Positions 1 to 32,000 of a DNA stretch of 32,000 nucleotides are shown here, piece by piece. The translations under genes were made by a program, and so were the position numbers. Within the stretch, counting starts at the first letter, position 1; each line of letters begins with the position of its first letter. The DNA is from Telmatocola sphagniphila (lineage in GTDB: Bacteria; Planctomycetota; Planctomycetia; Gemmatales; Gemmataceae). A model generated the notes under the pieces. That model was not told where the DNA came from. It worked only from the letters and a program-made list of their open reading frames with translations, and searched no databases. The stretch covers positions 1,950,001 through 1,982,000 of the forward strand of contig NZ_CP074694.1 in the NCBI RefSeq assembly GCF_018398935.1, in the 5' to 3' direction.

Positions 1-712
1 TGAAGTTCAACTGCCGACACGCCCGCAGAATCGGTTTCTTCGCATAGCCGCCATCCGCCACGATCCAGACTGCTTTCCCCGGAGAAAACAAAGACTTCGA
101 GAGCCATTGCAGGATCTCCACCGCCAGTTGCAGCTTGGTCCGAAACTTCCACTGGTACTTGCGGGGAAGCGTCGCGACCTCTTTCTGGCGGACGTATAAC
201 TGGGCTCGCAAAGGCAAGCCGATAATGCCGTGGAGAGGATGCCAGGCCAATAAAGCCGCCACGACGAAGTTCTGCCCGTATTCGAGCAACTGTCCGATTG
301 GACCCGGAGTCGGATTGTGGTGAATTCCGGCCCCTTCGACCTTCGGACCGTAACGTTTGGTGAGGGTGTCATCCAGAGCAATCACGATCTTCTCGGATTG
401 GGCCGCCGGGTGTTTGAGAACCAGTCGTCCCACGGCGGTACTCATCGAAAGGGATTCTCGACCGACCGCTGCAAGGTGCCGGTAGGCCGACTTGTACTTT
501 CGACGGATACCGGCGGCTCGGAACCATCGGGAGGCGGTGCGTCGCTGGTCCTGAGCGAGGAACATGCCGCGGAAGATACGCACGGTTAGCGACTGGATTC
601 GAGCATCCAAAAAGAAGACCAGGGCGGAAAAAGCACTGGACAGAAAGGAGGGAAAACGAGATACTTCCATGGCCGGTGCCTTCCTGGCTTGATGTTTTTT
701 AAGCACCACCAT
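1..712 (-). CDS. DDE transposase, N-terminal ~237 codons (runs off the window edge)
   Basis: The start codon (cat at 710-712) lies 82 nt inside the IS end, as in copy B. It is the same reading frame as the 458-aa ORF at 29039-30415 (MVVLKKHQARKAP...). It is absent from the ORF track because no stop falls in the window. Confidence 0.85.
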   Translation of the reverse strand, partial: MVVLKKHQARKAPAMEVSRFPSFLSSAFSALVFFLDARIQSLTVRIFRGMFLAQDQRRTASRWFRAAGIRRKYKSAYRHLAAVGRESLSMSTAVGRLVLKHPAAQSEKIVIALDDTLTKRYGPKVEGAGIHHNPTPGPIGQLLEYGQNFVVAALLAWHPLHGIIGLPLRAQLYVRQKEVATLPRKYQWKFRTKLQLAVEILQWLSKSLFSPGKAVWIVADGGYAKKPILRACRQLNF

Positions 713-794
713 GCTGACGGAAGCACCGGCTTTTTCAAGAACAATTCAAATTCCCAATACCCCTAAATTGTTAAGACTTTCTGGGAAAGTGCAG
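1..794 (-). mobile_element. Window-truncated copy A of a ~1.48-kb IS (IS4/IS701-like DDE superfamily, family unresolved), inverted relative to copy B at 28957-30434
   Basis: The reverse complement of 1-794 aligns base-for-base with 28957-29750. I saw at least 4 single-base differences. The terminal sequence tctgggaaagtgcag at 780-794 is the inverse of ctgcactttcccaga at 28957-28971. Confidence 0.9.
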
Positions 795-866
795 AAACTG
801 TTATAAAAAGCGCAAATATCGCAGAGATATGGCGATTTTATAATTTCAAATAGTTATTCGAACACA

Positions 867-2042
867 CCTAGTGTAGTGTCTCACACAGAATGTGTTTTAT
901 CCAAGGTAGCCCTCGCCCGGCGGACTTTCTCCAGAATAGCCTCGGCTTTGGCGGTCCACTGGAATCCCTTTCCTGTGTTATTGTGATGATCGATGTAGCC
1001 TTCAATCCCCTGGATTAATTGCGGCACAAATCGAAATGTGCCTCGACGCAGTCGTTTGTCTGTTAAGTCGCGAAACCAGCGTTCCACCAGATTCATCCAG
1101 GAACTGCTCGTGGGGGTGAAATGCATGTGGAATCGAGGATGCCGGGCGAGCCAACGCTGAACTTTGGGATGCTTGTACGTGGCAGGTTTGTCCACGATCA
1201 AATGCAAGTCCAAGGCCGGATCGGTGGCAGCATCGATCCGTTTGAGAAACTTGATCCATTCCTGGTGTCGATGTCGTGGCATGCATTCGCCAATTACTAC
1301 GCCTTCCGCCACGTTCAAAGCCGCGAAGAGAGTGGTGGTGCCATGACCCATGTAATCGTGAGTCAGAGTGCCGCAACGGCCGGGCACCATGGGCAAGCTT
1401 TTTTGCGTGCGATCAAGGGCTTGTATCTGACTCTTCTCATCGCAACTCAGCACCAGGGCGTGCTCGGGAGGGTTCAAGTACAAGCCCACTACGTCCCACA
1501 GTTTCTCGGCAAATTGAGGATCATTCGATACCTTGAAGGTCTTATGCAAGTGCGGCTTCAAGTTGTGGGACGACCAAACCCGCTGCACGGTGGCTTTGCT
1601 CACTCCCACCTCTTGGGCCATCGTTCGCGTGCTCCAATGAGTCGCACCGGATGGTTTCTCCTGAGTGGTCTTGCGGAGAATTTCTTCGACGACTTTCCCG
1701 CTGATCGCTGGCGTTCGACCCGGTCGCGAAGCATCCCGTTCGATACCCGCCAAACGCAGCTTCGCAAATCGGGTCCGCCAGCGCGCCACCGTGGGCTTCG
1801 ACGTGCCGCACTGCTGAGCAATGTCCTTGTTCCGTACACCCGCGGCCGCCGCGAGTATGATCTTCGCCCGAAGGACCAGCCGAGCGGGAGTACTTCGTCC
1901 CCGAGACCAAGAAGTCAAAGTTTGTCGTTCCTCCTCGGACAGCGAAATTGGCAGCGCGACTTTCATGGGTTTTCTCCTTCTCTATTGAGTAAACCGCAAA
2001 AAGGAGCTAAAAGTAACGCTATTTCTGAGACACTACACTAGG
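867..2042 (-). mobile_element. IS630-family insertion sequence
   Basis: A 17-bp perfect inverted repeat: cctagtgtagtgtctca at 867-883 and tgagacactacactagg at 2026-2042. The core 871-2038 is flanked by TA at 869-870 and 2039-2040, the usual IS630/Tc1 target duplication. It contains one transposase ORF. Confidence 0.85.
881..1966 (-). CDS. IS630 family transposase (361 aa)
   Basis: N-terminal HTH region ([35 protein letters not shown]). DDE region with [26 protein letters not shown] and [12 protein letters not shown], typical of IS630 transposases. The second-Asp motif is atypical (DKPATYKH rather than DN..THK). Confidence 0.9.
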
Positions 2043-2043
2043 C

Positions 2044-2080
2044 CTGCCCCTTTCCCGTCCCCCAAATCCTTTCACACCTA
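2044..2080. repeat. 37-bp fragment about 92% identical (34/37) to an internal segment of the ISL3-type transposase gene at 14351-14387
   Basis: ctgcccctttcccgtcccccaaatcctttcacaccta compared with ctgcccctttcccgtccctcaaagcctttcccaccta. It is wedged between the IS630 right end and the IS701-like left end. Confidence 0.6.
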
Positions 2081-2081
2081 G

Positions 2082-3180
2082 TATTACTCCGTTAGCAAAG
2101 ATGGCTGTCTTTGACAAGCGACGGAACAGATTGTCTGCAGAGCGGGCATCGGGCGCACCAGCAAGCTAAGAGGGATTGCATTTGTTCCCGCAATTTGGGC
2201 AACGTTAGTCGGATGCTATTTTTTTTTGGCCACTTCGCCGGATATTTTGGAGGAATGCGTACGCCATCAAGACCAGCACGACGTGGTGATTCCAGCCTCT
2301 CCAAGAACGACCTTCGAAGTTATCCAAACCGAGTTCGTCTTTGAGTTCTCGATAGCTGTGTTCGATGCCCCATCGATTCTTGGCCCTCGAAACCAGTTGT
2401 TTTAGGCTTGTATCCGCAGGAAGATTGCTGAAGAAATATTTGGCGGGTTATGCTTCGCTTTCTGGCCATTCGGCGAGTAACGAGCAGGGGGCGAGTGGCT
2501 CTTTTCCGGCCGACAGTCGGCGAGGACAATTCCCCGAAAGCCGTTAGCCCCGGCGTGACGCAGCATCGTCAGGGCCATTTGCCATTTCAGCCGATACGGG
2601 ATCGAGTCCGGTATTCCTGCTTTTGCCATTCGAGCGGAATCTTCAGTCCAGACTGCGGGTAAATAAAGCTGGGCCTCCAGCCCTACAACTTCTGCCTGAG
2701 TAGCGAATTGCCATGCAACAGCCACTCGGCAACTCGCTACTTTACCGAGTGTCCCCGCATATTGACGGGCGACGCCGACGGAATGCACGCCCTGTTTGGG
2801 GAATCCGATATCGTCGATGAGGCGCGTACCGTCTGTGCCGAATTGCCGCGCGATCCATCTTTGTAGGTCAGCTATTACGGCCTGTTCCTCCTAAGAGCTT
2901 TGATTGAGAAATTGCTGCAAAGCTTGTTCGTAGTCGTTCTTGCCCTGCTCGATCGCTTGGAGGCGAGCCGCCATTGGTTCAACGCTCTTGCATTGACCGT
3001 CCAGCAAAAAGCCTCGAAAGTAACACTCGCACCAACGACGCCGACGAGGGTGTGCTAAACTCGCCGCAACTTGATCCAGAAATGCAGTGAGATCATTCTT
3101 ATGTTTCGCAAGCTTCCGAGCATCGATCTCAAGAATATAGCTAAGCTGCAAAAATGCGCAAGTCCTGTAGCGGAGTAATA
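2082..3180 (-). mobile_element. Degenerate, internally shortened IS701-like element
   Basis: Terminal inverted repeat tattactccg (2082-2091) / cggagtaata (3171-3180), flanked by CTAG at 2078-2081 and 3181-3184 (a possible 4-bp palindromic target duplication). At ~1.1 kb it is shorter than typical IS701 elements, and its transposase is broken into several frames. Confidence 0.65.
2092..3180 (-). pseudogene. IS701-like transposase pseudogene (frameshifted, internally deleted)
   Basis: Three pieces lie in different minus-strand frames. The first is ...FLDQVAASLAHPRRRRWCECYFRGFLLDGQCKSVEPMAARL...QALQQFLNQS. The second is GVARQYAGTLGKVASCRVAVAWQFA...LYLPAVWTEDSARMAKAGIPDSIPYRLKWQMAL. The third is the C-terminal RWGIEHSYRELKDELGLDNFEGRSWRGWNHH, read by hand around 2290-2380. 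Confidence 0.75.
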
Positions 3181-3185
3181 CTAGG

Positions 3186-3661
3186 GGCAGAAGTTGCTTC
3201 ACCTCCGGTACGTATGCCGGAGTGCTGTCAACAGCTACTGGAAGGGCGTTTGCGTCTACCAGAAAGTGCTGTTTGAGACAGGCACGCCCTCAATCAGTAG
3301 GATTTTTGCCACTTCCCTGAACTCCACTGAAAGCTCGGACAAGACTGCCGTCAACGACAGCCCGCGATCAATCTATCCGTCCCGCATAGTCGAGTTTCTG
3401 TAGCAAAATCTGATGGAAAGAATGCCAGCCTCATTCCATTCATGTGAACGGCGTAGACAGCTGCGAACACAGCCACAGTCCAATTCGGCGGGGCAGTTGA
3501 TTCCAAGGTATGTTGAATCGCAGAACAAAAATTATCCCAGTTAAAGTCTGTCGATCTTCCAATCGCTTTCGACCCGGATTTCGAAAACTACGCTTTTTAG
3601 GGACGGGGATCAACGGTTGGAGAAGAGTCCTCAATTCGTTCGAGACTAGGAGTTTTGGCAT
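3186..3661 (-). pseudogene. IS5-family transposase remnant, truncated by the IS701-like insertion
   Basis: N-terminal ORF MPKLLVSNELRTLLQPLIPVPKKRSFRNPGRKRLEDRQTLTGIIFVLRFNIPWNQLP (DUF4096-type). After frameshifts it continues as HEWNEAG..LQKLDYAGRID*SRAVVDGSLVRAFSG...KNPTD*GRACLKQHFLVDANALPVAV, with two in-frame TGA codons. It ends abruptly at the IS701-like boundary. Confidence 0.7.
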
Positions 3662-3804
3662 AAGACAACTCCTATACTATCTCCATTACACCTTCAGGGG
3701 ATCTATAAAAATGCCCTTTTCTCACAGCTTCTAAGGAAAAGGGGCTAGTTCTTTCCAAGTACGGTTGTGATTTAAATAGTGAATGTGCGGGGCTTGGTGA
3801 TATA

Positions 3805-4794
3805 GTGATACTGAGTCCAATTCGATTCGATGCAGCAGGAGTTAGAACAGTGCAGCCTCTTGTGACTATCCCAATAGCCGCGTACAAGAGCCGACCCGAT
3901 CATTTGCAAATGGCCATCCAGAGCGCTCTATCGCAATCCATAAAAGATATCGAGATTATCGTATCGGATGATTCGCCTGACGACTCACTCAGGCGTATAG
4001 TCGATACCTTTCGGGATGCCCGAATCAGCTACCACCATAACAATCCAAGGCTAGGTGTCGCCAAGAATCACTGGCGAGCTTTTGAAAATGCCAGAGGCGA
4101 GTTTATCGCAGTACTAAACCATGACGATGTGATTGCTGTGAATTTCTTAGAGAAGCTGGTAAATCCGCTACTTGCCGATCCGAACTTGGCAATTGCATTT
4201 TGTGACCACTGGGTGATTGATCTGGAAGGGCGTCAACTCTTGGATGAATCCAATCACATAAAGCAGATCTGGGGCCGGGACAAAATTATTCCTGGTGTGG
4301 TAATGCCATTTTATCATTTATTTGTGGCACAATCTGTCCCAATGGTGATGGGAGCCGTCTTCCGTAAGAATTTGTTTCCATCGAATCCGCCTGATCTAGC
4401 CGGTCCTGCTTATGACTTATGGATGACATACCTACTCTGTCGTGAAGGCCGTGGAGCTTACTATACTCCAGAGCGGCTCAGCAGTTGGCGTGCGCACCCT
4501 AAAAATATCACTAGCCAAGGAGGTTTGGATTGGTTTTATGGCTCGGCGAAATGTTGGGCGACCGCTGGTCGAGATGCCAATTTTCTGCCTTACAAGTCAC
4601 AAATTCTCCGAAAAGCTGCTATAGGTTATTTTAATTGTGCACTCTTTGAATTAAGAAGAGGCAAAACGTGGAGTGCGTTCCTGTTTGGACTTCGGTCTAT
4701 TAAAACAAAACCTACTTCAAAAGGATTTACTGCCTGCCTTTTACCTGTACTTCCGAAACCAATACGATGTCGATTGCTCAGAAACAAAACTTAG
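3805..4794 (+). CDS. Family 2 glycosyltransferase (GT2)
   Basis: VTIPIAAYKSRPDHLQMAIQSALSQSIKDIEIIVSDDSPDDS...LGVAKNHWRAFENARGEFIAVLNHDDV is a GT-A fold N-terminus with DD and DxD-like motifs. The true start may be the GTG at 3850. The region looks visibly AT-richer than the rest of the window. Confidence 0.8.
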   Translation: MILSPIRFDAAGVRTVQPLVTIPIAAYKSRPDHLQMAIQSALSQSIKDIEIIVSDDSPDDSLRRIVDTFRDARISYHHNNPRLGVAKNHWRAFENARGEFIAVLNHDDVIAVNFLEKLVNPLLADPNLAIAFCDHWVIDLEGRQLLDESNHIKQIWGRDKIIPGVVMPFYHLFVAQSVPMVMGAVFRKNLFPSNPPDLAGPAYDLWMTYLLCREGRGAYYTPERLSSWRAHPKNITSQGGLDWFYGSAKCWATAGRDANFLPYKSQILRKAAIGYFNCALFELRRGKTWSAFLFGLRSIKTKPTSKGFTACLLPVLPKPIRCRLLRNKT

Positions 4795-5045
4795 CCAAAT
4801 TTGATTCTAGAACGGTTAGAAATATGCATCCTTACCAAGAGTAATCAGTTTTCAATATTATTTATAACTGATCATAATATTACCCTAAATACAATCGCAT
4901 GAGATAAATGAATTGTATTCCCATGGAAATGAATTAATCGCCTTGGCTTGGTGCATACTTCTTGTACTTCCTGAATCGATTTAGGTTCACAACATAAATT
5001 TTGTTGGCTAATTTAAACTGCTGGTCCTTCAACTAGCAGAACAAC

Positions 5046-5639
5046 TTGAGGTTCTCGTACATGCCACCCGATACGCGAATGTTTCGATCGCCTCCTCTCA
5101 CGTTTCCTAACATTCCTGCATTAGACGGGCTTCGAGCCGTGGCAGCTTGTCTAGTCTTGATTCATCATGGAAGTTATGGCCGATTGCCAGGGGGATGGAT
5201 CGGAGTAGATCTGTTCTTTGCGCTCTCGGGTTATCTGATCACGGGAATTCTTGCGGCAGAATTGTCACGAACGGGAAGGATACGATTCGGCCGATTTTAC
5301 ATCCGTCGTGTTTTAAGGCTTCTGCCTGCACTAATAGCTACAGTGTTGTTGGCGGGACTTCTTTGGCCAATAACCCCATTTAAAAGCCCTACTCCATCAT
5401 GGCTTGAGGCCGCTGCGGCTGCGTTGTTCTATGTCGCCAATCTTGTCCCTGCCGAATCCTTGGGGTCTCTGTCACACTGTTGGTCGTTAGCGATTGAAGA
5501 GCATTTTTATCTGCTCTGGCCACCAATACTGGCTGTCGCCTGGAGGCACGGAGGTCTACGTTTAGCGATTGTTCTCGCGGTTTCAGGGATGGCCGCTGTC
5601 GCCAGGGAAATCGCGCTTAAATTCCAAGAAAACATCTAA
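5046..5639 (+). pseudogene. Acyltransferase family 3 (OafA-like), 5' fragment interrupted by ISAs1
   Basis: ALDGLRAVAACLVLIHHG...GWIGVDLFFALSGYLITGIL...YIRRVLRLLPAL is the acyltransferase_3 N-terminal signature. Authentic coding ends at 5602. The rest of the ORF reads into the IS terminal repeat. The likely start is the ATG at 5061. Confidence 0.8.
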
Positions 5640-6894
5640 TGTCATTAATTGTATTGCGCATCGTTCTTCTTTAGTGGAGGATGTGGAAATCGCTCGCTAG
5701 ATCGCCCTGGGGTTCCTCGATGTTTCAGCTTTCCGAACTATCTCCCGCGCCGGCGAAAACTCCGTTGACCGATCTCCTCGTCCACTTCGCGGATTTGCCC
5801 GACCACCGCCTCGATCGTTGCCAACAACACACGCTTTCGGAAATCATTTTCATAGCCATTTGCGCCGCGGTTTCCGGAGCCAACGACTGGGTGGCCGTCG
5901 AAGCTTTCGGCGTGACCAAGATCGACTGGTTCCGGAAGTATCTCCCCTTGCCCAACGGCATCCCGAGCCATGACACTTTCGGCCGAGTTTTCCGCTATCT
6001 GGACACGGATGCTTTCGAGGCCTGCTTCGCTTCATGGATGGCGGAAATCTGCGTCGGGACCGACCTGCTTCAGGTGGCGATCGACGGCAAGACGATGCGT
6101 TCGTCAGGCGGTCCGGGTCAGAAGTGCCTGCACGTGGTCAGCGCGTTTGCGACGGCCAACCGCGTGACGCTGGGCCAAGAGGCGGTGGACGATAAATCGA
6201 ACGAGATCACCGCGATCCCGGAATTGCTGAAACGGCTGGACATTGCCGGAAAAATCGTGACTATCGACGCGATGGGCTGTCAAAAAAAAATCGCCGAGGC
6301 GGTGCGGGAACGGGACGCGGATTACCTGTTGGCGGTGAAGGACAATCAACCGACTCTCTTGGCCGAGATCAAGGCTCATTACTTCAAGCATTTGGAGTCC
6401 GGATTCGCCGATGTACCGACGACGTTCTGCGAATCGACGGAGAAGAATCGAGGCCGAGTGGAGTACCGTTCGTGCCTCGTGTTTTCGGACGTCAATTTCT
6501 TATCGATGAAGGACGATTGGAAAGGCTTGAAGACGGTGGTCGTGGTGGTGACCGACCGCCGAGAAAACCACAAGAGCGCGAGCGAAATCCGCTACTATAT
6601 TTGCAGCCGAGCGTCGGACGCTCCGGTGTTGGCGAAAGCGGTCCGGGAACATTGGACGATCGAGAATAATTTGCATTGGTCCTTGGATGTGACATTCGGC
6701 GACGACGACAGCCGGGTTCGAAAAGATAACGGCCCTCAGAATTTCGCCAGGATTAAAAGGTTGGCTCTGAGCATAGTAGCGAATGCGAGCGGCAAGGAAT
6801 CGATGGCAGTCAAACGACTGAAAGCCTGCGCCAGCGATGAACGCCGAGAATTAATTATTCGAGAATTCCTTCAGCTTTAAATGCGATTTCCCTG
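5603..6894 (+). mobile_element. ISAs1-family insertion sequence (1,292 bp) with a 10-bp target-site duplication
   Basis: Inverted repeat cagggaaatcgcgcttaaa (5603-5621) / tttaaatgcgatttccctg (6876-6894), 17/19 matches. Perfect direct repeat ccgctgtcgc at 5593-5602 and 6895-6904. Confidence 0.9.
5681..6880 (+). CDS. ISAs1 family transposase (H-repeat-associated type)
   Basis: LLVHFADLPDHRLDRCQQHTLSEIIFIAICAAVSGANDWVAVEAFG...GIPSHDTFGRVF...IDGKTMR...LHVVSAFATANRVTLGQEAVDDKSNEITAIPELL..L...GKIVTIDAMGCQKKIA is the characteristic ISAs1 layout. The real start may be the ATG at 5720. Confidence 0.9.
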   Translation: MWKSLARSPWGSSMFQLSELSPAPAKTPLTDLLVHFADLPDHRLDRCQQHTLSEIIFIAICAAVSGANDWVAVEAFGVTKIDWFRKYLPLPNGIPSHDTFGRVFRYLDTDAFEACFASWMAEICVGTDLLQVAIDGKTMRSSGGPGQKCLHVVSAFATANRVTLGQEAVDDKSNEITAIPELLKRLDIAGKIVTIDAMGCQKKIAEAVRERDADYLLAVKDNQPTLLAEIKAHYFKHLESGFADVPTTFCESTEKNRGRVEYRSCLVFSDVNFLSMKDDWKGLKTVVVVVTDRRENHKSASEIRYYICSRASDAPVLAKAVREHWTIENNLHWSLDVTFGDDDSRVRKDNGPQNFARIKRLALSIVANASGKESMAVKRLKACASDERRELIIREFLQL

Positions 6895-6904
6895 CCGCTG
6901 TCGC

Positions 6905-7457
6905 GGTATTTCGGTATGTTGGAGGCGCTACATGGTTTGGTTTTTCATCGTATCGCTTTACATTAACTCGGGCTGATGCGCTGCTAGCGGGGTGTTCGGC
7001 AGCCTTTATTTGTCCTCCCTCCGAGTCGAAGAGTAGAAGGCGATATTTCGCTGACATTCTTATAATCCTTGGCCTGACAGGCCTTCTAATTTTTAGCTTG
7101 AATGTAGATTCCCACGCTGCATGGCTTGTGCCTTATGGATACCTATTGATTGCGATCGCTTGCGCATGTTTGGTGACCGCCGTAACTAACTCGTATCGAA
7201 TCGCGACACTTCTTAGGTTCCAAGCGTTTCTCTGGCTAGGCCGAAGGAGTTATGGGATCTACCTTTACCATTTTCCAATATTTGATGCGTTGGAATCCTA
7301 TCGAGTGGAAAAATCTGTTACCAATGCGGTTTGGATTACCGTTGCTCGAGTAGGAATCACTCTTTTAGTTGCAGCTTTATCTTATCGCTATCTGGAGTCG
7401 CCATTGCTAAGACTTAAGGATCGTTTCGCAAGCCGAAACGAAAGCGAAAGTGCCTAA
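6905..7457 (+). pseudogene. Acyltransferase family 3, 3' fragment
   Basis: After removing the IS and one TSD copy, the frame of 5061-5602 continues directly: ...GMAAVA|VFRYVGGATWFGFSSYRFTLTRADALLAGC...LWLGRRSYGIYLYHFPIF...SYRYLESPLLRLK. The reconstructed protein is about 365 aa. Confidence 0.8.
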
Positions 7458-7639
7458 TTTAAGAAGAACCAATGTCGCTCTTTGTGCTTATATAAAAAGA
7501 ATCTGTTGTTTCAGTCTTTTAAACGACTGGAATTCATCATCTCTACCCAAAGCCCCGGTTTTAGCATGAGTTTCAATCTCCTTTTCCGGATTGGCGAGTG
7601 GTTCCAACTTGGCAAAGCGAGTTGTCTCTGGCTCACCTC

Positions 7640-8223
7640 GTGGGAAACGGATTTCCTAAACCGTTCCTCCTCCAGATGGAAGTTCTCTGGAACGCGAGAG
7701 GATACGGGAGTATGTTGATCGGGAGAGGCATTTCGTCCGGGGCCGTCGCTGCCTGTTGGTCATCGCCGAACGGGTCGAACCCCCCTGTGTTGTTCTCCAG
7801 CACAACAAACTGCATTTAGATCTGCGATCGGACCCGACACCCAAAAGTGTCATGCCGTATTAGACGCTTGGTATAGGGAACCGGTGCGGCTTACCCTGCC
7901 GGACTTGATAGATAAGTGGCAACCGATTTTGGGAGTCGAGGCCACCTAGCTTCTATGTGCAGCGGATGCGATCAAAATAGGGAAGCTGCAACCCGACTGC
8001 CCGCACCATCCGGATAAACACCGACTTGGCGAAGAAACCGAGGGAATGTCTATAATACATTGTCGTTCACGAACTGGTTCATTTGTTGGAGCCAACGCAT
8101 AATGCCCAGTTCGTGGCCCTGAGGAACCATTTCAGGCCACGATGGCATGACCACCGCAACGTCCTCAATCGCCTGCAGCTGGGCCACGAGATTGGGAGTA
8201 TCAGGAGTCAACTCGCCCTTTAA
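7640..8223 (+). pseudogene. YgjP/DUF45-like (SprT-like) zinc metallopeptidase pseudogene
   Basis: Hand translation gives REYVDRERHFVRGRRCLLVIAE..., then a frameshift to HAVLDAWYREPVRLTLPDLIDKWQPILGVEAT. A second frameshift leads to SFYVQRMRSK*GSCNPTARTIRINTDLAKKPRECL*YIVVHELVHLLEPTHNAQFVAL. The HExxH motif is intact. There are two frameshifts and two in-frame stops: TAG where the family has Trp, and TAA where Glu is expected. The left boundary is approximate. Confidence 0.6.
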
Positions 8224-8537
8224 ATTGCCTACTCCTCTTCAGTTGATTAAATTCGTTTTCGTAAATGCAAAATTGTTGTCGATTTCCGCTCAATTTGAAA
8301 TATTTACAATGAAATTTGCAATCTGAGTGGGAGTAAGCGAAATACTCCCTGCCCTGAGACCCAGAAGCATTTTTTCGTGACTTGCGGAAGCGCACGGTTC
8401 CTGCAACGGCCCAGTTCTACAACGAGATCGCACGAATCGGATCGCTGTTGCAGGCATTTCATCAGAGAGCTTACGACTTTAGACTATTCATCTGACGATG
8501 ACGACGTTAGCCAAGCCCTCACGCTTGAGATCGAATG

Positions 8538-10019
8538 TCATGCGGTGTAAATACTTCCGCCCTCTAACCGCCGCCGCAACCCTGCTTCCAAGCCCCGAAT
8601 TTCCCGGAGAAAAAATTCAATAGTGATTGTGAATGAAATCAAGAAAAAATGGCTCTTCCGTTTCTTGGTGTAGCATCCAGAGAAATGCTTCTGGATCTGG
8701 TTGACGAAGCCGCGAATCTCCGCAACGGTCGGCCCTAATTTTTTCGCAGCCCAATTCACGTCCAGGAGTATTCTCGTCCAGAGCGTAGTTAGACTCTGAA
8801 TTCCATAACTCCGACGTAGCACTACCCGAATCTTGGTATTGAGTCCTTCCACCGGGCCGCTGCTTTTGCGTTCCTCGAAGTAGGCTAAGATCCCCTCCCA
8901 GTTATTCTTGAGCATCGTGATGAACGGCTCCCAATCCATCTCGATCTCGCGGGCCTGGACGATCCAATCTTCCAACAGTCGCGAGGCTTCGGCTCGGTTC
9001 GGGGCACTATCGAAGATCTTGGTCGCCTCCCAACGCAGATGGTAGATCGTTCCCAACGAAGGCACCTTCTCGAACAAATCCTCGAGGGCCTGGACCTGCT
9101 CCGGATTCAAATCCTCCGGACGACGCCGGAAGTCGTGCATCTGAGAACGCAGCTTCTTGCGGGCTTCCCCGCTCAAACTTCGCTTGTAGGCTCGATAGTT
9201 TTTTCGCAGATCGTCCGCCACCTCACCCAATTTCTTGGCGACGTGAAAGCGATCTATCACCGACTGGCTGTTGGGTAAATGCACGCCGCAGGCTTTCAAA
9301 TACGCCGGGCTCATGTCCGTATGATGCCAACGCACCGCCGACCGTTGCTCGGCCGACAAATGCTCCAAACACGCTCGCCCCGCTGCTTCGTCGCGACCCT
9401 TGGACAGAGCCAGAATCTCCGGACGCTCCGCATTCGTCAGGTCTGTGAGAATGGTCGCATATCCCTTATGCCCCTTACGCAGGCTGATCTCATCCAGACC
9501 CAAACGCTCGATCTTCCGCTGGGGATCGATCTGCTTCGCCTTGGCGTCCTCTATCCGGTTCTTGACGATTCGCTCCACCGTTTCCGCGGCGATCCCCAAA
9601 CGCACTGCCACGTCTTCGGCTGTGCTCCCGATCAGACTGACCAGCACCTGCTCCTCGAAGCGAAACGTATATTTCACATCCCGACGCTTGAACGGCGGCA
9701 ACAGCGATTGACGGTGACCGCACGACGGACAGCGGTGATACACCTCCTGGTACACGAAAAAGCTCGGCTTACCCCACAAATCCAGATCGCGGATGCTCAG
9801 AAACTTGTTCTTCTCCACCAATTGAAGCCGAGACTCTCGCTGGCATGTCTCGCAACAAAGATTGTCGGGCAACTGCCAACTCACGTGAAAGGCGTGGCCC
9901 CCGTCGATGCGTTCGTATTCGCCAACGCTCACTCCGGCAGGGATGTCCATGTCTATGGCAATGGTAGTCGTTGTCATCGGCTCTTCCGTGAACCAGGAAA
10001 AGGGTACTCTCGATTGCAA
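8538..10019 (-). CDS. ISL3 family transposase
   Basis: Zinc-finger N-terminus (CCETCQ...CPSCGH), HTH region, and DDE_Tnp_ISL3-type core (LGLDEISLRKGHKGYATILTDL...HTDMSPAY...VIDRFHVAKKL...GPVEGLNTKIRVVLRRSYG). The likely true start is MTTTT at 9977. The last ~37 codons appear to read out past a candidate IS end at 8651. Confidence 0.9.
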   Translation of the reverse strand: MQSRVPFSWFTEEPMTTTTIAIDMDIPAGVSVGEYERIDGGHAFHVSWQLPDNLCCETCQRESRLQLVEKNKFLSIRDLDLWGKPSFFVYQEVYHRCPSCGHRQSLLPPFKRRDVKYTFRFEEQVLVSLIGSTAEDVAVRLGIAAETVERIVKNRIEDAKAKQIDPQRKIERLGLDEISLRKGHKGYATILTDLTNAERPEILALSKGRDEAAGRACLEHLSAEQRSAVRWHHTDMSPAYLKACGVHLPNSQSVIDRFHVAKKLGEVADDLRKNYRAYKRSLSGEARKKLRSQMHDFRRRPEDLNPEQVQALEDLFEKVPSLGTIYHLRWEATKIFDSAPNRAEASRLLEDWIVQAREIEMDWEPFITMLKNNWEGILAYFEERKSSGPVEGLNTKIRVVLRRSYGIQSLTTLWTRILLDVNWAAKKLGPTVAEIRGFVNQIQKHFSGCYTKKRKSHFFLISFTITIEFFLREIRGLEAGLRRRLEGGSIYTA

Positions 10020-11767
10020 TCTATCCCAATAGAGTCTTTCTTCTTATCTTTTGCGCTTTTTGCGCAAACTTTTTGTGTATTTTATTAAATCGCGGTTTTG
10101 AGTTCTTTCGGGAACTCTTTGATGCGGATACGAACGGCCGCCGCCATCACCGCATTGCCTTTATCCGTCACATGATAGCGATGCGCCCGCGGGACTTTCC
10201 GAATCAATCCATGAGCGCGCAACCTTCCCAATTGTCGCGAGACTCGTTGCGTTTGCCGACGCCGTTCAGCGGCATCCCGGGCGGGCTCGTTCAACGCTTT
10301 CAGGATGTCGTGGTTGCGAAACCCATTGATGCGATTATCGCCGCATAAGACAGCCAGGAATAGCTTCTGTTCTTCGGCGTGCATCAAGTTCAAGCCGCGT
10401 CGCTTCCGGTTACCCAGAGAGACGGGTTGACTCAGTTGGTCGAGTTGACGCACGGTGACCGAAGGAGCGTCCACAACGGCCAAAGCCTCGAGATAGCGTC
10501 GATTCGAAGCGCGGGCGACTTCGAGGTAGCGATAGAAATTAGACACGCCTTTGTTCATGGGGCACCAGGCCATTTTTTCGACCCCTTTGCGGATGCATCG
10601 ACGGCGGACGTGGAACTCGCCTGGCTGGTTGATTACTGTTTCAATGCGGAGAATCCGTTCGAATTTGTCGTACATTTTCAGCCAATTGCCTTTCATGCGG
10701 TGCTTGACGCGTGTGCCCGGTGCCCGTTTCTTGCGGCCCAGAGTAAGAATTTCTCCGTCGAATTGAGGATAGAGCTTGCGTCCCAGGAATTTCATAAGGT
10801 CGTCGGCAGAGAACTGTTGAATCGAGTGATCGACCAGACGCGGGTAAAGAGCTTGTAAGTCTTCACGACTTCGGAACAAAACGTCCGTGCTGTACTCGGC
10901 TCGATCGATCACCCAGTAGTATTGGCAGCGGTTCAGCCAGTCTTTTTTCAATAGCGGATTGGCCCGGCGGACCCAACGGTCGAGAATTTTGATCCAATTC
11001 AAATGGGCAAAGCGATCGGCCAGGCGTTGAGCGGCTTCGGGATTGTCGAGTTGAACGAAGGCATTATCGCTTTGAAGGAAGCCGATCTGCTTTTCGTTCA
11101 TCTGGCGGGCCAGCCAGTCGTGACCGTTGACGTAGACTTGGACGCTGTAAGGAAAGAAGGTTTGGATGCGGACATGGATCAGTCCGAACTCGGGATCGAG
11201 AGAATAGAAATAGACGACGCGTTGCGGGCGAGACGTGAAGTACAATTCCGGTCGATCCTTGCCGGGACGCAGCTTGACGCCGCGACCGGTTTCCATGCAG
11301 CACAGCACGGCGACCAGTCCTTCCTTTAGACTGCGTTTGGCAATCTCCTCGCGGATGATCTGCTCTTTGGTGTGCTCCCCTTGGAGAAACCGATAAGGAG
11401 CACCGGCTTCGGCGGCGACTCGTTTGCCATGTTCCACCAGTTCTTCGGACAGACCTTCCAGGAAGGGAACGAAGTCTTTGCGACGCATGCCCAGTCCGCT
11501 ATCGCAGAGACGGTGGAGATCTCCATTCTTGAAAAAGGGAAGATATCCTTTGAAAATCACGCGGTCGTGACATTCCAGAACGGATAGAATGGAATCGGCG
11601 AACTTCTTCGTAAATGAGTTGATCGTCGGCATGGCGTCGAGTCTCCAACGGTTGTGTGGTTACTTCCATTGGATAAACCGACGCCATGTTCGTTAATACC
11701 TAGGGTTGCGGGCATTGCCCGCGTTAAGACACTTTCGCCGAGAGTTGCGCCTAAAAACGGAAGAGCC
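8651..11767 (-). mobile_element. Tentative ISL3-family element that would include the 515-aa ORF as a passenger
   Basis: ggctcttccgttt at 8651-8663 and its inverse aaacggaagagcc at 11755-11767 (13 bp perfect, 17/20 extended). ISL3 ends usually begin GGCTCT (from memory). I found no convincing inverted repeat between 9978 and 10084 and no 8-bp duplication, so these boundaries are uncertain. Confidence 0.35.
10085..11632 (-). CDS. Uncharacterised 515-aa protein with a C-terminal winged-helix-like domain
   Basis: A long uninterrupted ORF whose codon usage looks like neighbouring real genes. The C-terminus INGFRNHDILKAL...RVSRQLGRLRAHGLIRKVPRAHRYHVTDKGNAVM looks like a MarR/wHTH recognition unit. 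The central block KHRMKGNWLKMYDKFERILRIETVINQPGEF is one I recall only from unannotated proteins. I see no recognisable catalytic motif. Confidence 0.75.
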   Translation of the reverse strand: MPTINSFTKKFADSILSVLECHDRVIFKGYLPFFKNGDLHRLCDSGLGMRRKDFVPFLEGLSEELVEHGKRVAAEAGAPYRFLQGEHTKEQIIREEIAKRSLKEGLVAVLCCMETGRGVKLRPGKDRPELYFTSRPQRVVYFYSLDPEFGLIHVRIQTFFPYSVQVYVNGHDWLARQMNEKQIGFLQSDNAFVQLDNPEAAQRLADRFAHLNWIKILDRWVRRANPLLKKDWLNRCQYYWVIDRAEYSTDVLFRSREDLQALYPRLVDHSIQQFSADDLMKFLGRKLYPQFDGEILTLGRKKRAPGTRVKHRMKGNWLKMYDKFERILRIETVINQPGEFHVRRRCIRKGVEKMAWCPMNKGVSNFYRYLEVARASNRRYLEALAVVDAPSVTVRQLDQLSQPVSLGNRKRRGLNLMHAEEQKLFLAVLCGDNRINGFRNHDILKALNEPARDAAERRRQTQRVSRQLGRLRAHGLIRKVPRAHRYHVTDKGNAVMAAAVRIRIKEFPKELKTAI

Positions 11768-12310
11768 GTAGGATACCTATGTGAAATGGCTTCATCAGCA
11801 CAGCACTGCAGCTTCCTAATTAATCGGAATTTGGGCCGGTGATTGCTGAACCGAGAAAACAGCGCCCTTCGAACGGGGAAGTTGACTGCGTAGAACCGTT
11901 GTCTCAACACTGATAATGAGCTGACGAAACCGAACTCCCTCAGAATCGCCCGTGAAGTTTTTTCCAGATCAGAAATTCATCAGTTGCGCCACACATTTTG
12001 TTTGAGTAGATTCCGACCATCTCTTTCAGACAATCCATCGAGGTAAATAATGCGCAGCACTTAGCAAAATTCCCCTCAGCCTAGGTTTGAAAATTGAAAT
12101 CGTTCTAAAATGCGGAGCAGTATTTTCAAAAGAACGCTCGTATCCACAAGAGATACTTTTCAATCTGTAGGTGTGTGCATCTTCAAAATCGCACTCGACC
12201 TCGCCAAATGAATTAAGCCTCATAATAGTCCGCTCCGGAACGGGAAATGCAGTCATCTGAAACCTCTCGGGCTTTTTCCGAGGAACTCACTATCGGGGAG
12301 GATTCACACT

Positions 12311-12652
12311 ATGCGGAATGCGAAATTCTGGATCTTAAGCGTTTGTTTTGCCACCGCTCTGACGGGCACGGCCTTTTTGGCGGGTTCGAGCAATTCGATC
12401 AGTGCCGAGCCGCGCGAAGATTTGAAGGACCACTGGCGAAATCATGACGGCCACTGGAGCTACTGGAATGAGGCCGACAAGCAGTGGTATTACACCGATG
12501 GCGTCCACTGGTTCTTCAGCACCGGTAAAGGCTGGGAACTGTACCGATTCGACAAAAAGTTCGGACACGAAGGTTTCGAACATGGGACCTATAAGGTTCC
12601 AACTCCCGAAGTCAAAGTCGTGGTTCCCCGGCACGAAGTCTGGCATCGATAA
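12311..12652 (+). CDS. Small secreted Trp/His-rich protein (113 aa)
   Basis: GGAGG lies 8 nt upstream of the ATG. There is an N-terminal signal peptide (FWILSVCFATALTGTAFLAGSSNSISA). The mature part has repeated aromatic motifs: HWSYWNEADKQWYYTDGVHWFFSTGKGWELY. Confidence 0.6.
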   Translation: MRNAKFWILSVCFATALTGTAFLAGSSNSISAEPREDLKDHWRNHDGHWSYWNEADKQWYYTDGVHWFFSTGKGWELYRFDKKFGHEGFEHGTYKVPTPEVKVVVPRHEVWHR

Positions 12653-13097
12653 TATTTCCTGTTTCCTACTCCTGTCAGAAGTCGCCCCTTCTGACATCGC
12701 TTCATTTCGAAGCTATCGCATGCCACTTTAAATTCGAGCCAACCTCCCTGCACTTTTCTAGAGAAACCTCCACATCGGCAACTTTTGGCTGTCGTTTGGA
12801 TACGACAAAGAAAACAGTCTCCCTCCGATGGGTTCTCTAACTAACTCTTTTTTCGGTATATCCGGCTCTGAATTTTTGCAAGAAAATACGAAGTGTTCTC
12901 CCAAATTCGTCGACACTCACTCAACGAATATCGTCTCTTCTTCGAAAAAGAGTGCGTCCAAGCAATCCGCCAAAATAAAGATCAAAGAAAGGCCGACGAA
13001 GTGGAGGACCGCCCAGAAATCTTGAATTCTTTGTTGCCGAGATGAAATCATTTCACTCCCACTTTTCCGTTCCGAAGTTCGCCGAGTCATCGATTCC

Positions 13098-14975
13098 TGT
13101 AAACGCCGGTCGAAAAGGGGCTCTGTCGCACAGTTGGTGACGAGCGTTGGTTAGAATGTCTTTAGGAATTCATTCTGACGGGACGCAGCATCATGACTCT
13201 GCAGGACTTCTTTCCTCAAGAAGCCGGTTTGGTCGTCACCGATTTCGCTCTCACTCCGGATCTTTTGGCGATTGCTCTAAAAACCACATGCCCGAGTTCG
13301 CAGTGCCCCGACTGTGGCCAGCTAACATATCGGATTCACAGCCATTATCGGCGTGTATTGGCGGACTTACCCTGGCAAGCTCGACGAGTATTGCTCCGGA
13401 TCGAACTGCGAAAATTTCGATGCATGAATGCCGCTTGCCCCAGGCAAATCTTCTGTGAACGGCTACCTCATGTATTTGCTTCCCATGCTCGAACAACGGA
13501 TCGATTAAAAGCTCTCCAGAAACAGATCGGTTTGGCATTAGGCGGCAGGCCGGGTACTCGACTCACGGAGAAGTTATTCGTCCCGACCAGCAAAGACACC
13601 CTTTTACGTCGAGCCAAAGACAAAGTCGACTCCTTAACCACTCCCCGTGTTCTCGGAGTGGACGATTTCGCTTTTCGAAGAGGGCAAAACTATGGCACCA
13701 TCCTGGTGGATTTAGAAAAGCATCGCGTCCTAGACTTACTACCCGATCGAGAGGCTAAAACCCTGGCGTGTTGGTTGAAGGCCCATCCTCAAGTGGAAAT
13801 TGTCAGCCGAGATCGAGCCACGGCTTACGCCCAAGGCATTCGTGAGGCCTGTCCTCAGTCGATTCAGGTGACGGATCGTTGGCATCTTCTGAAAAATCTG
13901 CGGGAAGCCATCGAACGCTGGTTCGATGGAAAGCGGGAAAAGATTCGGGAGTTGATCCAAAAAAGTCACTGCGAAAAACCTTCCGTCATTCAGGAACTTA
14001 CCAATCAGGTAGCCGGAGGGCTCTCCGATCGGCAGAAATCCCGAATGGAGCAATAGGAGCAAGTACGTCGCTGGCATGAGGAAGGTCTATCGAAACTGCA
14101 AATTCACAAACGAACAGGTCTCCATTTCCGAACGATCGACCGCTACTTGCGGCGAGAGGATTGTCCGAATTGGCTTCCCGGACGAAGAGGTTCCTCTCGT
14201 TTGGATGTTCACGAAGGCTTTATTAAGGAGCAATTGCAACAGCCCAACCAGACGGCCCAAAAAATCCACCAAGCTTTGAGAACAAAGGACTGTTCAATCG
14301 GTTATTCGGTCGTCAAAGCCTGTGTTCGACGTTTGAAAACCGAACTGGGGCTGCCCCTTTCCCGTCCCTCAAAGCCTTTCCCACCTAATCGAGTTCCTTT
14401 GCCTTCTTCACGAAGTCTAGCCATGAACTTGTTGCAAAAATCGGAAACTCGATCCGAGGAAGGAAAACGCATTCTTGAGATTATGCACAGTGCCGGAAGC
14501 GAGTTTCAGGGGCCTATCGATTTGACTTTAGCCTTTGCAACGCTCTTAAGAGGAAAGCAGGAATCGGCATTTTCGGAAGGGCTTCAAAAAGTGGAAGCCT
14601 CCACGGTTCTCGAATTAAAGCGGTTTGCTCAAAGCTTGCGAAACGACGAAGCCGCAGTTAGAGCGGCCGTAACTCTTCCCTGGAGCAATGGCCAAGAGGA
14701 AGGACAAGTTAATCGATTGAAATCGATCAAAAGAGCGATGTTCGGTCGAGCCAAGTTCGATTTGCTGAAAGCGAGAGTGATTTGCAACGGGTAAATGAGT
14801 AACTTGCCTGGAGGTAATTTTCTCCGCTCCCTAGTGAAGCGTCAGAACCCGTGCAAATTCGCCCGCCAAAAATCGCCTGGATGAAGACAAAAAGACGGCT
14901 CTTTCGCTTAGTGGATCACCAACAAATAATCTGCACCAACTGTGCGACAGAGCCCCTTTTCGACCGGCGTTTACA
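13098..14975 (+). mobile_element. ISL3-family insertion sequence with 41-bp perfect terminal inverted repeats
   Basis: gtaaacgccggtcgaaaaggggctctgtcgcacagttggtg at 13099-13139 is the exact reverse complement of 14934-14974, with one more pairing base on each side. It encloses a single transposase reading frame. Confidence 0.9.
13193..14794 (+). pseudogene. ISL3-family transposase (long form, 533 codons) interrupted by one in-frame TAG at 14054-14056
   Basis: ORFs 13193-14056 and 14147-14794 are in the same frame, and the sequence between them translates without further stops (EQ*EQVRRWHEEGLSKLQIHKRTGLHFRTIDRYLRREDCPNW...). N-terminal zinc finger CPDCG...CMNAACP, core LGVDDFAFRRGQNYGTILVDL...VSRDRATAY...VTDRWHLLKNL, and C-terminal SNGQEEGQVNRLKSIKRAMFGRAKFDLL. 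Confidence 0.85.
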
Positions 14976-15467
14976 CTGCTGATCTCCGAGATTCTAAGGC
15001 CGAGTCATCAATGCCTCGGCGAAACAGAGCGATGCCAGATAACGGCTTTGAGTATTGTCGATTGTCCGGCGGAGATCGGGATGTCGGCAATATTCGAGAA
15101 GGGATAAGTTACGAGCGGCTTCGTGCTGCGGATGATTCGGATCTCGCTGCACGTGGTTAATATGGGATAACGCTCGCGAGATGGGATCGCGAAGCAGCGT
15201 CACCATCATGGGAATGTAACCCAGATATAAAGGGAGCAAACCACCAAAATGTCCGACCAGGACGCGGGTCGACGCAGAGATCTTGTGACCAGTAGCTAGG
15301 AAATCATCCCAGATCTACTGCGGGGAGACGGCCTCGGGAGCATATTGATCCCGAAAGGCGTGATGTAAACTCGTACCGGCCGTTTTGGGAATATGAAAAA
15401 AATAGAGTAGCTTCGAAGGCGCCGACGTTTCGTTCTCCTGTGAAGTTACCAGATTTTTTGGGATCAT
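14976..15467 (-). pseudogene. Sulfotransferase-family pseudogene (in-frame TAG, cut by the ISL3 element)
   Basis: Hand translation from the ATG at 15467 gives MIPKNLVTSQENETSAPSKLLYFFHIPKTAGTSLHHAFRDQYAPEAVSPQ*IWDDF...MVTLLRDPISRALSHINHV...DNTQSRYLA. It has the PAPS-binding HIPKTAGTS loop and an RDP motif. The stop is TAG at 15315-15317. Coding runs into the IS boundary at 14975. Confidence 0.7.
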
Positions 15468-16085
15468 CTTTCACCGGTTTCGGTAAGGACTTTCACGCTA
15501 ATCCTGACGAGTTTGGTTTGCTCAAGGGGGAAAATCTGAAACGAAATTCTCCCTATTTATCGTCTGGTTATGGAATTAGATGAAGTGGAAGATTCGGCCG
15601 CACTGATTTTTCATTATTGAGGCCAAGTTCGGGAAAAGGAAAACTTTGGATAACTCCCACTGAATGCCTCGGAGTTCCCTGGGAATTGATAAATCCCGTT
15701 GAAACCACGAATTAATCTAAGCACTAGGAAGGCGGATCATCTTGTTTAACATGTTGACTGCCTAATCGACTTTCGACCCGCCTGAACGAATTGAATGTGG
15801 AGGACGTTTGCTTTGGCCGCTCGAACTTGTTCTCGAAGCTACCCTCCGAAAGGCACTCATCGTAAGGGTGAGCGGGTCCGCGTACTCGAATCTCCTTAAA
15901 GGCTGTCGCTATTTGAACTCTCTCTAAATCTTATCTAAATTCCCGCCCTTTTTGCGTCATTACCTTTGAGAGAAGTCTAGCTTTGGCTTCTTTCCAGTAC
16001 GCCTCACTTGGGGCTTCACTTTACCCCTTTTCAACACACGACAACCGCCGAACCCCGGCGGTGGTTTCGTTTCTGGAGACTTCTC

Positions 16086-16367
16086 ATGCTGATTCCGATG
16101 TCCGTTCCCGTTTCGATTCCCGTGCTGTCGCTCGAAGATCGCCAGCAGGCGTTCATGACGATCCTGCCCTTGCTGGAGACGAAGGCTCGATTTGCCTTTC
16201 GTGATCTGGAAAGCCGCCACGATCGCGATGACGCGGTAGCCGAAGTGGTTGCCCTGGCCTGGGAGCATTTCAGGCACTCCCGGTCCCTGCCCGCCTCACT
16301 CTTCATTAAGCAGATTCCGCTGTTTATCGCCACCGTCCGGCAACAGCTCTCAGTTCGCCCAGTTTAA
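16086..16367 (+). CDS. Small hypothetical protein (93 aa), first gene of the AAA+/vWA string
   Basis: GGAGA lies 8 nt upstream of the ATG at 16086. An upstream hairpin (16044-16063) argues against the longer 16008 start. The segment DRDDAVAEVVALAWEHF faintly resembles sigma-70 region 2, but this is unsupported otherwise. Confidence 0.5.
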   Translation: MLIPMSVPVSIPVLSLEDRQQAFMTILPLLETKARFAFRDLESRHDRDDAVAEVVALAWEHFRHSRSLPASLFIKQIPLFIATVRQQLSVRPV

Positions 16368-16399
16368 ATCTTTCCTTCTCTTCCAAAAAGGACTTTCTC

Positions 16400-16594
16400 A
16401 TGTCGCGACACGTTTTACTCGAAGAGTTCCATCTGTCGTTTCTGATTCTCGCCGATACGGCCGAAGCCGAAGTGCAGAGAATCCGCCGGCAATTGAATCG
16501 CTCCCGCTTCCAGGCTCTGCTCCGAAGAACCCTGATTCATTTCTTCCGGAAGTATCGGGCTCTCGATTCGGTCGTTTTCAAACTGTCCCGGTAG
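16400..16594 (+). CDS. Small hypothetical protein (64 aa), Arg-rich
   Basis: AAGGA lies 8 nt upstream of the ATG. It is 32 nt after the preceding stop, co-directional, with no recognisable domain. Confidence 0.5.
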   Translation: MSRHVLLEEFHLSFLILADTAEAEVQRIRRQLNRSRFQALLRRTLIHFFRKYRALDSVVFKLSR

Positions 16595-16667
16595 AGCCGT
16601 CTTGCGGTGTCTGCCAATTTGCCTTTCTTCCTATCGCCTAATTCCCAACCTTACCAAGGACCTTCCC

Positions 16668-17798
16668 ATGAAAACCCTCGTTCCCGACTGCGCGGCCCTG
16701 CAAGCCCATTTCGCTTTGCTCCGTTCGGAATTAGCTTCCGGTCTGATCGAACGGGACGAAGAGATCGATTTGTGTCTCACCGCTCTGATCGCCCAAGAGC
16801 ATCTGCTCCTGGTCTCCCCGCCCGGCTGTGCCAAGTCCTTACTGCTCGATTCACTCCTGAAAGCCACCGGCGGCTCCAAGTTCTCGATCCTGCTCACCAA
16901 GTTCACCGTCCCCGAAGAGGTCTTTGGGCCGATCTCGATTCAGGGACTGAAGGAAGACCGCTTCCAGAGAATCACCAACGGCAAACTCCCCGAAGCCGAC
17001 TTCGCTTTCCTCGATGAGGTCTTCAAAGCTTCCTCGGCGATTCTGAATACCCTCCTGAAGATCCTCAACGAACGGACCTTCGATGCCGGCGAAGGTTCCT
17101 TGCGCAAGGTTCCCCTCAAGCTCTGCGTGGCCGCTTCCAACGAATGGCCGGCCCCGGAGAGCGCTCAGGAACTGGCCGCGCTCTTCGACCGCTTCACTCT
17201 GCGGAAGAGTTTATCGCCGATTCGCTCGCAGGCGGGTCGGAAGAAGCTGCTCTGGAATCGGGAGCATACTCCCAAGGTCTCGGTGCACCTGAAGCCAACC
17301 GATCTAGAAGCCGCTCGCCGCTATGCCCGGGAGTTACCCTGGTCCGTTTCTGCCCAGGAAGCCCTGGAAACGATCCTTAAAGACCTAGCCAAGGAGGGCA
17401 TTCAACCGGGCGATCGCCGCCAGTTCAAAGCGGTCGGCATCGCGCAGGCGTACGCTTTCCTGCACGGGGCCGAGCAGGTCGAACCGGAGCATCTGGAAGT
17501 GGCCGCCCACGTTCTCTGGGACGATCCCCGGGAACAGCCCCAAAAAGTCGCTCAGGTGATCGCCCGAATTGCCAATCCGATCGGCATGCGGCTGAATCAA
17601 CTGCTCTTGGAAGTCGAACAAGTTCTGTCCAGCACCGATGTCCGCAAGCTGCCCGAGACGGCCAAAGCCGCCGCCAAGCTCGGCGAGATCGACAAGCAGC
17701 TGAGTGAATTGAAGTCCAATGACCGGGTCACCCGAACCCGGAACTACGTTCGCGAACAGCTCCGACAACTCAAACTCGCCTCGCTGGAGGCGATCTAA
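16668..17798 (+). CDS. MoxR-class AAA+ ATPase, RavA-like core (376 aa)
   Basis: Walker A LLLVSPPGCAKS; Walker B and downstream FAFLDEVFKASSAILNTLLKILNERTF; sensor 1 CVAASNE; LFDRF. The later block GDRRQFKAVGIAQAYAFLHGAEQVEPEHLEVAAHVLWDDP parallels E. coli RavA [21 protein letters not shown]...LKDCLWYD. AAGGA precedes the ATG at 16668. The 16602 start in the ORF track is probably too long. Confidence 0.9.
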   Translation: MKTLVPDCAALQAHFALLRSELASGLIERDEEIDLCLTALIAQEHLLLVSPPGCAKSLLLDSLLKATGGSKFSILLTKFTVPEEVFGPISIQGLKEDRFQRITNGKLPEADFAFLDEVFKASSAILNTLLKILNERTFDAGEGSLRKVPLKLCVAASNEWPAPESAQELAALFDRFTLRKSLSPIRSQAGRKKLLWNREHTPKVSVHLKPTDLEAARRYARELPWSVSAQEALETILKDLAKEGIQPGDRRQFKAVGIAQAYAFLHGAEQVEPEHLEVAAHVLWDDPREQPQKVAQVIARIANPIGMRLNQLLLEVEQVLSSTDVRKLPETAKAAAKLGEIDKQLSELKSNDRVTRTRNYVREQLRQLKLASLEAI

Positions 17799-17813
17799 CC
17801 CCAGGGAAAAACC

Positions 17814-19187
17814 ATGAATGCCGAAGAACTCCGTAAACTCTTCGATCTCGATCGCCCGCTCTCGCCCAGTCCCTCCTCCGCCGAAGACTCCCCTTCTCCT
17901 TTCTCTTCCGCTTCGCCTCCCTCTGCTCCCTCGGGGAATCCAACCGCTCTGCAGGTCGATTCCTGGGGGCTGCGTCGGGGTAGCGATCTGCTGCGGGATT
18001 CTCCCCGCTTGCAATCGTTCGGTCTGGAGGATTACGCCATCGCCGATTTTCATACGGCGGCTTTTGAACCGGAACCGCAGCTGTTGGAGGATTGCCAGGA
18101 TCCGGTTCGCCGGGGCTTTTTGGTCGAGCTGTTCCAGACTCCGGAGTATCAGGCGTTGCACGCCGGGACTCGACTGGATGAAGTCTCCTCCGAGATTACC
18201 ACCCTGCACTTCGCTGAACAATTCGCCGCTCTGCGGAATGCGGCTGCCACGGCCGAACCCGAGATCGCCACATTAAAAGCGGTCAGCCGGGCGGTGCTGG
18301 CCGCTCGCGAAGAGGTCGACCAGTGCCGGGAAGCGATTACTGCTCTCGGCGGCGGGCTCGGTCCTGGAACGCCGGGCTCGGTCGATCCTAAGGCGATCGC
18401 TCAACTATTCCAGCGGGTCCGTCAGGACCCCACGTTGCGAAGGATCTGCGAACTGGCCGGTCGTTATCGGCGACTGGCCCAATCGAGCCAGCGTCGCAAA
18501 TGTGCCCATGGTCAGGACGATCTGGTCGGAGTGACTACCTCAGGAGACTTGGCCCAACTGCTGCCGCACGAGTTGGTCCGCTTGGGAATTCCGGAGTTAG
18601 AACTGGATACCCTGCGACGTCTGGCGGAACGGCAGTGCCTGGCCCGGGACTACCAGTCCTTGGAGCCGGTGGGCAAAGGTCCGATCGTGGTGGTCATCGA
18701 TGAATCGGGCTCGATGGCGGGCGATAAAGTGCAAACAGCCAAGGCTCTCGCTTTGGCTTTGGCTTGGATCGCCCGGCAGCAGCGTCGCTGGTGCGGCCTG
18801 ATTGCCTATTCCGGCGATACCGGTGAACGACTGTTGTCCCTGCCGCCGTCCCGCTGGGACGAATCGGAAGTGCTCGACTGGCTGGGGGCCTTCCTGGGGG
18901 GCGGTTCGACCTTGGATGTTCCGATTGTGGAACTGCCTTGGATGGTGGAACAGCTCTGGGCTCCGGCGGGGATTACCGATGTCTTGATCCTGACCGATGC
19001 CATCTGCTCCATTCCCCTGGAGTTGCAGCAGAATTTTCTGCGCTGGAAGCAATCGGTTTCGGCGCGGGTGATCTCGTTGGTCTTGGCCGATACTGCGGGA
19101 GACCTGGCGGCGTTGTGCGATGAAGTCCATCTGGTTAAATCGCTCGAAGTCACCGAGACCGCCATCGGTTCCGTGCTGTCGATCTAG
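17814..19187 (+). CDS. von Willebrand factor A domain protein, ViaA-like (457 aa)
   Basis: The helical middle region LLPHELVRLGIPELELDTLRRLAERQCLARDY is followed by GPIVVVIDESGSMAGDKVQTAKALALALAWIA (MIDAS DxSGS) and FLGGGSTLD. E. coli ViaA has the same order. The N-terminus is Pro/Ser-rich and low-complexity. It starts 15 nt after the AAA+ stop. Confidence 0.9.
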   Translation: MNAEELRKLFDLDRPLSPSPSSAEDSPSPFSSASPPSAPSGNPTALQVDSWGLRRGSDLLRDSPRLQSFGLEDYAIADFHTAAFEPEPQLLEDCQDPVRRGFLVELFQTPEYQALHAGTRLDEVSSEITTLHFAEQFAALRNAAATAEPEIATLKAVSRAVLAAREEVDQCREAITALGGGLGPGTPGSVDPKAIAQLFQRVRQDPTLRRICELAGRYRRLAQSSQRRKCAHGQDDLVGVTTSGDLAQLLPHELVRLGIPELELDTLRRLAERQCLARDYQSLEPVGKGPIVVVIDESGSMAGDKVQTAKALALALAWIARQQRRWCGLIAYSGDTGERLLSLPPSRWDESEVLDWLGAFLGGGSTLDVPIVELPWMVEQLWAPAGITDVLILTDAICSIPLELQQNFLRWKQSVSARVISLVLADTAGDLAALCDEVHLVKSLEVTETAIGSVLSI

Positions 19188-19212
19188 TCTCCCTTTTTTC
19201 CATCGTGGTGAA

Positions 19213-19256
19213 AGCTCGCAGATCTTCTTATTCAGAAGATTCCGCGGGCTTTTTTC
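19213..19256 (+). terminator. Intrinsic-terminator-like hairpin between the vWA gene and the 292-aa ORF
   Basis: agctcgcagatcttct-tattc-agaagattccgcgggct forms a stem with an internal bulge and one mismatch, followed immediately by tttttt (19250-19255). Confidence 0.45.
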
Positions 19257-19294
19257 GTTTCCATTTTTCATTCTTGAACCTGAAGGAACTCTCT

Positions 19295-20173
19295 ATGAGT
19301 GCTTTGATCAAAACCAACATTATGCCGAAGGTAACTCCGGGAGCTCGCCTCTTGGGCGAAATCATCACCTGGACCGCTTCGGGAGCCAGCGTCCGGCACA
19401 GTGACTTGATTCGAGCCCTGAAAGAAGTCGGCCTCGATGAAAGCGTGGCCCGGGAGTTAGCACCCCGGCACGCTTTTGCCCGGGCCTGTCGCAAGCTGTC
19501 GGAAGCCCGAATTATTCGGCAGATTGTCGAAGATGAAGTCTCGATTCAATTTCAGTTTACCCAGGAATCGAAACAGGGGGACCGCTTCAGCTACGACTTC
19601 GAAACCCTCCTCACGCTGACCAAGAAGACCGGGCAGGTCCACTGCGACAAACGGGAACTGGCTCTATTGGCTCAGGAAGAACTGGATCGCTGCATTGCGG
19701 TGCGAACCGGCAGCGATATCACCCGAATTGTGCAGAAACTTTTTGAGCGGGAAGCCGATCTTTTCCCGATTCGGCCCCAAGGCGGAGCCTACTTCGTGCC
19801 ACAGGTGCACGCCGGCTTCATCGATCGGGTGCAGAGCTTGCTGAAGCAGCTTAATGGTCAGATGCTGCGCTTCCCGGTGCCGGAAGGAACCGCCAGCGGA
19901 GATGTCTCGGTGAAGGAAGCGGTGGCTTCCGGATTATCGGCTCTGATTACGGAACATGAGGAAGCGATCGCTTCGTTCGGCGAAGATACCCGGCCCGATA
20001 CGGTGGAACGAGCCGCTGAGCGGATTCGCAACACCAAGTTCAAAGTCGAAGCCTATGCCGCTCTGCTGGCCGATCAAAAGCATCAGCTGGAGCTTTCCTT
20101 GGCCACGGCTTCCCGAAAGCTCCGTCAGAAGGTCGAAAGTCTGGCTGCTGAGCGGGAAGCGGTCTTGGTTTAG
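19295..20173 (+). CDS. Uncharacterised 292-aa protein
   Basis: GAAGGA lies 8 nt upstream of the ATG at 19295. Notable segments are IRPQGGAYFVPQVHAGFIDRVQSLLKQLNG and a helical, coiled-coil-like C-terminus (KFKVEAYAALLADQKHQLELSLATASRKLRQKVESLAAE). I cannot place it in a named family. Confidence 0.75.
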   Translation: MSALIKTNIMPKVTPGARLLGEIITWTASGASVRHSDLIRALKEVGLDESVARELAPRHAFARACRKLSEARIIRQIVEDEVSIQFQFTQESKQGDRFSYDFETLLTLTKKTGQVHCDKRELALLAQEELDRCIAVRTGSDITRIVQKLFEREADLFPIRPQGGAYFVPQVHAGFIDRVQSLLKQLNGQMLRFPVPEGTASGDVSVKEAVASGLSALITEHEEAIASFGEDTRPDTVERAAERIRNTKFKVEAYAALLADQKHQLELSLATASRKLRQKVESLAAEREAVLV

Positions 20174-20269
20174 TTCGGCCGGTTTTCAACTGATTCGCCA
20201 TTCGGTATTTTTTGCCCTTTGCCCACCTACTCGCCCTTTCACTCCAACACTACTCACCGAAGGAAGATC

Positions 20270-21616
20270 ATGATCCATTTGCAGCGCCGGCAAGTCCGGC
20301 AGTTACGCAGCCTGTTCAAAAAATTGGGAGCGGCCCGAAGCCCGGCTCCTCAGAATCTCTTACTCCAAACCGATGCGAGCGGACTTACGATTCAGGGCTC
20401 GATCGGCGAAGTCACGGCGATTTACCGGCAGCCGGGTTCTTTCGCCGAAGAACAGATGACCATTCCTTTTGCCGTGTTCAATGATACCGCCGGTTCGGAC
20501 GACAGCGTCATCGAGATCGTCGCACTGGTCCACCAGAAGTTGCGCGTCGCCTGGAGTTCGAATACGGTACCGCAGATTCGCGGGTACGAGATTCCCATCA
20601 GTGTCGAAAGCCTGCCTTTACCGGAAGTCTGGACGCCGATGGATCTGCGTCTGCGGGAATCTTTATGCGAGGCGATGAAGACGGCCAGTCCCGAGGCCAC
20701 ACGGTACGCCGTCAATTACATCCAGTTGCGGGGGAGAACCGGCGAAGTCATCGGAACCGATACCCGGCAGCTCTTCATCGAATCAGGATTCGCTTTTCCT
20801 TGGGACGATGAGGTCTTGATCCCCCGGTCTGGACTCTTCGCTGCGGAAGAACTCTCGGCGGACAGACTGGAAATCGCTCGTACAAAAACGCACCTCTGGT
20901 TCCGCTTGGGGTCTTGGATGATCGCCTTGCTAATCGCCTCGGAAGCCCGTTATCCCGAAGTCCATCGAGCGATTCCTGCCTCTTTGGAAGCGACGCGCTG
21001 GAGGATAGACCCGGGAGAATCGCACGGGTTGGCTCAGTGCTTGAAGCAGTTGCCGGGCGAGAAAGATCCGCATCGACCGGTGACGGTGGAACTCAACGGT
21101 CACGTTGCGATTCGGGCTCGAGGAACCGAAAGTCTGCAAACGACCGAAGTTCACCTCAATCGCTCTCAGGTGGAAGGGAATCCGATGAGTCTCGCCTTGG
21201 ATCGAGCTTACCTGCAGCGAGCCTTGCAGTTGGGTTTTTCGGAGTTCCAGATCGTTCATCCCGATAAACCGATAGTCTGCCAGCAGGGCAGCCGAAGGTT
21301 CGTCTGCATGCCGCTGGGTAAAACCTCGGTGATCGCGGCTTGTCCAGAGGCCTTGCAGGTGGAGTTGGGAGAGACTGCCCGAGCGATGAGCGGCAAAAAT
21401 ACTTCGACGAGAATACGAGATCGGGCCAGGAACTTCAGTTCGGCGATTCTGGCCGGTCTTCTGGAAGAAGCGAACTCCCTGCAATCGGTAGTTCAAGCCC
21501 TGCTGGAGCGATTGACCTATTTAAGCGAAGAGCTCCATCGGTTGCTTCCTCGCCGGAAATCGGAGCGCATCGGTGTAAATACTCCGTCCGAAGCCATGAT
21601 CGATCCATTTCTTTAA
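20270..21616 (+). CDS. Divergent DNA polymerase III beta-subunit (sliding clamp)-like protein with a ~80-aa C-terminal extension (448 aa)
   Basis: GAAGGAAG precedes the ATG at 20270. Clamp-family landmarks appear in the right order and spacing. YAVNYIQLRGRTGEVIGTDTRQLFIE compares with LNGV...ATDGHRLA. ASEARYPEVHRAIP compares with GKFPDYRRVIP. MSLALDRAYLQRAL compares with IGFN.KYLLD.L. RRFVCMPL compares with YLVMPM. An extra helical tail (LLEEANSLQSVVQALLERLTYLSEELHRLL) follows. Confidence 0.65.
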   Translation: MIHLQRRQVRQLRSLFKKLGAARSPAPQNLLLQTDASGLTIQGSIGEVTAIYRQPGSFAEEQMTIPFAVFNDTAGSDDSVIEIVALVHQKLRVAWSSNTVPQIRGYEIPISVESLPLPEVWTPMDLRLRESLCEAMKTASPEATRYAVNYIQLRGRTGEVIGTDTRQLFIESGFAFPWDDEVLIPRSGLFAAEELSADRLEIARTKTHLWFRLGSWMIALLIASEARYPEVHRAIPASLEATRWRIDPGESHGLAQCLKQLPGEKDPHRPVTVELNGHVAIRARGTESLQTTEVHLNRSQVEGNPMSLALDRAYLQRALQLGFSEFQIVHPDKPIVCQQGSRRFVCMPLGKTSVIAACPEALQVELGETARAMSGKNTSTRIRDRARNFSSAILAGLLEEANSLQSVVQALLERLTYLSEELHRLLPRRKSERIGVNTPSEAMIDPFL

Positions 21617-21666
21617 CCGTTCGAAACTTCGATTCTTTTTCATTCCAACCCTATCGGAGAAAATGC

Positions 21667-21822
21667 ATGAGTGCGAAGCACAAATTGAATGCGGCCTATA
21701 TGTCGGGCTCGTTTCTGATAGCGATCTTAGTCGGAGCTTTCTTTCAATCGACGGCGATTGTCCTGGGTACGCTGGCCTTCTTGCTCTTCATGGATTTCGT
21801 TGCGGGCAATATCCGCAAGTGA
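21667..21822 (+). CDS. Small membrane protein (51 aa, predicted single or double TM)
   Basis: GGAGA lies upstream of the ATG at 21667. The sequence is MSAKHKLNAAYMSGSFLIAILVGAFFQSTAIVLGTLAFLLFMDFVAGNIRK. It is the 3' part of track ORF 21340-21822, and the terminator hairpin follows directly. Confidence 0.5.
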   Translation: MSAKHKLNAAYMSGSFLIAILVGAFFQSTAIVLGTLAFLLFMDFVAGNIRK

Positions 21823-21829
21823 TCCCCTG

Positions 21830-21867
21830 CCTCCCCCGTTGCTAGCACCGTCTAATAACGGGGGAGG
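21830..21867. terminator. 11-bp perfect GC-rich hairpin shared by convergent transcription units
   Basis: cctcccccgtt (21830-21840) pairs with aacgggggagg (21857-21867) across a 16-nt loop. It lies 8 nt after the stop of the last plus-strand ORF and overlaps the end of the minus-strand ORF 21852-22079. Confidence 0.55.
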
Positions 21868-22079
21868 AGTATTTCCATGCGACGGAAAAAAAGGATTGGC
21901 TTCGCTTTAGCTATCAGCGATCCTCGGATAGGCAAAATGAGAGGCGCGTCGGGTTTATCCAACGCTTCGAACCTTCCCGCTTTCCCGCCAAGTTCGGTCG
22001 TTACCCATTCAAACTGGCGCACGAAGCAGGGCACTGGCGGCTTCATCGCAAGTTCTTTCAGCATTGAGTCAACCCACAT
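21852..22079 (-). CDS. Hypothetical protein (75 aa), doubtful
   Basis: An ORF only, with no domain I recognise. The sole support is that it ends in the shared hairpin, as a convergent gene would. Confidence 0.25.
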   Translation of the reverse strand: MWVDSMLKELAMKPPVPCFVRQFEWVTTELGGKAGRFEALDKPDAPLILPIRGSLIAKAKPILFFRRMEILLPRY

Positions 22080-22431
22080 TCGCTCTTTGCCGAAGGCGTG
22101 AAACGACCGGAGTCTATTTATCGTTCCCGAGATAGGGAATCTATCGAAATCCGGGCCAACCGATTTGCTCCAGGCCTATTGCGGTCCCGAGAGATGATAA
22201 AAGGCACATGGCACGAATTGCCAAGCAGGAGAGACCCCATTTTCTCCCCATCATGCGAGCATCTTTAGAGAACGGTGATACCGATAAGCGCTTTTTGGAA
22301 AACGCGATTCGCCCTCGGGCAACGTTATTTCAGTTTTCTCCAAGCGCACTGAGGATACGTTCAACAAACTGGGTTTTTGCCGTGAAAACGCGAACAGTCG
22401 CTATTGGATTGAGATCTGGTGCCCCGCGAAA

Positions 22432-23307
22432 TCAGTATACCTCCTTAAGCAATGTCGGTATTTGATCTTTGCGAAGGGCATCGATTACAACTTGGCTTGA
22501 TTTCCAGGGATCGCCAGGAATTCGAACGATCAGTTTGCCCCACACTTTGCCGAAAGCCGCAAGGGCATCCGTCTCGGAATAGCTGACGCCAGTCGGGAGT
22601 AAGGGGGCGATGTCTTCAATGAGGCTTTGGTTCAGCTTCCGGAGCATCCGCTCTTCGGCATTCGCCCGACTGATTGGCTTCTCTTCCAACGCGAGGTAAT
22701 GGTTGAAGCAACCGATCAACCTATCGCTATCCAGTTCCAGCTGTGAAAGTCCTTCGTTCAAATCAAACAGGTCACGGTTTTTATTCCTCTGAAGCAGTGC
22801 CCGAAGTTTCGTGCCGAATAGTTCTTCCGGCTCGAAGGAGATAATCTCAGTTCTCGCTTTGTGCCAGTCACTGCTGACCTCAAACGGATACGATTGCAGG
22901 CCGTGAAGATTCTGCTGCTCCCGCGTATTGATCTCGATTTTGAGCTTAAGCGGCTTGCCGTCACCTATTTCTGGAGTGAACTGGAAGACCAGATGCATCG
23001 AATGGAGAGCCTGATTCCGCTTACAGTTGCCAAGCCAGGACAGTGCTTCACGAATGGCATCCACCGTCGGCCCAATTGGCTCAGCTCTCATCTGAACCAA
23101 ATCAATATCTTCAGAGTAGCGAAGCGGTTCCGAAAAGAGCAGTTTGTTGATCGCCGTGCCGCCGCGAAAAGCGATCTTGCCTTGGAGTTTCTCGCTGTTA
23201 AACAAATCGCAAAGCGCCCGGCAAATGATCAGGTCCTGTTCCACCTGCCGAAGATCGGGCCACGGAGCATTTGCTGTCCATTCTTGTAAGTGTGCCAGTG
23301 GTATCAC
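22432..23307 (-). CDS. abiEii: AbiEii/AbiGii-family nucleotidyltransferase toxin (DUF1814)
   Basis: VEQDLIICRALCDLF...KIAFRGGTAINKLLFSEPLRYSEDIDLV is the characteristic AbiEii N-terminal NTase motif. It overlaps the upstream antitoxin gene by ATGA (23304-23307). Confidence 0.9.
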   Translation of the reverse strand: MIPLAHLQEWTANAPWPDLRQVEQDLIICRALCDLFNSEKLQGKIAFRGGTAINKLLFSEPLRYSEDIDLVQMRAEPIGPTVDAIREALSWLGNCKRNQALHSMHLVFQFTPEIGDGKPLKLKIEINTREQQNLHGLQSYPFEVSSDWHKARTEIISFEPEELFGTKLRALLQRNKNRDLFDLNEGLSQLELDSDRLIGCFNHYLALEEKPISRANAEERMLRKLNQSLIEDIAPLLPTGVSYSETDALAAFGKVWGKLIVRIPGDPWKSSQVVIDALRKDQIPTLLKEVY

Positions 23308-24122
23308 GCTTCGAGCTCCACTGGCACATTGATGATTAGCATCCAGTCAGGGTTCTTCTCGTCCAGCAATCCGAGTTCAGCAACCAGCGGTTTGACTGCG
23401 GGATCCAGCGCCTTGAAGGACTTCGCTTTCTTGGCGAAGTCCTTGAGCGACTCGGCTTGCCGATTATGACCGAAACGCTCCAGGAAATAGCCAAGACGTC
23501 TGACCGCAGAATTTTCATAGGCACTTGCGGCCTTCGCCAGAATTCGCGGATTGGCATTTTTACCCAGATCATGAACGGCCTGCGCCGCACCGTTGATTCC
23601 CGCTGCTTTATGGAAGTAACGGCAGATATCGAGCAAGGTCAATTCCAAGCCTGCGATCTGGGCGAACCCGGCTTCCGTTTTGAGCTTCGAGAGCCACGCT
23701 GGATTGTTTGCTTCTTCAAAAGTAGCCGAAGTCTGGAACAAAAAATCGACTCTCTGGCGACCGACAGCAATCTTCGGGAGTTGCTTTGGTGCAATAACCT
23801 GAAAGATCATCGCCGCCTGATGCGACGATCCGTGAAACGCCGCCGCACGCAGCAGAGATATTCGGTAATCCAGCCCCAAATGCTTCATCAACGGATCAAT
23901 CCAGCGTGAGGGGTCGGGAGCGCCAAGTTGTCGGTCCTCAGGCCTCAAAATCAAGTAGAACCCCCGGCGGGGAGAAACAAGCAGCCCTTTCCTCTTAACC
24001 CGACCAATCGCTGCTTGGAAGGCTTCCGCGGAAAGCCCAAGCTCAGCCAAAGCTTCTTCTTTGGTGAAGTAGCCTCTCCCTCTGGCAAGCTGCGATTCGA
24101 TGTATTCCCTCACATTTTTCAT
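23304..24122 (-). CDS. abiEi: AbiEi-family antitoxin / transcriptional regulator (type IV TA)
   Basis: N-terminal wHTH (YFTKEEALAELGLSAEAFQAAIGRVKRKGLLVSPRRGFYLI), a C-terminal domain of AbiEi_4 size, and translational coupling to AbiEii. Confidence 0.85.
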   Translation of the reverse strand: MKNVREYIESQLARGRGYFTKEEALAELGLSAEAFQAAIGRVKRKGLLVSPRRGFYLILRPEDRQLGAPDPSRWIDPLMKHLGLDYRISLLRAAAFHGSSHQAAMIFQVIAPKQLPKIAVGRQRVDFLFQTSATFEEANNPAWLSKLKTEAGFAQIAGLELTLLDICRYFHKAAGINGAAQAVHDLGKNANPRILAKAASAYENSAVRRLGYFLERFGHNRQAESLKDFAKKAKSFKALDPAVKPLVAELGLLDEKNPDWMLIINVPVELEA

Positions 24123-24128
24123 TCCCCA

Positions 24129-24156
24129 ATTATACCTAAAAAAAGACGGATCGCAA
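24129..24156 (-). promoter_or_regulatory. Sigma-70-type promoter candidate for abiEi-abiEii, predicting a leaderless mRNA
   Basis: The minus strand reads TTGCGA-16 nt-TATAAT-tgggga-ATG. The -10 hexamer is a perfect consensus and ends 6 nt before the start codon. No Shine-Dalgarno is possible in that space. Confidence 0.4.
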
Positions 24157-25120
24157 CCATTTTCTGATATGGATGGGGCATGATAATGTGTGACAAAGCG
24201 GTCCAGAACCGCTACTCGAGACGCCCAAAAACTAGCGTCACCCAGGCCCGTCTGAACCGATACTGAATAGTTTTTTTGCAGAGCGATGCTTCGAGTTTAG
24301 GAGACTATATCTTAAACTCAACGTCGAACAGTTTAGCGGACGGTCGTCAGTTCGAGTCCAATTCGGGGAGCTTTTCACTTTTCCAGCGGAAAATCAGCCT
24401 GTTAATTAGTTAACGCGGCAGAGAGAATCGCTCCGCGCGTTCAAAATCAGCTTTTTCCCCAAAAAATACGCACTTTTTGGAGTTTTGGACGTCCTCTACC
24501 CCTCTCTCCATTCCGCGGAAAATATTTCGGGACCCCAAGTGTAAATGACGAGATTTTTTCGGGGTGCTGCTTTTTCGACTGCGAAGTATCAAATTCTTTG
24601 AATTCACAGACCGAAAACATTCCTTCAGAGGCTGAGCTTGGAGGCTCGCATAGCACACCTGTGACTCACGCTAGCTGAGGAGGGTTGTCTGCCATTTCAT
24701 GGACCAGGTCAACGGAACGCCGTGCCGTCTGGCGACCATATTTTTTGCTCTCATGGGTTCACCTCGCGGGCAAAAGTGAATTCGATAGTTGAAATCAACT
24801 TCCGCTGTTCACCAGCATTCAAAGCGATGTAATCGATCTTTGCTAGATTTTCCTTTTGGTGGTTGACAATTGAAACCGACACTTCAAATCATCAACCTGA
24901 TCGGAGCACCAGCCCTACCCAAAATCCAACACTTTCATAGATTCCAAGGTGGCTAATCAGACGTGTCGAAGTAGCCTGTAAGCTCGCGGAAAACCTCCGA
25001 ATGCGAGAATGATTAATGTGGATAAACCCAGCATAGAGAAATTTTCCGGTACCGGAGTGAAGTCGAGGATCAGCGATGTCCCGGTGGTGTCGATAACCAA
25101 GCTTGTATTCGTAAAACTTA

Positions 25121-26035
25121 GAGTCTGTTCCAAAAGCGTGTATGTGTGTATAATTACACATGGAACGGAAACCCTATTCAACAGATTTAACGGATGCTCA
25201 GTGGGCTCTTTTGGAGCCCTGGATTCCCGAGGCTCGACCCGGTGGTCGACCGCGAAAAACCGACATGCGAGAAGTCGTCAATGCCCTATTCTACCTGACC
25301 AAGGAAGGATGTCGCTGGCGAGGTTTACCGCATGACTTTCCCCCGTGGAAAACGGTTTACAATTATTTTGAAGCTTGGAAGCGGGACGGCACTTGGGAAG
25401 AGATCCTAACGGCTCTGCGCTGTCGCGTTCGTCAAGCGGCCAATCGTTCGCCCAATCCTCGCGTTGCCTGCATCGACAGCCAGTCGGTGAAGACGGCTTT
25501 TGGAGGAGAAGAAGTCGGAACCGATGGCGGCAAAAAGGTCCGCGGCCGTAAACGCCACATCGTGGTGGATACTCTCGGATTACTGCTAGCCCTAGTGGTA
25601 ACGGGCGCGAATGTCGATGATGCCAAAGCTGCTCAAACGCTGTTTGAACAGATGCCCAAAACTGCTTTTCCCCGCTTGGAAACCATACAGGCGGACAACA
25701 AGTATCACAATTATCAATTGCAGAGTTGGCTGCGGGATCACAAGCGACCCTATACCGTTTGGGTGGTGAATCGTCCGTCGGGAGAACGAAAGTTTATGCC
25801 GCTGAGAAGTCGCTGGGTGGTGGAGCGAACTTTCGCCTGGTTGGGACGTTGTCGACGGCTAAGTAAAGACTACGAGCATTTACCGGAATCCAGCGAGGCC
25901 ATCGTGCAAATCGCATGCATTCAACACTACTTACGCCGTCTCTATCCCAGTCGAGTGAAACATACACAACGGTTTCGGTATAAAGGCCATACTCCTAAAA
26001 CTCTAGCCGCTTAATTCGGCTTTTGGAACAGACTC
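25121..26035 (+). mobile_element. IS5-family (IS427-like) insertion sequence, 915 bp, with a TTA target duplication
   Basis: 17-bp perfect inverted repeat gagtctgttccaaaagc (25121-25137) / gcttttggaacagactc (26019-26035). TTA lies immediately outside both ends (25118-25120 and 26036-26038). Confidence 0.9.
25160..26014 (+). CDS. IS5 family transposase (284 aa)
   Basis: DUF4096-type N-terminus (LTDAQWALLEPWIPEARPGGRPRKTDMREVVNALFYLTKEGCRWRGLP) followed by the DDE core (IDSQSVKT...KRHIVVDTLGLLLALVVTGANVDD...ADNKY...RWVVERTFAWL). Confidence 0.92.
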   Translation: MERKPYSTDLTDAQWALLEPWIPEARPGGRPRKTDMREVVNALFYLTKEGCRWRGLPHDFPPWKTVYNYFEAWKRDGTWEEILTALRCRVRQAANRSPNPRVACIDSQSVKTAFGGEEVGTDGGKKVRGRKRHIVVDTLGLLLALVVTGANVDDAKAAQTLFEQMPKTAFPRLETIQADNKYHNYQLQSWLRDHKRPYTVWVVNRPSGERKFMPLRSRWVVERTFAWLGRCRRLSKDYEHLPESSEAIVQIACIQHYLRRLYPSRVKHTQRFRYKGHTPKTLAA

Positions 26036-26168
26036 TTAGTACGCGCTGGCCCTGTCCCCTACCCTCCTGCGACGGGCTTGTCAATTAACCAACTGCAAAC
26101 CACTACCAAAGTTTTGCAACGGACAAATCGAATCCCAACACGTCACTTACCCAGCGAGAGATTCTCAG

Positions 26169-26873
26169 TTACTTTGCCCGCTTAGCCCTCTCATCGTACC
26201 AAGCCTGCAACAGAAGAAAACTCGCGAAAACCATCACGACCCACTGATAAAAAGTCAACCCCGAGTCCATCCTTGGCTCAATTCGAATGAACTCCATTAC
26301 GAAGCGAAAAACGCAATATGCGATGAGGTAAATCTTCAACCGCTGGGTCGCGAATTGATTGGAAATCTGCCAGCGCGCCAGTATCCAGACCCAAAAGCCG
26401 TGAAAAACCGATTCGTACAACTGCGTTGGATGACGTGGAATTCCATCGCCAAAATCGTAGCCCCAGGGCAATTCTGTTGGCTTACCCGCACAGCATCCAT
26501 TCGCAAAACAGCCAAGCCGTCCAATCGTCAGAGCGAGCGCCAGAGGCAGAGCGAGACCATCTCCAGTTTTTACGCGAATACCGCGAATCGCCTTGCATAT
26601 TTCGACCCCAAGATAGGCTCCCATCAATCCCGTGGTTAACGTTTTACCGTCTGAAAACCAGGTTTCCCACGAATACATCGCCGGATCATTCATCAATACG
26701 AAAGGTAACTTGGCGCTAATCGTTCCCCCAAAAAATGCAGAGATTCCTATCCAGATTCGATCCATCAGAGGCAGGCGAGCCGATGGATCATTGACGGCAA
26801 ACAGCCGACGGCCCAAAAGGAAAACCAGAACGGCCAAGATCATGCAGGCGCCATAGGCAAAGCGCCCGCTCAT
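26169..26873 (-). CDS. Lgt-family (prolipoprotein diacylglyceryl transferase-like) membrane protein, short form (234 aa)
   Basis: FGGTISAKL, LALTIGRLGCFANGCCAGKPTELPWGY and IPRHPTQLYES match the Lgt signature blocks, and the protein is multi-TM. Its start overlaps the radical-SAM stop (ATGA at 26870-26873). Confidence 0.75.
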   Translation of the reverse strand: MSGRFAYGACMILAVLVFLLGRRLFAVNDPSARLPLMDRIWIGISAFFGGTISAKLPFVLMNDPAMYSWETWFSDGKTLTTGLMGAYLGVEICKAIRGIRVKTGDGLALPLALALTIGRLGCFANGCCAGKPTELPWGYDFGDGIPRHPTQLYESVFHGFWVWILARWQISNQFATQRLKIYLIAYCVFRFVMEFIRIEPRMDSGLTFYQWVVMVFASFLLLQAWYDERAKRAK

Positions 26874-28423
26874 GATTTTACACCACCCAGTGAAATCAAG
26901 GGCAGATTAGAAATGCTTCGTGATGATGTGTCCTGCTTGGAATCTGCAAGCGGTGGTAGAGGCAATGTGCCATCGCGGTATAAGGTGTTGTAAGCACAAA
27001 AGGGTATTATGTGACCGCTGGGCAAAATGTGCGCCAGGCAGCATTTCATCACTCGCCGGGTATCGAAAGTATAGCTATCCAGAAAACCGGTAAGCGTGAT
27101 GCGAAAGACCTCCTTGCCCGTCAACTTTTCTGACAGCGCCTGCTCGATGAAATTGGAAGGCTCGGCCGATCCGCACCCTCCCGGACCGCAGCCGCAATCC
27201 CCTGCCGAGGCAACGGCTTTTGCGACGAGGTTCCTGGCTCGAGCGGGAGTATATACGATGGAATTGGCAATCAGATCCATATGTGGTTTCGGATCGATCA
27301 GTCGCGAAATAGGTACGACACTCTCTTCTCCCCGATAGAGATAAGCCATTCGATGACAATTGGGGTGGGCACAGGGCAAAGGATAAAAATCGTCTGCACG
27401 AAGTATCTCCGGCACTTGCCGCACCAAGGCTTTCATCAGATCGGGCATGGTCGTGCGATTTTCGAGATCTTTCGCAGGAAGATGCCGGCCGCAGTATGTA
27501 GCCAGCTGATAGCTCACGCCGCGAACTTCTTCCCGCGACAGCCCGAACTTCAGCACTTCACCCACCTGATCGATATTTGCCGTATGTTCTACAGTACAAA
27601 CCAACGTGCAGCGTATTCCGGCCTCGCGAAGTCGGTCCAGTGCCTGCCGTTTGACATCGAGAAGATTCTCGCCGCGCAAAGCGAGATGGCTTTCACTCGA
27701 AAATCCGTCGAATTGAAGATAAATTTCCAGCCGATCTCGCATCGTGGCTAGTTGAGAAACGAGATCCGGATCCCGTGCGAGCCGAATACCGTTTGTGTTG
27801 ATCATCACGACCTGTATCGGTTGCTGATAGGCATACTCCAGCATAGGGACAAGTTCGGGATGAAGTGTCGGTTCACCGCCAGAGAGCTGCAGCACATCAG
27901 CGATCCCTTCATGCAGAATATAGCGATCCACCATCGATTTATAGGTCGCAAAATCGATGTGCTTACCGCCGGGCCCTGACTCCGCAAAGCACATTGGGCA
28001 ACGTAAATTGCAAGAGGAAGTAATTTCGATTAATCCAATGCAGGTGTGCTGTTCGTGCTCCGGGCAGAGGCCGCAATCGTAGGGGCAGCCTTTGTCGGCA
28101 GTTGTCCCATACGATTCCGGCATTCGCGCCGGCTGATCGAATTCATGCTGGTCGTAAAAAGCGACATCCGAGCATATGAAATCTTCGCGCGTTCCGTGTT
28201 CCGGACAATGCTTCCGGAAGTAAACGCGTTGGCCGCGCACCAGGATTTTCGCATCGACCACTCGTTTGCATTCGGGGCAGAGGCTTCGAGTGGTTCCGCG
28301 ATAGACGTAATCTCGAACGGGCATCTTAGACTCCCGATTAATTAAGAATTCAGATAGATCCGGATCCCAATGATGTCGCTTGAAATCCGCCTTCAGTTCA
28401 TCAGTTGAGCTGAGATGATTCAA
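26870..28423 (-). CDS. Radical SAM enzyme with an N-terminal zinc ribbon and extra Cys clusters
   Basis: Zinc ribbon CPECKRVV...KHCPEHG. A first CX3CX2C motif, CPYDCGLCPEHEQHTC. The canonical radical-SAM motif SSCNLRCPMCFA followed by LQLSGGEPTL. A Cys-rich C-terminus (PCAHPNCH, DCGCGPGGCG, KCCLAH...IPFCAYN). An alternative start at 28324 has GGGAG 6 nt upstream. Confidence 0.85.
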   Translation of the reverse strand: MNHLSSTDELKADFKRHHWDPDLSEFLINRESKMPVRDYVYRGTTRSLCPECKRVVDAKILVRGQRVYFRKHCPEHGTREDFICSDVAFYDQHEFDQPARMPESYGTTADKGCPYDCGLCPEHEQHTCIGLIEITSSCNLRCPMCFAESGPGGKHIDFATYKSMVDRYILHEGIADVLQLSGGEPTLHPELVPMLEYAYQQPIQVVMINTNGIRLARDPDLVSQLATMRDRLEIYLQFDGFSSESHLALRGENLLDVKRQALDRLREAGIRCTLVCTVEHTANIDQVGEVLKFGLSREEVRGVSYQLATYCGRHLPAKDLENRTTMPDLMKALVRQVPEILRADDFYPLPCAHPNCHRMAYLYRGEESVVPISRLIDPKPHMDLIANSIVYTPARARNLVAKAVASAGDCGCGPGGCGSAEPSNFIEQALSEKLTGKEVFRITLTGFLDSYTFDTRRVMKCCLAHILPSGHIIPFCAYNTLYRDGTLPLPPLADSKQDTSSRSISNLPLISLGGVKS

Positions 28424-28453
28424 TTTTCAGAAGCACGCAACTTCGCCAGAGGA

Positions 28454-28786
28454 TCAAGGGAATCCTCCACATCGATCCAGGATCAGGATGAAGCCAGCGA
28501 TCCCGAGGACAACAAATACGCAGAAAAGTATCAGAAACCACTTGATTAGCAAACTACAACCAAAATCAGGATACAATTCACGAGGATCCTTGCCCGGCGG
28601 GGACTCGCCCGCGTCTTTCGTAGGGGGCGGAACGGCAATGGTCATCTCTGAAGCCGTTTTGACTTGCTTATTTTCTAAGTTAATGGGCGGCGTATTCGGC
28701 ACTTCGGCCGACTTCGGAGCAATGGGATTCGGATCGCTCGACGCTTTCCCGGGCGCCGGAGTCGCGGGATTCTGGGGCTCGTTCAT
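28454..28786 (-). CDS. Proline-rich small protein with a C-terminal TM anchor (110 aa)
   Basis: GAGAGAAG precedes the ATG. The N-terminal 75 aa are Pro/Lys/Glu-rich and look disordered. Then come DFGCSLLIKWFLILFCVFVVLGIAGFILIL (a TM segment) and the tail DRCGGFP. It is co-directional with, and directly upstream of, the radical SAM gene. Confidence 0.5.
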   Translation of the reverse strand: MNEPQNPATPAPGKASSDPNPIAPKSAEVPNTPPINLENKQVKTASEMTIAVPPPTKDAGESPPGKDPRELYPDFGCSLLIKWFLILFCVFVVLGIAGFILILDRCGGFP

Positions 28787-28956
28787 AGTCTTCTCTCGAA
28801 GTAGGTGAGGGTTTCCACGAACTCTTTCATTTTAAGCGACAGATTGAATTGCGACTATAAATTCTGAATTTGAATAAAATAGTTCGGTACGATCGCGGAG
28901 CCCGATGGCTGAACGACCAAAATAATCAGTCTAATAAAATAGACCTTGTTTACAGT

Positions 28957-30434
28957 CTGCACTTTCCCAGAAAGTCTTAACAATTTAGGGGTATTGGGAA
29001 TTTGAATTGCTCTTGAAAAAGCCGGTGCTTCCGTCAGCATGGTGGTGCTTAAAAAACATCAAGCCAGGAAGGCACCGGCCATGGAAGTATCTCGTTTTCC
29101 CTCCTTTCTGTCCAGCGCTTTTTCCGCCCTGGTCTTCTTTTTGGATGCTCGAATCCAGTCGCTAACCGTGCGTATCTTCCGCGGCATGTTCCTCGCTCAG
29201 GACCAGCGACGCACCGCCTCCCGATGGTTCCGAGCCGCCGGTATCCGTCGAAAGTACAAGTCGGCCTACCGGCACCTTGCAGCGGTCGGTCGAGAATCCC
29301 TTTCGATGAGTACCGCCGTGGGACGACTGGTTCTCAAACACCCGGCGGCCCAATCCGAGAAGATCGTGATTGCTCTGGATGACACCCTCACCAAACGTTA
29401 CGGTCCGAAGGTCGAAGGGGCCGGAATTCACCACAATCCGACTCCGGGTCCGATCGGACAGTTGCTCGAATACGGGCAGAACTTCGTCGTGGCGGCTTTA
29501 TTGGCCTGGCATCCTCTCCACGGCGTTATCGGCTTGCCTTGGCGAGCCCAGTTATACGTCCGCCAGAAAGAGGTCGCGACGCTTCCCCGCAAGTACCAGT
29601 GGAAGTTTCGGACCAAGCTGCAACTGGCGGTGGAGATCCTGCAATGGCTCTCGAAGTCTTTGTTTTCTCCGGGGAAAGCAGTCTGGATCGTGGCGGATGG
29701 CGGCTATGCGAAGAAACCGATTCTGCGGGCGTGTCGGCAGTTGAACTTCACATTGATCAGTCGGCTCCGCAAGGATGCCGCCCTATACGAGTTGCCCTCT
29801 CCCTCCAAAGGTCGGGGGCGTCCCCGCAAGTACGGAGAGAAGCGAATCGACTTGGCCAAGCGAGCGGCTCATGCCCGGGGATGGTCGTCGGCCTCCCTGC
29901 AGTTGTACGGTCGCCCAGAAGTCAAAACGTACAAGAGTTTTCTGGCGACCTGGAAGTCGGCGGAGGGAGTCATCCGCGTGGTTCTGGTTAAAGAGAAAAA
30001 AGGGTGGATCGCTTTCTTCTCGACGAATCCGGAGGCGACGGTGGCCCAGATCCTGGAAACCGTGGCCAGCCGCAATGCCATCGAGCAGGTCTTCAAGGAC
30101 GTCAAGGAAGTTTGGAGAGCCGGTCAGCAGCAATTGCGAAACCTGCACGCCAACATCGGCGCGTTTCACATGAACCTGTGGATGATGACTTTGACCGAAC
30201 TGTGGGCTTGGGATCAACCGCAAAGGAAGTTAGTGGATCGTGCCGATCGTCCCTGGGATAATCGGCCGCGACGGCCTTCTCATAACGATCGACGCAAGTC
30301 GTTGCTAAAGCTGATTTTGCAAGAAGAATTTCGAGCACTTCCGCAAAGAGGGCCCGGAACGCGAAAATACAAAAAAGCCGTCAAACGCTTGTTCCAAATG
30401 GCCTGCTCCGCTTAGATTATCTGGGAAAGTGCAG
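28957..30434 (+). mobile_element. Complete copy B of the IS4/IS701-like element (1,478 bp)
   Basis: 14-15-bp terminal inverted repeat ctgcactttcccag(a) at 28957 / (t)ctgggaaagtgcag ending at 30434. One 458-aa transposase ORF. No clear target duplication is visible. Confidence 0.9.
29039..30415 (+). CDS. DDE transposase (458 aa), IS4/IS701-like
   Basis: Candidate catalytic triad contexts are IVIALDDTLTKRYG, VWIVADGGYAKK and RNAIEQVFKDVKE. There is a basic patch, KGRGRPRKYG. The family assignment is not resolved by eye. Confidence 0.88.
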   Translation: MVVLKKHQARKAPAMEVSRFPSFLSSAFSALVFFLDARIQSLTVRIFRGMFLAQDQRRTASRWFRAAGIRRKYKSAYRHLAAVGRESLSMSTAVGRLVLKHPAAQSEKIVIALDDTLTKRYGPKVEGAGIHHNPTPGPIGQLLEYGQNFVVAALLAWHPLHGVIGLPWRAQLYVRQKEVATLPRKYQWKFRTKLQLAVEILQWLSKSLFSPGKAVWIVADGGYAKKPILRACRQLNFTLISRLRKDAALYELPSPSKGRGRPRKYGEKRIDLAKRAAHARGWSSASLQLYGRPEVKTYKSFLATWKSAEGVIRVVLVKEKKGWIAFFSTNPEATVAQILETVASRNAIEQVFKDVKEVWRAGQQQLRNLHANIGAFHMNLWMMTLTELWAWDQPQRKLVDRADRPWDNRPRRPSHNDRRKSLLKLILQEEFRALPQRGPGTRKYKKAVKRLFQMACSA

Positions 30435-30435
30435 T

Positions 30436-30651
30436 ATTACTACTGAGGATGGAAAAGCCGAAGTCGAGCAGGCAATGAAATCGCTCCGGCAAGCTATTGC
30501 GGAGGGGTTTACCGGAGTAGGTCGTTTGAAGTCGGCTGCCCCTTTAGAACTTCTTCGTCCGCGTGCGGATTTTCAGAAGCTGGTTAAGGAATTGGAGGCA
30601 AAAGTCTCGAAGATACTAGAAGCACCTATGCCATCCCAACAGAAGAAGTGA
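30436..30651 (+). pseudogene. 3' remnant of a gene truncated by IS copy B (TPR-like C-terminal tail)
   Basis: An open frame starts at the IS boundary: ITTEDGKAEVEQAMKSLRQAIAEGFTGVGRLKSAAPLELLRPRADFQKLVKELEAKVSKILEAP...*. It resembles the C-terminal ends of planctomycete TPR/kinase proteins. No matching 5' half lies on the other side of the IS. Confidence 0.4.
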
Positions 30652-30809
30652 GAACCTGTCGATAGCCTTCATAGTGGAAAGAATGGAGGGGAAGTCAGTT
30701 CCGGGCGATTGTCTCGGGTATCAACTCGAGAACATAAATTTTGATTTAATGACCTCAACATTTCCATTGATCGCTGGTAAGTCGGTCCTTCGAAAGCTAA
30801 CTTGACGGA

Positions 30810-31376
30810 ATGACCGAATTAACTCGGATTCTGAACGACCTCAATTCAGGCGACCTGCACGCCTCCGCCAAACTGCTGCCGTTGGTGTACGAAGAGCTCC
30901 GAAAGCTAGCCTCTATTCGCATGAACCCGGAATCGTCCGATCATACTTTGAGCCCAACAGCACTGGTGCACGAAGCGTACATTCGGCTGGTCGGCGCTGA
31001 AGACCTTCCTCGATGGGAAAATCGAGCCCATTTCTTTGCCGCCGCCGCAACCGCCATGCGACGTATTCTGATCGATCGAGCTCGACGAAAATCCCGCGCC
31101 ATCCACGGAGGAGAGCATCGGCGTGTAGCTTTTTCCTTAGATACGATTTTAGCGGTAGAGCCGAATGAAGAACTATTGGAGCTGGATCACGCTCTTACGA
31201 AGTTTGCTCAAAAGGATCCCCTCAAAGCCCAACTCGTCGAATTGCGTTTCTTTGCCGGTTTAACGAGCGATCAAGTCGCGGCGATTCTGGGGATTTCTCC
31301 AAGATCAGCCGATCGCCACTGGGTCTACGCGCAAGCCTGGTTGCGACGGGAAATCCTTCGTAGCCAAGACGAGTAA
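30810..31376 (+). CDS. ECF-type RNA polymerase sigma factor (Sigma70_ECF / TIGR02999-like)
   Basis: LLPLVYEELRKLASIRM...HTLSPTALVHEAYIRLVG...RAHFFAAAATAMRRILIDRARRK... together with the region 4 HTH GLTSDQVAAILGISPRSADRHWVYAQAWLR. Confidence 0.9.
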   Translation: MTELTRILNDLNSGDLHASAKLLPLVYEELRKLASIRMNPESSDHTLSPTALVHEAYIRLVGAEDLPRWENRAHFFAAAATAMRRILIDRARRKSRAIHGGEHRRVAFSLDTILAVEPNEELLELDHALTKFAQKDPLKAQLVELRFFAGLTSDQVAAILGISPRSADRHWVYAQAWLRREILRSQDE

Positions 31377-31461
31377 AAATTATTCAGGATTTTTGGCACT
31401 CGGGACATTCTTTTGTCGCATTGAGAGTAGGAACTACTCCGAATCCTCTCGAAGGACAGCC

Positions 31462-32000
31462 ATGACTGAAGAATCCTTGTTCCACGAAGCCTTAGCACTG
31501 TCCGCGGACGAACGATCCGTGTTCCTCGATAAAGCCTGCGCCAATCAGCCAGAACTTCGGGCATCGATCGAATCTCTATTAAGTGCCCATCAGAAACGTG
31601 GCAATCTGTTCGATCCGTTCGTTGCCAATCGGAATCCTTATTTGCAAACCGGACCTGAGCTAACTTCGGATTATAATCCGCAAATGGAATCGGGCTTAAT
31701 CATCGCGGGACGATATATTTTGCAGGAAAAGATCGGCGAAGGAGGGATGGGCGAGGTCTGGGTGGCCAAGCAAACCGAGCCGGTCAAACGCCGCATCGCA
31801 CTGAAACTGATCAAGGCGGGGATGGATACCAAGAGCGTCCTTCAGCGGTTTGAACAAGAGCGTCAAGCCCTGGCTCTGATGGATCATCCGAACATCGCCC
31901 GAGTTCTCGACGGAGGCATGACGGCAGACCGCCGGCCGTTCTTCGTCATGGAACTGGTCAACGGACTCCCATTAAACAAATTTTGCGATGAAGCCAAACT
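31462..32000 (+). CDS. Ser/Thr protein kinase, N-terminal part (continues beyond the window)
   Basis: MTEESLFHEALALSADERSVFLDKACANQPELRASIESLL is the typical N-terminal helix of sigma-linked planctomycete kinases. It is followed by the Gly-rich loop IGEGGMGEVW and the Lys motif IALKLIK. It is open to the window end and absent from the ORF track because no stop falls in the window. Confidence 0.88.
   Translation, partial: MTEESLFHEALALSADERSVFLDKACANQPELRASIESLLSAHQKRGNLFDPFVANRNPYLQTGPELTSDYNPQMESGLIIAGRYILQEKIGEGGMGEVWVAKQTEPVKRRIALKLIKAGMDTKSVLQRFEQERQALALMDHPNIARVLDGGMTADRRPFFVMELVNGLPLNKFCDEAK

Follow-up and report, generated by a model that had tools for sequence, protein, structure and literature searches.

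What might explain why Telmatocola sphagniphila encodes, in one string of seven genes, a RavA/ViaA-like ATPase and vWA pair together with a homologue of the beta sliding clamp? The original prediction for this locus gave a DNA-sensing conflict system as one working hypothesis and, as the other possibility, a replication or maintenance module belonging to an unrecognised mobile element. The window, which is the whole 32,000-nucleotide stretch that was analysed, contains the string on the plus strand at 16086-21822, with a hairpin at either end:

16044-16062, plus strand: leader hairpin, 7-bp GC stem, 24 nt 5' of ORF1
16086-16367, plus strand: ORF1, 93 aa
16400-16594, plus strand: ORF2, 64 aa
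16668-17798, plus strand: MoxR-class AAA+ ATPase, 376 aa
17814-19187, plus strand: ViaA-like vWA protein, 457 aa
19295-20173, plus strand: DUF6744 protein, 292 aa
20270-21616, plus strand: divergent beta-sliding-clamp homologue, 448 aa
21667-21822, plus strand: ORF7, predicted membrane peptide, 51 aa
21830-21867, plus strand: terminal hairpin, stem arms 21830-21840 and 21857-21867, read from the sequence

The gaps between the ORFs (32, 73, 15, 107, 96 and 50 nt) are exactly those predicted, and every ATG is preceded at 5-9 nt by a purine-rich SD-like motif: GGAGA, AAGGA, AAGGA, AGGGA (the vWA gene) and GAAGGA for ORF1 to ORF5, GAAGGAAG for the clamp gene and GGAGA for ORF7. GC3 falls between 0.64 and 0.73 in each of the seven frames. 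The proposed leader hairpin is present, and the terminal hairpin does have a perfect 11-bp GC-rich stem, but because of its 16-nt loop and lack of a T-tract it does not qualify as a canonical intrinsic terminator, and it is missing from the terminator scan output. The promoter candidate TTGAAC-17 nt-TAAATT is found at 15913-15941, but the promoter scan gave no site between 15000 and 22500. Pfam confirms both the IS-rich neighbourhood and the AbiEii/AbiEi pair (22432-24122, minus strand), which lies tail-to-tail with the string.

The motifs on which the first reading was based are all found in the translations: SPPGCAKS (Walker A), FLDEVFKA (with Walker B FLDEVF) and VAASN (sensor 1) in the ATPase, and DESGSM in the vWA protein. 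The ATPase consists of an AAA+ module, a lid and a helical tail. It is a RavA-like MoxR protein, as proposed, but its top Pfam family is bpMoxR (6.3e-52; AAA_5, 8e-21; AAA_lid_8, 9e-9) and not RavA proper. The AAA+ module matches PDB RavA 3nbx (E 1e-48, residues 14-289), aligning with E. coli RavA residues 12-292, whereas the triple-helical/LARA domain of the 498-aa RavA is absent; Pfam, NCBIfam and the PDB alignment agree that the RavA C-terminal domains are lacking. The match to NCBIfam RavA scores 191.8 bits against a cutoff of 681, that to phrog_19600 has an E-value of 7e-65, and orthologues in syntenic loci are 61-67% identical. The vWA gene is adjacent, as in the RavA-ViaA pair, and lies 15 nt downstream. 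Its product has a helical N-terminal region of ~280 aa, then a C-terminal vWA domain with a complete MIDAS (DESGSM ... GGGST ... LTDA), and no fused effector domain. Its ViaA-like character is borne out by NCBIfam, where ViaA is the top match across the MIDAS-containing half (75.8 bits, cutoff 500); matches to Pfam VWA_2 (5e-4) and phrog_24053 (7e-19) are also found, and orthologues are 58-61% identical. The protein aligns over its full length with CDS0114 of Moorella jumbo phage MTATph1 (24% identity, E 1e-33), whose gene adjoins the phage's own MoxR gene.

The 292-aa protein, previously left without assignment, belongs to Pfam DUF6744 (PF20529; 7.6e-11, 41.9 bits, cutoff 27), and DUF6744 is the third conserved component after MoxR and vWA. 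Planctomycetes contain 950+ relatives at 60-70% identity. The AF2 model (pLDDT 88.8) has an N-terminal beta/alpha region that is possibly winged-helix-like, then a central alpha/beta domain bearing an invariant R-x-x-G-G-x-Y-F-x-P motif; three long helices make up the C-terminal part. The model has no fold match in the PDB; it resembles phage proteins in BFVD (TM 0.67-0.73), and hhalign connects the family to a Moorella phage protein (1e-48) and to gp25 of haloarchaeal virus HVTV-1 (4e-13).

The three-domain clamp fold and helical tail proposed for the 448-aa protein are upheld by its AF2 model (pLDDT 83, pTM 0.74), in which a disordered linker joins the clamp domains (1-~365) to a long C-terminal helix (392-425). 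Every one of the best 50 Foldseek matches in the PDB is a bacterial DnaN clamp (E 1e-21 to 1e-19, TM(target) ~0.75, 16-20% identity), and there is a match to phrog_947, 'DNA polymerase processivity factor' (7.6e-7). In common with DnaN (e.g. PDB 2POL, 4TSZ), the model predicts six channel-lining helices, and the first helix is strongly basic (RRQVRQLRSLFKK); ring formation and Pol III binding by the protein are putative. Unlike DnaN, it has a C-terminal extension of ~80 residues containing the long helix, it does not match the Pfam DNA_pol3_beta models, and its gene lies in a mobile-element operon, not at dnaA-dnaN-recF. Pfam matched none of 13 tested members of this family, which comprises 3,641 representative clusters; T. 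sphagniphila itself has paralogues at 96, 80 and 70% identity.

Are these genes neighbours by chance? Comparison of planctomycete loci confirmed that the four large genes are conserved neighbours, the order MoxR-vWA-DUF6744-(~100-aa protein)-clamp being a conserved synteny of 82 loci. The vWA gene lies directly 5' of the DUF6744 gene in 48 of 54 loci, MoxR is present in 35 of 41, and the clamp-like gene in 26 of the 38 with enough flank, so that about a third have no detected clamp. Genomes of Gemmataceae and Isosphaeraceae hold the module in multiple copies, and several divergent ones can share a single planctomycete genome (four each in CJuql4 and STL-PLA25, five in the SXHE MAG). Its components are strongly conserved, at 58-68% identity across families. 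A co-directional gene for a large serine recombinase lies 2-4 kb 5' of the module in nine loci and in L093, with GP88 and ExoX genes in between; four loci have a tyrosine integrase 3' of the module. Recombinases are seen in only about a third of loci with adequate flanks. GP88 occurs in 11 planctomycete loci, ExoX in eight and a PAPS-reductase-like insert in 16. Host-type genes reappear a few kb 3' of the clamp, which implies that these units are small integrative elements of ~10-15 kb; none of their genes was recognised as coding for a replication initiator, a primase or a helicase. What the window contains is a core-only remnant that lacks a recombinase and lies inside an IS-rich island. The ~100-aa protein has been lost from it.

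Of the small ORFs, ORF1 has no Pfam match; its homology is to the N-terminal portion of a longer protein (~200-240 aa, predicted HTH at the C-terminus) whose gene lies 5' of MoxR in related loci (tblastn, 39-50% identity to L001 1719-2363, L006 6657-7250 and L027 6186-6452). The relative in L027 is one of the short forms that also occur. ORF2 is a conserved small protein with relatives in 9-13 loci, encoded elsewhere directly 3' of the clamp gene (L004 13348-13542, 31% identity, E 4e-8). Small hydrophobic ORFs (clusters c12, c14 and c18) trail the clamp gene in many related loci, and ORF7 has a single weak tblastn relative (L073 1271-1486, E 8e-6); its conservation is so weak that its membership in the module is uncertain.

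Across phyla, the conserved unit is the MoxR, vWA and DUF6744 triad. It is present in Bacillus jumbo phage 0305phi8-36, in MTATph1 (beside RNR and resolvase genes) and in 10 of 14 IMG/VR viral contigs, and its genes are arranged in three different orders; the replication genes of HVTV-1 include ones for AAA and vWA proteins, in addition to which the virus has its remote DUF6744 homologue. The MoxR and vWA proteins of 0305phi8-36 ('metalloprotein chaperonin' genes orf066/orf063) and of the MTATph1 ATPase locus are homologous to those of the window (MoxR, 32-37% identity), and DUF6744 is encoded in both genomes (ORF046 and CDS0119, respectively). The papers on these phages remarked on the MoxR/vWA pair alone, with a generic chaperonin role (0305phi8-36: PMC3357382), and missed the DUF6744 partner and the tie to plasmids and integrative elements. 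Large plasmids of Nocardia, Streptomyces and Rubrobacter carry the triad, the last with a DEAD helicase and RepB primase, and in Nocardia pNF1 it adjoins a T4SS (conjugative) coupling protein gene. Large Brevibacillus and Alicyclobacillus plasmids combine it with dnaN, ssb, CHC2 primase, SNF2+DUF6094 and SRAP, and a Bacillota chromosomal island with a true DnaN, PDDEXK, ArdC-N and a DNA methylase. On Alicyclobacillus pDSM3922.1 and the Brevibacillus marinus plasmid the clamp gene is co-directional with DUF6744, AAA and vWA genes, as in the window, but these clamps are canonical DnaN (PGAP annotation dnaN), and that of the Bacillota island L091 bears DNA_pol3_beta domains, whereas the planctomycete clamp, with its helical tail, is a separate and far more divergent family. 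No clamp was found in the Nocardia, Streptomyces and Rubrobacter plasmid loci examined, and none was seen beside the triad in the examined phage loci, 0305phi8-36 and MTATph1 included, or viral contigs. The clamp is a lineage-specific addition and not a universal partner of the triad, and so it is a possible client of the chaperone pair, not a certain one.

That the module is borne by mobile elements is very probable. Since the related loci are carried by phages, plasmids and integrative elements, where their neighbours are commonly genes for ssb, primase, dnaN, helicase or exonuclease, the alternative in the original prediction is favoured and the host DNA-sensing conflict system is no longer the leading reading. 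The window block is best explained overall, and on balance probably, as a recombinase-less, core-only copy of such a module. A role in DNA replication or establishment, as opposed to defence or counter-defence, is more tentative, slightly short of an even call. Counting against the mobile-element explanation are the planctomycete elements' lack of a recognised initiator, primase or helicase, the patchy occurrence of clamp and recombinase, and the accessory status of the MoxR-vWA pair in 0305phi8-36; DNA binding by DUF6744 is suggested only by weak HTH-type matches (E 0.03-0.06) and a reading of the model. The gene after the triad is nuclease-like in some loci: in four of 38 planctomycete loci, with the clamp undetected, a 428-aa protein with a weak REase-ARP match is encoded ~3 kb further 3', and in Paenibacillus GmrSD_N follows the vWA gene. 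A conflict system would fit this pattern too, as anti-phage or anti-plasmid cargo of a mobile element in which the triad would be an ATP-gated sensor/regulator core and the clamp-like protein, the 428-aa restriction-endonuclease-like protein and GmrSD_N would be swappable effectors. It would be a fifth type of MoxR-vWA ternary system after the VMAP, iSTAND, FtsH and beta-propeller types (Kaur, Burroughs, Iyer & Aravind 2020, eLife 9:e52696; PMC7159879). Those systems, on which Pfam bpMoxR was built (PMC7159879), likewise join a third, conserved protein to MoxR and vWA and are common in planctomycetes and actinobacteria; the adjacent AbiE pair, the divergent copies per genome and the dispensability of a phage MoxR-vWA pair in the laboratory (PMC3357382) also agree with this reading. 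We nevertheless consider it unlikely. The third component is not VMAP, iSTAND or a beta-propeller protein, the vWA protein lacks the C-terminal effector array of VMAP-type systems, the components are conserved and not diversifying, and a toxic effector is absent from many loci, including the window. The ternary systems are found on chromosomes of multicellular bacteria, whereas the triad is carried by lytic jumbo phages and, beside transfer and replication genes, by the backbones of plasmids. No named defence system fits, PADLOC giving zero matches for all seven proteins.

Somewhat more doubtful is a counter-defence or host-takeover module, akin to leading-region anti-restriction genes, in which the chaperone pair and DUF6744 would dismantle or sequester a host complex early after entry (e.g. 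a defence complex, the host replisome or clamp partners). Neighbours typical of plasmid establishment and anti-restriction (ArdC-N, DNA methylases, ssb, DUF6094 with SNF2/DEAD helicases, SRAP) and the sharing of the triad by phages, plasmids and integrative elements point that way, as does the 0305phi8-36 island, which contains the MoxR and vWA genes and whose deletion leaves the phage able to grow in the laboratory (PMC3357382), making the pair accessory and not core replication machinery. However, no similarity to known anti-defence proteins was found, and strong conservation of three proteins across phyla favours a conserved target, possibly the element's own, over fast-evolving host defences. 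An assembly chaperone for virions, which would parallel the MoxR-vWA pair that Acidianus two-tailed virus needs to develop its tails and the pair proposed for group 2.2 jumbo phages, is very improbable. Viral pairs have been linked to assembly (Iyer et al. 2021, PMC7824862), and jumbo phages do carry the triad, but there it lies among DNA-metabolism genes, and no structural genes were found within +/-10 kb in the planctomycete elements or plasmid loci. An ordinary housekeeping RavA-ViaA or metal-cofactor-insertion pair with chance neighbours, which RavA as closest solved structure and the top NCBIfam matches would suggest, is scarcely credible. Both proteins score far under the equivalog cutoffs, the ATPase lacks the RavA C-terminal domains, the surroundings offer no client gene of respiratory or metalloenzyme type (LdcI, Frd and Nuo are all missing), and the pair is obligatorily tied to DUF6744; the synteny data, with this linkage kept across phyla in mobile elements, effectively refute it.

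How might the mobile-element module work? Solely on the model of RavA-ViaA, NorQ-NorD and further MoxR-vWA pairs, the vWA MIDAS would capture an acidic peptide of a partner, which the MoxR hexamer would remodel or free using ATP. DUF6744 would act as the pair's dedicated adaptor or substrate, and the target would be the element's DNA-replication or establishment complex following entry or excision. The element-encoded clamp could then bring host clamp-binding enzymes to element DNA.

The comparisons show the conserved functional unit to be a machine with three components, namely an AAA+ ATPase of the MoxR class, a vWA/MIDAS co-factor resembling ViaA, and DUF6744, to which planctomycetes have added a ~100-aa protein and a dedicated, divergent beta-clamp paralogue. 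No published system in the literature matches it. It is a previously undescribed module that travels on phages, plasmids and small integrating elements, and its appearance is that of equipment with which mobile elements handle DNA rather than that of a host immune system.

Does the MoxR-vWA pair of the window belong to a host conflict system or to a mobile element? The block that carries it is genuine, and is better supported than most calls made from sequence alone. Its seven co-directional ORFs (16086-21822, plus strand) have the predicted intergenic distances of 32, 73, 15, 107, 96, and 50 nt, each has a purine-rich motif 5-9 nt before the ATG, and third-position GC is high in all seven, at the level expected for real genes of this genome. 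The leader hairpin called upstream is present, with a 7-bp stem at 16044-16062. The terminal hairpin does have its 11-bp stem (21830-21840 / 21857-21867), though its loop is 16 nt long and a T-run is lacking, and the sigma-70 promoter that had been proposed found no support in a consensus scan; planctomycete promoters may differ from the consensus that was scanned.

ORF5 was left by the original prediction as an orphan that could not be assigned. It is a member of Pfam family DUF6744 (PF20529), scoring 41.9 bits against a gathering cutoff of 27, and its aligned relatives match the same family without exception (56/56, best E 2e-97). DUF6744 is highly conserved and has an invariant R-x-x-G-G-x-Y-F-x-P motif. 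The structural model (pLDDT 88.8) has long C-terminal helices, and its N-terminal region may be winged-helix-like. Comparison with the PDB gave no structural neighbor; the model resembles uncharacterized tailed-virus proteins (TM 0.67-0.73), including gp25 of the haloarchaeal virus HVTV-1, which is also matched by profile alignment (hhalign 97.9%). A different HVTV-1 protein, gp69, was rejected as the homolog. The replication genes of HVTV-1 include ones for AAA and vWA proteins, and its AAA ATPase has no pairwise similarity to the window MoxR; the parallel with the archaeal virus is therefore one of DUF6744 alone.

ORF3 and ORF4 are adjacent, with a 15-nt gap, and were correctly described as RavA-like and ViaA-like. 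ORF3 is a MoxR-class AAA+ ATPase (Pfam bpMoxR 6e-52, with matches to AAA_5, AAA_lid_8, and AAA_3) whose translation contains the Walker A/B and sensor motifs SPPGCAKS, FLDEVF, and VAASN. Its nearest solved structure is RavA (E 1e-48), over the AAA+ module only, the PDB alignment ending at residue ~292, and it aligns with positions 7-328 of the 498 in the NCBIfam RavA equivalog (NF010054). The alignments thus stop before the triple-helical and LARA domains, and the ATPase lacks the RavA C-terminal domains, as was claimed. With 191.8 bits against a cutoff of 681, ORF3 fails the full-length test and was rejected as RavA proper. It was likewise rejected as a clamp loader of the RFC or gamma-complex type: its Pfam matches are of the MoxR clade, and no RFC or DNA_pol3_delta family was matched. 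ORF4 (457 aa) has a complete MIDAS (DESGSM...T...D), but scores only 75.8 bits against a cutoff of 500 for the ViaA equivalog (NF008230), over residues 225-398 only, and is not ViaA proper. It terminates with the vWA domain, with no effector domain fused to it, and its orthologs (419-474 aa) have the same architecture. The window pair thus differs from RavA-ViaA in domain content, in equivalog score, and in genetic context.

ORF6 had been described as a three-domain sliding-clamp-like protein, and its AlphaFold (AF2) model (pLDDT 83, pTM 0.74) is indeed a three-domain beta clamp. In Foldseek the best 50 matches are all bacterial DnaN structures (E about 1e-21, 16-20% identity); the alignment with 4tsz extends over ~378 columns (E 1.8e-21, TM(target) 0.75). 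In PHROGs, ORF6 matches phrog_947, "DNA polymerase processivity factor" (7.6e-7). Although it shares the DnaN fold, ORF6 fails sequence membership and has a novel tail: none of 13 clamp-family members has any Pfam match at E<=1, DNA_pol3_beta, DNA_pol3_beta_2, and DNA_pol3_beta_3 included, and in the model a disordered linker and then a helix of 34 residues come after the clamp domains. An exhaustive profile search collected 3,641 representative clusters at 50% identity, 1,277 of them at E<=1e-30, and the 150 best clusters are mostly about 470 aa long. ORF6 therefore represents a large clamp-like family without a Pfam model. It is 96% identical to a T. sphagniphila protein, and two further paralogs in that species are 80% and 70% identical; an exact-product look-up of the three paralogs gave no match. 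The clamp alignment is too divergent for pattern design, a first contig scan with the clamp protein gave no confirmed locus, and tblastn against phage and plasmid collections gave no match.

The clamp family has features of its own. Most members end in SL(K/R)QL after a long helix (alignment columns 470-512), and the window clamp and its closest paralog end in DPF(L/I). Both endings bear a loose resemblance to clamp-binding peptide motifs, and the tail might thus bind the clamp itself or a partner. Family members 34-41% identical to the window clamp also occur without MoxR, vWA, and DUF6744, in locus L003 and in a JGI 3300047160 contig, where the neighbors in the string are DUF2997 and an ATPase of ~495 aa of the classical AAA family (PF00004); the L003 string also has a PD-(D/E)XK nuclease and an ATP-dependent DNA ligase. 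This is a second mobile-element context of the clamp family, one that may use a different AAA+ partner.

Are the genes of the block conserved neighbors, as the original prediction required? A scan with the DUF6744 alignment, using one genome per species, found 80 loci, all in Planctomycetes (Gemmataceae, Isosphaeraceae, and relatives) except for a few MAGs labeled otherwise, and with some genomes contributing several loci. Four MAG contigs titled "uncultured Alcaligenaceae bacterium" (L009, L036, L063, L065) carry typical planctomycete versions at 60-68% identity, and their labels are probably a binning or taxonomy error. In the gene order of 82 planctomycete loci, MoxR comes first, separated from vWA by an insert of variable length (0-1.5 kb), and vWA is followed by DUF6744, a ~100-aa protein, and the clamp-like gene. 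Among loci with enough flank, vWA is directly upstream of DUF6744 in 48 of 54, MoxR is present in 35 of 41, and the clamp-like gene in 26 of 38; in a further 4 of the 38, a 428-aa nuclease-like protein lies downstream and no clamp was detected. This 428-aa protein, characteristic of L006-type loci, was rejected as a diverged clamp (hhalign probability 0.1%). The four large genes are thus conserved neighbors in other genomes. Orthologs are 61-67% (MoxR), 58-61% (vWA), and 65-68% (DUF6744) identical, whereas clamp orthologs reach only 31-39%. The variant in the window is compact: it has neither the ~100-aa gene nor the MoxR-vWA insert, and its 64-aa ORF2 is upstream, although the homolog elsewhere is downstream of the clamp.

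Other genes come and go around this core. The MoxR-vWA gap is often filled by a PAPS-reductase-like gene, and recurrent neighbors include Xre-type HTH genes, small hydrophobic proteins, and a protein for which an HTH is predicted at the C-terminus. Four loci of one MAG, STL-PLA25, encode a cysteine-rich 348-aa protein together with a ThiF/E1-like protein (Pfam ThiF 2.5e-22), which may be ubiquitin-like conjugation cargo; the pair lies between the ~100-aa gene and the clamp gene in three loci (including L018, 11515-13868, and L019, 11538-13891, the third being L044), and between vWA and DUF6744 in L050. One locus, L036, has an insertion directly upstream of vWA (629-2701), a group II intron reverse transcriptase/maturase that carries an HNH domain, and a relative is found in L070.

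The planctomycete DUF6744 proteins gave no tblastn match in the phage collection, and the phage links were obtained only through Bacillota and Moorella homologs and through structure. With Bacillota DUF6744 proteins as bridge queries, the MoxR-vWA-DUF6744 triad, its ATPase again of bpMoxR type, was found in plasmids, islands, and phages.

Triad loci outside the planctomycetes
Brevibacillus marinus plasmid: neighbors SRAP, dnaN, DUF6094, DEAD helicase, DUF6573, integrase
Alicyclobacillus plasmid pDSM3922.1: ssb, CHC2 primase, a directly adjacent dnaN, DUF6094+SNF2
Bacillota island (L091): PDDEXK, canonical DnaN, ArdC-N, DNA methylase
Paenibacillus island (L090): GmrSD_N
Nocardia farcinica plasmid pNF1: adjoins a conjugative coupling protein; AAA-vWA-DUF6744, the window gene order
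Streptomyces plasmid: genes ordered as in the window
Rubrobacter plasmid: genes ordered as in the window, followed by a DEAD helicase and a RepB primase
Moorella jumbo phage MTATph1: DUF6744 by hhalign 1e-48; vWA 24% identical, E 1e-33
Bacillus phage 0305phi8-36: ORF046 with orf066/orf063
IMG/VR viral contigs with a DUF6744 relative: triad in 10 of 14, in three different gene orders

Jumbo phages, large plasmids, and small integrative elements share the triad, in three or more bacterial phyla, and a haloarchaeal virus has a remote relative. Because the linkage survives permutation of gene order across phyla and element types, the comparison of sequences provides strong evidence that the triad is a functional three-protein unit. 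The string contains a sliding-clamp gene in two phyla, but the plasmid loci of actinobacteria yielded no clamp and none was found next to the triad in the viral loci examined, and the clamp association, although real, is accordingly lineage-specific.

What kind of element carries the module in planctomycetes? A large serine recombinase is encoded co-directionally 2-4 kb upstream in nine loci and in the IMG/VR provirus L093; GP88 and an ExoX-type exonuclease usually come next. In a divergent subgroup (L062, L064, L066, L069, L075), whose DUF6744 is ~51% identical, a lysine-rich protein of 213 aa comes after MoxR-vWA-DUF6744 and is itself followed, in four of the five loci, by a tyrosine integrase, 1-2 kb downstream of DUF6744. 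Neither clamp nor ~100-aa gene is detectable in these five loci, which are a minimal form of the element. Chromosomal genes (DUF1552, sulfatases, sigma factors, LRR proteins) resume a few kb beyond the clamp, and a span of +/-10 kb around the planctomycete loci showed no genes for capsid, terminase, or conjugation. Together the recombinases, the resumed chromosomal genes, and the lack of capsid, terminase, and conjugation genes point to small (~10-15 kb) multi-copy elements that are probably integrative; a recombinase is found in only about a third of the loci.

The surroundings of the window copy are IS-rich, as had been noted, the window being full of transposase genes of ISL3, IS4/IS5-type, DDE_3, and DDE_5 families.

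Features around the block in the window
3805-4794: glycosyltransferase
5046-5639: acyltransferase
13098-14975, left of the block: ISL3-family IS with 55-nt terminal inverted repeats (13098-13152 / 14921-14975, 89% complementary)
14994-15467, minus strand: two short ORFs after the ISL3 copy, one with FFHIPKTAGTS, resembling sulfotransferase gene fragments by sequence
22432-24122, minus strand: AbiEii (291 aa, Pfam 4e-27) and AbiEi (272 aa), an intact type IV toxin-antitoxin / abortive-infection pair with a 4-nt overlap

The ISL3 copy is probably inactive, since its transposase is broken into two ORFs (13193-14056 and 14147-14794), and imperfect 18-nt direct repeats lie either side of it (13081-13098 / 14999-15016). 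A Pfam scan of one of the putative sulfotransferase fragments gave no match. Taken together, these fragments, the glycosyltransferase, and the acyltransferase suggest that the module and IS elements landed in a cell-envelope glycan gene cluster. Elsewhere in the window, at 26169-28423 on the minus strand, there is a 4-nt overlap between an Lgt-family gene (prolipoprotein diacylglyceryl transferase Pfam) and one for a radical-SAM protein of 517 aa whose N-terminal zinc ribbon is of the HMPTM type, an unusual pairing. Scans of the window against Rfam, for tRNAs, and for repeats detected neither RNA genes nor a tRNA attachment site nor direct repeats on the two sides of the block. Because no recombinase, GP88, or ExoX remnant was found beside it, we read the window copy as a remnant reduced to the core and left between IS elements and AbiE.

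The original prediction favored a host conflict system in which the MoxR-vWA pair loads a clamp, and the convergent AbiE pair was correctly called. None of the related loci has AbiE, and the pair is therefore outside the conserved module. The encoding of MoxR (bpMoxR 6e-52) together with a MIDAS vWA is a likeness to the MoxR-vWA ternary conflict systems (Kaur et al. 2020), but in those the third component is VMAP, iSTAND, FtsH, or a beta-propeller, variable effectors are fused C-terminally to vWA, and components diversify, whereas in the window module the third conserved gene is DUF6744, the vWA has no effector array, and components are conserved. Pfam domains of VMAP, iSTAND, FtsH, and beta-propeller type are absent from the seven window ORFs. 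For these reasons the module is not one of the four described ternary systems, and their description mentions neither DUF6744 nor clamps (PMC7159879). Nor does any named defense system match: in PADLOC-DB v2.0.0 the seven proteins gave no significant match, the only one being HEC-01B, at E 0.025, for vWA. The homologous loci in phages, plasmids, and integrative elements demote the host conflict system from its leading position, and its alternative, a module of unrecognized mobile elements, is now favored. In 0305phi8-36 the MoxR and vWA genes lie within an island that the phage can lose under laboratory conditions (PMC3357382); the function of the module is therefore accessory, which keeps both defense and counter-defense readings alive. 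Previous papers on phages, PMC3357382 among them, note only a generic "MoxR-type metalloprotein chaperonin" pair. Among open-access papers and preprints we found none that mentions DUF6744 or this gene association, and no prior description of the module in work on the neighboring DUFs, MoxR/vWA with clamps, MoxR/vWA in anti-phage defense, or planctomycete integrative elements.

How might a module of mobile elements work? The characterized MoxR-vWA pairs (RavA-ViaA, NorQ-NorD, CobS-CobT) consist of a chaperone and a co-chaperone, and by analogy the window module would work like one. In these pairs the vWA MIDAS grips the partner and the AAA+ ring remodels it, as is established for them and discussed in PMC7159879. 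We propose DUF6744 as the specific adaptor or client of the pair. Because ssb, primases, clamps, exonucleases, helicases, ArdC, and methylases recur as neighbors, the module may act on DNA-bound complexes during element establishment or replication, and the planctomycete clamp paralog would provide an element-specific platform for host clamp-binding enzymes. The most specific form of this idea, which we put forward tentatively and consider rather unlikely as it stands, is that mobile elements have in MoxR-vWA-DUF6744 a hitherto unrecognized AAA+ machine of three components. It would be a dedicated clamp-handling system based on MoxR and not on RFC, would remodel sliding-clamp or replisome complexes on element DNA, and would have co-evolved in planctomycetes with its own large family of tailed beta-clamp paralogs.

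MoxR-vWA pairs are widespread, and to our knowledge a client is known for only a handful, with examples in respiratory complexes, metal-cofactor insertion, ribosome assembly, and the tail of one archaeal virus. Planctomycete mobile elements are, as far as we know, almost undescribed. DUF6744, a family of unknown function, gains its first context here: across phyla, and in phages, plasmids, and integrative elements alike, it is the specific third partner to which a single MoxR-vWA clade is genetically tied; this link and the clamp gene in the string provide a concrete client hypothesis for the whole clade of ATPases. The triad common to these three kinds of element is new, as are the large family (>3,600 clusters at 50% identity) of tailed clamp paralogs without a Pfam model and the family of small multi-copy, serine recombinase-associated, putatively integrative elements of Gemmataceae and Isosphaeraceae. 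If the module is a defense or counter-defense system, it would be a new architecture among MoxR-vWA conflict systems; if it manipulates clamps or replisomes, it would be a new route for mobile elements to take over host replication.

Follow-up and report, generated by a model that had tools for sequence, protein, structure and literature searches.

The gene at positions 20270..21616 (+ strand) of Telmatocola sphagniphila, KIH39_07930, contains an intact ORF of 448 aa whose product is annotated in the database as a "hypothetical protein". The original prediction read this product as a sliding-clamp homologue, which raises the question of whether the protein is indeed a clamp of the DnaN family and, if so, whether it serves the cell's own replisome or some other DNA. 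Here, we address this question with evidence from the protein itself, from its relatives, and from its neighbors in the window (the whole 32,000-nucleotide stretch analyzed, to which all coordinates refer).

A highly diverged DnaN-type clamp

The longest reading frame of KIH39_07930 spans 20219-21616 (+) when counted from the first TTG; the ATG at 20270 was taken as the real start of the gene because homologues begin with M-I-x-x-x-R and because GAAGGAAG, a good ribosome-binding site, is positioned 6-13 nt upstream of this ATG. As a single sequence, the protein presented no Pfam match even at E ≤ 1 (DNA_pol3_beta, DNA_pol3_beta_2, and DNA_pol3_beta_3 included), and nothing was found in NCBIfam, in PADLOC, or by phmmer against the PDB; the protein is therefore highly diverged, as had been predicted. 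Homology to DnaN was exposed only by the family profile, by PHROGs, and by structure. The best DnaN chain matched by this profile in the PDB was 7rzm_A (E = 1.8e-8); another five DnaN chains reached E ≤ 1e-5 (several at approximately 5e-6), with profile positions 116-322 aligning with DnaN positions 117-326. The single sequence matched PHROG 947, "DNA polymerase processivity factor" (E = 7.6e-7), and hhalign against E. coli DnaN (366 aa) gave E = 4.4e-5 over 279 columns. An AF2 model of the single chain (pLDDT 83, pTM 0.74) presented three clamp-fold domains made up of six beta-alpha-beta-beta-beta units, two per domain; the top 50 Foldseek matches of this model in the PDB were all DnaN (E of approximately 1e-21 to 1e-19, best 1.8e-21), with superposition on beta clamps over approximately 375-380 columns at a TM score, normalized to the target, of approximately 0.75 (0.72-0.77). 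The clamp core comprises residues 1-120, 121-240, and 241-365 (20270..21364, +), for which pLDDT was mostly >85. KIH39_07930 is thus confirmed as a very diverged sliding clamp homologue with the DnaN fold.

The four DnaN landmarks that had been named in the original prediction are all present and in register with E. coli DnaN, the first three by tool alignment. TDTRQL (residues 163-168; 20756..20773, +) corresponds to E. coli TDGHRL 172-177, which contributes the T172-L177 pocket subsite; this motif sits inside domain II and does not open it, contrary to the original prediction. RYPEVHRAIP (residues 227-236; 20948..20977, +), in the connector between domains II and III, corresponds to E. coli RFPDYRRVLP 240-249, and in the family this site presents P229 in 100%, F/Y in 99%, and R227 in 90% of members. 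DRAYLQRAL (residues 311-319; 21200..21226, +), on a helix of domain III, corresponds to E. coli N320-N328; within it, DRAYLQ (residues 311-316) matches NVSYVL 320-325, which includes the pocket residues N320 and Y323 (N/D in 91% and Y/F in 78% of the family, respectively). FVCMPL (residues 344-349; 21299..21316, +), the C-terminal strand that closes the pocket, corresponds to E. coli YVVMPM (Y359-M364), an equivalence aligned by eye since the tool alignments stop near residue 322; this site presents Y/F in 94% and L349 in 96% of the family.

Pocket conservation was counted over 155 family representatives, with similar residues grouped. The equivalents of R152, T172, D173, G174, L177, P242, N320, Y323, V360, and M364 are kept at 78-100%, including R152 as R (96%), T172 as T/S (99%), D173 as D (99%), G174 as G (81%), P242 as P (100%), N320 as N/D (91%), and M364 as L (96%). 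Judged from this alignment, conservation in the clamp is highest at the residues predicted to line the partner-binding pocket. In addition, arginines R6, R13, and R312 are invariant in the family and R317 is nearly so; all four are located on helices in the AF2 model, and by analogy with DnaN these helices should line the DNA channel.

The C-terminal extension

A C-terminal helical extension, also part of the original prediction, is real and conserved across the family, every member of which bears one. The extension comprises approximately 97 residues beyond K351, the equivalent of the C-terminus of E. coli beta, rather than the approximately 80 first estimated. A low-confidence linker (residues 366-391; 21365..21442, +; pLDDT <50 at 368-389), which differs in length and sequence across the family, is followed by an amphipathic five-heptad helix (residues 392-425; 21443..21544, +), assigned by DSSP in the AF2 model, with LAVLL/LLLLL at the heptad a/d positions; an equivalent of this helix was found in all branches of the family. 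The protein was initially thought to end in this helix, which is in fact followed by a further 23 residues forming a C-terminal tail (residues 426-448; 21545..21613, +; pLDDT <50) that is first basic and then ends in MIDPFL. The usual tail of the family consists of a basic patch and an S/T-L-[KR]-x-L end, from which the tail of KIH39_07930 has diverged; L[KR]xL was found in 163/185 family tails, as compared to 5% of shuffles. A tail that binds the clamp's own pocket remains speculative, because a clamp-binding-like pattern (Q/A/S-L-x-L) fits just 45 of the 185 tails.

A well-conserved pocket combined with an additional C-terminal module may suggest that the protein is a decoy or hijacker rather than a processivity factor, binding host proteins with clamp motifs (candidates being Pol III alpha, Hda, MutS/L, and translesion polymerases) or mixing rings with host DnaN, and so diverting or inhibiting host replication and repair to the benefit of the element. 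The pocket residues are the most conserved tie to DnaN, the gene cassette described below lacks a polymerase, and the extension might act as a block or gate on the partner-binding face. However, the three-domain crescent is retained in full, as are the conserved arginines on the presumed channel helices, and a pure peptide trap would need neither; in a second genomic context of the family, moreover, the clamp has nuclease and ligase neighbors that resemble clients. We consider a decoy function unlikely.

A conserved cassette and its carriage by mobile elements

KIH39_07930 is the last gene of a four-gene cassette, with all genes on the + strand. The first gene encodes a bpMoxR-type (RavA-like) AAA+ ATPase (16668..17798, +; PF20030, E = 7.3e-52; AAA_5, E = 9.4e-21; NCBIfam RavA, E = 2.9e-56), whose listed ORF begins at TTG 16602 and for which the N-termini of homologues point to ATG 16668; Walker A (PPGCAKS) and Walker B (FLDEVF) motifs can be read in the translation. 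The second gene, KIH39_07920 (17814..19187, +), encodes a ViaA-like VWA protein (VWA_2, E = 5e-4; NCBIfam ViaA, E = 4e-21) with a MIDAS-type DESGS motif, a Pro-rich linker, and an N-terminal motif, [DE]-[DE]-L-[LR]-[KR]-[LM]-[LF]-D-L, common to the related loci L002, L028, and L029. The third gene encodes a DUF6744 protein (PF20529, E = 1.1e-10) of 294 aa from ATG 19289 (19289..20173, +; listed ORF from GTG 19205), for which a profile search yielded 710 homologues; its AF2 model (pLDDT 79) presented no significant fold match in the PDB and no propeller. Loci L002 and L029 show an identical four-gene arrangement. In metagenomic DUF6744 loci, the VWA gene was found upstream in 38/38 and the MoxR gene in 20/20, and a family clamp was located downstream of DUF6744 in 34 of the 37 loci with enough downstream sequence. 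The clamp was absent within the available flanks of 7/8 trio-bearing IMG/VR contigs and of L028; the link between cassette and clamp is therefore not obligatory, though it is strong in one lineage. The remaining IMG/VR contig, L032, has the cassette with an apparently interrupted clamp gene.

Two small ORFs accompany the cassette. One (119 aa; 16008..16367, +), with no Pfam match, is partly conserved 5′ of related cassettes (tblastn in L002, L016, and L021); the other (51 aa; 21667..21822, +) is hydrophobic and conserved just 3′ of family clamps, with similar ORFs in L002 (11622-11777), L029 (12872-13081), and L005 (approximately 12811-12993). A scan of the operon for promoters and terminators yielded nothing above background. 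The termini of the VWA, MoxR, DUF6744, C3, nuclease, and ligase proteins (the last three from the second family context) presented loosely similar motifs and no convincing clamp-binding motif; conserved short motifs were found at the N-terminus of VWA and the C-terminus of MoxR. Neither the window nor the examined cassette loci yielded a DNA polymerase gene, and the window cassette contains no primase or canonical clamp-loader gene.

The accessory operon that had been proposed for the clamp is thus this conserved mobile-element cassette, the composition of which was overlooked in the original prediction. Likewise, the clamp is not the orphan it was called. Its full architecture, tail included, recurs in at least 1277 clusters at 50% identity (E ≤ 1e-30, with alignments that span the full profile), and a scan of 185,579 species genomes, limited by its search patterns, located 21 family loci, all (21/21) in Planctomycetota, with several genomes carrying two copies. 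The T. sphagniphila genome encodes four clamps, and in each case a VWA gene lies two locus tags earlier; the clamp paralogues are 96, 80, and 70% identical, and the four VWA copies fall within one 90% cluster. In tblastn searches, neither INPHARED phages nor PLSDB plasmids gave a match to the clamp, and pattern scans of IMG/VR with the clamp alone and with an alignment recovered no relatives; a single IMG/VR contig, L032, was later found to encode a family clamp.

These copies, together with the gene context, bear on whether KIH39_07930 could be the organism's housekeeping dnaN, merely much diverged. Nothing beyond the fold favors this identity, which was rejected on copy number and context: four paralogues are present, each two locus tags past a VWA gene; no dnaA, recF, or gyrB was found in the window, in agreement with what had been noted at the outset; the protein scores under every Pfam DnaN threshold; and the pattern-limited scan recovered the family at only 21 loci among the species genomes, often two per genome. 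Because the four paralogues lie in identical cassettes, it is very unlikely that KIH39_07930 is the sole dnaN of the genome. It is almost certain that the protein does not serve as the replication clamp of the cell itself, and we regard the housekeeping identity as scarcely credible.

Several lines of evidence place the cassette genes on mobile elements. Eight IMG/VR contigs, which are predicted to be viral, carry the bpMoxR-VWA-DUF6744 trio, and in the two that were annotated the trio is found near DnaB, UvrD, Prim-Pol, and serine recombinase genes; in the cultured Moorella phage MTATph1, DUF6744-MoxR-VWA lies beside ribonucleotide reductase. On two Bacillota plasmids (Alicyclobacillus pDSM3922.1 and a Brevibacillus marinus plasmid) and on one metagenomic contig that bears an integrase, the trio occurs together with a Pfam-positive dnaN of canonical length (379-393 aa on the plasmids); dnaN adjoins primase zinc-finger genes in 2/3 of these loci, and both plasmids carry DUF6094/SNF2 genes. 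A second clamp had been considered unusual; carriage of beta clamps by phages and other mobile elements is in fact common, and a structural search of BFVD with the clamp returned 139 matches at E ≤ 1e-3 (best E = 6e-20). In T. sphagniphila, mobile-element carriage of the window clamp is indicated indirectly, by the IS-rich island in which the cassette neighbors an AbiEii/AbiEi pair and by the four copies in the genome.

The same surroundings suggest that the window cassette may be a stranded, inactive remnant of a decayed element, with the family functional elsewhere. The window is IS-dense, with at least seven transposase genes or fragments in 32 kb; synteny with related elements is limited to 16119-21816 (that with L002 begins at 16119), and the upstream genes of fuller elements (DUF6094, SNF2, PAPS reductase, and small genes) are missing; a gene of approximately 99 aa that usually separates DUF6744 from the clamp is lacking; and the family-typical terminal tail motif has been lost in the Telmatocola copies. 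Even so, none of the four ORFs is disrupted, the clamp is preceded by a good ribosome-binding site, the annotation gives every one of the four VWA and four clamp paralogues as an intact protein, and the ATPase and VWA proteins have their catalytic motifs; decay of this copy into an inactive remnant thus seems quite improbable.

The ATPase type raises another alternative, namely that the cassette is a MoxR-vWA-type NTP-dependent conflict system, acting in defense or element-borne exclusion, in which the clamp would be a DNA-sensing or DNA-marking platform that loads on DNA of invading or aberrant kind, with the signal transduced or reset by the ATPase-VWA pair. The bpMoxR Pfam family, to which the ATPase belongs by its PF20030 match, is named after MoxR-vWA-beta-propeller ternary systems, which are treated as conflict systems by Kaur et al. 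2020 (PMC7159879). The cassette lies beside the AbiEii/AbiEi pair and is multi-copy, and defense or exclusion modules are often borne by mobile elements. Moreover, no cassette gene evolves faster than the clamp (34-39% identity, as compared to 55-65% for the other three), which also diverges faster than its partners among the genomic copies; this pattern is at least as compatible with a function in conflict as with one in core replication. On the other hand, none of the four proteins matched PADLOC, barring one match at the level of noise (E = 0.025), and no effector domain (nuclease, protease, or toxin) was recognized in the cassette. In place of the beta-propeller/VMAP protein, with fused or linked effector domains, that defines the described systems, the third gene encodes DUF6744; clamps are unmentioned in PMC7159879, and elsewhere the trio is found among replication and nucleotide-metabolism genes of phage and plasmids. 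A conflict function therefore appears rather unlikely to us, if less so than the decoy function considered above.

A second common context of the family has the order AAA - C1 - clamp - C3 - PD-(D/E)XK nuclease - ATP-dependent ligase. C1 (approximately 320 aa, upstream of the clamp) belongs to no Pfam family and was rejected as a distant DUF6744 (hhalign probability 0.3%).

Role of the clamp and relation to known systems

On balance, we consider it probable that KIH39_07930 is the DnaN-family clamp of a mobile genetic element rather than of the host replisome, and that it is used for replication or repair of the element's DNA. Such a clamp would form a head-to-tail dimeric ring around element DNA, and its conserved pocket would recruit DNA enzymes to that DNA, possibly a host polymerase or ligase or, alternatively, an element-encoded nuclease or ligase as in the second family context; by this recruitment it would help the element to replicate, to be repaired, or to become established. 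The extension, with its flexible linker, leucine-zipper-like helix, basic patch, and terminal motif, may represent a family-specific docking or regulatory handle, and the RavA/ViaA-like ATPase-VWA pair and DUF6744 may act on or with the clamp. A more specific version, in which the trio is a dedicated clamp-handling machine unrelated to RFC/gamma-complex loaders that loads, unloads, or remodels the element's private clamp, with the extension as a grip for VWA/AAA+ or as a self-capping tail, is compatible with the linkage in 34/37 loci, the pairing of the trio with canonical dnaN in Bacillota plasmids, the presence of the extension in every branch, and the short VWA and MoxR motifs; this version is doubtful at present. 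Among the papers searched, none names DUF6744 or ties MoxR/VWA to DnaN.

KIH39_07930 shares with bacterial DnaN (E. coli 2POL; P. aeruginosa 4TSZ/6AMS) the three-domain fold, the landmarks in register, and the pocket residues, but it is only 16-20% identical to these clamps and carries the extra residues with the heptad helix; unlike housekeeping dnaN, it occurs in four copies in a MoxR-VWA-DUF6744 cassette, outside a dnaA/recF/gyrB context. The match to PHROG 947 and the association of plasmid dnaN genes with the same trio link it to phage and plasmid clamps; however, the Pfam-positive plasmid dnaN products are far less diverged than the planctomycete family, in which the C-terminal extension is never lacking. 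A replicative polymerase of the element's own, which might be expected beside an element-borne clamp, is missing from the window cassette. The bpMoxR/RavA-like ATPase gene is adjacent to and co-oriented with the ViaA-like VWA gene, as in RavA-ViaA and other MoxR-VWA pairs; in contrast to the MoxR-vWA-beta-propeller systems, DUF6744 and a clamp take the place of a beta-propeller/VMAP with effectors.

PCNA works with FEN1 and DNA ligase I in clamp-tethered processing and sealing of nicks, and the second family context, with its clamp, PD-(D/E)XK nuclease, and ATP-dependent ligase, resembles this set as a functional analogy only; unlike PCNA, the family clamps are of the bacterial DnaN type, and the nuclease-ligase context is missing from the window.

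Sliding clamps are hubs of DNA replication and repair, and clamps encoded by mobile elements are a means of redirecting host enzymes. The results presented here assign a fold and a likely role to >1000 unannotated protein clusters of Planctomycetota, and they describe the tight linkage of a clamp with DUF6744 and a RavA/ViaA-like ATPase pair, an association that recurs in two phyla and in phages, plasmids, and integrated elements. DUF6744 and its MoxR-VWA branch thereby gain a first concrete functional lead, toward clamp and DNA-replication biology, and non-canonical clamp handling is raised as a testable possibility. KIH39_07930 and its relatives should accordingly be labeled as DnaN-like sliding clamps (mobile-element type) instead of "hypothetical protein".

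The clamp protein and its family

The clamp gene lies in an intact open reading frame (20219–21616, forward strand), and the credible start is the ATG at 20270; homologues open with M-I-x-x-x-R at this position and a ribosome-binding sequence (GAAGGAAG) is found 6–13 nt 5′ of the ATG, in agreement with the start originally predicted, which was kept. The 448-aa product was identified by exact-sequence look-up as KIH39_07930 (QVL33824.1) of Telmatocola sphagniphila, annotated as “hypothetical protein”. As a single sequence, it presented no match in Pfam or NCBIfam (E ≤ 1), in PADLOC, or in the PDB with phmmer. The similarity to DnaN is genuine despite these blank searches. A profile of 13 homologues matched the DnaN structure 7rzm_A (E = 1.8e-8) and several further DnaN structures in the PDB (E about 5e-6), and profile positions 116–322 pair with DnaN positions 117–326, indicating that the match is in register; the single sequence also matched PHROG 947, “DNA polymerase processivity factor” (E = 7.6e-7, residues 23–321). 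An AlphaFold2 model built from the alignment (mean pLDDT 83, pTM 0.74) contains six beta-alpha-beta-beta-beta units within residues 1–365, and its best 50 Foldseek matches in the PDB were exclusively beta clamps (top match: E = 1.8e-21, target-normalised TM 0.75, ~380 columns; identity 16–20%). Among predicted viral structures, 139 proteins matched at E ≤ 0.001, and those listed were mostly annotated phage clamps; clamps encoded by mobile elements are thus already a known kind. The homology proposed in the original prediction is therefore upheld by family profile, PHROG and structure. By fold and profile, the protein is a member of the DnaN clamp superfamily and probably works as DnaN clamps do. 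It would very improbably be the housekeeping dnaN product; it falls short of the curated Pfam thresholds for DnaN and lies outside the housekeeping dnaN context.

All four landmarks from which the homology had been proposed map to equivalents in E. coli DnaN: TDTRQL (residues 163–168) to TDGHRL (172–177), RYPEVHRAIP (227–236) to RFPDYRRVLP (240–249), DRAYL (311–315) to NVSYV (320–324) and, by eye only, FVCMPL (344–349) to YVVMPM (359–364). The E. coli sequence aligned here is what we take to be that of DnaN; the PDB profile alignments yield the same correspondences. The most conserved link of the family to DnaN is the set of residues equivalent to the E. coli partner-binding pocket, a feature whose conservation had been left for checking and which was found at 78–100% across 155 family representatives: R152 is R in 96%, Y153 Y/F in 95%, T172 T/S in 99%, D173 D in 99%, G174 G in 81%, F241 F/Y in 99%, P242 P in 100%, N320 N/D in 91%, Y323 Y/F in 78%, Y359 Y/F in 94%, and M364 L in 96%. 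Arginines R6, R13, R312 and R317, which are invariant or nearly so, are located in the model on helices that, judging from DnaN, should line the central channel. Together, the conserved pocket and these arginines argue that both the clamp and its docking site are functional. The same data would also fit an unlikely alternative, in which the protein serves as a decoy for host proteins that bind clamps, or hijacks them.

The helical C-terminal extension of the original prediction was found family-wide, but it comprises ~97 rather than ~80 residues beyond the FVCMPL strand and does not end with the helix. In the AlphaFold2 model, a short strand is followed by a linker (residues 368–389, pLDDT below 50), a heptad helix (residues 392–425) with a clean register (a/d = LAVLL/LLLLL), and a 23-residue tail (pLDDT below 50). 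Each of the full-length representatives listed aligns across the entire profile, tail included, and every family branch has the same layout of amphipathic helix, basic patch (e.g., LKRHRKQSK) and terminal S/T-L-[KR]-x-L motif, the latter present in 163/185 family tails versus 5% of shuffled tails. This usual ending is replaced in the Telmatocola copies, three of four of which finish with ...DPFL or ...DPFI.

The description of the protein as an orphan did not hold. An exhaustive HMMER search with the clamp family recovered 3641 cluster representatives at E ≤ 0.001 (1277 at E ≤ 1e-30), and Telmatocola itself carries four clamp copies, of which the three elsewhere in the genome share 96, 80 and 70% identity with that of the window. 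All four are placed two locus tags past a VWA gene (07920/07930, 08300/08310, 22655/22665 and 15495/15505); the four VWA copies, unlike the clamps, fit one 90% cluster. A scan of one genome per species found 21 clamp loci, all in Planctomycetota (including Singulisphaera, Isosphaeraceae, Pirellulaceae, Thermoguttaceae, Planctomycetaceae, Phycisphaerae, Gemmatales and Planctopirus), with two copies in several genomes; such scans undercount because they are seeded by sequence patterns.

The bpMoxR–VWA–DUF6744–clamp cassette

Three genes precede the clamp gene on the forward strand, encoding a bpMoxR/RavA-like AAA+ ATPase (16668–17798; PF20030, E = 7.3e-52; RavA, E = 2.9e-56), a ViaA-like VWA protein with a MIDAS-type DESGS motif (17814–19187; ViaA, E = 4e-21), and a DUF6744 protein (19289–20173; E = 1.1e-10) for which no recognisable fold relative was found. 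The four genes form a conserved cassette. Among 80 metagenomic loci retrieved with a DUF6744 query and searched with HMMs, and counting only loci with enough sequence to show the feature, a family clamp was located 3′ of DUF6744 on the same strand in 34/37, VWA upstream of DUF6744 in 38/38, and MoxR upstream of DUF6744 in 20/20. The cassette order is identical in the relative loci L002/L003 and L029/L030. Only one IMG/VR contig (L032) carries the full cassette, and its clamp gene (11090–12601) is seemingly interrupted, the family HMM matching two adjacent fragments (11090–11530 and 11534–12601); this break may represent a stop codon, a frameshift or a sequencing error.

A conserved ~99-aa protein (consensus …WPFLPLVRR.PDG…LPKEVFDTFDE.V.AGWRVD) is usually encoded between DUF6744 and clamp (L002, 9184–9486; L029, 10982–11281; L028, 10896–11192); the window lacks this gene, with a gap of only 96 nt. 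In the window and these same three loci, the VWA proteins have a common N-terminal motif, [DE]-[DE]-L-[LR]-[KR]-[LM]-[LF]-D-L, ahead of a Pro-rich linker (window 17814–17860), and MoxR has a common ending, ...Q-[LI]-[RK]-x-[LI]-K-L-A-S-[LI]-E-A-[IV] (window 17760–17798); both resemble docking motifs. The LAS[LI] core of the MoxR ending recurs in the usual clamp tail (STLASLRQLQ).

The cassette lies in an island dense with insertion sequences, including DDE_5 (2–712 and 29039–30415) and DDE_3 (881–1966) transposases, an intact ISL3 (8538–10019), an ISL3 broken into two ORFs (13193–14794) and an IS4/5 element (25160–26014). A DDE_Tnp_1 element (5681–6880, forward strand) appears to split an acyltransferase gene (Acyl_transf_3, forward strand), with the N-terminal part at 5046–5639 and the C-terminal part at 7098–7457. 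Similarity to fuller related elements is limited to 16119–21816, and the window cassette therefore stands alone, without the DUF6094, SNF2 and PAPS-reductase genes found upstream in L029. It is nonetheless improbable, in our view, that the cassette here is a stranded remnant without function; the ATPase motifs and the VWA MIDAS motif seem intact.

Directly downstream of the cassette, on the reverse strand, is an AbiEii nucleotidyltransferase toxin/AbiEi antitoxin pair (22432–24122; type IV toxin-antitoxin/abortive infection). On the same strand, 26169–28423 encodes a radical SAM protein whose N-terminal zinc ribbon is of the HMPTM type, followed by an Lgt-like prolipoprotein diacylglyceryl transferase. 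An ECF sigma factor gene (PF07638) and the first part of a gene for a Ser/Thr protein kinase follow on the forward strand (30810–31998); a similar sigma-kinase pair is present near the cassette in L029. By eye, a 64-aa ORF upstream of MoxR (16400–16594, forward strand; MSRHVLLEEFHLSF...KLSR) resembles a gene of equal length in L002 (11390–11584; MAELIVIDEFHLTV...SLSR) that, unlike its window counterpart, sits downstream of the clamp, which hints at a permuted or circular element gene order.

Other contexts of the clamp and of its partner genes

In most of the 21 genome loci, the clamp gene is found in another arrangement (L001, L004–L024; e.g., L005 5936–12802), often present twice per genome. 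This begins with DUF1257-like, DUF2997 and classical AAA ATPase (PF00004; phrog_8638, E = 5.6e-83) genes and continues with C1 (~320 aa, unknown), small genes, the clamp and C3 (~170 aa, unknown), then a PD-(D/E)XK nuclease (PF12705, E = 4.8e-33) and, at some of the loci, a WGR-domain ATP-dependent DNA ligase. Neither C1 nor C3 belongs to a Pfam family, and comparison of C1 with DUF6744 detected no relationship. A 51-aa hydrophobic ORF directly 3′ of the window clamp (21667–21822, forward strand; MSAKHKLNAAYMSGSFLIAILVGAFF...) has relatives 3′ of clamps in both contexts (L002, 11622–11777; L029, 12872–13081; L005, about 12811–12993). In a crude neighbour-joining tree, most cassette clamps form one clade and those of the window, L002 and L029 lie nearer the second-context clamps, which may point to modular exchange.

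The trio of bpMoxR, VWA and DUF6744 also accompanies other clamps. On the Alicyclobacillus acidoterrestris plasmid pDSM3922.1, a primase zinc-finger gene, dnaN, DUF6744, bpMoxR and VWA are consecutive, with DUF6094 and SNF2 further downstream; a Brevibacillus marinus plasmid carries dnaN, DUF6094, helicase, DUF6744, AAA ATPase and VWA; and an integrase-bearing metagenomic contig (L031) carries a DnaG zinc ribbon, dnaN, DUF6744, bpMoxR and VWA. All three dnaN products are of canonical length and matched by Pfam DnaN models, and the association of trio and clamp thus spans phyla and clamp lineages. In the cultured 177-kb Moorella phage MTATph1 (OR602862.1, 112731–116922), DUF6744, MoxR and VWA are consecutive and adjoin the ribonucleotide reductase large subunit gene, with no clamp detected at this locus; the annotations of the three genes go no further than “hypothetical protein”, “ATPase” and “hypothetical protein”, respectively. 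Seven further IMG/VR contigs, as well as an Isosphaera contig where the trio adjoins a gene for a very large DEAD-box helicase protein (>1900 aa), presented the trio without a detected clamp. In the two of these IMG/VR contigs that were annotated, the trio is near DnaB (with intein), UvrD, Prim-Pol and serine recombinase genes; in one trio contig (L035; 16047–18614, reverse strand), the intein splitting the DnaB gene has a LAGLIDADG domain. The clamp is thus a frequent partner of the trio, nearly always present in the planctomycete lineage, and the plasmid, phage and IMG/VR contexts mark the trio as a mobile-element module belonging to the replication or early region.

This replication-gene context weighs against a conflict or defence system in which the clamp would sense DNA, as do the lack of an effector domain in the cassette and of a PADLOC match; we consider such a system rather unlikely, even with a bpMoxR-type ATPase, the AbiE pair as neighbour, and a clamp that evolves at about twice the rate of its partners (identity of 34–39% versus 55–65% for MoxR, VWA and DUF6744 in the same locus pairs among the window, L002 and L029) in its favour.

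Proposed role of the clamp

The best reading, which we hold with modest confidence, is a mobile-element clamp on element DNA that serves replication, repair or establishment. Starting from what was observed (fold, pocket conservation, family-wide tail, cassette linkage and carriage on mobile elements), we infer that the clamp would assemble head to tail into a ring on the DNA of the element and, through its pocket, recruit DNA enzymes, candidate clients being a polymerase or ligase of the host, or the nuclease and ligase whose genes lie beside its own in the second context; it may thereby support replication, repair or establishment of the element. The C-terminal tail could be a docking or regulatory handle, and the RavA/ViaA-like pair and DUF6744 may act on or with the clamp. 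A further and more novel reading, unlikely and tentative, makes the trio a machine for handling clamps, with no relation to RFC-type loaders, and the tail its handle.

Our literature search found no paper on DUF6744 and none connecting MoxR/VWA pairs with DnaN. New here are a very large, unannotated clamp lineage, with genome loci all in Planctomycetota and a universal extension of linker, helix and basic motif, and its tight linkage to the bpMoxR–VWA–DUF6744 trio, which is likewise found with canonical dnaN on plasmids of Bacillota.

Follow-up and report, generated by a model that had tools for sequence, protein, structure and literature searches.

A Tes-like radical SAM enzyme paired with an Lgt paralogue and a small cysteine-bearing membrane protein in Telmatocola sphagniphila: a widely conserved module with a possible role in protein lipidation

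A radical SAM enzyme resembling the archaeal tetraether lipid synthase (Tes, also referred to as GDGT-MAS) is encoded in Telmatocola sphagniphila next to a member of the Lgt family and a small membrane protein, which raises the question of whether the three act on membrane lipids, on lipoproteins or on a substrate of their own. The window, i.e. the whole stretch of 32,000 nucleotides analysed, corresponds to positions 1,950,001 to 1,982,000 of contig NZ_CP074694.1, and the coordinates given here and in Table 1 are positions in the window unless marked 'genome'. All three open reading frames are real and are arranged co-directionally on the minus strand at the positions originally predicted. 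The predicted overlap of the stop codon of the radical SAM gene (TGA) with the start codon of the Lgt-like gene (ATG) is also present and is consistent with translational coupling of the two genes. As the homologues of the radical SAM protein start at the equivalent of 'MPVRDY', and a Shine-Dalgarno-like GGAG is situated 6 nt ahead of the ATG at 28324-28322, this ATG is most likely the start, which gives a protein of 484 rather than 517 residues.

Table 1. Features of the locus, in window coordinates
Feature	Position	Strand	Basis or remark
IS5-type transposase gene	25160..26014	+	about 150 bp past the stop of the Lgt-like gene
Lgt-family paralogue, 234 aa	26169..26873	-	PF01790, subfamily HMM, AF2 fold
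ATGA overlap, radical SAM stop TGA / Lgt-like start ATG	26870..26873	-	sequence read
Tes-like radical SAM enzyme, 484 aa	26870..28324	-	probable start ATG 28324
Longest radical SAM ORF, 517 aa from TTG	26870..28423	-	ORF list
Cys384 codon, GPGGCGS loop	27173..27175	-	alignment with relatives
Small membrane protein, 110 aa	28454..28786	-	ORF list
Cys106 codon, helix-Cys-GGFP tail	28469..28471	-	predicted acceptor cysteine
Remaining native upstream DNA, small ORF to IS end	28787..28955	.	AT-rich; no promoter identified
IS 'copy B'	28956..30415	+	DDE_5/IS4-type transposase at 29039-30415

The radical SAM enzyme, to which the Pfam families PF23545 and PF04055 have been assigned, comprises a rubredoxin-like Zn/Fe ribbon, an N-terminal [4Fe-4S] domain, a radical SAM core and a C-terminal cysteine-rich domain. 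The motifs described in the original prediction are present, namely the ribbon CPEC...CPEH, the pair CPYDCGLC and CNLRCPMC, and the cysteine-rich C-terminal region with KCC and IPFCAYN; the protein does not end in IPFCAYN as had been stated, since about 37 further residues follow. The four-domain architecture is shared with Tes (MJ0619; PDB 7TOL/7TOM), in which a rubredoxin CX2C-X20-CX2H, the residues Cys73/77/80 plus a histidine at [Fe4S4]N and the radical SAM CX3CX2C have been described (PMC9433317), and counterparts of all these sites are found in the window's enzyme. The corresponding ligand set (C16, C19, C40 and H43; C80, C84, C87 and H90/H93; C105, C109 and C112) is invariant in every clade of the family. 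The protein matches 7TOL in sequence with an E-value of 6e-70, and its AF2 model (pLDDT 89.1) matches 7TOL/7TOM in Foldseek with a TM score of 0.80-0.81 (E 6e-40, 490-496 columns), the next match being SkfB with a TM score of 0.38 over the core only. The modelled match to GDGT-MAS (TM 0.80) spans the full length, including the lipid-binding C-terminal domain. The crystals of GDGT-MAS contained lipids with a glycerol headgroup (PMC9433317; PMC13459092), which is the headgroup class of the Lgt donor.

The enzyme is nevertheless distinct from Tes. It scores 290.8 bits against the NCBIfam model of Tes (NF045702), for which the cutoff is 450 bits and true Tes proteins score 620-737 bits. A tree of 122 sequences, built by a quick search under LG+G4 only, separates the 11 true Tes from the rest with a branch support of 100 and a length of 0.9+0.9. 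All the Lgt-linked radical SAM proteins form one clade of 96 rows (SH-aLRT 98), which includes the window's protein and is distinct also from a methyltransferase-linked clade. Together with differences in which C-terminal cysteines are invariant, these results reject orthology with Tes. The predicted resemblance to Tes/GDGT-MAS therefore holds for the layout and the fold, Tes/GDGT-MAS being the nearest characterised relative, and not for membership of the family, as the protein lies below the cutoff and in a separate clade. Since this nearest relative is a lipid enzyme, the protein does not group with a characterised non-lipid family. In one Nitrososphaera genome a true Tes (694 bits) coexists with a family member that scores 320 bits and belongs to the methyltransferase-linked clade, hence family members placed elsewhere than in the Tes clade do not necessarily have the job of Tes.

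Other radical SAM families have also been considered. TrsS (NF045646) is the best-scoring curated model and matches end to end, but the score of 332.2 bits is below the cutoff of 490 bits, which the 16 other family members tested likewise failed to reach, and the assignment is not supported. The sole source found for TrsS (PMC13188914), a table entry, gives no function. The DVU_1556-family methyltransferase, which we presume to mark a TrsS-type context, has a model that is nearly matched by the ArsM/DVU_1556-like partner of the methyltransferase-linked clade (151.7 bits against a cutoff of 155) and not by that of the Lgt-linked clade. A SPASM/twitch peptide maturase is rejected, with no SPASM match in Pfam and SPASM-family models scoring at most 59 bits over the core only. 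Published work keeps Mss apart from Tes as another radical SAM enzyme, and the Mss-bearing Thermotoga and Thermoanaerobacter genomes are without a Tes homologue (PMC13159169).

The C-terminal cysteines of the family fall into two sets. C323, C428 and C443 of the window's protein match the C-terminal cysteines invariant in 11 of the 11 true Tes; their assignment to [Fe4S4]C is our inference, as the text of the paper names no cysteine ligands, and the labile Met439 of [Fe4S4]C in Tes aligns with a threonine. This Tes-type triad is kept in the window's clade and lost in the broad clade and in most of the Lgt-linked proteins. A second set, C95, C318, C384 and C429, occurs without exception in about 111 non-Tes members and is missing from true Tes; Cys384 is in addition absent in one clade characterised by an ICMT-family gene. 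Two relatives 61% identical to the window's protein (L006 and L007) encode the Cys384 position by an in-frame TGA, which probably specifies selenocysteine, and their genomes encode SelA and SelB; a hairpin downstream of the TGA was not better than in shuffled sequence. TrsS is likewise a Sec/Cys family, and the Sec positions of the two may coincide.

The Lgt-like protein is, as predicted, a short membrane protein of the Lgt family. It matches PF01790 with 99.2 bits (cutoff 24.9) over profile positions 13-234 of 240, and its AF2 model (pLDDT 94.9) has the E. coli Lgt structure 5AZB as the sole PDB match with E <0.001 (TM 0.63), E. coli Lgt being represented in the PDB by 5AZB and 5AZC. It is not the housekeeping enzyme, scoring 51.5 bits on TIGR00544 (cutoff 118.9) and 75.6 on NF000778 (cutoff 334). 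A separate housekeeping Lgt of 429 aa is encoded at genome 296947-298137, so that the Lgt-like gene is not the only lgt of the cell, and a canonical Lgt is also present in 5 of the 5 other genomes with the pair (6/6 in all). Scored with the subfamily's HMM, the paired copies reach a median of 259 bits and housekeeping Lgts 41-94, and from sequence comparison the paired copies constitute a dedicated paralogue, a distinct short-headed 'paired' subfamily.

The known signature of Lgt includes G142-R143-LG-N146-FING-E151, H103, Y235, R239 and E243 (PMC13251419). In the subfamily R143 (89/90), Y235 and R239 (90/90), E/D243 (90/90) and G154 (88/90) are retained, and the window's copy keeps R143, D129, G154, Y235, R239, E243, R246 and HP(T/S)QLYE, with H103 replaced by Thr and both N146 and E151 by Cys. 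The Cys substitutions, N146-to-Cys among them, are shared by the housekeeping Lgt of the same genome, and N146-to-Cys occurs also in Leptospira Lgt (PMC13251419). A further difference lies in the head loop, which has 17 residues in the window's copy (subfamily median 17, range 6-24) as against a median of 31 (range 26-187) in seven housekeeping Lgts; in canonical Lgt this periplasmic head governs the specificity for the protein substrate (PMC13251419). Canonical substrates have an N-terminal lipobox signal peptide, unlike those presumed here.

The adjacency of the two genes is conserved well beyond this genome, as the original prediction required of a functional pair. Of 30 planctomycete loci, 29 have the Lgt-like gene adjoining the radical SAM gene in the same orientation, and 6 of the 7 nearest orthologous loci contain it. 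Among 80 loci drawn from Bacteroidota, Bacillota, Pseudomonadota, Acidobacteriota, Chloroflexota, Melainabacteria and archaeal MAGs, 56 have a same-strand Lgt-like gene inside the 4-kb flank. No Lgt-like gene was seen within flanks of about 1.5 kb in the 11 true Tes loci. The gene order is flipped between clades with the coupling of the pair kept, and in the clade lacking Cys384 the ICMT-family methyltransferase gene, whose product weakly matches the methanethiol S-methyltransferase MddA (E 1.2e-4), is situated between the two. Among the genera with the module are Paenibacillus, Flavobacterium, Pedobacter and Rhodanobacter, and the distribution of the module is patchy even inside the family (6 of 24 genomes). 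On genomic comparison the module is widely conserved, and it is apparently undescribed, no publication on it having been found in the papers searched.

The third member of the trio has no Pfam or NCBIfam match. The predicted features of this protein, a Pro-rich N-terminus, Cys77 in FGC ahead of its only transmembrane helix (residues 78-103 of 110) and a CGG near the end, are all confirmed, the tail reading DRC(106)GGFP (RCGGFP in the motif). A canonical lipoprotein precursor, whose signal peptide at the N-terminus would terminate in the lipobox [LVI][ASTVI][GAS]C, is rejected, as the helix lies at residues 78-103 and the cysteines are found in the contexts DFGC and LDRC. The nearest relatives encode a protein with a terminal helix, Cys and short tail upstream of the radical SAM gene (L038, L042, L044, L063, L147, L149, L150 and L151), and those of L038 (CNGGFH, CNGRFR), L147 (CLLDSRGGFH) and L150 (CSTGRF) share the tail motif C-x(0-4)-G-[GR]-F-[HPR]. 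In other clades the corresponding proteins are encoded downstream, have 55-120 aa and end in motifs of the kind ...G[FA]G[AT]C... or ...AACFG..., the cysteine often being their sole one. In the larger zinc-ribbon proteins of other planctomycetes just four columns reach 85% conservation, the conserved cysteine being one of them, and in many planctomycete relatives it is found in a penultimate helix, away from the C-terminus. Every clade has small membrane proteins that carry a single conserved cysteine and accompany the pair. Judged strictly, a Cys-tailed small ORF is present at 27 of 51 broad-clade loci, compared with 41% in a crude control of non-coding-frame ORFs, hence the case rests on alignable conservation and not on counts. 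The suggestion that the small protein might be the substrate has gained comparative support, and we regard it as a candidate for the module's substrate or carrier.

Our preferred reading, a tentative one rated somewhat short of even, is that the trio serves as a dedicated module of protein lipidation and lipid remodelling that acts on its own small protein and not on bulk lipids. It draws on the gene structure, the folds, the retained catalytic and cluster residues, the subfamily identity and the three-part conservation, and proposes a donor lipid, an acceptor cysteine, an order of steps and a chemical outcome. The Lgt-like protein would take a glycerophospholipid donor, by analogy phosphatidylglycerol, and would place a diacylglyceryl-type group on the thiol of Cys106 at the end of the transmembrane helix. 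The cytoplasmic Tes-like enzyme would perform radical chemistry on an unactivated lipid carbon before or after the transfer. As the planctomycete clade retains the Tes-type C-terminal triad, its chemistry would most likely be C-C coupling of acyl tails, by macrocyclisation or cross-linking; since the broad clade has lost the triad, the chemistry of the module as a whole may not be Tes-like. Of the membrane-lipid or lipoprotein remodelling originally predicted, modification of a dedicated protein is favoured and remodelling of free membrane lipids disfavoured.

A functional analogy is provided by eukaryotic CaaX processing, in which a cysteine few residues from the C-terminus, as in the small protein next to a membrane-embedded segment, is modified by a thiol-alkylating lipid transferase, although the transferases are not homologous. 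Enzymes of the ICMT family methylate C-terminal S-lipidated cysteines, and we have counted the ICMT-type gene of one clade, absent from the window, as support for protein lipidation. The CaaX pathway also has a protease step, and no CaaX protease was seen with the module; its cysteine is near the C-terminus, unlike the conserved cysteine of many module relatives. Against lipidation, the tail LDRC is no canonical lipobox and its cysteine comes after most of the protein. Canonical Lgt works at the outer face of the membrane and the radical SAM enzyme is cytoplasmic, and lipidation offers no explanation of how the two would share one lipid. An extended form of the proposal, in which CaaX-like C-terminal lipidation by the Lgt paralogue is combined with Tes-like welding of the tails into a macrocycle or across the bilayer to give a protein-anchored cross-linked lipid, is improbable; the Tes-like enzyme would then employ a previously unrecognised Sec-substitutable Cys4 site.

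The foremost alternative, unlikely but to be taken seriously, is the synthesis of free lipids. The radical SAM enzyme would couple the acyl tails of phospholipids to membrane-spanning or macrocyclic lipids, with the Lgt-like protein as a membrane partner that presents phosphatidylglycerol or provides it with a new headgroup, and with the small proteins as scaffolds or unrelated. Tes itself joins lipid tails by C(sp3)-C(sp3) coupling, an activity that the window's enzyme would share on this reading. The full-length GDGT-MAS fold, the Tes cysteines C323, C428 and C443 in the window's clade and the binding of phosphatidylglycerol by Lgt agree with such a role, which has been proposed for planctomycete and acidobacterial Tes homologues (PMC8941075, PMC11214058). 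The enzyme is nonetheless outside the Tes clade and under its cutoff, the Nitrososphaera genome has a true Tes in addition to a methyltransferase-linked, not Lgt-linked, member, most Lgt-linked proteins are without the triad, and the occurrence is patchy even within the family. The Cys-bearing small proteins and the ICMT-type methyltransferase would also be left unexplained. Paenibacillus, Flavobacterium, Pedobacter and Rhodanobacter, in which the module is found, are to our knowledge not known for membrane-spanning lipids.

Insertion of sulfur or selenium followed by capping is more doubtful still. The radical SAM enzyme would form a C-S or C-Se bond by means of the non-Tes Cys4 site, and its partner would alkylate the new thiol, with diacylglycerol in the case of the Lgt-like protein and with a methyl transfer in the sister clades. 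The invariance of C95, C318, C384 and C429 outside true Tes, the TGA at the Cys384 position in genomes with SelA and SelB, and partner families that include alkylators of thiols or heteroatoms (Lgt, the ArsM/DVU_1556-like methyltransferase and the ICMT-family enzyme) are in line with it. A cluster-sulfur adduct of Tes and, when SAM is limiting, a sulfur-bearing lipid have been reported (PMC13459092). This reading is purely inferential, gives no specific role to the conserved cysteine of the small proteins unless these are sulfur carriers, and is at odds with the loss of Cys384 in the ICMT clade.

Preference for lipidation of the small protein leaves the condition of the trio in its host to be considered. 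IS copy B lies 170 bp upstream, exactly as predicted, its arm beginning at 28956 and the ATG of the small ORF being at 28786; its outer 795 bp have a 99% inverted duplicate at window 1-795. The insertion may have displaced the native promoter; in the 170 bp of original DNA left ahead of the small ORF no sigma-70-like site was found. With a second, different element of IS5 type downstream, the trio is bracketed by IS on both sides. A gene for a protein with 4-5 transmembrane segments, upstream in many relatives, was not found in the host genome, and the relatives L037 and L042 likewise lack it. Many mobile and defence genes are present in the neighbourhood. Owing to the two IS brackets and the missing upstream gene the trio may be poorly expressed. 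That the insertions have severed the trio from its promoter and from partner genes upstream, leaving a silent or decaying remnant, is very unlikely: the close IS on either side, the mobile and defence-rich surroundings, the absent upstream gene and the failure to find a sigma-70-like promoter in 25900-29100, a scan limited to that one promoter type, are countered by three intact reading frames, the retention of all catalytic and cluster residues, the persisting ATGA coupling and SD-like GGAG, and the same gene loss in L037 and L042.

Bacterial Tes homologues have been cited, on the basis of homology alone, as candidate producers of brGDGTs and further membrane-spanning lipids that serve as palaeoclimate proxies. 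A large share of these homologues, comprising every one that is linked to an Lgt paralogue and spread over at least eight phyla, forms a clade apart from true Tes, with different invariant cysteines and a tie to small cysteine-bearing membrane proteins. Some genera with the module, among them Paenibacillus, Flavobacterium and Pedobacter, are tractable, which makes the question directly testable. If the Lgt-linked homologues modify proteins, the gene-based calls of brGDGT producers need revision, and the module would represent a second route of lipoprotein-type lipidation with a radical tailoring step. A protein-anchored cross-linked lipid, if true, would amount to a covalent protein-lipid staple without a known counterpart in any organism.

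The small protein, the radical SAM enzyme and the Lgt-like enzyme are encoded by three ORFs of one direction on the minus strand, spanning 26169-28786, and the ATG of the Lgt-like gene is shared with the radical SAM stop in an ATGA overlap. Homologues of the radical SAM protein are 473-493 aa long and start at the equivalent of 'MPVRDY', and a GGAG is situated 6 nt 5' of the ATG at 28324-28322; the enzyme is therefore taken as a 484-aa protein beginning at that ATG, from which its residues are numbered.

Features of the three-gene locus and its flanks (window coordinates)
Feature	Position	Strand	Remark
Small protein, 110 aa	28454-28786	-	ORF
Radical SAM gene	26870-28423	-	longest ORF
Lgt-family gene, 234 aa	26169-26873	-	ORF
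IS5-type transposase	25160-26014		unrelated to the other IS; about 150 bp past the Lgt-like stop
795-bp IS arm	28956-29750		inverted copy of 1-795, 99% identity

The adjacency of radical SAM and Lgt-like genes, on which the original prediction depended, is conserved. A same-strand Lgt-like flank is found in 29 of 30 planctomycete loci and beside six of the seven nearest orthologues. A wider set of 80 loci, drawn from the species representatives of all prokaryotes, has it in 56; this set includes Paenibacillus, Brevibacillus, Neobacillus, Flavobacterium, Pedobacter, Aquimarina, Rhodanobacter, Vicinamibacteria, Terriglobales, Obscuribacteraceae and a Methanosarcinales MAG. The one opposite-strand Lgt (L022) is a coincidental neighbour, its radical SAM protein falling in a methyltransferase-linked clade and its Lgt among housekeeping copies. 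The module is patchy, occurring in 61 of 301 genomes of the phylum, 6 of 24 of the family and 1 of 15 of the sister family. In reference genomes the best orthologue is just 71% identical, and one metagenome protein reaches 82%.

The Lgt-like protein is matched nearly end to end by Pfam LGT and scores far under every lgt equivalog cutoff. The sole significant PDB match of its model (pLDDT 94.9) is E. coli Lgt (5AZB, TM 0.63). A separate housekeeping Lgt of 429 aa is indeed encoded at genome 296.9-298.1 kb, and all five other genomes with the pair that were considered also have a canonical, higher-scoring Lgt. When 90 paired copies were compared with 7 housekeeping copies using an HMM built from the paired ones, the paired copies scored a median of 259 bits and the housekeeping Lgts 41-94. 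Y235, R239 and E/D243 are kept in all 90 paired copies, R143 in 89 and G154 in 88, and the head loop has a median of 17 residues (range 6-24) as against 31 (range 26-187) in housekeeping copies. The head domain of Lgt is known to control protein-substrate specificity (PMC13251419), so a minimal head fits a different substrate class. The position of N146 is Cys in 88/90 paired copies, and the same substitution is present in the housekeeping Lgt of this genome and in Leptospira Lgt (PMC13251419); the signature variant GC..NGCC was ruled out as a hallmark of paired copies since the housekeeping Lgt also carries it, as GR.GC..NGCC.G. This housekeeping protein (L001:685-1974, minus strand, genome about 296.9-298.2 kb) has an insertion of ~190 residues at the head-domain site, which includes a PDZ-like 'GLQPGDKILKFNG' segment.

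The radical SAM enzyme comprises a 'HMPTM' zinc ribbon and a radical SAM core in Pfam. It scores 332 bits on the NCBIfam TrsS model (cutoff 490) and 291 bits on that of Tes, the archaeal tetraether lipid synthase GDGT-MAS (cutoff 450). Tes is its sole solved relative (7TOL, E 6e-70), and its AlphaFold model (pLDDT 89.1) superposes over the full length on 7TOL/7TOM with TM 0.80-0.81; other structural matches cover the core alone at TM 0.39 or less. The resemblance to Tes that had been suggested thus extends to the whole predicted fold and stops short of orthology: the enzyme is modelled as built like Tes, and judged by its scores and its separate branch it is no Tes orthologue. True Tes proteins of Nitrososphaerota score 620-737 bits on the Tes model. 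One Nitrososphaera genome encodes a true Tes of 694 bits as well as a methyltransferase-linked paralogue of 320 bits (L070/L120), hence Tes homology alone fails to identify tetraether synthases.

When 122 family members were placed in a tree with true Tes as the root, by a quick search under LG+G4 that leaves the deep order of the subclades unresolved, true Tes fell past a fully supported long branch. The 111 non-Tes sequences form a methyltransferase-linked clade (15 sequences, SH-aLRT 83) and an Lgt-linked superclade (96, SH-aLRT 98). The latter contains a Ktedonobacteria subclade (2, SH-aLRT 100), an anaerobe subclade with an ICMT-type methyltransferase (5, SH-aLRT 100), a planctomycete-only subclade with the order radical SAM then Lgt that includes the protein of the window (37, SH-aLRT 100), and a broad multi-phylum subclade with the order Lgt then radical SAM (52, SH-aLRT 99). 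A contig binned as 'uncultured Alcaligenaceae' (L063, CAYYJM010000176.1) encodes a radical SAM protein 64-67% identical to Gemmataceae proteins and nested in the planctomycete clade; it is either mis-binned or a recent transfer.

The rubredoxin ligands C16, C19, C40 and H43, the N-terminal cluster motif C80, C84, C87 with H90/H93, and the radical SAM motif C105, C109, C112 are common to all clades and are the same ligand sets as published for GDGT-MAS (PMC9433317). A further triad, C323, C428 and C443, is present in true Tes (11/11), in the methyltransferase-linked clade (15/15) and in 29-32 of the 37 members of the window's clade, and is largely lost in the broad Lgt-first clade, where 443 is D/E and 428 is S/T. 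We infer that this triad corresponds to [Fe4S4]C, whose Cys ligands are unnamed in the text of the Tes paper. The position of Met439, the labile ligand of the C-terminal cluster in Tes, aligns with Thr in the window's enzyme. Another set, C95, C318, C384 and C429, is absent from true Tes (A/G, A/T/V, a gap and D/N/V, respectively) and invariant in the methyltransferase-linked, window's and broad Lgt-first clades, position 384 in the window's clade being Cys in 31 and TGA in 2 of 37; the ICMT clade, without C384, is the sole exception among non-Tes members. Cys384 is situated in an internal loop, the only one that the model predicts with low confidence. The window's clade holds both C-terminal cysteine sets, and in our reading the non-Tes branch carries an extra or alternative Cys4 site.

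Two homologues 61% identical to the window's protein (L006:1501-2910, minus strand; L007:1495-2901, plus strand) have an in-frame TGA at the Cys384 position (window 27173-27175), with an Lgt-like gene downstream in both. SelA and SelB score above cutoff in both genomes, which makes selenocysteine at this codon plausible, and the two proteins are probably selenoprotein forms of the Lgt-linked enzyme that have gone unannotated. SelA/SelB are also encoded at genome 779675-782940 in the window's own genome. Downstream of the TGA both homologues share a conserved hairpin, which is no more stable than shuffled sequence and is kept only as a hint of a SECIS element. In-frame TGAs in L016, L017 and L020 are merely stop codons or flanking sequence, leaving these two loci as the only ones with an internal TGA, and the 'open frames' of 700-1100 aa are an over-extended GC-rich frame in L024, the one locus examined.

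The 110-aa protein has a Pro-rich N-terminal half, a 'DFGC' (Cys77), one hydrophobic helix and the tail 'LDRC(106)GGFP'. In the window's subclade one to three such proteins are encoded in tandem upstream; a zinc ribbon is frequent at their N-terminus, and each ends in a helix, a Cys and a short tail. The Lgt-first clade has a membrane protein of 55-120 aa whose start usually coincides with the radical SAM stop or lies a few bases from it; its Cys, the sole one in 11 of 18 examples, is 4-16 residues from the C-terminus, within sequences like GFGAC, GLGIC, NAACFG and VAACFG.

C-terminal sequences of small cysteine-bearing proteins in the window and at loci of relatives
Locus	C-terminal sequence
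Window	ILILDRCGGFP
L038	VILICNGGFH; FFLRCNGRFR
L042	VLVVCSGPRSH
L044	FLVCGQPFSSRS
L063	FGLACKSPQ
L147	FAVCLLDSRGGFH
L149	FIACMASSPRFR
L150	LLVVCSTGRF
L151	FATCFGGSTRMLE

Elsewhere among planctomycetes a Pro-rich, multi-TM zinc-ribbon protein of ~190 aa takes the upstream place; the Cys is among only four of its columns conserved at 85% or more but is located in the penultimate helix. Counting small TM ORFs with a Cys in the last 15 residues, by a strict automatic rule, gave 27 of 51 loci as against 41% in a crude control of non-coding-frame ORFs and was dropped as a criterion; the support for these proteins is therefore their alignable conservation. Searches of profile libraries matched none of them. 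A conserved protein of 205-250 aa with 4-6 TM segments precedes the small proteins at 18 of 81 clustered loci (L035:4050-4688, L149, L147, L152 and 14 more; 16 of them clade A) and has a weak PilS-like 6TM match (E 1.7e-5); a search of the window's genome did not find it, which is weak evidence of absence.

Among the 24 loci free of an Lgt-like gene, 14 have instead a Cys-rich class I methyltransferase, which reaches 151.7 bits against a cutoff of 155 with the DVU_1556-family model, frequently with a MerA-like disulfide reductase nearby. This looks like a separate, likewise uncharacterised two- or three-gene system. In L065, L068-L073, L075-L080 and L098 (about 4000-6400 each), from Chloroflexota, Dormibacterota, Acidobacteriota and Nitrososphaera, the radical SAM gene is directly followed by the ArsM/DVU_1556-like methyltransferase, often near a MerA-like flavoprotein disulfide reductase. 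The ArsM-like partner is reminiscent of the gene pair arsM-arsS, which serves arsenosugar synthesis; the papers found give no evidence of ArsS in this radical SAM family. The anaerobe clade, with one Methanosarcinales MAG among its members (L074, L089, L093, L097; 5350-7750 each), has the order radical SAM, ICMT/PEMT-family membrane methyltransferase, DUF4395 membrane protein with a C-terminal Cys cluster, Lgt-like enzyme and a ~110-aa protein ending ...GGC....

We tentatively favour a reading in which the trio couples dedicated S-lipidation of its own small protein to Tes-type lipid chemistry. The Lgt-like enzyme would S-lipidate the conserved Cys of the cognate small protein, and the radical SAM enzyme would perform Tes-type radical chemistry on the lipid. 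The S-lipidation is suggested by the minimal-head Lgt-like enzyme with its catalytic residues intact, by the conserved Cys at the helix boundary of the cognate microprotein and by the ICMT-family methyltransferase of one clade; enzymes of that family normally methylate S-lipidated cysteines at the C-terminus. We infer the donor lipid, the acceptor residue, the order of steps and the product alike. Lgt works on the outer side of the membrane and the radical SAM enzyme is cytoplasmic, a topology that the favoured reading has difficulty accommodating. Free-lipid synthesis, which the literature proposes for bacterial Tes homologues, is a rather unlikely alternative. A pathway of sulfur or selenium insertion and capping is improbable, with the Sec-substitutable Cys4 site in its favour, as is the partner that every clade has from a family with thiol or heteroatom alkylators.

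The least probable reading, confined to this genome, is that the trio, with IS elements on both sides, is an IS-isolated silent remnant. The IS end, placed by the inverted-repeat arm, lies exactly 170 bp from the ATG of the small ORF, as first estimated. A sigma-70-like promoter scan of 25900-29100 gave no site, a result uninformative for a planctomycete. The inverted IS-end copies (1-795 and 28956-29750) are 28 kb apart and enclose most of the window, and recombination between them would invert the intervening segment.

Planctomycete and acidobacterial Tes homologues have received bioinformatic mentions only (PMC8941075, PMC11214058, PMC13159169, PMC13459092) and TrsS a table entry only (PMC13188914). 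Our literature search found no description of an Lgt paralogue coupled to a Tes-like radical SAM enzyme, and as far as we can see the module is unpublished. The window contributes its planctomycete-specific layout, with small proteins upstream and the radical SAM gene before the Lgt gene. It also contributes a cysteine map setting the family apart from Tes, the Sec/Cys position, and a sister clade whose partner is a methyltransferase.
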